Origin: Schmidtea polychroa
Taxonomy: Eukaryota
Direction of reading: 5' to 3'
Length of the DNA stretch: 64,000 nt
Assembly (NCBI GenBank): GCA_044892525.1
Contig: CM097885.1
Span: forward strand, 32,242,001-32,306,000
Shown here: positions 1 to 64,000 of the stretch, piece by piece
Numbering within the stretch: position 1 is the first letter of the stretch
Layout: every line of letters begins with the position of its first letter
Notes under the pieces: model-generated
Databases searched by the model: none
Seen by the model: only the letters and a program-made list of their open reading frames with translations
Told to the model about the DNA's origin: nothing
Translations under genes and position numbers: made by a program

Positions 1-2879
1 TTTAGAATTTCTTGTATTAATTCCTCAGTGGGCTCTTCCCAGGTGAACTTGCCAATTGGAAGGTATTGAGTCATTACTCCCGCATATAAAGCTGTTGCAT
101 CTATATACATTATTTCAGAAGGATTAGAAAGACCTTCCATTATTTCCTTACGATCTTCTGGGTTTGTTATTTCTACATATAGAGCATCAGGATCTTTGAA
201 AAATTTAGGATAAAGAGTTGTAAAATTATTAGCATTTATTTCTCTATTCCCTTGTACTGAAGAAATACCTCCTCTAATATTATGTTTATATACATTAAAC
301 ATATCAAGCTCAACTAATAATTCAATAGTTTTATTTCTTACTGCTACATCTTCATCAGTCCATATGGTATATAATAATATATCCCAAGCTAGAGAGGGAG
401 CGGTTATATAATTATAAGGTTTTAATTCAAAAGCTTTTGAAAATGTCTCGAAGCAATCAGCTAAGATATAAACATCTAAGGAAAGATACATGTCAGTATA
501 TTCTCCAAGGTTTCTACAGTTGAATAGATTCCACATTTTAACTGCACGGGAATATTCCTGATCAGAAATCCCTGATTGTGTTAAAACAGAAAAGAAATCT
601 TCTTGGGGTGGGAGTAATTCATTATATTTTTCAAAGGAGTCTATATAATCATATGGATAGATTCCTTTTGCTAGACAGGTATTATATTCCTCTAATGGAA
701 TATTGTTTTTTAATAACACATGTTCTTTTGTATATTTAAAATCCTCAGGGTTCATAGTTTTAGCAATCCCATCCAAAGACATCCCTAAGAAATTTAACGA
801 GTCCAAAAACTTAAAGCATCCATATTGAATGCTTTTATATTTTTCTTTTGTAAGTCCAATAACCTTGAAAGAGTTTTTAGCATTTGCGGCCAGATGCTTA
901 ATGAATAGGTGAATATCATAGCCAAAAAGATTGTGAAATATAAATGGTATGTGTGTTGGTTTTTTACAATTGAGATTACATTTTTTATGGGCTGCTCCTC
1001 TGTAATTATTTTCTCTTTTAAAATGATCATGGTCTGCAACCTTTGGCTCCTCATCCTCAAACTCTTGTTTACACATCCAGCAGTGTGTTGCATTTTTATA
1101 TTCTTCCTCTTGTTCTTCTGAAAAATTCATAGGAAAGTTGGATTTTAATATTATATATAATTCATGTTCTAGATTATTTAAAGTTTTAACAAAATGATCT
1201 AGAGTCTCTTTGTCAGAAGTTCCTCTAAATGAATATTCTCTAGATTCTACAAGTTCTGGATAATTACTTTTAAAAAACATTTTATAAGCAGAGGGTAATT
1301 GTTTTGTTAGTTTTACAGTATTAGTTTTTGTTCGTCTTAGTTTTACATTTATAGCTTCAAAATCACAATAAACCACTCCCAATGCTTCTAATAGATTGGA
1401 ATAGTTTTTAAACCTCATATTAGCATTTTTCTTGTGTGGCATTTTTATTAAAGCAGGTTGATTCTTACAACAGAGTCTCTCATGTTTAATAGCAGCAAGT
1501 TTTGAAGTTGAATGATATAAACATCTTTTACAACATATGCCTCCACGAATGAGTGTGTTTCCTTTCATAAAACTTTGAAAATTCTTTATTAAGATATAAT
1601 GAAGTTTTTTATCTAACATAGTGCCTCCGGACGCAGTGCTTTCTGCTTCTGGTTCTAATGAAATGCCTTCTTCTGCTTCCATAACCTTCGGGTGAATACT
1701 TTGAACCTCTTCACCATATTCTTCTCCATCAAACTCTTCGTCTGCTTTACCTTCTTCTAATATTAAAAGATCTACTTCTCTCTTTTCATCTGAGATTTCC
1801 ATATTAGAAATGTAAATAGGAATAATTTGTTTATAATTTTTATTTTTTCTAGTTTTTGTAATTTTGGTTGGAATGAATTGATAAATATTAATTTTAAGAT
1901 TATTTAATTTTTCAAATGCTGGAACATCTTCAATTTTCATTGGGTGGGAAAAATCTTTTGGATATATTAATTCAGATTCATATTCTTCATATTTTTGAAC
2001 TCTCTGTGGGTTAGTTGCTTGAGGATGTAAGTGTGCAAGTATTGACCATTGAAAACATTTATTATCTTTATTCTGTACATTTATAACATGGTTGGAGGTG
2101 AATGGTGTATGAATAAAAGATTTAGGATTTGGTGGTGCACCTCTCCAGTATTCAATCTCTATGTTTTGAAAAGAGTGGAATCTTAAATTAGATTCTCCTA
2201 GTTCTTGTTCCACCTGTTCTTGTTTTTCTTCCAATTCTTTAGCTATATCATTAACAAGTTTATTTCCTGCTTTTGTAGAAAATAAATATTTATATGAGGT
2301 TTCAATTTTTACATCTAGAGGCATTGCGATCGAATCATCTCCTCTCCAGTATTTTGCATTTCCTGTAAATTTAACTTTTATAACATTAAATCTTGATCTA
2401 CCAAATTTTTTTATAGCATCATCCATTGATGATATTATTTTTTTTTTATTTTCTCTTATATATTGCATGATTGATCTGGGTCCTCGTTTTACTTCTGCAA
2501 TTACATCGGTGTGATTGAAGTCATCCCAATTAAACTCTAGTTTTTCAGCTTTTTCAGTCATTGAGTTTGAATCAGAATCTTTTGCTTCAAGACCACAATC
2601 TTCTATGTGTCTTAAGTAAAAAGATTTTATCCTCATCGTTTTTCCACATGCTGAACATTCGAATATTTCTCTGTTTTTAGGAACTCCAATACAATTTTTA
2701 AAATGCTTCTTATAACCTGAAAATAAATATCTATCCTTACATTTAGTACAGATTTTGGAATTAGTGTCATCTAGTGTGTTAGCTTTTATTAAATGGTCTT
2801 TTGATTTTTTATGAGATGTTAAAGCAGTTTTATTTTTAAAATTTTTTTCACAAATTTCACAATTGAAAATAGCTTCCAT
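1..2879 (-). CDS. Protein-primed family B DNA polymerase of A1, 5' part (3' end outside window)
   Basis: ATG at 2879; colinear with the 1461-aa ORF at 7678-12063. Net offset changes by only 12 nt (in-frame deletion near 1055). No stop seen by eye. Confidence 0.85.
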   Translation of the reverse strand, partial: MEAIFNCEICEKNFKNKTALTSHKKSKDHLIKANTLDDTNSKICTKCKDRYLFSGYKKHFKNCIGVPKNREIFECSACGKTMRIKSFYLRHIEDCGLEAKDSDSNSMTEKAEKLEFNWDDFNHTDVIAEVKRGPRSIMQYIRENKKKIISSMDDAIKKFGRSRFNVIKVKFTGNAKYWRGDDSIAMPLDVKIETSYKYLFSTKAGNKLVNDIAKELEEKQEQVEQELGESNLRFHSFQNIEIEYWRGAPPNPKSFIHTPFTSNHVINVQNKDNKCFQWSILAHLHPQATNPQRVQKYEEYESELIYPKDFSHPMKIEDVPAFEKLNNLKINIYQFIPTKITKTRKNKNYKQIIPIYISNMEISDEKREVDLLILEEGKADEEFDGEEYGEEVQSIHPKVMEAEEGISLEPEAESTASGGTMLDKKLHYILIKNFQSFMKGNTLIRGGICCKRCLYHSTSKLAAIKHERLCCKNQPALIKMPHKKNANMRFKNYSNLLEALGVVYCDFEAINVKLRRTKTNTVKLTKQLPSAYKMFFKSNYPELVESREYSFRGTSDKETLDHFVKTLNNLEHELYIILKSNFPMNFSEEQEEEYKNATHCWMCKQEFEDEEPKVADHDHFKRENNYRGAAHKKCNLNCKKPTHIPFIFHNLFGYDIHLFIKHLAANAKNSFKVIGLTKEKYKSIQYGCFKFLDSLNFLGMSLDGIAKTMNPEDFKYTKEHVLLKNNIPLEEYNTCLAKGIYPYDYIDSFEKYNELLPPQEDFFSVLTQSGISDQEYSRAVKMWNLFNCRNLGEYTDMYLSLDVYILADCFETFSKAFELKPYNYITAPSLAWDILLYTIWTDEDVAVRNKTIELLVELDMFNVYKHNIRGGISSVQGNREINANNFTTLYPKFFKDPDALYVEITNPEDRKEIMEGLSNPSEIMYIDATALYAGVMTQYLPIGKFTWEEPTEELIQEIL

Positions 2880-3039
2880 TTTTAAAAGAATCTTTTGGTT
2901 GGATACGATGTTTTGGTTTTGATATTAATTTTTATTTTTTTTAAATCTAAAAGTGATCAGGCGACCTAGATCATTATGAATTAGGTAATCTGATATTCTT
3001 ATAACATTAAATCCTTATAACATTAAATCCTTAAGACCA

Positions 3040-3285
3040 AGTAGTGAGGAATCTATTCACCCCGTTACCTTTTCTCGGAATTACTAATCTATAAATACAT
3101 CTATTCCGAACTTTTTTACTTTTAAGGGAAGAAATTAAGGGTTAATGGCAATAGGGGACAAAGTTTAAAAGTTAAAAAAAGTGAAGAATATGGGGTAAAA
3201 AAGCATATAAATGTGGAAAATATGGGTCAATAGCGCTGTTTTTTTTTAGGGTTGGGGTGCTGGGGTGCATAGATTCCTCACTACT
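3040..3285. repeat. 246-bp terminal cassette bounded by 24-bp inverted repeats
   Basis: AGTAGTGAGGAATCTATTCACCCC at 3040 and GGGGTGCATAGATTCCTCACTACT ending at 3285; direct copy at 12184-12429. Confidence 0.9.
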
Positions 3286-4065
3286 GAGGTAATAACACAA
3301 CAACAGGGGCCAACAATTAAAGCTATAAAAGAGTTGGAAGATTTCAATGAGCAAGCAAAATTTAAAGAGTTAGAAGATAAAAAACAAAAAATAAAAGAAC
3401 TAGAGTGGCAGGATAAAGAAAAAGAATCCAGTGAAAACCATCCTGAAAGTCATTCTGAAAGAATTCAAAGAAAACGCAGAAGAATTTCTAATGTGGAAGA
3501 AGAAGAAATGTTTTTAAAAACAAAACCTCTTAAAGTTGATCCTAAAATTAGAGATGATTTACCTCCTTCAATTAGACCCACATTTAATACTAATACTGAA
3601 GGATATCAAATAATAACAATTAATAAACAAAACTTTACTTTATATTCAAATTCAGAAAATAAATCACGTATTCATTCACAAAATGTTTATAATAATGAAT
3701 ATTTAGACTTTGAATTTACAGATGATTTTTATAGATTACTTTGTGGATATTCTTCAGATGATGTTGAAGAAATTAAAAAATATTTAAATTTAATAAAATT
3801 AATAAGAGCTAGTTCTAAAGCAAAATATATTCAAGATTTAAAGAATTATTTAAATAAAAATGAAAAGGGTTATGTTGTTACAGAGGGAGAGGGATTAATT
3901 AGTGAAGGAAATCCCATCAATCTTTTTATTGAATTAAGAAAACTATTAGCTGCAAGGAAAGCAGGACATAATAATTTAGATTCTGATATTTTAAAGATTT
4001 CTAAAGATTTGTTAAAACAAGGAATAATTTCAAAAGATAAATTTAATAAGTATACGAAGTTATAA
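3286..4065 (+). pseudogene. 5'-truncated conserved Polinton protein of unknown function
   Basis: C-terminal NPINLFIELRKLLAARKAGHNN...LLKQGII resembles a recurrent Polinton domain. The first 7 codons of the listed ORF come from the A1 terminus. Confidence 0.6.
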
Positions 4066-4087
4066 ATACGAAGTTTTAAAATACAAA

Positions 4088-4552
4088 ATGACTCCTTCAA
4101 TATTAGATTTTTTAAAAACATTTGGAATAAATGCAAAAACAAATTTTGATTTAAAAGATTATGCAAATTATTTAAATTTAAAAATTAAAATATTAATGAA
4201 TGATGAATTATCAAGTCTGGAGAGTCCCCTGAATATAATAATCAATTATCAAAATTCAAATGAAAAAGGATCTCATTGGGTTTGTATATATAAGAAATCT
4301 ATCTACTTTGATTCTTTTGGGATTAAACCTACTAAAGAAGTTGAAGATTATCTCTTGAGGGGTTCTCCGATTGATTCCCCAAATGGTTATACTTTTAACT
4401 CTTTACAAGTTCAACCTTTGAATACTAAAATATGTGGTATTTTAAGTTTATATGTTTTGTATAGATTGAATAAGGGAGAGGGAAAGGAGCATACGCAGGA
4501 TTTTGAATCTATAATTCAAGAAATTTATAATGATCTAGAATCTCTACTATAA
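4088..4552 (+). CDS. Adenain-like capsid maturation cysteine protease
   Basis: GSHWV, YFDSFG and QVQ...ICG give the catalytic His/Asp/Gln/Cys pattern. Confidence 0.9.
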   Translation: MTPSILDFLKTFGINAKTNFDLKDYANYLNLKIKILMNDELSSLESPLNIIINYQNSNEKGSHWVCIYKKSIYFDSFGIKPTKEVEDYLLRGSPIDSPNGYTFNSLQVQPLNTKICGILSLYVLYRLNKGEGKEHTQDFESIIQEIYNDLESLL

Positions 4553-4600
4553 GGATTTTTACTATAAGGATTTTTACTATATGAATTTACTACTAAAGAA

Positions 4601-5365
4601 ATGGAGCTTCACAACCCTCCGGAAGATAATTTAAAAAAAATGGTAAACATAATGTCAGATAAATATTCAAGAACTTTATCTATAAATTCAAAAGAATCAG
4701 ACTTTACTATAAACTTTCAAGATTCAATTAAATTAGATCAAAATTTAAATTATGAATTGGGGCTATTATGGTTTTGTGCTTATAATACTATTTTTAATAT
4801 AACTAAAGATAATAATAAATTTACTATTCAAACTCGTGATGGGCATAAACCAGAAATTATAACAATAGAACCTGGGGCATATGAGATAAAAGATTTAAAT
4901 GATATACTTTCTAAAAAAACAAATGAAGGTATTAAAATTAAAATGGATATACCAACTTCAAAATGTGTAATGACTTTGAAGAATATAAAAATTAGTTTTT
5001 TAGATAATTGTTTCTTTCACACAGTTTTAGGATTTAAACCTATGGATATAACAATAAAAGAAGATAAAATAATAACATCAGAACATATTATAAAAATAAT
5101 AAATACAAACACAATAAATATTCATTGCGATTGTATAACAGGTTCTTATAATAATGGTAAACAAACAAATGTTTTATATTCCTTTCCCTCAAACACAGTT
5201 CCTATGGGATATAAAATAGTTGAAAGAATGAATCCTCCAAATTATTTACCTTTATGTAGAAAATATATAATGGATATTAATTTTAAAATTCTTAATCAAG
5301 AAGGAGAATTGATTGATTTTAATGGAGAAGAGATTTCAATGTATTTACATTTGAAACAGGTTTGA
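4601..5365 (+). CDS. Minor capsid protein (penton, single jelly roll)
   Basis: YNTIFNIT..NN, IEPGAYEI, INIHCDCITGSYNNG, LYSF and IDFNGE motifs are typical of Polinton minor capsid proteins. Confidence 0.85.
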   Translation: MELHNPPEDNLKKMVNIMSDKYSRTLSINSKESDFTINFQDSIKLDQNLNYELGLLWFCAYNTIFNITKDNNKFTIQTRDGHKPEIITIEPGAYEIKDLNDILSKKTNEGIKIKMDIPTSKCVMTLKNIKISFLDNCFFHTVLGFKPMDITIKEDKIITSEHIIKIINTNTINIHCDCITGSYNNGKQTNVLYSFPSNTVPMGYKIVERMNPPNYLPLCRKYIMDINFKILNQEGELIDFNGEEISMYLHLKQV

Positions 5366-5389
5366 AGATTCATTTTAAATTATTAATAA

Positions 5390-6400
5390 ATGAGTTCTTA
5401 TATTCCATGTAATAGAGGTGGTGGAACAATAAAAACAGGGTTTAATACAGAAGAAATATTAACTTTAACAGAAAATAAATATATTAATGAAAGAGGTGAT
5501 TCAATGAAGGGTGATTTAATTTTAAATGGACACAAGATAAAAGAATTATCTTTTCCAACTGATGAAGCTGATGCAGTTAATAAGAAATATGTAGATGGTG
5601 TTAAAAAATATACTGATTTAACAACAACAAGAATTGAAAGTTCATTAACAACAAAAATTGATTCAATGGAATCAAAGCTTAATAATATCGAACAACGATT
5701 TAATGATAAATTTGACAAGTTACAAAGTCTGTTAACTGAACAAGTTGTAAAGTTAAATACTGCTATATTAAATTCTAAAGATAAACAAATTATGAATACT
5801 AAATTTAATACAATATATAAAATAATAAATGAGATGATTACATCATTTAATAAAAGAATTTCAAATTTAGAGTCTCATGGAACACACATTAACACCACAC
5901 ATAGTATTAGAAAAAGAGCTGCTGAATTAGAACAGAATAAAACATTATTACCCCATACATATAAACATTTTATAGAACCAAGTTTAATAACAACAAACAG
6001 TAAAGAATGGGGTGTTTTTATGGTTGTAAAAATTATTGATCCTTATTTCTTTTTGTTTGATGATGATAATGAAAGAATGAAATGGTTTGTGAAATGTGAT
6101 TATAATAGTAAGCTTGAAAAGGGTGATGTTATAATGACTAGTTATGATTTACCACACGGAGATTGGTATGTTAATACTCATTCACATGGACTACATAAAG
6201 TTAAAAGTAAGAATATTCATTTTTCTAGTTCACTTGTACAATATATAGATTTAATATTTTATGAAAAAAAGGTTGATGTTGATGAAGTTCGTAACGCATT
6301 GAGAGAATTGTATAAAGATATCCTCTCAACAAGAGTTTCTTTTGATATCCGAGTATTGGTGCCAGATGGTGCTCAGAAGAATAAAGTCTTATTTTTTTAA
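5390..6400 (+). CDS. Putative fibre-like virion protein
   Basis: GDSMKGDLILNGHKI..L..P....DAVNKKYVD fibre/neck-like motif followed by a long coiled coil; lies next to the penton gene; homologue at 44605-45582. Confidence 0.55.
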   Translation: MSSYIPCNRGGGTIKTGFNTEEILTLTENKYINERGDSMKGDLILNGHKIKELSFPTDEADAVNKKYVDGVKKYTDLTTTRIESSLTTKIDSMESKLNNIEQRFNDKFDKLQSLLTEQVVKLNTAILNSKDKQIMNTKFNTIYKIINEMITSFNKRISNLESHGTHINTTHSIRKRAAELEQNKTLLPHTYKHFIEPSLITTNSKEWGVFMVVKIIDPYFFLFDDDNERMKWFVKCDYNSKLEKGDVIMTSYDLPHGDWYVNTHSHGLHKVKSKNIHFSSSLVQYIDLIFYEKKVDVDEVRNALRELYKDILSTRVSFDIRVLVPDGAQKNKVLFF

Positions 6401-6408
6401 TTATTAAA

Positions 6409-7020
6409 ATGGAAGAAGTAATAGAAGAAAAAATTTACCCAGAATTGAGATCATCAGGATATTATTCCGAAGGTCACAAAGGTTCCAAGGCCTCGGCTCC
6501 CACAGAACTTGAAATTATGAGAGTAAAAGAATTTAAATCAGAAACCTTACATTTAAAAGATTTATTAAAGCATTATAAAAAAATTAAAAATAGATGGAAT
6601 AAAGGGAATACAGTTTTAAAAGTTATAGGTTATTCTTTAGGATTTGCATCTGCAATATTAACAGTTATTTTACCCATAACTTTACCAGTTGTTACTCTTG
6701 CACCTGTAATACTTGGAAGTATTTCTGTGGCTGATGGTTTCTTAACTGAAATAGTTTCATTATCTTATACTTCTAAAAAGAAAAGTTTATATAGAGAAGT
6801 TTGTTTATCAATAGAATTAGGAATCTCTAAATTATTTTTATTTCAATTAAAAGCTTTGGAAGATGGAATCCTGACAGACGAAGAAATAATGAAATCAAAT
6901 CAAATAATACAAGATATAAAGAATGAGGTTATAAGATTAAAAAGGGAGGGCATGGTGGCTAATGTTATAAGTAATAAAAAAACATCTCGAGAAAAATGGT
7001 TAAAGAATTCTTACTTATAA
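6409..7020 (+). CDS. Polinton two-transmembrane-helix protein
   Basis: Hydrophobic hairpin IGYSLGFASAILTVILPITLPVVTLAPVILGSISV; N-terminal YPEL; homologue at 43997-44596. Confidence 0.7.
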   Translation: MEEVIEEKIYPELRSSGYYSEGHKGSKASAPTELEIMRVKEFKSETLHLKDLLKHYKKIKNRWNKGNTVLKVIGYSLGFASAILTVILPITLPVVTLAPVILGSISVADGFLTEIVSLSYTSKKKSLYREVCLSIELGISKLFLFQLKALEDGILTDEEIMKSNQIIQDIKNEVIRLKREGMVANVISNKKTSREKWLKNSYL

Positions 7021-7098
7021 AATGGGTGTATTTTTAAAAAAGTAGATCAGGTTGCTATAGTTGCTTAAATTAATTGTCGACATTTTATTATTAAAAAA

Positions 7099-7653
7099 TT
7101 AAATATCGTTGAAAGCCAACCTATGAATCATTAATTTATGATCTTTAAATTCTTTATCACTTAGACCTTTTATATATTCAGGATCAGTATTAAAATATTT
7201 AAGTTCTAAACATATAGGATTAAAAACTTGAGAATATAAAGGTTTCTCGATTTCTCTCTCGGGATAAATAATTTCAACATTATAAATATCAAGATCAGTA
7301 ATCTTTGTATCATATAACTTATTCAACTTTTCTAGATTTTTTATTATAGGGATTAAATTATTTCCAATAGGTAGAGTTGTCTTTAAATCACTTAGTATGA
7401 ATCTCTTATCATCATAATTTGATAATGATACTTTTTGAGATTCTATCAAGTGAATATCATGGTTTTCACTTTTAAGTTGATGTATTTCATCAATTTTATC
7501 TTTATGATTTGGGTTTAATGTATCTATATAATCTTGATGAGAAAGATTCTTTGCAACCACTCTCTGTATTCCTTTACATCTGTTATCCTTTAAATTAGTA
7601 ATATTTTTTATAATTTCAAAAATGTTATTTTCTTGATTTTTAGTTTCCATCAT
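7099..7653 (-). CDS. Stand-alone copy of the pPolB C-terminal domain
   Basis: KGI...LSNYDDKR motifs; nearly identical to the last ~160 aa of the element C polymerase. Confidence 0.75.
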   Translation of the reverse strand: MMETKNQENNIFEIIKNITNLKDNRCKGIQRVVAKNLSHQDYIDTLNPNHKDKIDEIHQLKSENHDIHLIESQKVSLSNYDDKRFILSDLKTTLPIGNNLIPIIKNLEKLNKLYDTKITDLDIYNVEIIYPEREIEKPLYSQVFNPICLELKYFNTDPEYIKGLSDKEFKDHKLMIHRLAFNDI

Positions 7654-7677
7654 TTTATAGTGTTAAAATTCTAATTC

Positions 7678-10600
7678 TTAGACCAGTCGTAATTGATTTA
7701 TAATTATTTCTGCAGTAATGCTTTTTAACATTAATTTATGTGATTTAAAGTCTTCTGGTGTTAGTCCTTGGATATATTCAGGATCAGTATTAAAATATTT
7801 AAGTTCTATAGGTTTTATATTTTGAACTTGATTATATAAAGGTTTAGGAATTAATATTTCAGGATATTGGATTTCTACTTTAGCAAGTTGAAGGTCTGTA
7901 ATCTCTAGGATATAAATTTCATTTATTTTATCAAGATTTTTTATTATAGGGATTAAATCATTTCCAATAGGTAATGTTGTCTTCAAGTCAGAAAGTATAA
8001 ATCTTTTATCATCATAATTTGTTATAGCAATCTTGTTACACTCTTCAAGATATATATTATGTTTCTCTGATTTAAGATGATGGGTTTTAGCAATTTTATT
8101 TTTATAATTTATATTTAATGAATCTTTATACTCTTGATGTGTGAAGGTTTTTGACACTGATTTTTGAATTCCTTTACTTTTATTTTCTTTATAGCTTTTC
8201 GGGTTTTCAGGGAATGAAGGATATTCAAATGTTCGATCTACTTCAACAGATCCTTCTATTATAAATTTTATTGTATGCTCTTTCATAATTGGTTTGTCTT
8301 TCATTTCAAGAGAATATTGTTTAGGTCTAATAAACACTCCTCCAGTTATTGGAGTATTTGGTTTTTCATCTTTAAAAGTAAACAACTCTCCAGAATTGTT
8401 TATTAATTTATTTAAGGTTGGATCTTCACGTATTTCTTTTTTTAAATCTTTGCTATATCCTTTTAAAAACATACTATCAGTGTCCATTGCATGCATGGAT
8501 ATTCGATCTTCAAAATGTGGTACTAGAACATCATAGTAGGCTTCATACATTTGAAGCTTTGAAAGTTCTAAAATTGAAAACCCTATAAAGATTGGTTTAT
8601 TATAAGTTTTTACAGAGTTTTTAATCTCTATGGCTATAAGGTTACTAGAGAATATCTCGGCATTTTTAAATGTGGGCTTTCCAATTATCCGGTTGTACCT
8701 ATTAAGGTCTTTGGATGTATTGGTCAAAAGCTCTACACGTGTGTACTTGTCTATATTCTCCATGGTCTTTCCAAAGACCGCATTGTTCAGGAGTTTGTAA
8801 ATCATATCAAGAAATGCATTTCCAGCTCTCTTTGCTGCATTTCTTTTCAAAATATTTCCCTCTATGAATTTTTTCATAAAAGGGGCTTGTCGAAATTTAA
8901 TAATGGAATGTACTTTTTTTAAAACCATTCCATGGGAGAGATAAAACTGAAGGAGTCTATAATGACAAAGGTAATCAGTTTTATCGGTCTGATCGCATAA
9001 AAGTTTTATACAGGGCGATCTATCCTGAGCCATCTGCCAGTCTGAAAGTTCTTCAGTCGAGATCTTTCTTCTTACTGGAGCAAATGGAAAGAATCTTGTC
9101 CTGGATTTTATTTCATTGGGATATTCAAGATCGCATTCTATGACATATCCATATTGTGAATTCTTTGGTGTTTTTAGAATTTCTTGTATTAATTCCTCAG
9201 TGGGCTCTTCCCAGGTGAACTTGCCAATTGGAAGGTATTGAGTCATTACTCCTGCATATAAAGCTGTTGCATCTATATACATTATTTCAGAAGGATTAGA
9301 AAGACCTTCCAGTATTTCCTCACGATCTTCTGGGTTTGTTATTTCTACATATAGAGCATCAGTATCTTTGAAAAATTTAGGATAAAGAGTTGTAAAATTA
9401 TTAGCATTTATTTCTCTATTCCCTTGTACTGAAGAAATACCTCCTCTAATATTATGTTTATATACATTAAACATATCAAGCTCAACTAATAATTCAATGG
9501 TTTTATTTCTTTCTGCTATGTCTTCATCGGTCCATATGCTATATAATAATATATCCCAAGCTAGAGAGGGAGCGGTTATATAATTATAAGGTTTTAATTC
9601 AAAAGCTTTTGAAAATGTCTCGAAGCAATCAGCTAAGATATAAACATCTAAGGAAAGATACATGTCAGTATATTCTCCAAGGTTTCTACAGTTGAAAAGA
9701 TTCCACATTTTAAGTGCACGGGAATATTCCTGATCAGAAATCCCTGATTGTGTTAAAACAGAAAAGAAATCTTCTTGAGCTGGGAGTAATTCATTATATT
9801 TTTCAAAGGAGTCTATATAATCATATGGATAGATTCCTTTTGCTAGACAGGTATTATATTCCTCTAATGGAATATTGTTTTTTAATAACACATGTTCTTT
9901 TGTATATTTAAAATCCTCAGGGTTCATAGTTTTTGCAATGCCATTCAAAGACATCCCTAAGAAATTTAAGGAGTCCAAAAACTTAAAGCATCCATATTGA
10001 ATGCTTTTATATTTTTCTTTTGTAAGTCCAATAACCTTGAAAGAGTTTTTAGCATTTGCAGCTAGATGTTTAATGAACAGGTGAATATCATATCCAAAAA
10101 GATTGTGAAATATAAATGGTATGTGTGTTGGTTTTTTACAATTGAGATTACAATTTTTATGGGCCGCTCCTCTGTAATTATTTTCTATTTTAAAATGATC
10201 ATGGTCAGGAACCTTTAGTTCACTAGTTGACTCCTCATCCTCAAACTCTTGTTTGCACATCCAGCAGTGTGTTGCATTTTTATATTCTTCCTCTTGTTCT
10301 TCTGAAAAATTCATAGGAAAGTTGGATTTTAATATTATATATAATTCATGTTCTAGATTATTTAAAGTTTCAACAAAATGGTCTAGAGTCTCTTTGTCAG
10401 AAGTTCCCCTAAATGAATATTCTCTAGATTCTACAAGTTCTGGATAATTACTTTTGAAAAACATTTTATAAGCAGAGGGTAATTGTTTTGTTAGTTTTAC
10501 AGTATTAGTTTTTGTTCGTCTTAGTTTTACATTTATAGCTTCAAAATCACAATAAACCACTCCCAATGCTTCTAATAGATTGGAATAGTTTTTAAACCTC

Positions 10601-12063
10601 ATATTAGCATTTTTCTTGTGTGGCATTTTTATTAAAGCAGGTTGATTCTTACAACAGAGTCTCTCATGTTTAATAGCAGCAAGTTTTGAAGTTGAATGAT
10701 ATAAACATCTTTTACAACATATGCCTCCACGAATGAGTGTGTTTCCTTTCATAAAACTTTGAAAATTCTTTATTAAGATATAATGAAGTTTTTTATCTAA
10801 CATAGTGCCTCCGGACGCAGTGCTTTCTGCTTCTGGTTCTAATGAAATGCCTTCTTCTGCTTCCATAACCTTCGGGTGAATACTTTGAACCTCTTCACCA
10901 TATTCTTCTCCATCAAACTCTTCGTCTGCTTTACCTTCTTCTAATATTAAAAGATCTACTTCTCTCTTTTCATCTGAGATTTCCATATTAGAAATGTAAA
11001 TAGGAATAATTTGTTTATAATTTTTATTTTTTCTAGTTTTTGTAATTTTGGTTGGAATGAATTGATAAATATTAATTTTAAGATTATTTAATTTTTCAAA
11101 TGCTGGAACATCTTCAATTTTCATTGGGTGGGAAAAATCTTTTGGATATATTAATTCAGATTCATATTCTTCATATTTTTGAACTCTCTGTGGGTTAGTT
11201 GCTTGAGGATGTAAGTGTGCAAGTATTGACCATTGAAAACATTTATTATCTTTATTCTGTACATTTATAACATGGTTGGAGGTGAATGGTGTATGAATAA
11301 AAGATTTAGGATTTGGTGGTGCACCTCTCCAGTATTCAATCTCTATGTTTTGAAAAGAGTGGAATCTTAAATTAGATTCTCCTAGTTCTTGTTCCACCTG
11401 TTCTTGTTTTTCTTCCAATTCTTTAGCTATATCATTAACAAGTTTATTTCCTGCTTTTGTAGAAAATAAATATTTATATGAGGTTTCAATTTTTACATCT
11501 AGAGGCATTGCGATCGAATCATCTCCTCTCCAGTATTTTGCATTTCCTGTAAATTTAACTTTTATAACATTAAATCTTGATCTACCAAATTTTTTTATAG
11601 CATCATCCATTGATGATATTATTTTTTTTTTATTTTCTCTTATATATTGCATGATTGATCTGGGTCCTCGTTTTACTTCTGCAATTACATCGGTGTGATT
11701 GAAGTCATCCCAATTAAACTCTAGTTTTTCAGCTTTTTCAGTCATTGAGTTTGAATCAGAATCTTTTGCTTCAAGACCACAATCTTCTATGTGTCTTAAG
11801 TAAAAAGATTTTATCCTCATCTTTTTTCCACATGCTGAACATTCGAATATTTCTCTGTTTTTAGGAACTCCAATACAATTTTTAAAATGTTTCTTATAAC
11901 CTGAAAATAAATATCTATCCTTACATTTAGTACAGATTTTGGAATTAGTGTCATCTAGTGTGTTAGCTTTTATTAAATGGTCTTTTGATTTTTTATGAGA
12001 TGTTAAAGCAGTTTTATTTTTAAAATATTTTTCACAAATTTCACAATTGAAAATAGCTTCCAT
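7678..12063 (-). CDS. Intact protein-primed family B DNA polymerase (1461 aa)
   Basis: N-terminal Zn fingers, DFE exonuclease I, CWMC..DHDH..YRGAAH..CN insertion, HNLFGYD, KGIYPY, KLLNNAVFGK, DTDS, KGI and DDKR. Confidence 0.97.
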   Translation of the reverse strand: MEAIFNCEICEKYFKNKTALTSHKKSKDHLIKANTLDDTNSKICTKCKDRYLFSGYKKHFKNCIGVPKNREIFECSACGKKMRIKSFYLRHIEDCGLEAKDSDSNSMTEKAEKLEFNWDDFNHTDVIAEVKRGPRSIMQYIRENKKKIISSMDDAIKKFGRSRFNVIKVKFTGNAKYWRGDDSIAMPLDVKIETSYKYLFSTKAGNKLVNDIAKELEEKQEQVEQELGESNLRFHSFQNIEIEYWRGAPPNPKSFIHTPFTSNHVINVQNKDNKCFQWSILAHLHPQATNPQRVQKYEEYESELIYPKDFSHPMKIEDVPAFEKLNNLKINIYQFIPTKITKTRKNKNYKQIIPIYISNMEISDEKREVDLLILEEGKADEEFDGEEYGEEVQSIHPKVMEAEEGISLEPEAESTASGGTMLDKKLHYILIKNFQSFMKGNTLIRGGICCKRCLYHSTSKLAAIKHERLCCKNQPALIKMPHKKNANMRFKNYSNLLEALGVVYCDFEAINVKLRRTKTNTVKLTKQLPSAYKMFFKSNYPELVESREYSFRGTSDKETLDHFVETLNNLEHELYIILKSNFPMNFSEEQEEEYKNATHCWMCKQEFEDEESTSELKVPDHDHFKIENNYRGAAHKNCNLNCKKPTHIPFIFHNLFGYDIHLFIKHLAANAKNSFKVIGLTKEKYKSIQYGCFKFLDSLNFLGMSLNGIAKTMNPEDFKYTKEHVLLKNNIPLEEYNTCLAKGIYPYDYIDSFEKYNELLPAQEDFFSVLTQSGISDQEYSRALKMWNLFNCRNLGEYTDMYLSLDVYILADCFETFSKAFELKPYNYITAPSLAWDILLYSIWTDEDIAERNKTIELLVELDMFNVYKHNIRGGISSVQGNREINANNFTTLYPKFFKDTDALYVEITNPEDREEILEGLSNPSEIMYIDATALYAGVMTQYLPIGKFTWEEPTEELIQEILKTPKNSQYGYVIECDLEYPNEIKSRTRFFPFAPVRRKISTEELSDWQMAQDRSPCIKLLCDQTDKTDYLCHYRLLQFYLSHGMVLKKVHSIIKFRQAPFMKKFIEGNILKRNAAKRAGNAFLDMIYKLLNNAVFGKTMENIDKYTRVELLTNTSKDLNRYNRIIGKPTFKNAEIFSSNLIAIEIKNSVKTYNKPIFIGFSILELSKLQMYEAYYDVLVPHFEDRISMHAMDTDSMFLKGYSKDLKKEIREDPTLNKLINNSGELFTFKDEKPNTPITGGVFIRPKQYSLEMKDKPIMKEHTIKFIIEGSVEVDRTFEYPSFPENPKSYKENKSKGIQKSVSKTFTHQEYKDSLNINYKNKIAKTHHLKSEKHNIYLEECNKIAITNYDDKRFILSDLKTTLPIGNDLIPIIKNLDKINEIYILEITDLQLAKVEIQYPEILIPKPLYNQVQNIKPIELKYFNTDPEYIQGLTPEDFKSHKLMLKSITAEIIINQLRLV

Positions 12064-12183
12064 TTTTAAAAGAATTTTTTGGTTGGATACGATGTTTTGG
12101 TTTTGATATTAATTTTTATTAATTTTTAAATCCTTATAACGTTAAATCCTTAAATCCTTTAAATCCTTAAATCCTTAAGACCA

Positions 12184-12429
12184 AGTAGTGAGGAATCTAT
12201 GCACCCCGTTACCTTTTCTCGGAATTACTAATCTATAAATACATCTATTCCGAACTTTTTTACTTTTAAGGGAAGAAATTAAGGGTTAATGGCAATAGGG
12301 GACAAAGTTTAAAAGTTAAAAAAAGTGAAGAATATGGGGTAAAAAAGCATATAAATGTGGAAAATATGGGTCAATAGCGCTGTTATTTTTGAGGGTGGGG
12401 GTGCTGGGGTGCATAGATTCCTCACTACT
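12184..12429. repeat. 246-bp terminal cassette of A2 with perfect 24-bp inverted ends
   Basis: AGTAGTGAGGAATCTATGCACCCC ... GGGGTGCATAGATTCCTCACTACT. Confidence 0.9.
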
Positions 12430-13582
12430 CACGATTAACTGAGTTTATTAATTTTAAAAATCGCTCAGTTGCCAATACTAAACTACTCCATCTAGTCTTT
12501 ATATCTAAGAGCAAACGTAAACAATTTCCCTCATTTTGGCTAGTATATTTTTTTAAAATTTCGCTTCTTAAAGATGATTTTCTAAAGAATTTTATAATTT
12601 TTCTCATTTCATCTATCGCGATTTTATGTGTTGTTCGAAGCTCCACTGTTTCTAGTTCTGAATGTAAAAAATCGTCGTTTTCCAGTTCATCTATTATTTC
12701 ATTAGATTCCGCTTGATCTTCATCATTTTCAAAAAATTCTACATCATCATCTTCGGTAGCATCGACATAACCAGGTTCATTACGTTTTGAGTAAAAAGTT
12801 TCAATGACGGCTAGGTGAAAAGCGTGGTTATAGCATAATTGGCTTTCAGCTGATATGATTTTGCCGTATTTCACCATTACGTTTGCACCATCGTGCGCGG
12901 AAGCAACTATGTCAGAATCAAAATCTACTCCGAATTCTTTCAATCGATTGAATACTAGTTCTTCGGTTTTTTCAGAAGTGCAGCTTTCTATAATCGGAAC
13001 CAAACCAAGAACAATTTGACTCGAAATAGATTGCAGTGTGACATTAAGATATCTTCTTAAAGCGATATCAGTCCATTCATCGACCGTAATTGTAAATTTT
13101 TGTCCTGATTTAATTTTGGCTTCTAAATTATGCTTAGTTTCAGCTTTTTTTTCTTTGAAAAATGTTGGAACGTGTTTTCGAACAGTCGATACGCTGGTTG
13201 GCATTTTGTAATTACGACTGTTTACAAAGCAGCGAATTGCATCGCATTTGACAATTGTACGAAATGGAATACCATCTTTTGTTGCGCATTTCGATATAAT
13301 TTCCTCCAGTGATTCTCTTTCTCTACTGATAAATGTTAACATACCACTAACTTTAGGTATTTTGGATGTGCTTGGTCCTAGCGAATCATCAGCAGAATTT
13401 TGAACATTCCTTTTGGTTTGAGGTTTTAAACTGATATCATGTTTTTTTAAATGATTTATCATTCCAGTTGTGGTACCACCTTTAATGGATATCTTATTCG
13501 TACATAAATCGACTTGACATTGCGCAATTTCTGATGATAATTTTTTGAAATAATCCCAAACTTTCGATTTGTTTGTGGCCAT
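12430..13582 (-). pseudogene. hAT transposase truncated by Polinton A2
   Basis: BED finger (VWDYF..C...C..HL..H), VDEWT, HDGAN, CYNH and TRWSS; the stop codon is supplied by the Polinton end. Confidence 0.92.
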
Positions 13583-14033
13583 TATGGATTAGAGGATATC
13601 TATAAATTATATTTTCGAAATTCAAACAAAATAAAAACAAACCTAATTTTTATACACATAATTATTATTGTAATTAATAATAATACTAACGATGTGTGAT
13701 CTGTGTTCTGTGATGAACGCGTAAAAGTGTAAAATATTTCACTGAATTAAATACAATTTCTTAAACTAGAAAAAAAATCTTACAGTTAAGAAAAATAGTA
13801 TTTTTAATATTTAATTCTTATAATTTTGCTTGCTTAGTTAAGAAAAATAGAAAATATTGAATGTTACTATAGCAACCAATATCATAATTTCTGATATTTT
13901 TTGCTTGAAAAAAAAAATTATATCTAAAGTAACTACTCGGTTACTCGACGAAATTACCCGGTTAACCGAATAATGGAAAATATCTGAAAATAGACAAGTA
14001 CTCGGTTACTCGATTAATCGTTTGGAAACACTA
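12430..14033 (-). mobile_element. hAT DNA transposon, 5' half
   Basis: Transposase gene plus a terminus reading TAGTGTTTCCAAACG on the minus strand from 14033, with subterminal TACTCGGTTACTCGA repeats. Confidence 0.85.
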
Positions 14034-16090
14034 TTTTATTTTGTCTTTTATTATCGGTAATGGGTAGCTGTCAGGCTCTGTTATTTTGTTCAGGAGTCTG
14101 TAATCGCCGCAAGCTCTCCATTCCCCGTTAGCTTTTTGTTTTAGCATCAGTGCTGAAGACCATTCTGAGTTTGAATGTTTTACTATATTATTTTCCAACA
14201 GTTCGTTAAATATATTTTTTGTGATTTCTATTTTTTTGGGATCCAATGGTCTTACTTTTGAGTGGACTGGGTTTCCGTTTGTCAGTATTGCGTGTTCGGT
14301 AGTGTGGTTTGAATTTCCATCGAAAGTTACTGGTTCGCAGAGTTTATCGTATATTTCTGGTACGTGTTCAATAGTTTTAATTGTTTTGATAGTTGGTGTA
14401 CTTGTTTGAATCACGCCGATGTCTACTTTCGAAAAGTTTGATGTTGTGTTCCTGGCTGTTTCTTTGTCTGTTTTGTTGTTTTCGACTATTTTCTTGTTTC
14501 GGCAGTCCACTATTAGGTTGTAATTTGCTAGGAAGTCGGCCCCGATTATTGACTGTTGTACTTCTGCGATTGTGAATGACCAATTGTATTTTTTTGAATT
14601 TATTGTGAGTGTTATTGTATGCTGGCCAAATGTTTAAATTTTGGAGCCATTGGCAGCGGTTAGTGACTTTTCTGTAGTTTTTGCATTTTTGTATAAGTAG
14701 TGTGGTAATAGGGAGATCACGGAACCTGTGTCGATTAGAAAATCTGTATTGTTTGAATGCACCGTGAAAGTATTGTTATTGTCACCAAATGTGGGTGCTA
14801 TCAATGGTGACATTTTTAGTTTTCCTGCTCTGTTTTGTGGAATTCGCAGGGTTTTATGCTTTTATATGCTTTGTCGCCGAATTTGTTATGAAAGTAGCAG
14901 TGGCTTTTGTTTAGGAAATCTTTTCTTGAATCCCTTTCCGGGCTGCTGTTTCGGTAATTGTTGTATCGGTTTGGTGAGTTTGACCGGTTTCTGTAGTGTC
15001 CGTTTGGGGATTGTCTGTGGCTGTAGTTCTGTCTGTTGTTTCCGTTGGGTGGTCGGTCATAGTTTTGTCTGTTGTAATTATATGATAGTTGGTCTGTGTT
15101 GAAATTGTTTCTGTTGAATAGGTCTCTGTTTTCGTTTGGGTTGAAATTTTGCCTGTTGTATTTCTCTTTTATTTTGGCTAGTTCCGCTTTTATTTGTCTG
15201 TTTTCGACAATTATTTCGTCGAATTTGCTGATCAAAGTGTTTATTAATCGGTTTGTTGTTTCATTTGGTTCTGTGTTTTTGTTCGTTGGTTGGATGTTGT
15301 GATTAGTTTTATTTCTGTTGTAGTTTGGGTACTGCAGATTGTGGGGTAGATTTCTTCGTTTATTTTATCCGCTATGTCAGCGAGTCTTTCGACGTCAGCG
15401 TTACTGCTAGCGGCTAGGATTCGTCTAATTTCCGGTGGCATAGCGCGCATGAAGAATTCTTTCACCAATTCGTTGGAACCGGAGTTTGTTATGTTTGGTT
15501 GTAGATACTCCAGTTTTTGTTTTAATTGTCGTAGGAAATCTGTGGGCTTGTTGTCCCCTAACTGTGTATTGTTGAGGCATGACTCTAGCATTTGCCTTCT
15601 GTTGACCTTATTTTTGTTGGTCAATATGTTACAATATGTTACGTCGTCTTTCATCGTATATTTCATCGATTTGATCGGCGATTTCGTTTAATTTGTTGCT
15701 TGGTAGTGCCGCTATTATGTTGGAGCATAAGGATTTTGTTGACTTGACTCCCGATAGCGTTAAGGTTAGTTTCGCGAATTCTAACCATTTTTGCGGTGTT
15801 CCGTTGTCATCTGTGAAATAGTTGGGGATATTTGTTCTTGGGTTGATTATTGAATTAATGGTATGTGTGTTTTCTGGGTTGGTGTTTGGGTTGTAGTAGT
15901 AATTGGTACTTTCAGGTGTTTGAGTATTATCGTAGTTGTTGGGTATTTGTGGAATATTTGTTGGATTTGTTTGATTTGAAGCCATCAATTGTTTTGTTGC
16001 TGTTTTTTTTATTGTTTGTTGTGCAAAGAAAATAGTGGTTTGTTTGAAGGATATGGCCTACTGTGTTCGGCCAACAGTGTCACTAGCCTT
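14034..16090 (-). mobile_element. Degenerate Ty3/gypsy retrotransposon (CsRN1/Kabuki-like): gag, protease and start of RT
   Basis: Frameshifted gag with LGDNKPTDFLRQL and CYFHNKFG....PC; protease FLIDTGS near 14720-14745; RT WSS...WRACGDYRLLN...YPLP cut by the hAT end. The 5' boundary is approximate. Confidence 0.88.
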
Positions 16091-16381
16091 TATAATTCTA
16101 TAATAACTATACTGAAAGGTTTCGTGATTGAAAGAAAACGTCGAATGCGAGTGTCGTGTTGTGTTTGCTTTGCTTCTGACACCAGTTGTTAAGTTAATGT
16201 TGTCTTATGCGTGTTATGAGAAATTTGATGAGCCCGAAAGAGTCACTGATAAAAAACTTGTGGCGGTAAAATCGGGGTGCGTGTTATGTTTGAAAATATT
16301 ATAATTACAAATAAAAATAAAAATAATAATCAACAAAATTCAATTGTTATCACAAGTTTATTAACCAGATAAAAATAATCG

Positions 16382-16557
16382 TACTTGAATCAGTTTCTTG
16401 ATTTACTTTTCTCAATTCTGTTTCTTGAATTAGTTTCTTAATTTACTTTTCTCAATTCTGTTTCTTGAATTAGTTTCTTAATTTGCTTTTCTCAATTCTG
16501 TTTCTTGAATTAGTTTCTTAATTTGCTTTTCTCAATTCTGTTTCTTGAATTACTTTT
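16382..16557. repeat. 40-bp minisatellite, about 4.5 copies
   Basis: Unit TTTCTTGAATTAGTTTCTTAATTTRCTTTTCTCAATTCTG. Confidence 0.9.
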
Positions 16558-19397
16558 CTTATCAAATTTGATTAGCGTTTTTACTTTCAAATTGTAGTTT
16601 TGAAGTTATTTTATTAATCTTTCAATTTTTTTATCGTTTTTTTTCCTATAGCGATAATTTACTATAGTAAATTATCGCTATATAGTTTTTTTTTGAAAAT
16701 CTGGATTTCCCAGATGGTGGAATTTTATATTTTAGTATTCACAATTCCTAATTGTGAACACTAAAATATTAACAAAAATAACTGTACATTACAATGTCCA
16801 TGCCTTTATATCTTTTAACACTTGTAAAATAATTAGATACATAAAATCTCTCATCATCAATCATCGCTCTTTCACCTTAGGTGAATATAGAACTAACATT
16901 TCTCACGATATACCTGGTTATATATGCATTTTATGTGTGTGGTGCGTTTTGTATATGAAGGTTTTCTGTCAGTCTTATCAAAAATCATGGTGCCGACTTG
17001 ACTAGAACAGGAATGTGTTGACTAAACCTGACAAGAACGTGACTGTCGATGGTTTGCTATATTATGGCTTACTTTCCCCTTTTTTCGATGATCGTGTGTA
17101 AACTGGTCTTATTGGCAAATAAATTATTTGTGCACTTGCGTTGCATACGATTATGTTGGAAGCATCTTACTCGAAAAGTTGATCACCGAATCTGCCAACA
17201 TGATCTATCTCTTTTTAGAGCGATTATGTAACTTTCTTTGAGAGTCGAGAAATCCTATTGCACTGGAGTCCACATATTTATCTATTATAATTTATCTTTT
17301 TTTAAAAGAATTTTCACTTGATGGATAAATTTTACTGTGAACGGGAATTTTGCTCTCTTATGGTAAATAGTTGTTCCATTTCTTGTTCTTGAGGGAAAAT
17401 TATTTTTACTGAGAAATATTTACCATAAAAATTGGTCCATCCTTAAATTTTGATCTTTTTTCTATTTGTGGATTAATTTTGAATAAGGCTATATGTTAGG
17501 GATAAATGAACAGTTTTTTAAGTTAATTATTATCATTTAAAATTTTTTGCACAACATTTTTATTGAAGGTCAAATTATTTGTCTTTTTTCATGTGAGAAT
17601 TGACATCAAAATCTTTAAGTGAGAGTCATTCATTTTTCTTTTTATACTTTTTATTCCTTTTATGACTGATTTCATCTTATTTTAGACCTGCTGCGTTATT
17701 ATTTATTAGTGCGATGCTGGAAATCCACATTTTACCCATTCGTGTCGTTTTCGACGTAACCCAAGATACAGCGACCTGTTTAACCATCCGAAACCTTTTG
17801 AGTGATCAATGTTGGTAATGTGTAGCATGGGGGAATACTCACGAGATGTGAGTGTACCGCTGTACACTATGGTCGTCGAGCATTCGAATGGACTCTAGTG
17901 TGACAAACTCTTAATGTTATGTATTGAGACCTTGGAACGGCGAACAAACTAAAATTTGTCGCAGCTCACGATTTCCCCATATTGAATTTACCTCCAACGA
18001 AGCATTCTGCGATTACTTGGCTTAGCTGTTGCAAACATAGCATGGATCTGCATGTGCGTAGCCCATATAGACAACACCAGTTAGTAGCCGTCGTTCACAT
18101 AGGCCACACGAACATTACCGATAAATGACGTAGTAAAATTACTCCAAATAACTGGAGTAGTACAATTAACACTTCACATAGGTTGTCATGTAATATATAG
18201 TTACTGTTTAGCAGTTTGTGAAGTGGTTGTGGGCCGAAGAGGTTGATATCATGCATTGTTAAAAGCAATTTCGTTCTAAGAACACTAAAACATTTTATTA
18301 GAACCAAACTCTATTCAAAGGTGTCAGTCAATCATAATATGATAATACAATAAACAAAAATCCTTACTGCTAATCGGTCAAATTCATACAAATGGGTACA
18401 GATTCAAAAAACGATTAAATTGTAACTGAAACGAGTCAGTATATATAATTTGATTTTGGTGTGTAAGTATGTGTGCATGCATTGATTCAGTAAAACAAAT
18501 TTGAATTATTTTAATTCTACTTAATTTTGGATTTCAATTTTATCAATTTTGATGGCGATTTTTCATAAATTATTATTTTTTTCCTTTTATTTGTTTTTAA
18601 TTAAATTTTCCGCCATGGGATATTCTATGTTGTTTTGGGGATTTATATATTTCATTTTCTAAATTCTTATGTTAATTTTTTTTGCTAATTGTTTTGTTTT
18701 GTTAATTTAATTATTAAATGTTTATTTTTTAGTTAACTTTGCTAAATTACTTGGCAGCCATGATGAATTTCGCTATTTTTATAGAATATTCTAGTTTTTC
18801 TATTTATTCCTATTGTAATCTTTATCTATAATTCATTTTTTAATGTTATTTTGTGAAAATCTTTCTAATTTCCATTCCTACCTCTCCTAATCGTCATTAA
18901 TTCAATTTTGCTTACTTCTGTTATGTATCCATATTGTGTTTGAGTTTGTTTCGTGTACTATTTAAGGCGTTTGTTTGATTTTTCTTTAAACTTTGGTTTA
19001 TTACTTTGGTGTTTTAACGTGTTTCTAATTAAACTCGACTTACTGGTATGTTTGCGTGTAATGTTCCAACGCATTTTGTCACGTTACTTATGCATGTGCC
19101 TAGAGTCAGTTTTTGCCCAACACTAATCTACCTATGTTATGCCAAATTAATGACACTTCAAACTAAGAATGGTATGCCTGAGATTGAGAAACAGAGATCA
19201 TGATGACCAGAAGACATTCAACGCGTTCGAGATCTTGAGACAATCTCTTAACCAAATGCCTCATTACTTTATCTAAAATAAATATAAATTTTAAAAAAGG
19301 AAAATAAAATCTTACACTATTTTAGATTAAAATCCAACCATCTATAAATATTCCACTGACATGAAATGCCACGTTGAACATAATTTTCTTTGAATAT

Positions 19398-20360
19398 TGT
19401 TGGGTTGGTGACAATGTTTGTAAATTCAAACTTTTACTCTGACTCCAAAGCATGTTTATCAATTCACAAATTAACACTATCGAACACGATAAGCTTTATT
19501 AATATTCACACTGGATCGTACAAATTCCAATTACAGCCAATTAGCTCTAAACCAATTTATCACACATAGCTTATTCAGACACTACGTGAAGAATAGCCCT
19601 ATCTGTAATCACAACAATAATCACTAGCCGTCAACTACTCAATTACAGGGTACGTTGATCGATTGTTCTCTTTGCTTTGACCACAAAATTATTTACTCCA
19701 CTTCCACTTTATATTCAATTTTACGAAAAATTATCGTCACTTCTCGTTTCATTCTGTTCTGAACTCTGTTTAATTCTCCCTATAATTGTTCCTTTAAATT
19801 CTCCCTTTGATTCTCCTTTTAAACTCACTAAATTTAACTCTCCTTTCAACTCTCGTTTTCTTCTATCATTGTCTCGATTTTGTCTCTAATTTTTTGTCTG
19901 ATTTCTCGGTCAACAGTTGCGCTTTATATAGCCAGTTTCATTTGTGGCATTAGCGACATATTCCTCTGTATTCCGCACTACGTCAGCCTTATCTCTGACA
20001 GATATCGAGATATGCCCTGTTTTTCCTTTTTTATGTTGTGCCAACTTTTCCTGCCATTTCGCTATCTTTGACAGGCTGTCAAGATACGGCTTTCCCCATA
20101 TTTTTGTTTTTGTGCAATCTGAAATTCCTCCTTTGTTTGTACATTTTAATTAACAATGACCTTTGTTTTAATTTGTTTGTTTTCTTTTCTTTGATTTATT
20201 TTTTTCATTTTTCATTTCTTTTTACTTCCGTTTTCTTTTCTGAGTTAACATAGATCGTCCCTTTGTCATGACAATGTTCCCCAGGTAATTTACTTATTCA
20301 TTATACTATTTATCATTTATGTACTTTTAAAAGAGCTGTGTTATTTATTTGGCATATCAC
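19398..20360 (+). mobile_element. Diverged solo-LTR-like repeat (same family as 57366-58255)
   Basis: Shares GGGTTGGTGACAA...TTACTCTGACTC near the start and TTCCGTTTTCTTTTCTGAGTT...CCCCAGGTAATTT near the end. The end coordinate is approximate. Confidence 0.6.
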
Positions 20361-20766
20361 GTATCTATGAATTGTATGAATTAGGTTTGTACGATAATGG
20401 TTCACCGAAGATTTTATGCAGGAAATGATTGACGACGTGTTTGCTTGTGGGGAATAATAAATGAATATTATTTATTGTTCCAAATGGTCATTCCAACATA
20501 GATTCTAGTATGTATTTTCGTCGCTGGTCCTGTAATCATCAAGCAGGATTGATATTATAAAATCCTTATTGTTTTAGGCTTAAAATAAACCGGTTTTCTC
20601 TTCTATAGCGAATGTTTTAGAGTTTAAAATTTAGGCACATAGATATCCGTTGGCCAGTTGTAAAGGAAAATTGCTTATTTCCAAATTTAGAATACTATGC
20701 GAATTATATTTCGCATATATTTGAAAATCACAAGTAAGTGTAGCCGTTGATGTATTAAACGAATTG

Positions 20767-22054
<1,288 letters not shown>

Positions 22055-22073
22055 AGGTAAACTAAATATTGAT

Positions 22074-22716
22074 TTACATGTATATAGTATGATATTCATT
22101 AATCAGTGTTGAACAGGCTTGACACTTGTGAACATTCTTCTCGTGACACTTAGAACAAACAATTACGTGACCACATGGTAAATACAAAACTGAAACTCGA
22201 TTTTCTTTACAAATTGAACAAGTTAAATATCTTTTCTTAACATCGTTCAGTTTTTTCGTTAGCTTATTTTCAATCAAATCGGCTTTTGCTATCCATTCAT
22301 AAATCAATCTACTATATCCCGATTTCAACCTTAAATACATACAACTCCAAAAGTATTCATTCAGTGAATCGTTGTTTACCGCTATTTTTTCTAAATGCAT
22401 TAAATAACTAGATAACTTTAAAATGGATTTATCATAATTAAATAAATCCCTCAAATATTCAATAGAGGAATGTTTGAAAACTTTTAAAATATTTATGATT
22501 TGCTTATCACTGTAAGTATCATGATTATTTATAAAATCTTCAACTGTGTTGTTAAAAAATTTCAATGAACGCTTATCTTCGGAATAGGTTGGACTTAATT
22601 TTTCCTTATTTCTAGTGGGACTTCCTTGCTATAAATGCCATATATAAAAAATATTGACAAAATAATAAAGTTACCAAATGTGTTACACATTCATCAGTTT
22701 TATTTGTAGAAATCAT
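22074..22716 (-). CDS. IAP-type C3HC4 RING finger protein, spliced (intron 22629-22674)
   Basis: CSIC...LYLPCGHVIVCSKC.....CQAC at the C-terminus. ATG at 22716 joins in frame across a 46-nt GT-AG intron. Confidence 0.8.
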
Positions 22717-22875
22717 TAGTAATAAATTTCTTAATAACTAAATTACTTTTGTTTTTACATTTATAAAAATTGTGATAGCCAATCAAAATAGAGCTTTCAA
22801 AATGTAGAAATTGTAACCATCAAATGTATAACAATAATAATAAGCATGACTAGTACCCTTGCAACCTGTTTAAAG

Positions 22876-23059
<184 letters not shown>

Positions 23060-23350
23060 GTCATTGATATAGCTGCATGCTCACTGCAGACTATATAAAA
23101 ATCACCATTAAATACTTATAAAATTATAATAAAACAACTAACCAAATACTTGAAAAAATTAAAAAAAATTCTGGTTACAAATTTTTATTCAATATGTATA
23201 TATATATAAATACAAGTTTTATTCAATATACAAGTTATAAATACAAGTTTTATTCAATATACAAGTTATAAATACAAGTTTTTTTATACAAGTTTTTGTA
23301 AATCAAAATAAAAGTTTCTTTACAATTTTCACAATTTTCAGTTGTCCTAT

Positions 23351-25431
23351 TTAAATTTGATCTTCGTCCCATTCGCTGTCGTCAAAACTGGGACTTGGAG
23401 CTGGACCGAATTCCTCATCATATTCGCTTAATTCATCAACTCCTAAATAGTGCCCAAATGCGTAACTTATGTTTTTGCCTAGCCACGCGCGCTTATCATC
23501 ATTATTACTTAGGGCAATTTTCGAATTTTTAAATGTAAAAAGTTGGTGATTTCTAGTACCTATTCTAGTCTGTGGTACAGAAATCACCTGATTTGAATTA
23601 AAGCAATTTAAATAGGACCTTCAAGTTCATAATATGGCAGGACAATTGTGACGGCAATTTCCTCCACTTTCCTTAAAAAATCCAAAATACAATTAGGTCC
23701 AAAAAAATAATAATAAAATTTAGTGTTTGTATAATTATTAATTAATAAAAGACCTGCTGATATGGGTAAATTTATTTGATGATATGTTTCATGTTCAGGT
23801 AAAACCGATTCAAAATCGGCATAAATTACGAAGGGAGGTGTAACGGTTTTTGCGTAATCTGTGAATAATAAATCCTTATTTTTAGGAAGTGTATACAAGG
23901 TTGTGCCAGTCTGATTTTTACAGCATAGAGCAACATGCTGATCGAAAGCATTCTTATATCTAAAGCCATTTAAACAATGTGGGCACCAGTTACACCTTAT
24001 TTGAACATTAACATTTTCATTTAAATGGCAATTCATTAATTTGTCCAAGTCTGTCACGGCCGTATAATGATATTTATCTTTATTACTCAAAAGTAATAAG
24101 TAAATCGGCCTACCATCTATAACCTTGGAGCGATGTACAATATTAAGATGAGGGTGGTGAGCTACATAATCCTCAGAAATATCACAATCAGAACTGGCTG
24201 GATTATAAGACAGAACGTTTATGCTTAAGTTTAAATCCGGATTTTTCCTTTCGAATTTGGGAATGTTACATAGCCTCATCGGGCAATCTGTGTCTTCGTC
24301 ATAATTTAATAGATGTAAAAATTCGTAATATTTGGCGGCTCTTTGGTGATTACGACCTATTTCTTCTCTTTTTAAAAGTGCAAGAATGCTATACAAGAAA
24401 CACTTATGGTCGTTGTTTTTAACATTAATTATTGCGTGTTTTAATTTTAATGCAGATGGGGTTTTTATATAACTATGTCCGGATAATCTACTAACGGGTG
24501 CGTATTTCGTTAAAATAAAATCTATCTCTAAAATATTCATTACTCGCCACCCGCTTCCTAAATAAGTGAATTGCTCAATCTTTTCATTTAATTTGCTCAC
24601 CCCCTCGTTTATAAAGTTTGCTGTAAAAACTTGCGCATTGTTTGAAAAATAATTATCCCGGATCTCCCCATCTTTTTCAAATTTAATTAAAATTGTAAAT
24701 TGAATTTTTACATTGCCCATCATTTCTATTTCCTCTATTAATCTTTCTTCAATTTTTGATGTTAGGGCTATTTTTACTAAGTTTTGATTTCTTATGTCAA
24801 ATTTTAATGTTTTTCGTGATCCGTTCAAATCGGATTCTACCATAGGTTCAAACAAAGAGCCGCCTATTTGACATATGTTGAAAGACGTTGACGCTACACA
24901 TTCATCATTGATGACTATCACTTCTTGTTGTGTAGAGGGTGCTTGTTGTGTAATGGGTGCGTGTTGTGTGAAAGATGTTGAAGCTACACATTCATCTTTG
25001 CTGATGACTATCACTTCAGGTCGCGATAATTTATTAGGAATATAATTTTTAATTAAACCAGCAGGTCTTTTAATAGAATCTTTTTTAATAATATTTATAG
25101 AATCTTTTTTAATAATAATAGTATCTTTTTTAATAGTATCTTTATAATCTGTTTTTTCTTTTATAATAGTTTTTTTAATATTTTTTAAATCTTTTTTAAT
25201 ATCTTTTTTAATAACATCTTTTTTAATAATATTTTTTTGTAAATTTTTTTGTAATTTTTTTTTATTTTTATTTATTTTTTTAAATAAAACATTTTTTGAA
25301 ATCGAAAATTGCCCTAAGTGACTATGATGTTTATTAAAAAATGTCATATATTTTATTTTTTCGCTAGTCACGCATTTGGGACATATAAAAAAGTTGAGTG
25401 AATTAAACTTTTTTCGGTAATATTTTCTCAT
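23351..25431 (-). pseudogene. pPolB of element B with a large internal deletion
   Basis: The N-terminal part (GSGW, INVKNNDHKCFLYSILA, YADFES) is joined near 23620 to the C-terminal KIALSNNDDKR; the polymerase core is missing. Confidence 0.88.
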
Positions 25432-25683
25432 TGTATCATGACATTGTTCGTTATGGCCAATTGATGATTGGCAATAATTTGGGTATAGTCTACCTGTTAA
25501 ATAATAAAATTAAAGTTTTAATTCAAATGAACTATATAACAAATGATGATAAATCCTTATAGAAAATAGGTTAATATATTCGAGAGAATATTAGAGAGAT
25601 TTTAGTAGATAGGTCAGATTATTATTATTATTATTATTATATGAATATGTTAAATATTAGAGAGACTATAGTAGACGAGTCTG

Positions 25684-25748
<65 letters not shown>

Positions 25749-25890
25749 AAAGAGAAGTAGCTGCATGCTTACTGCAAACTACTGTAGATGGGGTCTGATT
25801 ATTATTATTTATATATTATTATTATATAAAAGAGAAGTAGCTGCATGCTCACTGCAGACTACTATGTAGCTACGTGCTCACTGTAGACTA

Positions 25891-26050
<160 letters not shown>

Positions 26051-26169
26051 TTAACTATTGTAGATGCACATTGCAAACTACAAGGATTTATTTTATAACT
26101 ATAATTTTGTAATCACTTTTTTAAATATTTTCACAATAATTTCATTATATTTCAAAAACGTAGTATTTA

Positions 26170-26500
26170 CTTCATATAATCATTTTCATCATAAATCATA
26201 AATCATTTTCTTCATAAATTTCGTCATAATTTCATCATTTTCATCATAAATCCTTTTCATCATAATTTTGGGCATAAATCATTTTCTTCATAATTTTGGT
26301 TATAAATCATTTTCATCATAAATTCATAAATCATTTTCTTCTTAATTTGGGCATAAATCATTTTCTTCATAATTTTGAGCATAAATCATTTTCATCATAA
26401 TTTTCGTCATAAATCATAAATCATTTTCATCATTATTTTGGTCATAAATCATTTTCTTCATAAATCATTTTCTTCATAAATTTTCTTCATAAATTCGTCA
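26170..26500. repeat. Degenerate short tandem repeat (CATAAATCATTTTC-like)
   Basis: Repeated CATAAATCATTTTCTT/CATCATAA units. Confidence 0.75.
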
Positions 26501-26604
26501 TAAGTTAAGTACAAAAGTTTTTAAGAAAATAATGAAATTAATATGAAAATATTTAAAAAGTGCTTATAAAACTTTAAAGAAATATAAAAATAAATAAGTC
26601 TTAC

Positions 26605-27302
26605 ATTGCGATTCCATATCGGAATCAGAGTCCTCCTCAATAGAAGTGAGGGTATTATCCGGAACATTCATTTCATCGACTTCCTCAATAGAAGTGAGGG
26701 TATTATCCAGAACATTCATTTCATCGACTTCCTCAATAGAAGTGAAGGTATTATCCAGAACATTCATTTCATCGACTTCCTCGGCATCCATATCAACATT
26801 AAACGCTAAAAAATTTTTTTTTAAAAAATAAAATACTAAAGTAAAATAAATTTACTTTTTTCGTTGAAAACCTTGTTTTGCCCAACATCATTAACCGGGG
26901 CATTAATTTCTCCAATAAATACTACATCCTCGTCATTAAACGCTAAAAAAAAATTTTTTAAAAAAATAAAATACTTAAGTAAAATAAATTTACTTTTTTC
27001 GTTGAAAACCTTGTTTTGCCCAACATCATTAACCGGGGCATTAATTTCTCCAATAAATATTACATCCTCGTCATCGCTAATAATAATAGGTTTTAAAATA
27101 TATATAAAATTAATTTTAATAAAAATTAAAATGATAAATTTACCGAAGATATTTTCCACATTTAAAATCGAATCATCTTCGGTTACTTGGTACCAGTCGA
27201 ATGGTTCTAAAAGAATAAAATAAAATATAATAAAATATAATAAAATAAATTACCCATCGTCGTCAATAGATTTCTTAAAACGCGATTATTAGTGTTTTCC
27301 AT
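26605..27302 (-). CDS. Multi-exon acidic protein with repeated SIM-like motifs (3' end uncertain)
   Basis: ATG at 27302; GT-AG introns at 27207-27253, 26943-26993 and 26806-26855, plus one from 27143 with an apparently mutated acceptor. Exons join in frame; PIIISDDED, DEDV[IV]FIGE x2 and a 16-aa repeat x3. Confidence 0.65.
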
Positions 27303-27767
27303 TTTAGATTAGAATTAGATTTTGAATTTTTAAAATTTTAAAATAATTGTGACAAATTTTAGATTTGTCAATGTTTATAAAGAGAATGAATATTTTCCTG
27401 TCCCAGCCAATGAGAATATAGACACACACATATACACTGAATATTTACTCTCTCAACCAATCACACGCATGCATGTATGTAATGTAAATCACTCAGAAAT
27501 TACATGTGACTGCCTTTGTTAGTCATGCCTTTGTTAACTTGCACTGTGCATGCTTCAGGCATAGGTAGTCTTTATGTTACAAATAATAATATTTATTTGA
27601 ATAATAATAATAATAATATTAATAATAATAATATTAATAATAATAATAATAATAATATTAATAATAATAATAATATTAATAATAATAATATTAATAATAA
27701 CAATCACAACAACAAAGGAAAGGATACATTTATTAAACATCAAATTTTATTAAACATTCATTTTTCT

Positions 27768-28152
27768 TTAAACATCAAATTTTTTGTACAATAACCAAGC
27801 TAAACAATGTTGACCACATGTTTGGGTCAATGGATTTTGAAACATAGTTTTATTATACACAATAGGTTTTCCCATTGTTTGTAGTTTTGATATCAACAAA
27901 GCCGGGTAATAAAATCCCATAGGATCGAACACGAATATATTACCAGGTTTCACATATATAGCTATCCAATGTTCTCCACCAAGATGAGACGATTGATTAT
28001 TGACGATTATTGCTTGATTATTGCTCAAATACGGAATTTTATCAAGAGGAAAAACTCAAACAAATTCATTTCCCAATATCTGTTTTCCGATTTTATTGAC
28101 CTGAACAGAACTACTTAAATAAATCCAGAGTATAAAAAACAACTTACTCCAT
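27768..28152 (-). pseudogene. Adenain-like protease of element B, spliced, with one nonsense codon
   Basis: GEHWIAIY, FDPMG and Q....TCGQHC. ATGGA|GTAAGT...TAG|T (intron 28111-28147) gives MDSVQV; TGA stands where Gly is expected in FVxVF. Confidence 0.85.
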
Positions 28153-28177
28153 GACAACTTTATGTTTCAATATACAT

Positions 28178-29397
28178 TTATACCAACACAGTTCTATTTG
28201 CAGTAATTTGAACTTCATTTTCAAATACTCCATATATTATAACATGTACTGGTTCAGTAATAGCTTTTGCAAAATTTATATCCAGTCGTAAATTTCCATT
28301 TTGAGGTAATCGACTTTGATTTAAATCAAAATCAGGGGCTAAAACAAATGTAAAAAATGGGTATTTGCTTTTAAAATCTTCTAGAGTTATTCCGCAATTC
28401 AAATTTTTATCTAAATAACCCAGATTTCTAACAATATTCTGCATATATGTCGCACAGTAATTGTCATTCTCGAAATCTTGTATATATGTTTCTCTATAAT
28501 CAGTATTTTTCGACAAAGTCAATGATGTAACACCAAAGTTTTTGAAAATTGAGCTGGACGCAGTATATGATCCATTATATTGTGCTTCACTTTGAAATGT
28601 TATCAGAATAAAATTAGGCATTCTTCTGTCACCAAATATTTGTTCTTTATAGAATGATGAAGCACCTTTAGCAATAGCAAATTGTACAATTTCCTTTGTT
28701 TTTAATGGATAAATTGCATGTTTTGAATTAAGACCTAATTGATGACCTGCTAATACTGAGGGGTCTACGCGAACTCTTCTACCAATAATTTTGCATCAAC
28801 TAATTGACATATTGGTGTAGTAGTTGCACTAGTAAGAGATAATGCAGAATCAGACCTTTTCAGTCTAATATGTACATTAACTCCCGGTAGTAAATATTTC
28901 GGTTGATCCATAAAATCAAGTTGTAATGATGAGCACATGGTGAAAACCTTTGAGCCTTTTACCCACTTTTTTCTTTCATCATCACTGCCATAACCCATAG
29001 GAGTAAGACATGTATTTTTAGTATCGGAATTGTAATTTAAAATAGTTTCTATTAATGCCTTGTGAATGAATGTATTATTTCCGCCCTCAATCTTGATATT
29101 ATTAAATCCCAACACTGCATCTTTAAAAAGAGTATGAAACAGGAAATTGTTCGGTATTACATCTGCATTGGCATCCAAAACTTTTCTATCTTTATCTACA
29201 ACCTAAATCTGAACAGTCAATAAAGTATCGTTCAAATCTAAATATTCGGTTTGCGAACCATTAATATAAAACTCGATATCATTTCTACTATCGGTAATTG
29301 AATTCATAGGAAAAACTTCCTCAAATGCCCCAAATTCTATTACAGCCTGGGGCGACGGTCTATCAAATATACATAATTCAGATTTACCACAAATCAT
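28178..29397 (-). pseudogene. Major capsid protein (double jelly roll) of element B
   Basis: N-terminal CGKSELCIF..P.Q, YLDLNDT and C-terminal GNLRLDINF...VIIYGVFEN; broken by a TAG at 29203 and a frameshift near 28775. Confidence 0.9.
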
Positions 29398-29768
29398 TTT
29401 GCAAATATAGTTCCATGTCCTTTCATTCGTTTGTTTATACGTGATATTCCATGTCTTTTACGTTTTGGAGCATGAGCTGGAGCTGGAGCTGGAGGTTTCT
29501 CTTTATGAAACATACCTGCAACCCCGGGTAAAACTTCCCCTAATTCTGCTAAAGCATTTGTTTTTAGAGATGGTAATATTTTCTGTTCATTCATAATAAC
29601 ATCTTTTGCAGTTTTCATACCAAAACTACCAATACGTTTAAGAATAGGCAATGCAAATCTACCAATTGTTCTCAACCATCCTGATCCGTACTGTTTACCA
29701 ATAAAATATGGTAAATCACCACCAGATTGGCTACCACTATACATACTAATAATATCAGAATTAGCCAT
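29394..29768 (-). CDS. Small basic core or membrane-active virion protein
   Basis: QSGG and QYGSG protease-site-like motifs followed by an amphipathic helix WLRTIGRFALPILKR; basic tail; overlaps the MCP start. Confidence 0.65.
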   Translation of the reverse strand: MANSDIISMYSGSQSGGDLPYFIGKQYGSGWLRTIGRFALPILKRIGSFGMKTAKDVIMNEQKILPSLKTNALAELGEVLPGVAGMFHKEKPPAPAPAHAPKRKRHGISRINKRMKGHGTIFAK

Positions 29769-30779
29769 TTATTTTACGAAAATGTAATGTCAAATGAGTT
29801 TTTGAACCTTTTGGAAGTTCGATTAATTGACCAGAATCATTTCTTATATTTATTTCTATATTGTTTATACAAGAATTTGAAACAGGTAAATACATAGGAT
29901 TTTCTACATTGATTTGTACAACTTCATCTTGATCATGTTTTTCAATCCATATAGATTTCATTAAAGGAACACTAGAATCGCCAACAATAACTGGTTCCAC
30001 GATATTACTGTAAATGAACATTTGCTGATGATGTTTAAGGATTTTCGGGTTGTTTGTTCCTTCACAAATTTGTTCATTTTGTGTACATATTGGTTTAGTC
30101 AATCCTAATGTTTTTGTCAAATTTGAGTCAAATTTAACTTGACTAAGATTAGAATTTATACTAAATCTAAATACTTTATCTTTTTGAAGCTCGAAAACTG
30201 TTAAAATCTCGCTACAATTGTCAGCTAAATAGGTTTGTAATTGTTCGAGGTCTGTAATATATAAATTATCTTTAAAAGTATATGCATGCTCAGTTATTTC
30301 AATGTATGATAGCTTAAATTTGAATTCCACTAAATTATTAGTTTTTGGAAGTGTAGAGAAGTGTAGATTTTGACTGTATCATTAAATACATTACGTAAAT
30401 CAGTAAATCCAAGAAGTTTAGCATCAGCCATTGTAGAAAATAAAATTTCGAACGGCTTATTCAAGCAATTCATGTATAAATATTGACCATCATCATAAAT
30501 TATAGGTTTCCTTGATTTCGATGAACTCGTCAAGTTATAACTATCTTTATCAATAAGAACATTAATATATTCCGTTACTGCTACTTTCTTATTATATTCA
30601 ATAACGGATTTGCTATAGATTGGGAATAAATTGTATACAAATGTAAAATCCAACAGAGCAACTTTCCAGTCATTATCCAAATAGATGGGGTTTTGGAGTT
30701 CGATGATGAATTTGCTTGCTTGATTTTCTGGATGAATTAATGGACAACTATTGCTCGGCAAAATAGTATAAAAATTCAC
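29761..30779 (-). pseudogene. Minor capsid protein (penton) of element B
   Basis: FYTILPSNS...WKVALLD at the N-terminus and FIYSNIVEP..VGD...PL...LHFRK at the C-terminus; frameshift from a short TCTACACTTC duplication near 30350-30370. Confidence 0.88.
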
Positions 30780-31404
30780 TTTACTAGGTCTTTTGCTGAT
30801 ATCCATGACGGGTTTTGATAACCATGCCATTTGACATAGTATTGTTTATCCTTACCGACCTTTTTAGTTTTCAATATTTTTTGAATTCTAAATACTTTTG
30901 GGGGAGGAATGACTTGTAATTCCTGCTCATAAAATTTCCCTTGTATAATATTATTATCATTGTCTTTGATGACATACATTACAGGATTCTGTTTAGTATT
31001 TATTTTTGAAATTACAAAGACTTCATCACTCCAATTTGTATCAAAATTTTTAATAAATGGTGATGCACTAATTTTACTAATTCTAACATGGTCGCCGACT
31101 TTATATTTAGGTTTTGCAATTTTTACAGATTTTTTAGATACTGGTGTTTTTGATGTAATATCAACCGGTCTCAATCCATTCAGTCCTCGATGTGATGAAT
31201 GATTATAACTTGTTATTATTTTCGGTAAAGCATTTACCCATTTTTATTACCTTGATGCACGAACAACTTCTTTAATCTATCTCTCAATGTTCGATTAAAT
31301 CTTTCAACATGGGCAGCTTTGTATTGAGAATGTACCGAGTAGTGATTTATTTTCAGTTTATCGAGGATTTGCTTAACTTTGCTATTGTAGAATTCTTTAC
31401 CTAA

Positions 31405-31481
<77 letters not shown>

Positions 31482-31869
31482 CTAAATCGGTTTGCAAGTT
31501 ATTAGGATGTCCATCTTTAAATAAAATATTAATTGCCTTCGACATTTCTTCTGCAGATTTTGCCTTGACTGGTATTGCTCGTGCAAACCTGCTGTATACA
31601 TTAATACATGTTAAAATATATTTATTCCCATTGTTAATTTTCGAATAAGGTATCATCTCCATCAAATCCATTTGCCATAAATCGTCAATACCGAATGTTT
31701 TATACGCTCTTGTTGGAAATCTTTCCCGCATTGGTTTGTTCAAACTGTACGCAAGCTGATCTGATAACCACTTCTGGGTTTCTTTTTTCGAATTCGGAAC
31801 TCTTTTGTTTAATTTTGCCACTCCACCGAAACCGGCTTCGTCTTCTGGGTTCGTCCAAATCTTCTCCAT
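30776..31869 (-). pseudogene. Retroviral-like integrase with C-terminal chromodomain; intron 31401-31481
   Basis: WQMDL, TDLG|KEF, VERFNRTL, KYKVGDHVRIS and YYVKWHGY..SWI; -1 frameshift in an A-run near 31243. Confidence 0.93.
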
Positions 31870-31927
31870 TACAACAAGAAGATTTAAAATTAAATTTAAT
31901 GTCGGGCAATGAAGGATTAGCACCCAT
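31700..31927 (-). CDS. Possible small myristoylated protein overprinted on the integrase 5' end
   Basis: MGANPS fits MGxxxS; SSCC motif; starts 3 nt after the previous stop codon. Confidence 0.45.
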   Translation of the reverse strand: MGANPSLPDIKFNFKSSCCNGEDLDEPRRRSRFRWSGKIKQKSSEFEKRNPEVVIRSACVQFEQTNAGKISNKSV

Positions 31928-31930
31928 TGT

Positions 31931-32464
31931 TTATGATTGATTTCCTACAACTCCACCTAATAATGATAATGCCAGAGGTATCAATGCACCAATAAATCCA
32001 CCTTGTTGTTTATATATAATTTTTTTCATTAGCTTACGATTTTTATTATTTACTAAAGATAACAATGGTTTCCTATGTTTGCTCAATAAATGCTTTTTTG
32101 ATTTACTGATTTTAATTTTACCTTTGACTACTTTAAGTATAATATTGAGTAAATCATCGACAACAAAATTTGGGAATGATTGCAATATATTCATTCTTTT
32201 CATACTCGGGGCCTTTAACAATGCATTAAAAAATGGAAAACTGCGATGATTTTTAACTACTTTTTTACCGGTTTTACGTGTTTTACGGGTTTTACGTTTA
32301 GGTTTAGGATTTTTCGAAATAAGATTCATTGCAGAGAAATTTTCAGTTACAAGTTTTTTAGACGGTGTATAACTAGTTGTTGGTGGAACTTTTGGAACTT
32401 TAATACTCTTTCTAATACTTTTTCTTAATTTCCTAATATTTTTCACCCTTGCTTTTAGAAACAT
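31931..32464 (-). CDS. Basic core protein with an adenovirus pX-like C-terminus
   Basis: K/R-rich; ends QQGGFIGALIPLALSLLGG (compare adenoviral pX RGGxLPxLIP). Confidence 0.75.
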   Translation of the reverse strand: MFLKARVKNIRKLRKSIRKSIKVPKVPPTTSYTPSKKLVTENFSAMNLISKNPKPKRKTRKTRKTGKKVVKNHRSFPFFNALLKAPSMKRMNILQSFPNFVVDDLLNIILKVVKGKIKISKSKKHLLSKHRKPLLSLVNNKNRKLMKKIIYKQQGGFIGALIPLALSLLGGVVGNQS

Positions 32465-32482
32465 TATTATTCATAGAGGTTT

Positions 32483-33109
32483 TCAACTTTGTTTATAAAC
32501 CATGGCACCTTTTGGGTTGAAAATATCTGTTTTTACTCGTAAATCATCGGGACATTGTTGTGTGAAATCAAGAAATATATATCCATGAGATATTTTTGTT
32601 GCATCTTGAAATGCACTGATAAGAAAATTACGATTGTTAGGGTATGCTTGACGTGCAAGAAAATCAATCACTGTTGCATCTCTAGGATTCTTGAAAATAA
32701 CTAAATATTGCACATTTAAATTACGTGTTCGATGTGCCCCACCTTGATGAAATAGATTTTGTGTTATGAAAATAACTGTTACACCGACATGTCTGCTGAT
32801 CTTTGTAAATAAATTATTAAAATCTTTTTCTTTATTAGCTTCTTGATACAAATCATCGATAATAATGACATCACCTTTCTTTAATCGGCTGGACCAGTTT
32901 TTATCGAATCCCTTTACTATTTTCATGTTTTTTAATTTACAGAAACTTGATTGAGTTAATCCATGTTCTTCATCAGCACCCCTATGCTAATAAATCCTGT
33001 TGAATTTTGATTTGAGTAAATTTGATTTTAGTAATTTACAAACAAATAATGTTTTTCCGCTACCACTCGGACCAACGATTTGGTATACTGCATCATTTCT
33101 TAATTCCAT
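32483..33109 (-). pseudogene. A32/FtsK-like DNA packaging ATPase of element B
   Basis: ATG at 33109, Walker A GPSGSGKT, Walker B IIIDD, SRH and ITQNLF; one in-frame TAG near 32988. Confidence 0.92.
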
Positions 33110-33208
33110 TTCAAAAATTTTATAAATGTGTATTTGTTTATATTCGATGATTTAATGAATTTGTGCTCAATTTGTATATAAAGACTAATTTTCATAAATG
33201 ATTTAATA

Positions 33209-33646
33209 ATGTTAGCAAATATAAATTATCGAGGAAATTTTGATGTATCGAATATGAGGTTCCCACCAGGGAAACCCCAGCAAATTATCGATAGAAGCGG
33301 GAAATATCCGATAATATTTTTCAAGACTGGTAAATGCAGAATCATGGGATGTAAGAAACCTTTGGATATTAATAAATTACAATATCGAATAAATAATATT
33401 ATAATTCAATCAATTACCGTTACTATGGATATGGGACATAGTATCAATCTATATAACATTTCGAAAAAATGTGATTGTATGTTTGAACCGGAATTGTTTC
33501 CGGCACTAAGACTATTAAAATATAACCCTATATGTGTCAACGTGTTTGCTAGTGGAAAGGTTGTCATGTTGGGGTTGAGAAATTTGGAGTATAGAGAATT
33601 TGTTGACAAGGTTCGAAATGAGATAATTTCATTGGTCGATTTCTAA
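33209..33646 (+). CDS. TATA-binding protein (TBP)-like protein
   Basis: IIFFKTGKCRIMG, IQSITVTMD...INL, FEPELFPAL and VNVFASGKVVMLG align by eye with TBP LIFSSGKMVCTG, IQNMVGSCD..IRL, YEPELFPGL and LLIFVSGKVVLTG. Confidence 0.88.
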   Translation: MLANINYRGNFDVSNMRFPPGKPQQIIDRSGKYPIIFFKTGKCRIMGCKKPLDINKLQYRINNIIIQSITVTMDMGHSINLYNISKKCDCMFEPELFPALRLLKYNPICVNVFASGKVVMLGLRNLEYREFVDKVRNEIISLVDF

Positions 33647-33718
33647 TTGGTTAATTTCTAATTGGTTATTGATTGATTTAAACAAACGGTTTTTTGTTTA
33701 GGATTCATTTATTTCACT

Positions 33719-34135
33719 ATGTACAAAATTCCGAGTGCTGCGAATCTCATGAAAGAAATAGACGATTATGGTAAATTTAAAATTTTTATTTTTACATTTT
33801 TTATATTTATTATTTTAGAAAAATATTTAGAAGTCATGATCAATAGGATAAAATATTATTATCCGCAAATTGCTGAAGTAATCAAGGATCGGGAACCGGA
33901 AATCATCCCTGATTTGATTTTTTATTCAACCCAAATAAGAATCATGGAGGTATTTCACCAATTTTTATGGGATGTGAAAATCAACAGAACTATGAAGCAA
34001 ATGGAGCCGGAGTACCAATGCATCATCGGATGCTCATGCTGTGCCGATCGATATCGGCGATATGTCCAATGGGAGTTAGTGAAAACTCTGAGAAGGTTTC
34101 ACTACTCCCGGATTGTTGATTTAGGTTATGAATAA
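33719..34135 (+). CDS. Hypothetical Cys-containing protein with an in-frame intron at 33771-33818
   Basis: 48-nt U-rich GTAAAT...TTTTAG segment; CIIGCSCC motif. Confidence 0.6.
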   Translation: MYKIPSAANLMKEIDDYGKFKIFIFTFFIFIILEKYLEVMINRIKYYYPQIAEVIKDREPEIIPDLIFYSTQIRIMEVFHQFLWDVKINRTMKQMEPEYQCIIGCSCCADRYRRYVQWELVKTLRRFHYSRIVDLGYE

Positions 34136-34393
34136 ATGTATTTTTGTATCTGTTGTGTTTTTTTAATTTTATATTTGAAATAGTAATAAATAATAATAGT
34201 AATAATAGTAATAATAATAATAGAAATAATAGAAATATGAATAGTAATAATAATAATAATAATAATAGAAATAATAGAAATATGAATAGTAATAATAATA
34301 GTAATAATAGAAATATGAATAGTAATAATAATAGAAATAATATAAATAATAATAGTAATAATAAAACATTAATAGAACATAAATGCAGCATTA

Positions 34394-34470
34394 ATGCAAA
34401 TGACATGCAAATTTAAACAAAGACATTCTATAATCTGATTGGTTGATAGGCATGAGTCAAAGGTATAAAA
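34394..34470 (+). promoter_or_regulatory. Putative Pol II promoter: two octamers, reverse CCAAT, AP-1 and TATA
   Basis: ATGCAAAT at 34394 and 34405, GATTGG, TGAGTCA at 34453 and TATAAAA at 34464; ORF starts at 34505. Confidence 0.6.
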
Positions 34471-34504
34471 ACCCTGTAACATTTCAATTTCATCATTATT
34501 CACT

Positions 34505-34915
34505 ATGACCAAGAAAATTTCATGCACCGAAAAACCTAAAGAAATGGTACAACCAGTTCAAATGTTCCATAACTACAAAATGTATTTTTTGAAAGAAGAA
34601 ATCAATATGAAATTGGTTGCACCAGTCAAGCTAATTCCAACTAAATTTCAATTCTTATCCGGCACGCTTTCAATGATTGATGTCAAAACAATTGATGATG
34701 TTTTTAAACGGATAGATTCGAATCTAACATGTAATCAACATGCATGGTTCAACAATAGATATGCAAGATTTTATGATGCTTTTGATGAAATCAGTTTCAA
34801 GGAAAATGAAAATTGGTATATAACTATTGCAATCCAGGGATATTAAGTTGATAATAATGATGTATATTCTCCTATTTGGAAAATTATGTCTGCTAGACTT
34901 TCACAAATATTTTAG
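34505..34915 (+). pseudogene. Hypothetical protein, probably interrupted by a TAA at 34844
   Basis: The frame continues as VDNNDVYSPIWKIMSARLSQIF after the stop; promoter-like module upstream. Confidence 0.45.
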
Positions 34916-35042
34916 TGTTATATTTAATAAATGTACTAGTCAGATTTGTTTTTTCTCTTTATTAATTGCAACATAAATGCAAATGACATGCAAATTTAAC
35001 AAAGAAAATCTATAAACAAACTTAAAATATAGCTTTAAAGTG

Positions 35043-35862
35043 ATGAAAATGACTGCAGAAAAAGGTTAACATGATTATTTAATTACAGAATTATTTATTA
35101 TTTAGAATTTTTAATCAACTTTATGTTGGAAAAGTTAGCAGAAATAGCTGGTGTGAAATTTGAGGACATATTATCTATTACAAATGCCTTAAATATCTGA
35201 TGGATAGTTGAGAGTCAAGATACAGGATTTGATGATGAGGAAGAAACTCAAGAAACTGATACTCAAGAAATTGATGAGGAAATCTATGAACCTATAGATG
35301 AACCTATAGAGGAACCTATAGAGGAACCTAAAGATGAACCTAAAGATAATATTACGTATGATTGTATTGCAAGTTTTATATAGTTTTGAAATTTAATTTT
35401 CTGTTGATTTATTTCCTTCGCATTTCTGGCGAGTTGATTCAGTACGCCCCATCCGCCATTGGCTTCAATCCATGGTTGATGGATATTTTATATATTCTCG
35501 ACAAACCAAAATGGTCAAAGCATCCAGGAAAAAGAATATCTCAAAGATTGGAGAATTTAGAAAACAGTTATGAACTATCATTTGCATATATACAAAATAT
35601 AAAAATTAAATTGATTGATCATATTGAGGTTTTCAATAACTCTATTGTTGAAAATAAAAAGAATATGAAAATTATTGATAAGAAGCATGATTATTTATTA
35701 AAAAAGATTGAATTATTATTAAGAGAAATTCAAACAATCAAAGGATCAATAGAATATCTGAAAATCAATTCAACGTTACCAATTTCAAACAATATTGCTG
35801 CGAATAGTAGTACATCAATATTTAGTTTACCTTTGTTAATTTTACATTATTTTATTGTTTAA
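35043..35862 (+). pseudogene. Spliced acidic/coiled-coil protein gene(s), degenerate
   Basis: ATG at 35043, intron 35065-35105, acidic EEPI repeats, in-frame TGA near 35198 and a downstream coiled-coil ORF to 35862. The link between the parts is uncertain. Confidence 0.45.
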
Positions 35863-36000
35863 ATAAATGTATGTTTTGTTGATTTGTTTAATAATACCCT
35901 TGTGAGTTGTTGAGCGTGACCAGTACCCTTGTGAGCATTACCCATAGGGGACAAAATATTTTGTCGGATAGACTCGGAGTATATAGATTAATACTAATAC

Positions 36001-36080
<80 letters not shown>

Positions 36081-36680
36081 TCTTTAGAAATAATAATCAT
36101 AATAACAAGATATATGGCTCATTCGAAAGGTCTTGGATTAAGCTTTAAATTGAGCTATCGATGAATAATTTTCGTTGGCGGGAACGTTTAAAATTTAAAA
36201 ATAAAATAATAGTATTTTTAAAAATAATAATAAAAATAATAATATTTTTAAAAAATAATAATATGACCTTGATGACTCATCGCGATGACTCATTTGACCT
36301 TGAGAATGACCTTGGATGAGTCATGCGACCTTGAAAATGACCTTGATGAGTCATAGTATGACTCAGATGACCTTGAAATATTGACCTTGACGAGTCATAG
36401 TATGAGTCATATGACCTTGAGAATGACCTTGGATGAGTCATATGACCTTGAGAATGGCCTTGGATGAGTCATATGACCTTGAGAATGACCTTGGATGAGT
36501 CATATGACCTTGGAAATGACCTTGATGAGTCATCGGATGAGTCATGGTCTTTGTTTCAATGACCTTGATGAGTCATATGTCTTTGTTTAAATTTGACCTT
36601 GAAAAAAAATGTACTTTTAGACTTAGAAAAATTTTTACGACCGGGGGGGTACTGTGCTAGCGGTGCCCAATCCATCTTCT
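35855..36680 (-). repeat. Right TIR of element B
   Basis: Reverse complement of 20767-22054 with fewer internal repeats. Confidence 0.92.
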
Positions 36681-38621
36681 GAATTGCTTATATAAAATAA
36701 TACCTTCACTTGTAAAACATTGAAAACACTCAGGTACTCCCTAATCCAGTACGAGGAAATAATGACACGATACATAGAGACTAATCAATACTGAATTTTA
36801 TTTTTCTTCGTCTGAAATTTTATGTGAATCTATGTCTAAGGAGAAATATGGTGAAGTTGACCATGATCTTTAGTTTCTACATGAGTAACCTTAATTCTAA
36901 AATGTGATTCTACAGTACTTATAATAATTAAAAATTATTAGTTAAATTCTTAACCAACTTACAAGTGATAGAGTCCTTACTGACATTGGGTGAAATCCTA
37001 AAAATTGAAAGTTCTCAAAGTATGAATTCAAATCTTTTTGATATATTATGTAGTGCCTCGACTTTATAGAAGTTTGCATATCCTATTATAAGAACTTTTA
37101 TTTCTTCCAATTTCACCACTGATTATTTTACCATTGAATTTAAAAAAATGAGAGTTTGAAGACTATAAATCAATAATATATCGATGTTTGTTGATACTCA
37201 CGAATTTTCAGGCACTGCCTTTTTTTCAAGTGAAATTTACTTGAAAAAGGCAGTGCCGAAAATATAAAGTTTGCATATCTATTTATATTATATTAAAAAT
37301 TTATATATTTTTATTAAATATTTATATTAAAAGTATTTTAAGAGAAAAAAAGGTTTGTTTAAATAATAAGAATTACAAATACGCAAGCTTTTATGAAGAA
37401 AACGAAGATGATGAAGCTCAACAATAAAACTCTTATCGACAATATAGAAAGAAGTTCCCAGCCAGTATTGCAGCCAAATCAAGATCAAAATTCTATAATT
37501 AATAAATTTTTTATTTTATTAATTATGATGTTCGTCTTAGTTATTATATATTAATTTTCAATGATAAGTTTTGTGTGATTTTAAGTTAAATTTAATTTTA
37601 TAAAGTTTATAAATATTTTCTTTTAAAAAATGTAACAGGGATTATTCGCAATATATTTATTTAAACAATTGTAATCTTTTCCCAAATGTATTTTTCTTTT
37701 TATTTTCTATTTATGAGGATAAATTTTATTTTTAACATCATTTAACAATTTTTAATATTAAATTTTAAATTAGCTAAATCTCAAATTTAAACTTACTCAT
37801 TTTTTATATTGAATGATTGATGATGTGGAAATATCACACAGGTATTGGATCTTATTCATTGTTGTATGATCATGTTTAACGCCCAATTTTGTGCATTGTC
37901 TACTGTAGAAATTATGTGAACCTTTTATTGTGTAAAACTTTGTTTATATTCTCCTTAATTTTTCTAAGGGGTTTTCTATTCATTGTCCACGGGTCTTATT
38001 TTGTGACATTTTTGTCATTAACACCCACTTTTATCTTAAATTAGTGTTATAGTTAACTGTTAATGATCTTAATGGATGTCATTGAGGGTCTCATTAGTTG
38101 CGTGTGAGATTTGAAGTAAATCCTGTTATTGAATGATGGAATGAGTATAGGATAAATACAGATTTTAATAAATTAAACATAATAAGATTTTCCTAGGCAC
38201 AATTATCAAAAGAATGACTGTCGAATTTGGCTCTGTAATAAACATTGTTAATTCATACAATTGCATGGAATTTTGAAATCAGGAAAAAGGAAAACAACAA
38301 TATCCTTATCTTGATAGCTTGACAGTGATAACGTAAGTGATGGGAGAAGGCGGTCAAACAAAAAAGGAAAAAACAACTTGACAGCCGTCAGAGATAAAAA
38401 TGGAACAGTTGGGGAGCAGGAGAAAGAAAATGGAAAAACACTTGATTATCTGGAGTGCCAGAAGGGAAGCGAACTATATAAAGGTAAACTAGTGGACACA
38501 GAAGAAAGAACAAAATTAGAGATTAAAATTAGAACAAAAGGGAGAACGAAATTGAGAAAAAAACGAAACGAAATTAGAGACAAAAAGAGTTAAAAAGGAG
38601 AAATAAAAATAGAGTGAAAAG

Positions 38622-39551
38622 AATAGTGTGTATATATACCCAACCCAAACAACCCTCCCAACAAAAACATACCTCCATTACGCTTAAACCATTAGAAAAA
38701 CAACATAAAACCTATGTTTTTATAGTATTTTAACCCCATATTTTTGAAAACAACCACCCTTAATCTTTAAAGCCTCAAACTCAAAAGCTTCAAACTAAAA
38801 AGAGAATAGAAAAGAAAATGGCATTATGAAAAAGTTAGAGGGCTATTTGGGATAGGGCTATATACACACTACTTTTGATCGCAATCAAACTCCGGAGTTG
38901 ATCTTTATCAGATTATTGATTTTAAATTATATAAATTAAAAAATAAATGAAAAATAGTAAAACTGCTCTGAGGGGACAGTGGTATTTTTTTTTTCACTGT
39001 CCCCTCAACAGTTTTTTTGATCCGGATCATTTCAACCTCTTTCGTTTATCAAATCTCTTCTAATATACAAGCTGGCCAGACTCATACATCAGAATCAATC
39101 CGATAATAGCAGCACACCTTATTATTCGCTTCTCGCTCGAATACGATTTCATCGGCGTTTTAAGCGTGCTGCTCGAAAGTACAAATGAATTCGAAAGTGA
39201 ATTCGAAAGAGGTCCGAAAACAACTGAGAAATAAATGTGCACATTAAAGAATCGATCCGGGGGTGTTCGAAAGACAGGTGGCGATAATTACCGGTTCGCC
39301 ACCATCACCCGTTTCAATAATTTTTTTTTCATATTTATGTTTAAAAATAAAATAATTAATAAAATAAATAAAATAAATAAAATAAAATAAAATAAAATAA
39401 AATAAAAATAAATAAAATAAAATATAAATCTAAGATACCCACACTATTATTTTAAAATTTTTAAAAAAAAATAAACTAACCACAGTTAGGATTTGAACCG
39501 CTATCCATTTGAACCACTGTGCCAGTCTAGCCCACTGCGCTATCTAGGTTT
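38622..39551 (+). repeat. Left TIR of element C
   Basis: Inverted copy of 50677-51617. Confidence 0.93.
39475..39549 (-). ncRNA. tRNA-like Pol III unit (left TIR copy)
   Basis: On the minus strand: A-box TAGCGCAGTGG, B-box GGTTCAAATCC, then a T-run. Confidence 0.55.
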
Positions 39552-39650
39552 CAGATTTTTATTTATTTTTTATACTGTCACATTATGAAAATAAATATAA
39601 AAACATAAAAAATCAAAACAGGGTATCCAATAAAAAATTTTTTTCTAAAA

Positions 39651-42600
39651 ATGAATTGTAATATTTGTAATAAAGTTTTTAAAAATAAAACTGGATTAAT
39701 TTCTCACTTAAAATCGAAAGCTCATTTATTAAAAGAAAACAATCTTAATGATACAAATTCAAAAGTTTGTCCTAAATGTAAAGGAAGATTTCTACATTCT
39801 GGATATAATAAACATTTTGAAAATTGTATCGGGAAAAATAGAGAAATATTTACATGTCCTCATTGTAACTTTTCAACAAAACTAAATTTCTATTATTTAG
39901 AACATATAAAAGAATGTAAAAATAAAAAACAAAATTCTGACGATGAGGAATGTCATTCAGAAGGAGAACCTGATCATGTTGAAAGAGAAAAATATAACTG
40001 GGATAATTTTAATCATATAGATGAATTTCAATTAAAAATTAATGGACCTGCAACTCCTGGAGAATATATAAATAAAAATAAAAAAAATATTAAAAATTCT
40101 TTCACTGAAGCTTTAAAAAATTATAAACTGACAAGGTATAATGTTATAAAATATAAAATTATAATCAAAGCAAAATACTGGCGAGGAGCAGAAGAAAAGA
40201 CAACACCTTTAGATGTTGAAATTGGAATACCCTTTAAATATTTATTTTCAACTAAAGGATTTGATAAAACCATCAAAGAAATAATTCAAGCAGTAGAAGC
40301 AAAACAAGAAGAGGTTGAAAATGAATTAGGAGATTCAAACTTAGTATTCAACTCTTTCCAAACTTTAGTGATTGATTATTGGAGAGGATTACCACCCAAT
40401 CCTAAATCTTATATTCCTACACCCTTTAAATCTAAAAATGTTATAAATGTACAGAATAATGATAACAAATGTTTCATCTGGTCAATACTTGCACATTTAC
40501 ACCCTCAAGAATCAAACCCTCAAAGAGTTTCAAAATACAAACAATATGAAAATGAATTAATATTTCCCAAAGGATTCAAACATCCAATGAAACTAGAAGA
40601 CATTCCAAAATTTGAAAGTTTAAATAATCTTAAAATTAATATTTATGAACGTGTTAAAGGGAAACATGTTAATAGCAGAGAAATTATTCCAATTTATATT
40701 TCAGATTATGAAGTTAGAGATAATGAACCCCAGGATAACACTAGGGAGATATATCTTTTTATCTTGGAACAACAAAATAATCAACATTATGTTTTAATAA
40801 AAAACTTTCAAGCTTTTACATCACCAGAGAATCCAACTAGTGGAGGAGAAACATGTAAAAGATGTCTTCATTATTCAACAACTAAAAACTCTATGATTAA
40901 ACATACAAGATTTTGTGAAAAAGATGATCCAGCTTTAATTAAAATGCCTAATAATCCCAAGATGTATTTTAAAAACTTTTCAAATTTACTACAAACAGTA
41001 GGAGTGCTTTATGGGGACTTTGAATCTATAAATCGTAAACAAGATTTGGTTAACCAATATTTAAAAATAATAGAAAAAAATAAACTCATGGATTCCTGGA
41101 ACTCCTCAGGAGAGAAGATGAAACCAGAGAGGATGAAAGCCTTTCTAAGAAAAAGGAATAAACCTAATAGTGTTAAAAAAACTAAACAATTACCATCTGC
41201 TTATAAATTATTATTTAAAAGTAATTATCCTGAACTCATAGAATCTAGAGAATATACATAAATGATCTAGAACATGAAATATTTAAAGTATTAAAAACAA
41301 ACTATCCTCAAAATATTTCTAATCAACAACAACAAGAATATGAAAACACTTCCAACTGTTGGATGTGTAAACAACCATTTGAAGAGTCTCCGAATATAAA
41401 AGTCCTCGATCATGATCATTTAAAAAAGGAAAATAATTATCGAGGAGCAGCTCATAAAAATTTTAATCTTAATTGTCATACTCCTAAATTTGTACCTGTT
41501 ATATTTCATAATCTTTTTGGTTATGACATACATCTATTTATTAAACATTTAGCAGCAAATGCTAAAAACTCTTTCAAAGTTATAGGACTTACAAAGGAAA
41601 AATATAAATCAGTTGAATATGGAAAATTAAAATTTATAGACTCGTTAAACTTTCTTCAAATGTCTCTAGATGGAATAGCTAAAACAATGAAACCAGAAAA
41701 TTTTAAAATCACTCGAGAATTCTTGGAAAAAAATAATATTCCTCTAGAAGAATATCCTACATGTTTAGCAAAAGGAATATATCCTTATGACTATGTTGAC
41801 TCGTTTGAAAGATATAATGAAACAAGTCTTCCTAGCCAAGAAGATTTCTATTCACAACTTCAAAAAAATCATATTACAAATCAAGAATATTCTCGAGCAA
41901 ATAAAATGTGGGAATTATTCAAGTGTAAAACTTTAGGAGAATATACAAGTATGTATTTATCCTTGGATGTTTATATTCTAGCAGATTGCTTTGAAGAATT
42001 TACAAAATCTTTTGTTCTTAAACCTTATAATTATATAACAGCACCCTCTTTAGCTTGGGATACTTTATTATATACCATTTGGACTTCAAATATAGAAGAA
42101 GCTGATAAAATTATAGATCTTTTAACTAACCTCGATATGTTTAATCTAATTAAAACAAACATTAGAGGAGGAGTCTCTTCAGTAATGTGGAATAGAGAAA
42201 TAAAAGCTAGAAATGCAATAACTACTAGCAGAATGCTTTCAAAGACCTCTGATCCATATATAAAAATTAACAATGAGGAATTAAAAGAAATATTAGAAAC
42301 AATGAAAAATCCTATATTTATACTTTATATAGATGCAACAGCTTTATATTCAGGAATTATGACTCAATATTTACCAATGGGTGATTTCATTGAAATAGAA
42401 TCATCAAAAGAACTTATAAAAGAAATACTTTCAACACCTAAAGATTCTCCAATAGGTTACTTTGTAGAATGTGACTTATTATATCCAGATGATATAAAAT
42501 CAGGAACAAGATATTTCCCATTAGCTCCTGTAAGAAGAAAGATTGATATCAACGAACTTTCTGAATGGCAAATCTCACAAGATAAACCCCCAACAATGAA

Positions 42601-43918
42601 ACTTCTTTGTGATCAAACAGATCGAAGGTTTTATCTTTGTCACTATAGACTTCTCCAATTTTATCTTTCACGAGGTATGATATTAAAAAAAGTTCATAGT
42701 GTCATAAGATTTAAACAGAGGCCATTCATGAAAGCTTTTATCGAGGAGAACATTAGATGTCGAAACATTGCAAAAAGAGAAGGTAACCTTTTTAAAGATA
42801 ATAATTATAAACTTTTAAACAATTCAGTCTTTGGGAAGACAATGGAGAATGTTGATAAATATACTCATATTGAACTCCTAACTAATACTGCCAAAGATAT
42901 TAAGCGTTATAATCGTATGCTAGGAAAGCCTACATTTAAAAACGCACAAGTATTTTCTGAAAGTCTTACTGCAATAGAACTAAAGAGTTTTGAGAAAACA
43001 TACAACAAACCAATATTTATAGGGTTTTCAATTTTAGAACTTTCAAAATTACAAATGTATGAAACATATTATAACATCTTACAACCTATATATGGTTCTA
43101 ATATATCAATGCATGCAATGGATACAGATTCAATGTTTTTAACAATAAGAACTCATGATTTACAAAGAGATATAGCTGAAAATCCTATACTTTCAAATTT
43201 AATAAATTCAACTGGAGAATTATTTTCATTTAAAGATGAAAAACCTTTTACTCCTATAGAAAATGGAATATTTATTCGTGCTAAACAATATTCATACGAA
43301 ACATTTAAAAACCCTGAATTTATAACCCGAGAAATTATATTTAAAACCCCAGAAAAAGAGGAAATTATTTCATTTAAATATCCTATATTCCCTAAAGGAC
43401 CAGAGGGACAAGAAGAAAAACCTGTAAAGGATAACAGATGTAAAGGAATACAGAAATCCGTTGCAAAGAATCTTTCTCATCAATATTATATAGATACATT
43501 GAATCCAAATCATAAAGATAAAATTGATGAAGTGCATCAGATTAAAAGCGAAAACCATGATATTCACTTGATAGAATCTCAAAAAGTATCATTATCAAAT
43601 TATGATGATAAGAGATTCATCCTAAGTGATTTAAAGACAACTCTTCCTATAGGAAATAATTTAATCCCCATAATAAAAAATCTAGAAAAGTTGAATAAGT
43701 TATATGATACAAAGATTACTGATCTTGATATTTATAATGTTGAAATCATTTATCCCGAGAGAGAAATCGAGAAGCCTTTATATTCTCAAGTTTTTAATCC
43801 TATATGTTTAGAACTTAAATATTTTAATACTGATTCTGAATATATAAAAGGTCTAAGTGATAAAGAATTTAAAGATCATAAATTAATGATTCAAAGGTTG
43901 GCTTTCAACGATATTTAA
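39651..43918 (+). pseudogene. pPolB of element C, frameshifted by a short deletion near 41258
   Basis: Two ORFs (536 and 851 aa) colinear with the A polymerase; the segment SFRG...FVETL is missing at the break. Confidence 0.93.
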
Positions 43919-43996
43919 TTTTTTAATAATAAAATGTCGACAATTAATTTAAGCAACTATAGCAACCTGATCTACTTTTTTAAAAATACACCCATT

Positions 43997-44596
43997 TTAT
44001 AAATAAGAATTCTTTAACCATTTCTCCCGTTTAATTTTTTTAGAATATTCATTAGTTATAACATTAGCACTTTTCAATCTATTAATATTATTTTTAATAT
44101 CTTGTATTATTTGATTTGATTTCATTATTTCATCATCAGTTAAGATTCCATCTTCCAAAGCTTTTAATTGAAATAAAAATAATTTAGAGATTCCTAATTC
44201 TATTGACAAACAAACTTCACGATATAAACTTTTCTTTTTTGAAGTATAAGATAATGAAACTATTTCAGTTAAGAAACCATCAGCTACAGAAATACTTCCA
44301 AGTATTACTGGCGCAAGTGTTAAAACTGGTAAAGTTATAGGTAAAATAACTGTTAATATTGCAGATGCAAATCCTAAAGAATAACCTATAAATTTTAAAA
44401 CTGTATTCCCTTTATTCCATCTACTTTTAATTTTTTTATAATGTTTTAATAAATCTTGTAAATGTAATGTTTCTGATTTAAATTCTTTTACTCTCATAAT
44501 TTCAAGTTCTGTGGGAGCTGAAGGTCCCGAAGGTTTGGGGGAATAATATCCTGATGACAATTTTGGGTAAACTTTTTCTTCTCTTACTTCTTCCAT
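43997..44596 (-). CDS. Two-TM protein with YPKL and PSAP motifs
   Basis: Homologue of 6409-7020. Confidence 0.7.
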   Translation of the reverse strand: MEEVREEKVYPKLSSGYYSPKPSGPSAPTELEIMRVKEFKSETLHLQDLLKHYKKIKSRWNKGNTVLKFIGYSLGFASAILTVILPITLPVLTLAPVILGSISVADGFLTEIVSLSYTSKKKSLYREVCLSIELGISKLFLFQLKALEDGILTDDEIMKSNQIIQDIKNNINRLKSANVITNEYSKKIKREKWLKNSYL

Positions 44597-44604
44597 TTTA
44601 ATAA

Positions 44605-45582
44605 TTAAAAAAATAAGATTTTATTATCTGGTACCAATACTCGGATATCATAAGAGACTCTTGTTGAGAGAATGTCTTTATACAATTCCATCAATGCTTT
44701 ACGAACTTCATCAACATCAACCTTTTTTTCATAAAATATTAAATCTATATAATCCACAAGTGTGCTTTTAAAAATAATATTCTTACTTTTAACTTTATGT
44801 AGTCCATGTGAATGAGTATTAACATACCAATATCCATGTGTTAAATCATAACCACTTATTATAACATCACCCTTTTCAAACTTACTATTATAATCACATT
44901 TCACAAACCATTTCATTCTTTCATTATCATCATCAAATAAAAAGAAATAAGGATCAATAATCTTTACAACCATAAAAACACTCCATTCTTTACTATTTGT
45001 TGTTATTAAAGTTGGTTCTATAAAATGTTTATATGTATGGGGTAATAATGTTTTATTCTGTTCTAATTCAGCAGCTCTTTTTCTAATACTATGTGTGGTA
45101 TTAATGTGTGTTGTATGAGACTCTAAATTTGAAAGTCTTTTATTAAATGATGTAATCATCTCATTTATTATATTATATATTGTATTAAATTTAGTATTCA
45201 TAATTTGTTTATCTTTAGAGTTTAATATACTAGTATTTAACTTTACAACTTGTTCAGTTAACAGACTTTGTAACTTGTCAAATTTATCATTAAATCGTTG
45301 TTCGATATTATTAAGCTTTGATTCCATTGAATCAATTTTTGTTGTTAATGAACTTTCAATTCTTCTTGTTGTTAAATCAGTATAATTTTTATTAGCAGCA
45401 TCACCTTCATCAATTGGTAAAGATAAATCTTTTATCTTGTGTCCATTTAAATTTAAATCTCCTTTCATTGAATCACCTCTTTCATTAATATATTTATTTT
45501 CTGTTAAAGTTAATATTTCTTCTGTATTAAACCCTGTTTTTATTGTTCCACCACCTCTATTACAAGGAATATAAGAACTCAT
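44605..45582 (-). CDS. Putative fibre-like virion protein
   Basis: Close homologue of 5390-6400. Confidence 0.55.
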   Translation of the reverse strand: MSSYIPCNRGGGTIKTGFNTEEILTLTENKYINERGDSMKGDLNLNGHKIKDLSLPIDEGDAANKNYTDLTTRRIESSLTTKIDSMESKLNNIEQRFNDKFDKLQSLLTEQVVKLNTSILNSKDKQIMNTKFNTIYNIINEMITSFNKRLSNLESHTTHINTTHSIRKRAAELEQNKTLLPHTYKHFIEPTLITTNSKEWSVFMVVKIIDPYFFLFDDDNERMKWFVKCDYNSKFEKGDVIISGYDLTHGYWYVNTHSHGLHKVKSKNIIFKSTLVDYIDLIFYEKKVDVDEVRKALMELYKDILSTRVSYDIRVLVPDNKILFF

Positions 45583-45606
45583 TTATTAATAATTTAAAAT
45601 GAATCT

Positions 45607-46377
45607 TCAAACCTGTTTCAAATGTAAATACATTGAAATCTCTTCTCCATTAAAATCAATCAATTCTCCTTCTTGATTAAGAATTTTAAAATTAATATCC
45701 ATTATATATTTTCTACATAAAGGCAAATAATTTGGAGGATTCATTCTTTCAACTATTTTATATCCCATAGGAACTGTGTTTGATGGAAAGGAATGTAAAA
45801 CATTTGTTTGTTTACCATTATTATAAGAACCTGTTATACAATCACAATGAATATTTATTGTGTTTGTATTTATTATTTTTATAATATTTTCTGATGTTAT
45901 ATTCTCAACTATAGGTGTGATATAATGGTTTCGTGTAAATCCTAAAATTGTTCTAAAGAAACTATTATTTTGAAAATGAATTCCTATATTCTCTAAAGTC
46001 ATTATACATTTTGAAGTTGGTAAATCCATTTTAATTTTAATGGCTCCATTTGTTTTTTTAGAAAGTATATTATTTAAATCTTTTATCTCATAAGCTCCAG
46101 GTTCGATTGTTATTATAATCTTATCTGTAGATTTTGGGCTTATATAATAAAATATGTTATTATCTTTAGTTATATTAAAAATAGTATTATAAGCACAAAA
46201 CCATAATAGACCTAATTCATAATTTAAATCTTGATCTAATTTTATTGAATCTTGAAAGTTTATAGTAAAGTCTGATTCTTTTGAATTTATAGATAAAGTT
46301 CTTGAATATTTATCTGACATTATGTTTACCATTTTTTTTAAATTATCTTCCAGAAGGTTGCGAAGCTCCATTTTCAT
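45607..46377 (-). CDS. Minor capsid protein (penton)
   Basis: Close homologue of 4601-5365. Confidence 0.85.
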   Translation of the reverse strand: MKMELRNLLEDNLKKMVNIMSDKYSRTLSINSKESDFTINFQDSIKLDQDLNYELGLLWFCAYNTIFNITKDNNIFYYISPKSTDKIIITIEPGAYEIKDLNNILSKKTNGAIKIKMDLPTSKCIMTLENIGIHFQNNSFFRTILGFTRNHYITPIVENITSENIIKIINTNTINIHCDCITGSYNNGKQTNVLHSFPSNTVPMGYKIVERMNPPNYLPLCRKYIMDINFKILNQEGELIDFNGEEISMYLHLKQV

Positions 46378-46505
46378 AATAGAGATTTTAAATCATTATA
46401 AATTTCTTGGATTAAGGAAGTGAAACCTTCTCCTTTGGATTTATTCAATCTATACAAAACATATAAACTTATAATACCACATATTTTAGTATTATTAGGT
46501 TGAAC
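46374..46505 (-). pseudogene. 3' remnant of the protease gene
   Basis: Reads VQPNNTKICGIISLYVLYRLNK...IQEIYNDLKSLL*, matching the end of 4088-4552. Confidence 0.85.
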
Positions 46506-47281
46506 CAATTTTAAATAGACATAAGAGTAAATTTAATAATAAAGTATTTCCTGATAATTTTAGATTATTAATTGTTGGATCTTCTGGATGTGGAAAGAAT
46601 GTACTTGTTTTGAAAATGTTACTTGAAGATGGTTTTTTAGATTATAATAATTTAATCTTTTATTCTACAACCATAAACCAACCAGAATTACAACTTTTGA
46701 AATGTGGATTTGAAAATAAATTAACTAAAAAAGCAATAATTGATATTTTTAAAAATCAACATAGGTGTCCTGAAGAAGTTTTTCATCCTTGTGATATGGT
46801 TGATTGGTATAAGGAAAAGATTTTAGAATCAGATATTAATAATAAAAATGATTATATTTGTGAAGAAGGGCAGGAGGCAATTCAAGTTTTATTCTCTAAT
46901 AAACCTGAAGATGTTTTACATTGTGATTTACTTCCTAAAGATAAAAAGAATCTAGTTATATTTGATGATGTTGTCAACATGAAAAATCAAGAGATTCAAA
47001 AGAGTTACTTTACACGAGGTCGACATAATAATTGTAATGTTATTTATATATCTCAAACTTATTATTCTTTAGATAAAAACTCTATAAGAAATAATTCTAA
47101 TTGTTTTATATTTTTTAAATTAGATCGCCGTGATAAGAATATGATTTATAATGATTTATTTTCAAATGTTGAACCTGATAAGAATATGTTTGATATGTTT
47201 GTTGATAATCATTGGAGAGAAAAATATAATTATATTTATTTGGATAGAGAAGAAGCTGAAATATGGAAAAGTTTGTTTTAG
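46505..47281 (+). pseudogene. Packaging ATPase, 5' end lost at a deletion junction
   Basis: In-frame upstream LLIVGSSGCGKN (Walker A), VIFDD, TRGRHNN, ISQTY and IRNN. Confidence 0.9.
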
Positions 47282-47292
47282 GGCTTGTCGAC

Positions 47293-48621
47293 TTAAAAAT
47301 CTGTTTTCTGTAACTCATTATTATAAAATCTACCTAATATTTTTTCATTATTTAAATCAATGATGCTATATGTTATTGGAGTTGTATAATTTATTTTATT
47401 TATAATAAAAATTTCATTTGTCCATTTTGCTGTGAATCCTTTTTCAAATTTATTTTTATATTTAAATATTCTTACTCGGTCACCAATTTTAAACTTTGGT
47501 TTTTCAATAACATCATTTTCAACAGGATTTATGAGTTCCAAAGGATTGTTCCATTTTTGTTTTCCAATAGCAGTAAAATATTTCCACATTTTATTTTTTA
47601 ATGTTCTATTTAATCTTTCAACTACGACTGCTTTTCCTTCGTTTTCTGTTGAATATAATTTAATATCATTTTCATTTAAAAACTTTGTAAAAACTTTGTT
47701 ATAAAATTCTGTTCCTTTATCACACCATAAATATTTTGGAATTCTTTGATGTTCTTCAAATATATTTTCAAATGCTTCTGTAATGGAATATCCTGTTTTA
47801 TTTTCTAAACACCTTGCAAAAGCAAATCTTGTATATAAATCTATTACAGTTAAAATTATTTTATATTTTTCAGGGTCTGATGATTTGGTTGGCATAAAGA
47901 CTAAATCTGCAGACCATGTTTGATCTTTTTCATGTACTTGAACTTTTAAATATTTTTTATTTTTTCTAAATTCATGGTGTAATTCGTTGGCATATTTTAT
48001 TTGTGATTCTGTTGGGGTTAATAAACTAGTCTTGGATATATTCTCGAGGGATCTTTCAGCATCTGCTTGTTCAATAATCTTTTTATTAGCAACATCTTTT
48101 GCCATCCTTGGTAAACTAGCACCTATGAAAATCTTACCTTTCATTGCTAATTTAACTAGAGCTCTTTGAATCTTTTCTTGGGTTGATAGATTTTGTATAT
48201 TATTTAAATCATGTATTAAATTCACATCTGCAACATGTCTATCTCTAAGATCTTCTGAATTGTAAGCAATATCATGTTTTAAAGCCGCTTGATCAATTCT
48301 ATTTATTGGTTCTTCTCCTTGTTTGGGATTATTATTTTCATCTAATCTAATATCTAATCTTGTTCCTGGTCCGGTATAGTTGTGTTTAAATAAATGTCTT
48401 TCACCTGGATATTTTTCTGTAGTAAAAGGTTTTAATATTGAAGATGTCACTTTTGAAGATTGTAGGTCGCCTCCGGCTCGTGGAATCATGTCGCCTCCTA
48501 TATGTTTTTTAGTTTTTAGATGACTTGCTTTATGATGTCTTGTAACTTGACAATTACAACTTTCACATCTCCAATAGAGAGACATTTTAAAAGTTAAAAT
48601 ATTAAGAATCTCCCCTAACAT
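47293..48621 (-). CDS. Zn finger + parvovirus-type PLA2 + retroviral-like integrase fusion
   Basis: NYTGPG...IDQAALKHDIAY; WSADL, CDKGTEF, VERLNRTLK and KFKIGDRVRI. No chromodomain; probable small deletion after KQKW. Confidence 0.88.
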   Translation of the reverse strand: MLGEILNILTFKMSLYWRCESCNCQVTRHHKASHLKTKKHIGGDMIPRAGGDLQSSKVTSSILKPFTTEKYPGERHLFKHNYTGPGTRLDIRLDENNNPKQGEEPINRIDQAALKHDIAYNSEDLRDRHVADVNLIHDLNNIQNLSTQEKIQRALVKLAMKGKIFIGASLPRMAKDVANKKIIEQADAERSLENISKTSLLTPTESQIKYANELHHEFRKNKKYLKVQVHEKDQTWSADLVFMPTKSSDPEKYKIILTVIDLYTRFAFARCLENKTGYSITEAFENIFEEHQRIPKYLWCDKGTEFYNKVFTKFLNENDIKLYSTENEGKAVVVERLNRTLKNKMWKYFTAIGKQKWNNPLELINPVENDVIEKPKFKIGDRVRIFKYKNKFEKGFTAKWTNEIFIINKINYTTPITYSIIDLNNEKILGRFYNNELQKTDF

Positions 48622-49895
48622 TTTCGATTATTGAAATCTTTCTCACCATATAATTTCATTTCTATTTTCTTTTCTTCTAATATTAATGTATATACTTTAG
48701 CTTTAAAATTAGAATCCTTTGTTATATGAAGTGTCACATCAACATTATTTATGGCTAGGCGATCATCTTGGTCTGAAACATTTATACAAAATATAGAATA
48801 TAAATTTTTGAAATCTTCTAAACTTAATTGCGGTTCAACTTTGAAATCATAACATGTTTCAATATAATTTAGATATGGGAATATGTTTTCATTATTTTCA
48901 ATATTAAATTCCATTCTATTTATTGGATAATAAGAACTATTTAATTGAATTTGGATTGTTTTTAAATTATCAACTCCAATCTTTTGAATAAACAAGATGT
49001 TATTTTTTTGGAAAGATGAATCTACTTCTTTGAATCCAATCAAGATATATCTTGGTCGGTATGCTAAATTTGCTACCTTTATAGAATATGTTGAACCCTC
49101 TGTCATACTAAATTCACTACAGATTCTATTTAAATAATTTACATTTATAGACTTGTTGGAATTTAATCTTTCAAGGAGTTTGATTTCAGAATGTGGATTT
49201 AATGTCCATTCAGGTATATGCAATTCAAGTGTTGATAATTTTAATTTAGCTTTTGTATCTGCAGCTCCATAGAACAATCTTTTATCACCTTCTAGTCTAT
49301 TACAGATGAATTCTATAAAAACATTATGAAGTACACGGTTATAATTTTGAAGGAATCCAAACAAGTGTTTTAATTCAAAATAACCTTCAAATTTTTTAGA
49401 TTTATAAAGTTCAGCTCTTTTATAATAACCATAATTTATATCTAAACCATCTTTATCTAAATCTCCTTTATTAACATCAGGAATCCAACCTGTTAATTCA
49501 CCATATTCGTTTTTATAATCACAACCTGTCAAAATAAAATTTAACATTGTAGAATATACTCCTGGATGTAAAACAGTTTCAATTTCTGATGATCCTAGTT
49601 TTAATCTCATGTTGGAGAATAAATTTGGAAAGAAATTATTTTCTAGGGTTATATCTTTGTTTGCTTCAATTTCTAATTCAATTTTATAATATAATTTAGC
49701 ATTACAAATATCTATTGGGTTTGATGTTTGAAGAGATTGAAAAACTATATCACCCCTACGATTTAAGTTTGCAATCGATCCTGACGTAGGGGATATTTTA
49801 AGTACATCATTTTTCTTGATTTCATGAGTAAATTCTTTATTATAATCAAGATTTAATTTATTTTTTTCTTGAATTTTAAGATTTATATTATTCAT
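48615..49895 (-). CDS. Major capsid protein (double jelly roll) of element C
   Basis: 426 aa; NNFFPNLFS...L...EIE, PRYILIGF, LNSSYYP and YSIFCINVS motifs; position within the element. Confidence 0.8.
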   Translation of the reverse strand: MNNINLKIQEKNKLNLDYNKEFTHEIKKNDVLKISPTSGSIANLNRRGDIVFQSLQTSNPIDICNAKLYYKIELEIEANKDITLENNFFPNLFSNMRLKLGSSEIETVLHPGVYSTMLNFILTGCDYKNEYGELTGWIPDVNKGDLDKDGLDINYGYYKRAELYKSKKFEGYFELKHLFGFLQNYNRVLHNVFIEFICNRLEGDKRLFYGAADTKAKLKLSTLELHIPEWTLNPHSEIKLLERLNSNKSINVNYLNRICSEFSMTEGSTYSIKVANLAYRPRYILIGFKEVDSSFQKNNILFIQKIGVDNLKTIQIQLNSSYYPINRMEFNIENNENIFPYLNYIETCYDFKVEPQLSLEDFKNLYSIFCINVSDQDDRLAINNVDVTLHITKDSNFKAKVYTLILEEKKIEMKLYGEKDFNNRKC

Positions 49896-49951
49896 TTTTA
49901 TATATTAAAATTTACACACACACAATAGGATTAATTATATATATTATGTAA

Positions 49952-50033
49952 CCCATTATAGCGGAGTGGGAATAGGCTTCAATTTTATCACCGGGAGTAC
50001 CGGGTTCAATTTTCGATTTTGGTCAATTTTTTT
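49952..50033 (+). ncRNA. tRNA-like Pol III unit 1
   Basis: A-box TAGCGGAGTGG at 49959, GGGTTCAATT B-box-like motif at tRNA spacing and a T7 terminator. Confidence 0.5.
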
Positions 50034-50194
50034 CGATATTTTTTTTCAACGGAATCTGATTCAGCGTACTGATTTTAGTATATATTTAAATTTTCAGATG
50101 GATCTGAGTGGTAGTTGTCGAGAAAATGAATAATTAATTATTAATTTCATCAATAAATAGTCACACATTAACAACTTATTTTATATTGAGTATA

Positions 50195-50275
50195 GCTCTA
50201 ATAGCTTAGTGGTAATAGCACTCGACTGCATTGCCAATACCAATGGGTTCAAATCCCATTTCGGTCATTTTTTTT
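50195..50275 (+). ncRNA. tRNA-like Pol III unit 2 (tRNA-Cys-like 5' half)
   Basis: TAGCTTAGTGGTAATAGCACTCGACTGCA, perfect T arm ATGGG-TTCAAAT-CCCAT and a T8 terminator; the anticodon stem does not pair. Confidence 0.65.
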
Positions 50276-50431
50276 CAAATTTTTTTTTAACGAAATATTG
50301 ATCAGCATACTTGATTTAGTACTTATACAAATTTTTAAGGAGATTGGTCAACGGCAACTCTTGGAAATTTAAGATCAAAAACGTTTTAACTACCAAAAAT
50401 TAATATATCCAATAAAAAAATATTTATAAAA

Positions 50432-50701
50432 ATGGATGAGTTAAAAGAAAGAATGAGAAATGAATTGAATGAAGTTAAACATAAGAGAATGAAAAGAAGA
50501 GAAGAAGAACCATTAGAATACATCAAAGAGTTGATGGTAGATAATGAAAAGTATCGACATTTTTATATGAAGGCTGTAGATGTTGCTGATATAAGATTGA
50601 AGAAAATGAAACAATTACAGGAAAGAGTTAAAGAACTTGAATCGATTATTTATAGTCTAAAAAATGAGAAAAATCCAAACCTAGATAGCGCAGTGGGCTA
50701 G
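50432..50701 (+). CDS. Small basic coiled-coil protein
   Basis: AAAAATG start context like the other genes of the element; KHKRMKRR and a heptad LQERVKELESIIYSL. Confidence 0.55.
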   Translation: MDELKERMRNELNEVKHKRMKRREEEPLEYIKELMVDNEKYRHFYMKAVDVADIRLKKMKQLQERVKELESIIYSLKNEKNPNLDSAVG

Positions 50702-51617
50702 ACTGGCACCGTGGTTCAAATGGATAACGGTTCAAATCCTAACTGTGGTTAGTTTTTTTTCAACTTAAAATAATATTAAAAATTTGAAAATAATATTGAA
50801 AATGGTGTGGGTATCTTAGATTTATATTTTATTTTATTTATTTTTATTTTATTTTATTTTATTTATTTTATTTATTTTATTAATTATTTTATTTTTAAAC
50901 ATAAATATGAAAAAAAAATTATTGAAACGGGTGATGGTGGCGAACCGGTAATTATCGCCACCTGTCTTTCGAACACCCCCGGATCGATTCTTTAATGTGC
51001 ACATTTATTTCTCAGTTGTTTTCGGACCTCTTTCGAATTCACTTTCGAATTCATTTGTACTTTCGAGCAGCACGCTTAAAACGCCGATGAAATCGTATTC
51101 GAGCGAGAAGCGAATAATAAGGTGTGCTGCTATTATCGGATTGATTCTGATGTATGAGTCTGGCCAGCTTGTATATTAGAAGAGATTTGATAAACGAAAG
51201 AGGTTGAAATGATCCGGATCAAAAAAACTGTTGAGGGGACAGTGAAAAAAAAAATACCACTGTCCCCTCAGAGCAGTTTTACTATTTTTCATTTATTTTT
51301 TAATTTATATAATTTAAAATCAATAATCTGATAAAGATCAACTCCGGAGTTTGATTGCGATCAAAAGTAGTGTGTATATAGCCCTATCCCAAATAGCCCT
51401 CTAACTTTTTCATAATGCCATTTTCTTTTCTATTCTCTTTTTAGTTTGAAGCTTTTGAGTTTGAGGCTTTAAAGATTAAGGGTGGTTGTTTTCAAAAATA
51501 TAGGGTTAAAATACTATAAAAGTATAAGTTTTAGGTTGTTTTTCTAATGGTTTAAGCGTAATGGAGGTATGTTTTTGTTGGGAGGGTTGTTTGGGTTGGG
51601 TATATATACACACTACT
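50677..51617 (-). repeat. Right TIR of element C
   Basis: Reverse complement of 38622-39551. Confidence 0.93.
50679..50760 (+). ncRNA. tRNA-like Pol III unit 3 (right TIR copy)
   Basis: A-box at 50686-50696, GGTTCAAAT at 50713 and 50729, T8 at 50753. Confidence 0.55.
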
Positions 51618-52601
51618 GAAAAGATAAGTGACGAGAATCTTTTATAAAATTGAATATAAAGTAAAAGTGGAGTAAATAAATTGGGTGGTCAAAGCAAATA
51701 GAACAATCGATCAACGTATCCTGTAATTGAGTAGTTGACCGCTAGTGATTATTGTTGTGATTACAGAAAGGGTCATTCTTCGTGTAGTGTCGAAATAAGC
51801 TCTGTGTGATAAATTGGTTTATATTTTGTAACTGAAATTTGTACAATTCCGTATGGATATTAATAAAGCTTATTATGTTCGAGAGTGTTGAGTTGTGAAT
51901 TAATAAACACGCTTTAAAGTCAGAGTAAGAGTTTGAATTTACAAATATTGTCACCAACTCGATAACCCAACTAGTAGAAAAGGAAATCGGGTATACGCCT
52001 TCTATCGGCAGTCCGTGAACCAACCTGAAAACGTGATGATTAAGTACACCGGAGTATGCTCACTTTTCGCAAGTATTCACTCATGTGACACATTTTCAAC
52101 TTTGAGTACTAACATTTATGCCTTTCTACATAACCCCAACAAACCTATTGAAAGAATTGGACTATTTCACGCTTTTTAGTGAGATTATCTTTAAAAGCAT
52201 TTTTAATCGAGATTTAACTATTTGTTATGTATATTGTAATTCGTCGGTGATTCTTAAGCTGCCAATCACTGATCTGATTACAAGCGTGTTATTTAATAAC
52301 GACAATTACAAATTCCAAAGACGTAAACTTTTTTTATTATAACAATTGATTACAATCGAATTTAATTCTTTAACTTTTATTCGAAAAATATAAATAATTG
52401 AACCTTCAAACTCCCAAGACTCTTTCTTGTTATATTCAATATTGATTTCAAATATTCTTTAATATTCGTTTTGACTTTTTTCAACTAATTTCCTTTAGTT
52501 CGGTTTCCTTAGCTTTGTCAATTTTTTAATTGATTTTTTTATTTGATTTGTTATTTAGAATTTCTCTATAGTAAATTATTACTATAAAGAATTACTATAT
52601 A

Positions 52602-53017
52602 GTGTAAAATATTTTTTACGGATGTCTAATATTAAAATAATATAAATATTACAAGCTTTGCGATACCCAGTGCAAATCCCAACAGTAGACTAGTTTCGAG
52701 CTTTTGGCTCATATCAGTACTATGCAGGAGACGCGAAGATTTCTCTTCGCGCCAGGTAAGTATACAATATTGCTGATTCAACTCTATTGCATACTTTACC
52801 TGCTACACTGAAAATCATATCACTTGCAAATAAGCTTAATCAGAGAAAAAATGTCTGCAAACTTGTAAACCTGGCGTATGACAAATCATTTTCGCCTCTG
52901 GAGACATAGTCTATACACAGAAATGTTTACAAATACATCCGTAAACCTTTAGCATTTTTAACTTGTAATGGTGTAAAATATTTTAATGTTAGACATCCGT
53001 AAAAAATTATTCTACAC
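52602..53017. mobile_element. MITE-like segment with imperfect ~38-bp inverted ends
   Basis: TTTTTACGGATGTCTAATATTAAAATA versus TATTTTAATGTTAGACATCCGTAAAAA. Confidence 0.5.
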
Positions 53018-53696
53018 CAATCCGGTCTCTTCGATTTCACATGCCTTTCCCCTCTTTATCTCGAGTAGGCAATCGACATAACAAGATAATCTAAATTTTG
53101 TTTTGCTTTCTGTTTTGCTTCTTTTGCATTTGTACATGTTAATTAAGAATGACCTTCTTTTATTTAATTGTCTCGTTTTTTTTGATTTTCATCTATTCCC
53201 TTCTCATTTTTCAATATCTCTCCTTCAACCCGATTTCACTGAGTTTCAGAAGAATACCCCACTTATTTATCATCATTTCCCCAATCATTTTACGCTTTTA
53301 ATCAATATTTCTATTTTATAATTTAGGTATCCGCAACCCATTTAATCTTCAATTTATAACTTCTAATTAATGCATATTTTATTGTATTTTTATTTACTTG
53401 GTCATTTGCATTCTATTTTTCAAAATTGTAACTATCTTTTCATTATAATTTTCTATTTTCAGAATTTCAAAAAAATGCTGACATCTTCACAAATAATAAA
53501 AAGGAGAAATTTTATTAAACAAATTATATTCAACAATTGTTTTAATAAAATATAATTAAATTTTTTGTTTTCTCAATAAGTTTTAAAAATAAATATTTAA
53601 TCCTATTATATAAAATTAAATTTATAAATTTACATAATACATTTTTTCCAAAAAAATGTTGAACAATTTTATTGTTAAACTAGGAAATGTCTTTTT

Positions 53697-55043
53697 TTAT
53701 TTTCTCGTATTTTCGTAGTCACCTGAAAAATAATTTGACAAAATTATTGTAATTGGAGCATAAATTCCAATTAAGCTCCCGAAAATAACACAAGTAATCT
53801 TGAATCCGAAAAAGTGCGATAGTAACCCACCAAGAAGAGCTCCAAATAAATTACCAATTGAATGCGAAGTAGTAAGCATTGTGGCAGCCATGCTGTTGGA
53901 TTTTCTATTAATTATTAATTCGCAAATTGTAGACACGAGTGGGAATAAAAAATAATCTACGAATCCAATTCCAAAAAATACTATTGCAATATTTAAACAA
54001 AGAAATATAATCCTAAAATGAAAAGTAATAGTAAAAAGCCCAACACTGATCAAACTTATTCCAACCAATGGACAGATATGTGACACGTTATTCCAGTATT
54101 TTTCTATTAAAGCAGAAAATAATTCTGAAATCCCATAAATAAGTCCTCCAAAAATCCAGAACATTCCTTGATTCTCTGTTGTTGAGTAAAAATAAGTTCC
54201 CATCCATTGGGGTAAAACCGCCAAAAAAAAAGAAATTGAACCCGTAGAAATAGCAACTCCAATACATATTATGATAATGTAAGGGTTGAAAAATACCATA
54301 TAGATTTCAGAGAAGTTCCTTTCTTTCATTGCATGCCTTCCAATAAATGGAATATTATTAAGAATACGGAAATTTTCTATCTCTTTCTTCCAACAAATAA
54401 AACTAAGCAAACTCAGTCCACAAAGAAACAAATGAAATGAAATCAACACAAGATATGTTGAATTGTGTCCATAAAAAGAATAAAAGCTGCCCCCTAACAT
54501 GGAACCAAAGGAAATTCCAATGTAGTAAAAGAAATTCGCAACAGCTATTGCGTATGACTTATTGGTCTTTCTTGTGAATATTGAAGTGAGAAATGAGTAT
54601 GCAGAAGTAACTGTAAGACTCTCTGATATACCTTCCGCCATTCGTGATATTAAAATGCTAACACAATTATTAGAAAACACATACAAAACCAAAGAAGCTC
54701 CATAAATCATCAATCCAAACATTATGATAAATTCTGATCCTAATTTACTTACAAAGTACCCCGCCAGAATATTTCCAGGTAATCTTATTAGAATTTGACT
54801 TCCCACAAGGTAGGATGTTTCAATGAAAAATATATAACTTTCTACTTCTTTAGATTCCGAAATATTTCGAAAAATAGGATGGTAATAAAAGCATTTTTTG
54901 GCTGCCAGAATCGAAGGAACTATCATTAGGACAAATGAATCTAGACATCCGCTGAAATATAAGACTAAAGAAGCAAATACTAGATATAATATCCGACACT
55001 TTGACTTGTTGAAATCTATATCCATATCAAAGGATCCCTGCAT
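53697..55043 (-). CDS. Host MFS transporter, SLC18 (vesicular amine transporter)-like, single exon
   Basis: About 12 hydrophobic segments; NPYIIIICIG...LPQWM and GFVD...P resemble VMAT DPYILIAAG...LPIWM and GMVD...P. Confidence 0.75.
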   Translation of the reverse strand: MQGSFDMDIDFNKSKCRILYLVFASLVLYFSGCLDSFVLMIVPSILAAKKCFYYHPIFRNISESKEVESYIFFIETSYLVGSQILIRLPGNILAGYFVSKLGSEFIIMFGLMIYGASLVLYVFSNNCVSILISRMAEGISESLTVTSAYSFLTSIFTRKTNKSYAIAVANFFYYIGISFGSMLGGSFYSFYGHNSTYLVLISFHLFLCGLSLLSFICWKKEIENFRILNNIPFIGRHAMKERNFSEIYMVFFNPYIIIICIGVAISTGSISFFLAVLPQWMGTYFYSTTENQGMFWIFGGLIYGISELFSALIEKYWNNVSHICPLVGISLISVGLFTITFHFRIIFLCLNIAIVFFGIGFVDYFLFPLVSTICELIINRKSNSMAATMLTTSHSIGNLFGALLGGLLSHFFGFKITCVIFGSLIGIYAPITIILSNYFSGDYENTRK

Positions 55044-57365
55044 TTTCTCCGGAAAGGATGATTTTATTTTTTTTATGGATTATTCAAAATTTTAATCAAT
55101 TTAAAATTCTTTTAATAATACAAAATAGGGCAATGCTCATCACTTTTGTTTGCAGTATACAGTAGGTAGTTAGTACCCTTTATCATCCTCCCCTCCCTAT
55201 GTCAATCTGAAGCACCATAGTCAGGGCGTATTTCAGGCTATATTTTTCCAGGTCAAAGTAAACTAGATTGTAAAGGGCTACAGATATTTTATGTCAATCT
55301 GAAACACTATAGTGATGGGTTATTTTGATCCCAGGATTTTTGTACAAGACTTTATGGAAAGATATTTTAAAGAATTGAAGTCTTTTGAGATATTAAAGTA
55401 AATAAGTAATAATTTTTAAATAAGTAAATTAATATTTTAAAATAAGTAGTTATAATTTAAATTTAATGTAAAATATTTAAACCTATATTCATTAAGTAAG
55501 CAGCTTCCTGTACTAAGCATCCATACAATTAAATTCTATATACAATAACAAATAAACCAACTAAAAATATTATTTCTTCAGTAAAATTTATCAAATGTTT
55601 TTTTAAATAAATAAATTTTTTTTATTTGTTAGGATTGAATTAACTAAATTAACTAAATTGCAATCGGTAGTTAGGAAGACCTTTTCAGATTAAATAAAAT
55701 GTATAGTCAAAATTTAACAAAAAATGATGACTTTTAAGCATTAGACTAAAAATATAACAAAAATGGTAAGTGTTAAATGAAAATGACATTAAATGGAACA
55801 ATAATTGTCAACTCAGATACTTTAAAATAAAACAACAATCTCCTAAAAATTAAAAGATGACAAAGATTTGAAAGATTATAAATTCTTTTAAATGTCTATC
55901 CGATAACTCAACAGTCTTAAAAATATTAATATGAAAATTATTGAACTTGTATTTCTTTACTAACCTTGTCCAACGATTCCAAATCTAATTTAGTCTTTGG
56001 CTCATTATTCCCCCTCAAATGACCATAATTCTATATGACCGATTTAATCTCTAGAAATCTCCTTAAAATCATATGATAAATCAGAAATCCCCCCCCCCCA
56101 GTAAAAATCCATTTTCTTTAAAGAACTGTTACGACACCCAACAATCCTCTTTTAAGTCAATATTTTTCAACTTTTTCCATTCATATCCCTCCAATCATTG
56201 CCTAACATATCTTAAAAAAAGATAAAATAATTAAAAGCATGGACCCTTTGATTTCAAATCTAATTAATTCTAAAGATTTCAAATATTTCATTGAAAAAAA
56301 AACAATTTAATTCGGTTTAACGCTAAACGACTTAATAAAAAATTAATAAAACATATGTTCTAAAGGTAAATCAAGAATCTAAAATTGACCTTAATTTACT
56401 GTACATTAAAATAAAATCATCACAACCAAATAAACCTCTGAAACGATATAATTTCACATACATTCAACAAACTATTAATAAATCATTGGAAAATACTGAC
56501 CATTTCCCTAAAGGTATTGTCATTTCCTTTAAAACATTGATATTTTACCAATAAGCATTCTCAAAAACATAATAATTTTCAGTTTAAACATATATATTCA
56601 ACCAACTTAATCCCTTTTAAAAGATCATATATTTCCCCCTTAATCGATCCCTCATCAAATGACCATAATTCTACCACTTAAAACATCAATATCCAACCGA
56701 CTATATCCCTTAATTTCACTAAAGATTCCTGAAATTCCACCCACTTGATGTCATATATCCCTCTTTTATTTATAAATTCAGTCGAATAAATCCTCTTAGA
56801 AAATGGAAAATGGAATTTTCTTTAACCTATTGTTACCGACACCCAACACGTATCCCTTGAAATAATTTAGTAGCTAAATCAATGTAATAAGAGCCCTCTA
56901 AGAGATCAAAATTCACTAAAATCAATATTTTTTACAAATCAACAAAATATTTCATCCAATTTACAATCAAATACCTAACATATATATTTTCTCATTGATT
57001 GATTAAAATTAAAAAACAAATCAAATCTATAAAAATACTGCAAATGATCAAGAAATTAATTATTACTAAATTTATCTTAGAATCATCATCAAAACCTTAA
57101 ATTTTTAAATATTCTTTCAGTCAACATAAAATTCACAAAAAATGATAGACATATAAACATTGTAGCCTTCTGAATCCTAGTTCATTTTGACCTAAAAAAA
57201 TATTACGCTAAAACAACCCTTCACTATAGTTCCTTACATTGACATTACTTCAGATTGACATAGAGGGGGAATAATGAGCCAAAGACTAAATTAGATTTGG
57301 AATCGTTGGACAAGGTTAGTAAAGAAATACAAGTTCAATAATTTTCATATTAATATTTTTAAGAC

Positions 57366-58255
57366 TGTTGAGTTATTGGGTTGGTGACAAATTTAAAGTT
57401 CTTACTCTGACTCTAAGCGTGTCTTTGACTGATCCACAAATAACACTTGACAACAGAAATCTTTATTGATAATCAAAAATAACTTTCACTTTACACTGAC
57501 AATCAATTCAACACTCTGCTCGGCGACTATACAATGCTTATTACAACACTCAGTGAGGATTAGCACTTGTGTATAACACCGGATTGAAAAATCACTAACT
57601 ACTGATTGGTTTATCAACTGGGACCTTGAGCTGGTTGTTTTCGTTGACCTTCTTCACAACTTTATTCAAATACTCAAGTAACTTCTTTCCGTTTAATTTG
57701 TCAACTACTTCTTCTCTTCAAATCTTCTCCAACAATTATTCTTTACAATTATTTTCTTTACAATTATTTTTTCCAATAACGTTTCAACCGACTTTGTCAA
57801 ATCTTTGTCATCCGATTTTGTCTCACTTTTGTGTCCATTTTATGTCTACCAGTTTCTCTTTATATAGCTTGCTTTATTTTTGGCACTCAAAATAATCAAA
57901 TGTTTTCCCACTTTCTTTCTCCTGCTTTTCCCGATTGTTCCAATTTTATCTCTGGCGGCTATCAAGATATTTTTACCTTTTCCTTTTTTGTTCAACCGCC
58001 TTCTCCCGGCAATTCCGCTATCTTTTTCTATTTTCCCGATTTCGAAATTCCTTTTCCTTTTTGTACTAATTAATTAGTACTGACCTTTGTCTTTGTTTTT
58101 AAGTTTGATTTCTTTTGTTTCATTCCTCTTTCCCATTTCTCATTTCGTTTTGCTTCCGTTTTCTTTTCTGAGTTCCCATAAATCGTCCCGTTCGTCATGA
58201 CGATCTATCCCCAGGTAATTTTATTTATTTATTTATTATTTAGGTATCCTCAACA
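57366..58255 (+). mobile_element. Solo LTR (890 bp)
   Basis: TGTTGAG...CTCAACA inverted ends and a 4-bp TSD AGAC (57362-57365 and 58256-58259). Confidence 0.8.
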
Positions 58256-60842
58256 AGACTATATAACAAAACAATATATAAGGTACACGATATTTCTGGA
58301 CACCCTTTATCAAGTGCTAATTATTACTAACTAATTATTTAATTAATTGTAAAAAAATAAATAATTGAATCTAGAGATTGGTTCTGACTTTCTGATAGGA
58401 AATAAATCAAATGGAGATTACGATGAGAATGAAGTTCCCTATCAAAAGAACTTTCAACTCAGTCAAAATGCAATTTTTGTTGCAGAAAGAAAAGGGATAA
58501 TATAATGAATAAACGAAAAGTGTTTTGAAATTGAAAATAAATTTTTTATAAGTTGAGTCATATTCGTTTAACGCCTCTGTTACCTTCCCTTAGATTAAGT
58601 AAAGTCATTTTAGTTGTATTGACAGAATTTGAAAGATTTTGAACTGTAATATTAATAAAAGTCACTTATGTTGATTTAGTATTTTTTGATCAAGAGCATG
58701 TAGAGTCAGATAAATCTCTCTATCCTTCTGAACTATATAATTTTAATAATTAAAATAAGTGAAATTAATAATAATGTTCAACAAAAAAGAATCTTTATAC
58801 ATGAAGCGATAAACTCTATAGCAGCAGTACAGCTGACTTTAGAACAAACAGAAGATGTTGCAGTTGATATTTCTACGTGTTTGAATGTAATGCAGGAGTT
58901 TATTAATAAATATTTATATAAAATATTCCTAGAATTTCTTTCTTTACCCCCCCCCCCCATATTTGTGTGAAATATTGATAGCAAATATTCTTTATAGCAA
59001 ACAGAAATTGGATATTACAGTCACTCATAATAGAAAGCTTTCAAAGTCAACAAAACACAAGAATTACATTAGGCACAGAATAAGGTCCTACAAGGTTTAA
59101 CGAAAGATAAAAACATATTCCACTAAATAATCAACGAATAAATAACGAATTTTAGAGTTCTGGGGTTCCATAGATTAATTATTAATTGCTTGATTTTTTG
59201 GTGGAACACTTTTTATCTTTGCGTTAAACCATATATGGCACAGGACAAAAGTCTTAACCGTTTTATTGTAAACTTAATGTTATATGACAGTTATCCATAA
59301 CTTGGATACTCAAGAAAATTATTTTCTAAATATTTTTTTTAATCAAGATATCAAATTCCACTTAATTCGTCTAGGAATCGTAAATAATATTTCATTTAAT
59401 TTTAATAAAAAAGGATACTAAAAATCAGTTGGGAATTTTAAATAAGTTTTAATCTTCCGAAAAATAGAGCAGAAAAAGAAATTCTAGAAAACTGGGACAT
59501 ACTTTGTTTTCATTAGGTGTTTATATATATATTTGTTTTAACTGTTAGAAAATTTGACTGAAGTTCGTTATTAAAGTTGCATTTGAAAATTGTTAAATCG
59601 GTAGAGTAAATTGGTCAATATTTACAAATATAATTAAAAAATTATATTATATGTTTATTTATTATGTTAAGATGAAATAATAAAACCAGTATAGAAAACA
59701 TGACATTCACCCAAATAAAAAATCTTTTCTTATCAACAGCAGTGATTCCCAAATTTTTGGATTAGCGTAGCCCTCTATGGCATTAAAAAATTACACGGAG
59801 CCTAATGGTTTAGTGATTGTGTGTTGCCAATCGACAATGGCTAGCATCAAAAAATTTCAGAAGATATTCATGGAACCTTTGTAACTTTCCCGAGGAGTTC
59901 TTGAGGTACGTGGAACACAGATTGAAAACCTCTGATCTACACCGTAACGAAATAATAGACAAAAATACATTTAAAATCCATTTGAACTTTATACTAAAAA
60001 ATGAAAGAGGTCTTGGATCCTTTTAAAAATTTGTTGGCTTTTTTATGAAGGAAATAACAAAATGTTTCATTGATTCCATCTCTGACTCTAATCGTTTTGT
60101 TTGTTATCAAATCAAAGAACTCCCAACATTATATAGATTTATTGGTATCACAATTTACAACACAATATGACAATGAAATCCAAACTTTAGAGATAAATTG
60201 TGAATAATTACAGTTTTATACCTTAGATGTTACAAGGACACAACGGCTATGAAATGCAATGGTGAGACAATTATGCCAGTAAAAATAATTTTCCTTTTTT
60301 CGGTATCACTTTACCAACTAAGATTTTTTAAATATTTTTTGTAAAATATGTGTCCCAAATTTCTCTTTCACGATCTTTTTCATACTTCTGTTGGGTTTTT
60401 AATGTAAGTCGGTACTACGGTCTGACTCCTTTGTTTTCTTTTTCAAAATAAATAAATAACCCAACACAAAATCTTTATTAACACTGATGCAGTTACACTT
60501 TTACACTTTTTATTAGTTTACTCACACTTGACACAATCAGGTTTTGTCTGCACTTTTCAAATTGCCAACAAATCTCAACTTTAATATTTCCTTTTTCGCT
60601 CTCGTTACTTCGACTTTCTTTCCTTCGACCAACTGGCAGTTTTGTTTTCTTGCCAGTTGCTTTTATACCCACTTGGTAATTGACTTTATTTTTGCCAATT
60701 GGTTTTGGTCTTACTTCCCCCCGGGCTTCCTCTTGGAGGTCTAATTCAATTTAAGGGAATTGGCTCATTTTCTTTGACCGCTCTTACCACTTTTATTTTA
60801 TCCGGCTAAATTAATTGCCTTCCCAAAATTGGTTTTCTCAAT

Positions 60843-60930
60843 TTGCTCGGGTTTCCCATTGTCTCGGGTTTCTCATTAGCTCGGGTTCTCCATTAGCTCG
60901 GGTTTCCCATTAGCTCGGGTTTTCCATTAG
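60843..60930. repeat. 17-bp minisatellite x5
   Basis: TAGCTCGGGTTTCCCAT-like units. Confidence 0.85.
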
Positions 60931-61911
60931 TTAATTAATTTTTAATTAATTTTTGTTTTTTGTAATTTATTCCTTTTAGGGACCCCCATTGATTTTATTT
61001 TATTATAGCTGAACTCGTCTCATTATTTAGCATCCGCCCATACCAGTTTCCCCCAGAAAATATTCATATTTTTTTAAAATTTTGATTTTTAATTAATATT
61101 TTGTACTTTAAATTTTATTTTGAATTTGGTGTTTTTATCGATTTTCACCTCATTTTGTGCCTCTCTTGTTGAACCCCAACACTTCCATGTTAGCCACCAA
61201 TCTAATAATAATTTCCCAGATTCAGGAAATAGTTCAGGAAACAATTTTTGTTTTCCAAATTTTGACTTTGAACTCATTTATAGAAAAAAACTTGGTAAGT
61301 ATTTTTTTAATTAATTAATTTCGACCTTTTATACGTTAATTCTTTTAATTTTAGGTTGTAGGTTCTAAGATTCACATTTCTTAAAATTTAATTTAATTTA
61401 TTATATATTCTATTCAAATTGATTTAATGTTTCAGAACCCCCAAAATAACGGCTAGATGAGGAATAATTGTAATTAATTTTTTTTTATTTAAAACTCCAA
61501 CAAAATTATAATTTTACGAAAAGGGCAAAAATATCAAAAGAAATTAAAACAAATGACAATGACCTTGAAAAATCACTAAAATGTTTTTCAATTTGTTTTT
61601 CATATCTTCAATGGTTTATTTTAAAAATTCTTAATAAAAATTAAGGTTTGCAGTAAAGTTTGCTTTATTATCAATAATTTATTTATATTTTATTTATACT
61701 GATATCAAGGAAACATCTTTTTTAATGCGAAATTTAATTAAACTTTCTCGTCATCCTCTGCCTCTTTAATTGCATTTTTCGTTTTTTTTTCTTACTCTTC
61801 AATTTATATATCGAAGTACTTTCAATTAATAAAAATGGCTAATATATTTATGAAATTATGTTTTTATAAATAATTATGTGACCAACCAGTTACTATAAAT
61901 TTTTTAATAAC

Positions 61912-61969
<58 letters not shown>

Positions 61970-62114
61970 GTAGGTAGATAGTAGCCCACGGGAACAATTA
62001 CCCCCCCCCGGGGGGGGGGGGGGGGAAGGGGTTTGTTCCCAAATTTTTATTACGCAATTGTTCCCAACTCATTTTTTTGCTTTCAGGGATTTTTGGTCCA
62101 AATTTTTTTTTATC

Positions 62115-63020
62115 ACCCTATAGTGAGGGGGTCTCGATGGTCCTAGGATTTTCAATACAAAAAATTTTTTTCAATACAAAAATCCGACTATCAATAAAAA
62201 AGCATAGAATTTTCAGACTATAGTGAGGGGGTCTCGATGGTCCTGGGATTTTCAATACAAAAAATTTTTTTCAATACAAAAAGCTGGTCTACACTAAAAA
62301 AGCCAAGGAATTTTCAGACTATAGTGAGGGGGTCTCGATGGTCCTGGGATTTTCAATACAAATTAAATTTTTCAATACAAAAATCCGACTATCAATAAAA
62401 AAGTCAAGGATTTATCATACTATAGTGAGAGGGTCTCGATGGTCCTAGGATTTTCAATACAAATAAAATTTTTTCAATACAAAAACGATGGTCCTGGGAT
62501 TTTCAATACAAAAAATTATTTTCTATACAAAAATCCGACTATCAATAAAAAAGCATGGAATTTTCAGACTATAGTGAGGGGGTCTCGATGGTCCTGGGAT
62601 TTTCTATACAAAAATCCGACTATCAATAAAAAAGCATGGTAATTTAAGGTCTCAGGATATTTTCAATACAAAAAGCCGGTCTACACTAAAAAAGCCAAGG
62701 ATTTTTCAGACTATAGTGAGGTGAGTCTCCTTGGTTCTGAGAAATAGGTGGTCTACACTAAAAAAAACGTGGTAATTTAAGGTCTCAGGATATTTTCAAT
62801 ACAAAAATCCGACTACCACTAAAAAAGCCAAGGATTTTTCAGACTATAGTGAGGTGAGTCTTCAATAAAGAAGCATGGTAATTTAAGGTCTCAGGATATT
62901 TTCAATACAAAAATCCGACTATCAATAAAAAAGCATGGATTTTTCGAATTAAATTGAGGTGGGTCTCCTTGGTCCTGAGAATTTCAATAGACAAAGGTGG
63001 TCTACACTAAAAAACGTGGT
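62115..63020. repeat. Complex satellite of ~100-bp shuffled units
   Basis: Repeated CTATAGTGAGGGGGTCTCGATGGTCC, TTTTCAATACAAAAA and ATCCGACTATCAATAAAAAAG blocks. Confidence 0.88.
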
Positions 63021-63029
63021 AAATTTTTT

Positions 63030-63700
63030 AAAATTACAGTAAATTATGGGTCTAAAAATTGAATTACAGTAAATTATGGACTAAGATTTTTAAATTACAG
63101 TAAATTATGGTCCAAATTTTTCAATTAAAGTAAATTATGGTTCAAATTTTTCAAATAAGGTAATTATGGTCCTAAAAAATTAAATTACAGTAAATTATGG
63201 CTCAAATTTTTAAATTAAAGTAAATAATGGTTCTAAAAAATTAAATTAAAGTAAATTATGGCTCAAATTTTCAAATAAGGTAATAATGGTCCTAAAAAAT
63301 TAAATTAAAGTAAATTATGGTTCTAAAAATTAAATTATAGTAAATTATGGCTCAAATTTTTAAATTACAGTAAATTATGGTCCTAAAAAATTAAATTAAA
63401 GTAAATTATGGCTCAAATTTTTCAATTACAGTAAATAATGGTTCTAAAAATTGAATTAAAGTAAATTATGGTCCAAATTTTTGAATTAAAGTAAATTATG
63501 GTTCTAAAAATTAAATTAAAAGTAAATTATGGTTCTAAATTTTTCAATTACAGTAAATTATGGTCCAAATTTTGAATTACAGTAAATTATGGTTCTAAAA
63601 ATTAAATTAAAGTAAATTATGGTCCAAATTTTAAAATTAAAGTAAAATTAGGTTCTAAAAATTAAATTAAAGTTAATTAAGGTCCAAATTTTTAATTTAA
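63030..63700. repeat. ~30-bp minisatellite
   Basis: AATTA[AC]AGTAAATTATGG... repeated about 20 times. Confidence 0.9.
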
Positions 63701-64000
63701 GTAATCAATGGTAAAAAATTTTAAATAAGTAAATTAAAGTAATAATTTTTAAATTAAGTAATCAATGGTAAAAAATTTTAAATAAGTAAATTAAAGTAAG
63801 ATTTTAAAATTTATTAACAAAAAGTTGAAGGTGTTTGAGAATTGAAATTTTTTAATGAAAATTTTTATGGAATAATTTTTTAAGTAATTTTTAATGGAAA
63901 TTTTTATGAAATATTTTTCAATGATAATTTTAGATGGAAATTTTTAAGATAATTTTTAATGAAAATTTTTATGAAATATTTTTCAAAGACAAATTTTAAT

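Follow-up and report, generated by a model that had tools for sequence, protein, structure and literature searches.

General features of element A

The window, that is the whole stretch of DNA analysed, comprises 64,000 nucleotides of the Schmidtea polychroa genome (GCA_044892525.1, contig CM097885.1, positions 32,242,001 to 32,306,000 of the forward strand). It contains element A (Table 1), the arms of which (21416-21805 and 35989-36378) are 98% complementary and both ends of which are flanked by GAATTG. Judged by its structure and gene content this element belongs to the Polinton/Maverick family: it carries a retroviral-like DDE integrase, a packaging ATPase and an adenovirus-like protease. 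The ATPase shares 75% identity with the ATPases of loci L001, L002, L004, L005 and L009. The probable capsid ORF, which we take to be the major capsid gene from its position and a motif, has no Pfam capsid match; syntenic conserved ORFs are present in L001, L002 and L005 (48-68% identity). The N-terminal part of PolB also lacks a Pfam match, and shows 27% identity over 257 amino acids to the N-terminal portion of a PF03175 protein of the window. From its motif the short remnant which follows is presumably the PolB C-terminus, and the PolB core appears to have been deleted in this copy. The element is decayed, with a frame break in the integrase and stops in the ATPase, protease and probable capsid genes.

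Two further ORFs of element A are a TBP-like ORF (33209-33646, plus strand; PF00352, E 2e-15), which is also found beside the ATPase in L001 and L009, and a RING-finger ORF (22074-22628, minus strand; PF13920) adjoining the left terminal repeat. Elsewhere in the window a second Polinton (38625-51614; 794-nt arms, 99% complementary) possesses PolB, ATPase and double-jelly-roll capsid (PF21738) genes. Its integrase carries a fused phospholipase A2-like domain (PF08398) and lacks an insert at the corresponding motif. An open PolB frame of 1476 codons, which has a zinc finger at its N-terminus, is located at 7678-12108, with a 98%-identical partial copy at 3-2924, and a single-ORF major facilitator transporter (PF07690) lies outside the elements at 53697-55079 on the minus strand.

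Table 1. Features of element A and of its interrupted integrase gene (window coordinates)
Feature	Position	Strand	Remarks
Polinton/Maverick element A	20767..36680	.	15,914 bp; terminal inverted repeats; AGTAG left end; 6-bp target duplication GAATTG
N-terminal part of PolB	23608..25493	-	627 open codons; short remnant directly after
Candidate spliced PolB leader	25494..27302	-	four small exons, four phase-1 introns
Candidate PolB leader introns	27207-27253, 26943-27143, 26806-26855, 25494-26604	-	phase 1
Adenain-type protease gene	27768..28152	-	PF00770 above cut-off; one premature stop in window copy
Probable major capsid gene	28178..29400	-	stop near 29203; frame change near 28780
Integrase exon 2, C-terminal chromodomain	30776..31400	-	PF00385 weak; frame broken near 31240 here
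3' copy of 8-nt repeat TTTAGGTA	31398..31405	-	acceptor + exon 2 start
Candidate GT-AG intron of integrase gene	31401..31481	-	phase 1; 81 nt, GT(ATT)25TTAG; same codon interrupted in P0121, P0054, P0134, P0073
Perfect ATT microsatellite	31405..31480	-	TRF: 25.3 perfect AAT units
5' copy of 8-nt repeat TTTAGGTA	31479..31486	-	exon 1 end + donor
Integrase exon 1	31482..31875	-	131 codons + one base; first two acidic motifs; PF00665
Packaging ATPase (A32-like)	32483..33109	-	PF04665 weak; in-frame stop near 32988
Candidate intron, unnamed accessory ORF	33771..33818	+	phase 1; 48 nt; last 10 nt identical to those of integrase insert

The interruption of the integrase gene

On the minus strand the gene reads ...GATTTAG/GT(ATT)25TTAG/GTAAAGAATTC (slashes mark the boundaries of the insert), the interruption falling at TDLG/KEF of an rve integrase (PF00665, E 4e-6 for the ORF carrying the insert). 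With respect to the curated cut-off for PF00665 the pieces of the split integrase score below, and the homologue P0002 above. Direct reading and TRF bear out the sequence-only reading of this DNA, which had noticed an 81-nt in-frame ATT segment interrupting the integrase motif. The segment is free of stops, and read-through would add 27 residues, 25 of them isoleucine. The direct repeat said to flank it is also present, as TTTAGGTA, exactly 8 nt long with its copies 81 nt apart and no further extension, and so is the AG/GT proto-splice site.

It had further been claimed that the insert splits the catalytic motif. The QTDLG of a close uninterrupted homologue aligns with the QTDNG/NTDNG of solved retroviral integrases (PDB matches), and we take the Asp of TDLG to be the second DDE residue. 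Since the insert sits two codons past this Asp, what it splits is not the catalytic residue but the loop after it; the interruption at TDLG/KEF stands, with the break displaced into that loop.

Intron hallmarks and other candidate introns

The insert (GTATTA...ATTATTTTAG) shows the GT...AG ends, T-rich 3' end and host-like length of U2-type introns; it is 65% T, and its 81 nt compare with 34-67 nt in the other short candidates of the element. Its donor, GTATTA, is weaker than the GTAAAT, GTAATT, GTAAGA and GTAAGT of the element's other introns. The branch motif YTRAY was not found in the insert and is missing from five of the six other candidates as well, so the host may not need it.

Sequence is shared among the candidate introns of the window at their ends only. 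In the protease gene a candidate intron of 34 or 37 nt (28114 or 28111 to 28147) follows the ATG and two further nucleotides. All three copies compared (window, L002 and L005) have ATGNN/GTAAGT, an acceptor 34-47 nt further along that is in frame, and no start that would do without splicing; their proteins are approximately 55% identical and have the intron position in common. A 47-nt model of this intron was ruled out by comparison with L002 and L005.

For the PolB leader chain to stay open the first of two copies of a duplicated exon has to be skipped, an exon choice made after the result had been seen; with both copies included the chain runs into stops. The duplication is a 138-bp tandem one (26797-27074), taking in a leader exon and an intron; the first of its copies is shorter by 4 nt and does not keep the frame. 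The last leader intron contains three AAT/ATT tracts. For the candidate at 33771-33818 no homologue was found that could confirm it, and another in an ORF near 35049 was discarded, its frame not being open. Taken together the candidates in the protease gene, the PolB leader and the interrupted integrase suggest that the core genes of element A are not intronless.

A scan for GT-AG segments with a G+C content of up to 8.5% returned six in element A, the insert included, and none elsewhere in the window, compared with a mean of 1.06 and a maximum of five in 100 block shuffles; this cut-off was chosen after the candidates had been seen, and at up to 16% seven more are found elsewhere in the window.

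The direct repeat and the ATT tracts

The sequence-only reading derived the insert from duplication of an AGGT site. The other introns of element A end with TTTAG and begin with GTA, and a TTTAG acceptor and GTA donor at a proto-splice site lead one to expect an 8-bp repeat from the splice consensus, which is no proof of duplication. Since consensus explains the repeat, it does not discriminate between duplication and insertion, and the case for AGGT duplication is weak. Nor were the marks of a gain by tandem duplication found: the repeat stops at 8 nt and the interior consists of ATT only, not of copied exon.

Element A contains 14 ATT/AAT tracts of at least five units, and the 13 other than that of the insert are all outside the called coding exons. 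Among the ten tract regions examined the insert alone is bracketed by an 8-nt repeat, the remaining nine having none longer than 5 nt. Each terminal repeat carries such a tract at the equivalent place (21689-21919 and 35989-36105), of 77 and 39 units respectively (TRF), so tract length changes freely within one element. A short CTGCAGTGAGCATGCAGCTA-like motif stands just before the AAT tracts at about 23065-23090, 25760-25780 and 25835-25860 (minus strand), and may be a repeat-associated small element.

These observations bear on a one-step origin, in which the intron would have been created de novo by duplicating TTTAGGTA around a microsatellite fill, independently of that in the P0054/P0073 clade described below, through repair of a staggered break or by way of a truncated repeat-tailed retroelement. 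The repeat is perfect with only ATT between its copies, and the accessible text of two papers documents duplication of AGGT as well as parallel gains at a single site (PMC3443670; PMC4202315). We nevertheless consider such an origin quite improbable, given that the repeat is expected from the splice consensus, that the other nine tract regions have no comparable repeat, that the nearly identical homologue P0121 is not pure ATT, and that flanking repeats of at least 5 bp are also reported for 26% of conserved Drosophila introns (PMC3443670, accessible text).

Homologues interrupted at the same codon

In the best 120 of 792 homologues TDxG-xEF/Y is gap-free in 116 and not contiguous in four; the flanks of the insert are therefore contiguous in the intron-less homologues. 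P0121, which is 98% identical over exon 1, reads TDLG followed by INIIIFIIELKGFTMIL and a stop. P0054 and P0134 end with TDLGKIII and P0073 with TDLGN; these three represent two more distant lineages (72-73% identity). The interruption is thus not private to one copy, as the same codon breaks in P0121, P0054, P0134 and P0073. Their introns are deduced from ORF ends in protein sequences, and the endings would fit AT-rich sequence after a GT donor that lies within the Gly codon. Such recurrence suggests that the intron interpretation of the sequence-only reading is probably right.

Two separately called C-terminal halves, P0159 and P0158, come from contigs which match those of P0054 (JGI, 3759) and P0073 (Logan, 1550) in source and length; pairing them on this basis would place P0159 with P0054, and P0158 with P0073, on the same contigs, and these are probably split genes and not contig ends. 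In P0003, a 98% identical family copy from ENA and cluster-mate of P0121, TDLG jumps directly to the last 14 residues, from which we infer a deletion starting at the 5' end of the intron. P0080 and P0151 likewise break off at the TDLG motif, and were left uncounted since they may be contig ends.

The motif is uninterrupted in all ten DNA loci which hold it, three of them having AG/GT at this point, and a genome scan gave three loci, two with the motif and both uninterrupted. The uninterrupted P0002 and P0001 are 77% and 76% identical, compared with the 72-73% of the interrupted P0054, P0134 and P0073 lineages. No uninterrupted protein exceeded 78% exon-1 identity among the 66 homologues compared, and the near-identical homologues among the matches listed are all interrupted. 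A profile search of cluster representatives (best 150 of 27,410) gave no further interrupted protein under the motif rule; 48 of the 336 proteins could not be classed by that rule. The exact flank pattern had no matches in metagenome contigs, no relatives were found in two scans of viral contigs, and the P0121 tail had no match reaching 6 of 9 residues in any frame of the window. Loci L053, L054 and L055, Polinton-type integrases in bacterial genome bins, are probably misfiled eukaryotic DNA.

An inactivating insertion would account for the insert in another way. An ATT-rich repair patch with a short duplication would have landed at a fragile spot in dead copies, never to be spliced, and the breaks in the relatives would be separate lesions or assembly ends. 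The many other lesions of the window copy, the abundance of ATT tracts in the genome, the P0003 jump, which shows that the TDLG site can be a deletion endpoint, and the possible contig ends of P0080 and P0151 all lend it some colour. Against it, the same codon is struck in three lineages, the insert has the same ends as the other introns of the element, among them one whose position relatives have kept, and, as described above, the near-identical homologues among the matches listed are interrupted and no uninterrupted protein exceeds 78% exon-1 identity among the 66 compared. We regard it as unlikely, the more so in view of the selection discussed next.

Probable selection on the split integrase and the number of gains

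P0073, P0054 and P0134 form one clade (support 100/99). Between P0054 and P0073 there are differences in 1/40 conserved as against 25/91 other columns, and between their C-terminal halves in 2/45 as against 32/116. Provided that the interruption is ancestral to this clade, selection would have persisted on both halves with the interruption present, a pattern which points to a functional protein and so to splicing, and which an inactivating insertion does not predict.

For the family of the window copy we turned to contigs from four runs (X1, X4, X8 and X11) aligned to 30650-31424, of which 31395-31424 is uncovered. The family is abundant, with 9,784 contigs of run X1 across 775 bases. In exon 2, 23 of 31 listed contig variants are synonymous as against an expectation of 20-30%; the 31 come from 40 listed of 76 variant rows, and the excess says nothing on whether those contigs carry the insert. 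At 31240 the length of the contigs departs from that of the window in roughly half of the summed depth for X1 and X4, and in the whole of it for X8 and X11, so the frame break there is not family-wide. The contig of X11 record 16 starts at about 31405, the point at which spliced and unspliced sequences would merge, and was not counted because a variant 30 letters inside gives the same start.

In the free tree (27 rows, picked among the closest matches) the two interrupted groups stand apart, requiring two changes, and only 384 of 1000 bootstrap trees join them, both of which would suit an independent one-step origin; by the AU test a single interrupted clade is not rejected (p=0.42), which tells against it. 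An earlier tree had 67 rows, and was made from exon 1 only with a quick search. On these trees the intron may have been gained once or twice, either number fitting the data.

A probable lineage-restricted spliceosomal intron

The GT-AG ends, the exact interruption of the motif, the breaks at the same codon in relatives and the conserved flanking halves make an intron the best reading of the insert. With reasonable confidence we propose that it is an ordinary U2-type spliceosomal intron, restricted to certain lineages, which arose at an AG/GT proto-splice site and which the host splices out, and that its pure ATT composition is a later product of slippage expansion. Most likely it was inherited by a subset of Polinton families. 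Its presence in some close families and absence from others would date the gain as recent. The gain, once or twice, would have taken place late at an exonic TTAG/GTAAA, as a short AT-rich intron like the others of the element, which the host spliceosome would remove from the integrase mRNA. Slippage would then have homogenised the interior to (ATT)25 in the lineage of the window copy, as elsewhere in the non-coding sequence of the element. Beyond tying integrase expression to host splicing the intron need have no special role.

The sequence-only reading had the proto-splice site filled with microsatellite from the outset. The other interrupted proteins, if the intron is retained, read INIIIFIIE..., KIII-stop or N-stop, ending within 1-17 codons. 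Such tails point to AT-rich but not pure-ATT intron sequence in the relatives, and a pure microsatellite as the original fill is not borne out. The early stops also make the proposed poly-Ile splicing switch unlikely, since retention in those lineages would truncate the protein, and we found no support for it.

More generally the host or the element might control removal of the intron and so turn the integrase on or off, as with the third intron of the P element. The position, by structural alignment, would guarantee an inactive product on retention, the donor is weak, and splicing control of a transposase has precedent (PMC4647562, accessible text). There is no conserved retained product, however, only poly-Ile in the window copy and stops in other lineages, and 116 of the 120 best relatives (of 792) manage without the intron. 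We think regulated retention very improbable indeed. The bolder combination of independent gains in two Polinton lineages, a pure-triplet intron which is still spliced without a branch consensus, and, for the host, a means of acting through splicing on the integration of an element with very many copies is itself unlikely.

If the intron is spliced, the integrase would be one more core Polinton gene reliant on the host spliceosome; this would imply that host machinery transcribes it in the nucleus, and ORF-based surveys would wrongly score such families as dead. The element being multi-copy, many alleles could be compared for intron gain, and GT plus (ATT)25 plus TTAG would be a minimal natural test of what the spliceosome requires.

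Comparison with known systems

The comparisons which follow refer to the accessible portions of the papers cited. Element A resembles vertebrate and nematode Polintons in its terminal inverted repeats, 6-bp target duplication, retroviral-like integrase, ATPase, adenovirus-like protease and putative PolB. The core genes are intronless in the vertebrate elements (PMC8097293) and also in those of nematodes, where introns are found in cargo genes only (bioRxiv 10.1101/2022.07.12.499685); in contrast, those of element A (integrase, protease and PolB leader) have host-style candidate introns. In the literature searched, the coverage of which was incomplete, no paper described an intron within the integrase gene of a Polinton, and the accessible text of PMC6431247, PMC10748475 and PMC8502044 made no mention of Polinton genes with spliceosomal introns.

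Transposase genes with introns are already known. The Gypsy-type integrase/transposase gene of Ginger1 has 1-4 introns, mostly GT-AG (PMC2836005). Ginger1 differs in being a cut-and-paste element without viral genes, and neither a microsatellite fill nor a common intron position was found in the accessible text of that paper. Spliceosomal introns do occur inside Maverick/Polinton-like elements as the introners of dinoflagellate Polinton-like viruses (PMC11957031), but these are multi-copy mobile introns, whereas the candidates of element A share their ends only.

Intron gains attributed to AGGT duplication or break repair (PMC3443670; Daphnia, PMC4202315; Drosophila, PMC2809761) have in common with the integrase insert AG/GT at both ends, a short flanking repeat, patchy presence in close relatives and possible parallel gain. 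They differ in that the interior of our insert is not copied from the neighbouring exon. PMC3443670 also cautions on background flanking repeats, and the insert, a stop-free multiple of three, belongs to a class depleted among new introns according to PMC2809761. Lastly, the tandem-repeat introns of human paralogues (PMC2812944) show that coding repeat arrays can be spliced as new introns; those mostly have longer units and variable boundaries, while in the integrase of element A a triplet run fills the whole candidate intron.

Follow-up and report, generated by a model that had tools for sequence, protein, structure and literature searches.

Animal Polintons are relatives of adenoviruses, and one of them, lying in the 64,000-nucleotide stretch of the Schmidtea polychroa genome analysed here (hereafter the window, whose numbering is used throughout), carries a row of short tRNA-like units beside its capsid gene. 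What are these units for? A preliminary description had counted three of them, each with an A box, a B box and an oligo-T terminator, and had proposed that they encode small RNA polymerase III (Pol III) RNAs comparable to the VA RNAs of adenoviruses, or else that they are TFIIIC-bound insulators. Our analysis separates the row into parts of different history, and the VA-like idea fits only a neighbouring fourth unit, not the three units for which it was put forward.

The carrier element

The following features of the element are used below.

38622..51617, no strand: Polinton/Maverick element with ~950-bp terminal inverted repeats (TIRs) and a 6-bp target-site duplication
38949..39308, minus strand: left-TIR copy of the U4 cassette; the TIR arms are 99% complementary
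39651..43918, plus strand: pPolB, split in this copy into two ORFs (39651-41261 and 41363-43918)
47293..48621, minus strand: ORF with PLA2-like and rve integrase domains (domain search)
48615..49895, minus strand: major capsid protein (PF21738)
50432..50701, plus strand: 89-aa ORF, optional among copies, whose last codons overlap the U3 A box
51366..51617, no strand: self-inverted terminal module, one of several exchangeable types

The carrier had been identified as a Polinton, and this identification stands: the ~13-kb element combines pPolB, an rve integrase, a double-jelly-roll capsid protein, TIRs and a 6-bp target duplication, the features of a Polinton/Maverick of the adintovirus type. 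Its family comprises thousands of copies in the 781-Mb genome. At first look 3211 capsid candidates were found genome-wide, and exact patterns for U2, U3 and the U4 hairpin matched 1315, 2197 and 2557 times, respectively. The ORFs between 45607 and 47281 gave zero Pfam matches; from their position and motifs we take them to be candidates for the packaging ATPase, the protease and the penton. The 89-aa ORF had no Pfam match either.

Several other features of this region were observed. The PLA2-like domain and the integrase are fused within a single ORF. The Polinton termini in the window (3040-3285, 12185-12429 and 51366-51617) are ~250-bp modules, each itself an inverted repeat, and at least 10 sequence types of such modules are swapped among elements with 85-98% identical capsid genes. 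A second Polinton type occupies positions 1-12429, with a pPolB ~70% identical and a minor-capsid region 89% identical; it contains a partial head-to-tail duplication at ~9.15 kb and no A/B units. Just beyond the element, at 53697-55043, lies an intronless ORF of 448 aa for an MFS transporter.

Anatomy of the A/B-box units

39463..39549, minus strand: U3′ in the left TIR, head-to-head with pPolB and ~100 bp from it
49952..50033, plus strand: U1, degenerate tRNA-like unit (A box 49959-69, B box from 50003, T7)
50195..50275, plus strand: U2, degenerate tRNA-like unit (A box from 50202, B box from 50246, T8)
50679..50760, plus strand: U3, A/B-box unit (A box 50686, B box 50729, T8 to 50760)
50931..51022, plus strand: U4 head (A-box-like 50938-48, B-box-like 50981-90, T4 at 51019-22)

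A pattern consisting of an A box, 20-60 nt, a B box and a T-run matched four times in the 64-kb window and not once in 300 local dinucleotide shuffles, showing that the three units described earlier are real and non-random. All three had been placed correctly, but the count missed a fourth unit at 50931 together with the folded stretch behind it. The A and B boxes of U1, U2, U3 and U3′ are separated by 32-33 nt. U1 and the capsid gene are arranged head-to-head, with 57 bp between the unit and the capsid ATG. U3 sits at the inner edge of the long Polinton end and is often tandemly duplicated in other copies. The reported duplication of U3 in the TIR is also present, as U3′ running on the minus strand from 39549 to 39463.

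ARAGORN called zero tRNAs in the window, and among the units the Rfam tRNA model accepted only U2 (32.4 bits; cut-off 29); besides this, no RNA family scored above the Rfam cut-off in the units or the U4 stretch. In no unit are the acceptor, anticodon and T stems of a functional tRNA all intact. In the Rfam tRNA alignment U2 keeps its T-stem and has lost three of the five anticodon-stem pairs; the earlier reading had the T arm retained and no anticodon stem. Its likeness to tRNA-Cys holds for the 5′ half, where 25 of 29 columns match the host tRNA-Cys, but not for the whole length, over which identity to tRNA-Cys (46/73) is no better than to tRNA-Lys (47) or tRNA-Arg (44), the only three host tRNAs compared. 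Furthermore, in 39 of 116 copies of U2 the 5′ acceptor strand is missing and the A box is kept. U1 and U3 fold no better than shuffles (z −0.04, −0.38 and −0.06), and U1-U3 are 75-82 nt long, half the length of a VA RNA. The host's own tRNA genes form long tandem arrays with a 278-424-bp period (L241, L091 and L114; G000:C1, C4 and C140), and the tRNA-Cys pattern has 994 genome copies.

U1 and U2 match the host rDNA spacer

49907..50391, plus strand: optional module with U1 and U2, a likely capture of host rDNA intergenic spacer, seen at 34 of 89 sister ends

The module carrying U1 and U2 is 94-97% identical to the intergenic spacer in five of the six rDNA units examined, where the match lies antisense to the rRNA, ~2.6-3 kb beyond the 28S end; in the sixth, a deletion runs into U0, a further tRNA-like unit that lies upstream. 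The spacer order is U0-U1-U2 at ~240-bp spacing with one to four copies of U2, and U1 and U2 are thus members of a tandem subrepeat between 28S and 18S. This array of three unit kinds was seen, for example, at L263:7870-8550 (G000:C97) and in other rDNA units. That U1 and U2 are diverged tandem paralogues, as had been proposed, is borne out by the alignment of their modules over ~243 bp. The U0 pattern has 687 genome copies, and among the first 30 of them 23 are followed by U1 and none by U3/U4. The rDNA spacer also has 75- and 104-bp subrepeats, and the 28S gene of one rDNA unit is interrupted by a ~3.2-kb insertion (L260:612-3796), possibly an R-type element.

Polinton variants contain differing extents of the spacer at two different sites. 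In addition, 99% identical spacer pieces of 695 bp (L366:102-796) and 1759 bp (L367:8112-9870) interrupt the pPolB of two other Polintons; these insertions were found via the U0 pattern, and hence contain boxes by design. Because spacer pieces also break into pPolB in this way, we strongly infer that the transfer ran from rDNA to Polinton, and the U1/U2 module itself is likely to have been captured from the host spacer. Since U1 and U2 are host rDNA-spacer DNA, the conservation of their boxes arose in the host, and inside Polintons neither shows a contrast between boxes and body (113 and 116 distinct places). The proposal that these two units evolved in the virus therefore fails, and spacer capture accounts for two of the three units with no need to assume a role for them in the virus. 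As to whether the units occur only in Polintons, U3 was seen nowhere else among the matches and rDNA stretches examined, but U1 and U2 are also in the rDNA spacer.

A satellite holds a ~82-85% paralogue that reaches past the Polinton module; its A box and T-run are retained, as is the greater part of its B box. An 82% U2 paralogue with its boxes and T-run preserved is carried by a ~1.25-kb macrosatellite (L247-L248, G000:C1:145800-160000, and L267), and near one rDNA unit a Polinton end lies beside ~1.25-kb macrosatellite repeats.

U3 keeps its boxes while its body varies

We compared 107 copies of U3 fetched via the capsid gene and regarded a column as polymorphic at a frequency of at least 5%. 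In the body 21 of 53 columns are polymorphic, in the boxes only one of 21 (Fisher p = 0.004), and the sole variable box column carries a purine allowed by the consensus. The described combination of conserved boxes and diverging bodies is therefore seen in U3, but not in U1 or U2. In the flanks 18 of 39 upstream and 4 of 40 downstream columns vary, the downstream flank being nearly as invariant as the boxes. Coding constraint does not explain the U3 pattern, since many copies lack the 89-aa ORF. Many copies also have U3 in tandem duplication with a period of ~235 bp.

U3 is weakly homologous to the U2 spacer unit (score 64 against a shuffle maximum of 55), and its homology to U0 and U1 is not significant; on this weak homology, U3 may be an older capture from the spacer-unit family. 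It was found only in Polintons among the first 30 of its 2197 matches and in 13 rDNA stretches. A conserved terminal stem or hairpin that seemed visible by eye in U3 variants was not supported by folding. U3 likely serves as a bare TFIIIC/Pol III site.

A fourth unit followed by a predicted structured RNA

51023..51203, plus strand: predicted multi-branch RNA core behind U4 (from folding; covered by contigs of sequencing run X1)
51133..51193, plus strand: G·U-rich long hairpin with 25 predicted pairs, 9 of them G·U in the commonest form, and a 2×2 GA/GA loop
51223..51289, plus strand: 3′ hairpin whose loop is oligo-A and in which one pair is doubly compensated; the T4/T5 runs behind it are the predicted terminator

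The fourth unit, U4, lies ~170 bp outward of U3; its start at 50931 is inferred from tRNA numbering, its A-B spacer is 32 nt and its A box departs from the consensus once. The U4 head forms no cloverleaf (zero ARAGORN calls; below the Rfam tRNA cut-off). Folding of the 360 nt that begin at 50931 gives −128.7 kcal/mol (z −8.8), a value that none of 100 shuffles equalled, with a predicted layout of head hairpin, branched core, 3′ hairpin and then T-runs. The minus strand of the stretch also folds (z −4.9). The long hairpin has −22.8 kcal on the plus strand against −2.1 on the minus strand, while the whole cassette shows no significant strand asymmetry in energy (21 of 150 controls from the window).

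All 13 common variants in the helices of the centroid structure keep the pairing (154 distinct places; 0.57 expected per random transition, p = 6e-4), and transversions make up none of the 13 paired variants against 8 of the 19 unpaired ones (p = 0.01), p-values that are optimistic because the copies are recent, mosaic and non-independent and the structure was taken from one copy. The pairing-keeping variants are mostly exchanges between Watson-Crick and G·U pairs. In 30 aligned copies double compensation is seen at only one of the 103 predicted pairs, and the frequency of polymorphism is not significantly lower in paired than in unpaired columns (p = 0.27).

The 345 nt of the U4 stretch contain a single T4 run, at 51019-22, and this run is invariant. 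It could terminate U4 early, at ~92 nt; T4 is also the only kind of run that follows host tRNA-Cys genes. The long hairpin has no Rfam miRNA match at the gathering score. The U4 motif was absent from the viral contigs searched, in which two scans found no capsid relative either. Likeness to hammerhead or 7SK/7SL motifs was also considered and rejected, as it had no Rfam support.

Distribution among sister elements

How widely the units occur was examined in the DNA upstream of the capsid gene at 90 of 126 loci ranked by a PF21738 search, a ranking that is not a random sample and includes loci that are duplicates of one another; one locus with a withheld stretch was set aside, leaving 89. U3 together with the core of U4 is carried by 62 of the 89, of which 32 also have U1/U2, and a further 4 carry part of the cassette. 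Fifteen have no unit, the capsid gene being directly followed by a ~250-bp self-inverted terminal module, and units are missing from 8 others as well. Since 15 of 89 sisters end in this manner, nothing in the unit region is essential. The preliminary description had named absence from sister Polintons as evidence against its idea, and such absence is found in part: 23 of 89 ends have no unit at all and 55 lack U1/U2. U3 and the U4 core occur together on several terminal-module types, and there are module types with and without the cassette.

Dispersal as a host SINE, which had been named as another possible objection, is not what we saw. The first 30 matches each of U2, U3 and U4 are all in a Polinton context (30/30 in each case), these being the matches with the lowest positions, all from the start of contig C1. 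Likewise, no host locus for U3/U4 was found in the 13 rDNA stretches, save one inserted Polinton, nor in 30+30 position-ordered matches or in 52 copies of one haplotype. In a 52-copy subfamily (L371-L422) the U3-U4 cassette is almost only at the capsid end (51/52), and the cassette therefore need not occupy both TIRs. Among 37 capsid-related loci from metagenomes (92 kb), few of which include element ends, there was no tRNA and no credible A/B unit.

Possible transcript evidence

Contigs from 4 of 12 sequencing runs, none of the 12 being recorded as RNA, were compared with the stretch, and one of these runs, X1, is guessed to be RNA. X1 contigs cover 50923-51225 and the capsid gene. Over the long hairpin they carry minority-type alleles that are rare in run X3 (2% at 51152). 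All 52 genomic copies of this haplotype adjoin Polinton genes; 51 are next to the capsid gene and none has U1/U2. An origin of the X1 cover from pre-rRNA was ruled out, as the 13 rDNA stretches contain no U3/U4 match save one inserted Polinton.

The summed depth of X1 is 3281-9518 over 50923-51225 against 220-1000 on the capsid gene, with X3 nearly flat, a contrast that is only a hint because contig depth cannot rank parts. Depth is thin at U1/U2 (6-21) and U3 (120-166), run X7 has no contig over the U4 core and run X10 has no contig at all; such libraries lose short RNAs. No X1 contig joins the U4 stretch to other parts. The X1 sample may come from another strain, and oligo-dT capture via the A-rich loop could bias which alleles appear in it. 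The contigs, which come from one study and lack strand, ends, level and polymerase, hint that the cassette is transcribed from Polinton copies.

Discussion

We consider it fairly probable that U1 and U2 are captured cargo, that U3 is a docking site for TFIIIC and Pol III, and that U4 drives a structured Pol III RNA of ~350 nt. By their type-2 anatomy the A and B boxes would be bound by TFIIIC, which would place TFIIIB and Pol III facing outward; the docking site at U3 would point away from the capsid or polymerase start. U1-U3 would yield at most unstructured RNAs of 75-82 nt, and may matter, if at all, as protein-bound DNA sites beside the capsid and polymerase starts. At U4, Pol III would read through the single T4 to the T-runs at 51277-89, and by analogy with VA, EBER and TMER RNAs the G·U-rich hairpin of the product might be bound or cut by dsRNA-recognising proteins (Dicer/RNAi, ADAR). 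A more far-reaching and tentative possibility, resting on the same analogy, is that the ~350-nt RNA is encoded by the Polinton as a VA-like decoy duplex against Dicer or dsRNA sensing, its cassette having swept across the end types of a family with thousands of copies, and that the element also recruits Pol III boxes from host rDNA time and again. If true, this would give Polintons a first noncoding gene for counter-defence and would show one way in which VA-type RNAs can arise. A structured Pol III RNA in most sampled copies would also be a candidate for how the elements live with host RNA silencing.

The form of this idea given in the preliminary description, that U1-U3 themselves are virus-evolved small decoy RNAs like VA RNA, is hardly credible. 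Their promoter and terminator anatomy is complete, but U1 and U2 are host spacer, neither U1 nor U3 has a long duplex or a significant fold, and the body of U3 varies freely. The freedom of the U3 body, which keeps its boxes and not its body or fold, is what would be expected if only the DNA mattered, with all four units bound by TFIIIC/TFIIIB and the divergent promoters of capsid and polymerase thereby protected from silencing, through a barrier or a zone free of nucleosomes, any RNA being a by-product. The positions agree with such a role: in most ends with the cassette a unit begins 40-60 bp away from the capsid ATG, and the distance to pPolB is ~100 bp. So do the tandem duplication of U3 at ~235 bp, the 39 of 116 U2 copies that lost the 5′ acceptor strand and retained the A box, and the A/B-box-only sites of Dictyostelium rDNA, which are proposed as Pol III assembly sites (PMC5391098). 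However, the RNA-type, G·U-tolerant constraint behind U4 would be left unexplained, and unit-free sisters retain open capsid frames, so that we regard a purely DNA-based role for the whole row as rather unlikely.

The units might instead be neutral cargo, host Pol III sequences (the spacer units and, as source of U3/U4, an unseen host RNA gene) that were captured and then multiplied through recombination and hitchhiking among very abundant elements. For U1 and U2 the origin is shown and no contrast of boxes and body exists inside Polintons; moreover, the units are dispensable, and spacer DNA enters Polintons even where genes get broken. As an account of the whole row it is nevertheless unlikely, given the lack of a host U3/U4 locus in the 13 rDNA stretches, the 30+30 matches and the 52 haplotype copies, the pairing-preserving variants that segregate among Polinton copies, and the presence of the cassette on several end types. 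Yet another reading takes the folded stretch as a TMER-like precursor, with the head removed and the hairpin diced to a microRNA, or as a segment of a Pol II or piRNA precursor. A tRNA-like head followed by a ~60-nt hairpin of pre-miRNA size is the TMER layout (passages of PMC8223928), and Polintons are piRNA targets in one planarian study (PMC8532177). We regard it as very unlikely: the U4 head has no cloverleaf, the hairpin lies inside a multibranch domain, Rfam gives no miRNA match at the gathering score, and the X1 contigs show no joint to other parts.

The favoured reading, with U4 driving a structured RNA, can be compared with known systems. Full-text literature searches (Repbase, subscription papers and supplements, which may mention such things, were outside their scope) turned up neither a Pol III RNA nor any structured or functional noncoding RNA described for animal Polintons, and no description of these spacer units. 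According to passages of PMC4378190, VA RNAs are Pol III transcripts of ~160 nt that act as inhibitors of PKR and serve Dicer as substrates, and the apical stem of VA-I has 22 bp with wobble pairs and a GGGU/ACCC tetrastem (excerpts of PMC6599070). U1-U4 share with VA RNAs, and with the EBERs of EBV, internal A/B boxes and an oligo-T end in a linear dsDNA virus-like genome, a likeness at the level of sequence only; by prediction the U4 product would also carry, as VA-I does, a wobble-rich stem of more than 20 bp in a branched fold. Unlike these RNAs, however, the U1-U4 stretch has no sequence match to VA or EBER; U1-U3 have 75-82 nt without long stems, and U4 would have ~92 or ~350 nt by T-run position. 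Nor is the long stem stacked on a GGGU/ACCC tetrastem: GGGU/ACCC-like 4-mers are paired by RNAalifold at the 5′ terminus, remote from that stem, and are left unpaired in the single-sequence centroid. To our knowledge PKR is restricted to vertebrates, and therefore any target of a U4 RNA is likely another protein.

TMERs of MHV68 have tRNA-like heads with miRNA hairpins, as set out in passages of PMC8223928. They resemble the units here in being clustered type-2 Pol III units at a genome end, and by prediction the U4 product would also have a tRNA-like head followed by hairpins, but the heads here have no cloverleaf, and U1-U3 stop at the T-run with no hairpin behind. At best the U4 product works like VA or TMER RNAs; it is a member of neither family. 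A structured Polinton RNA would nonetheless link tRNA-derived promoters to RNAs of the VA, EBER and TMER types.

Other mobile elements have also captured Pol III promoters, among them tRNA-derived SINEs and Cassandra TRIMs with their 5S-derived LTR promoters. The Polinton, too, is a mobile element with a captured Pol III promoter in its terminal repeat; in contrast to them, no independent dispersal was seen here and the carrier is a self-synthesising DNA element. In ETC-type TFIIIC sites, A/B boxes of the tRNA type stand outside any tRNA. Polinton-like viruses and MELD viruses are reported to have complete tRNAs (passages of PMC12220804 and PMC8502044), likewise tRNA-derived sequence in a Polinton-type genome, but in those accounts the tRNAs can be called by ARAGORN or Rfam and are proposed as a translation aid, whereas the units here are degenerate and two come from the rDNA spacer. 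The extrachromosomal rDNA of Dictyostelium is reported to have A/B-box-only Pol III sites (PMC5391098), and U0-U2 similarly are A/B boxes without tRNA context in rDNA; unlike those sites, U0-U2 form a ~240-bp spacer array with T-runs that has been carried off by a DNA transposon. The host rDNA spacer of this genome thus has an antisense array of tRNA-like A/B units that a DNA transposon has repeatedly captured.
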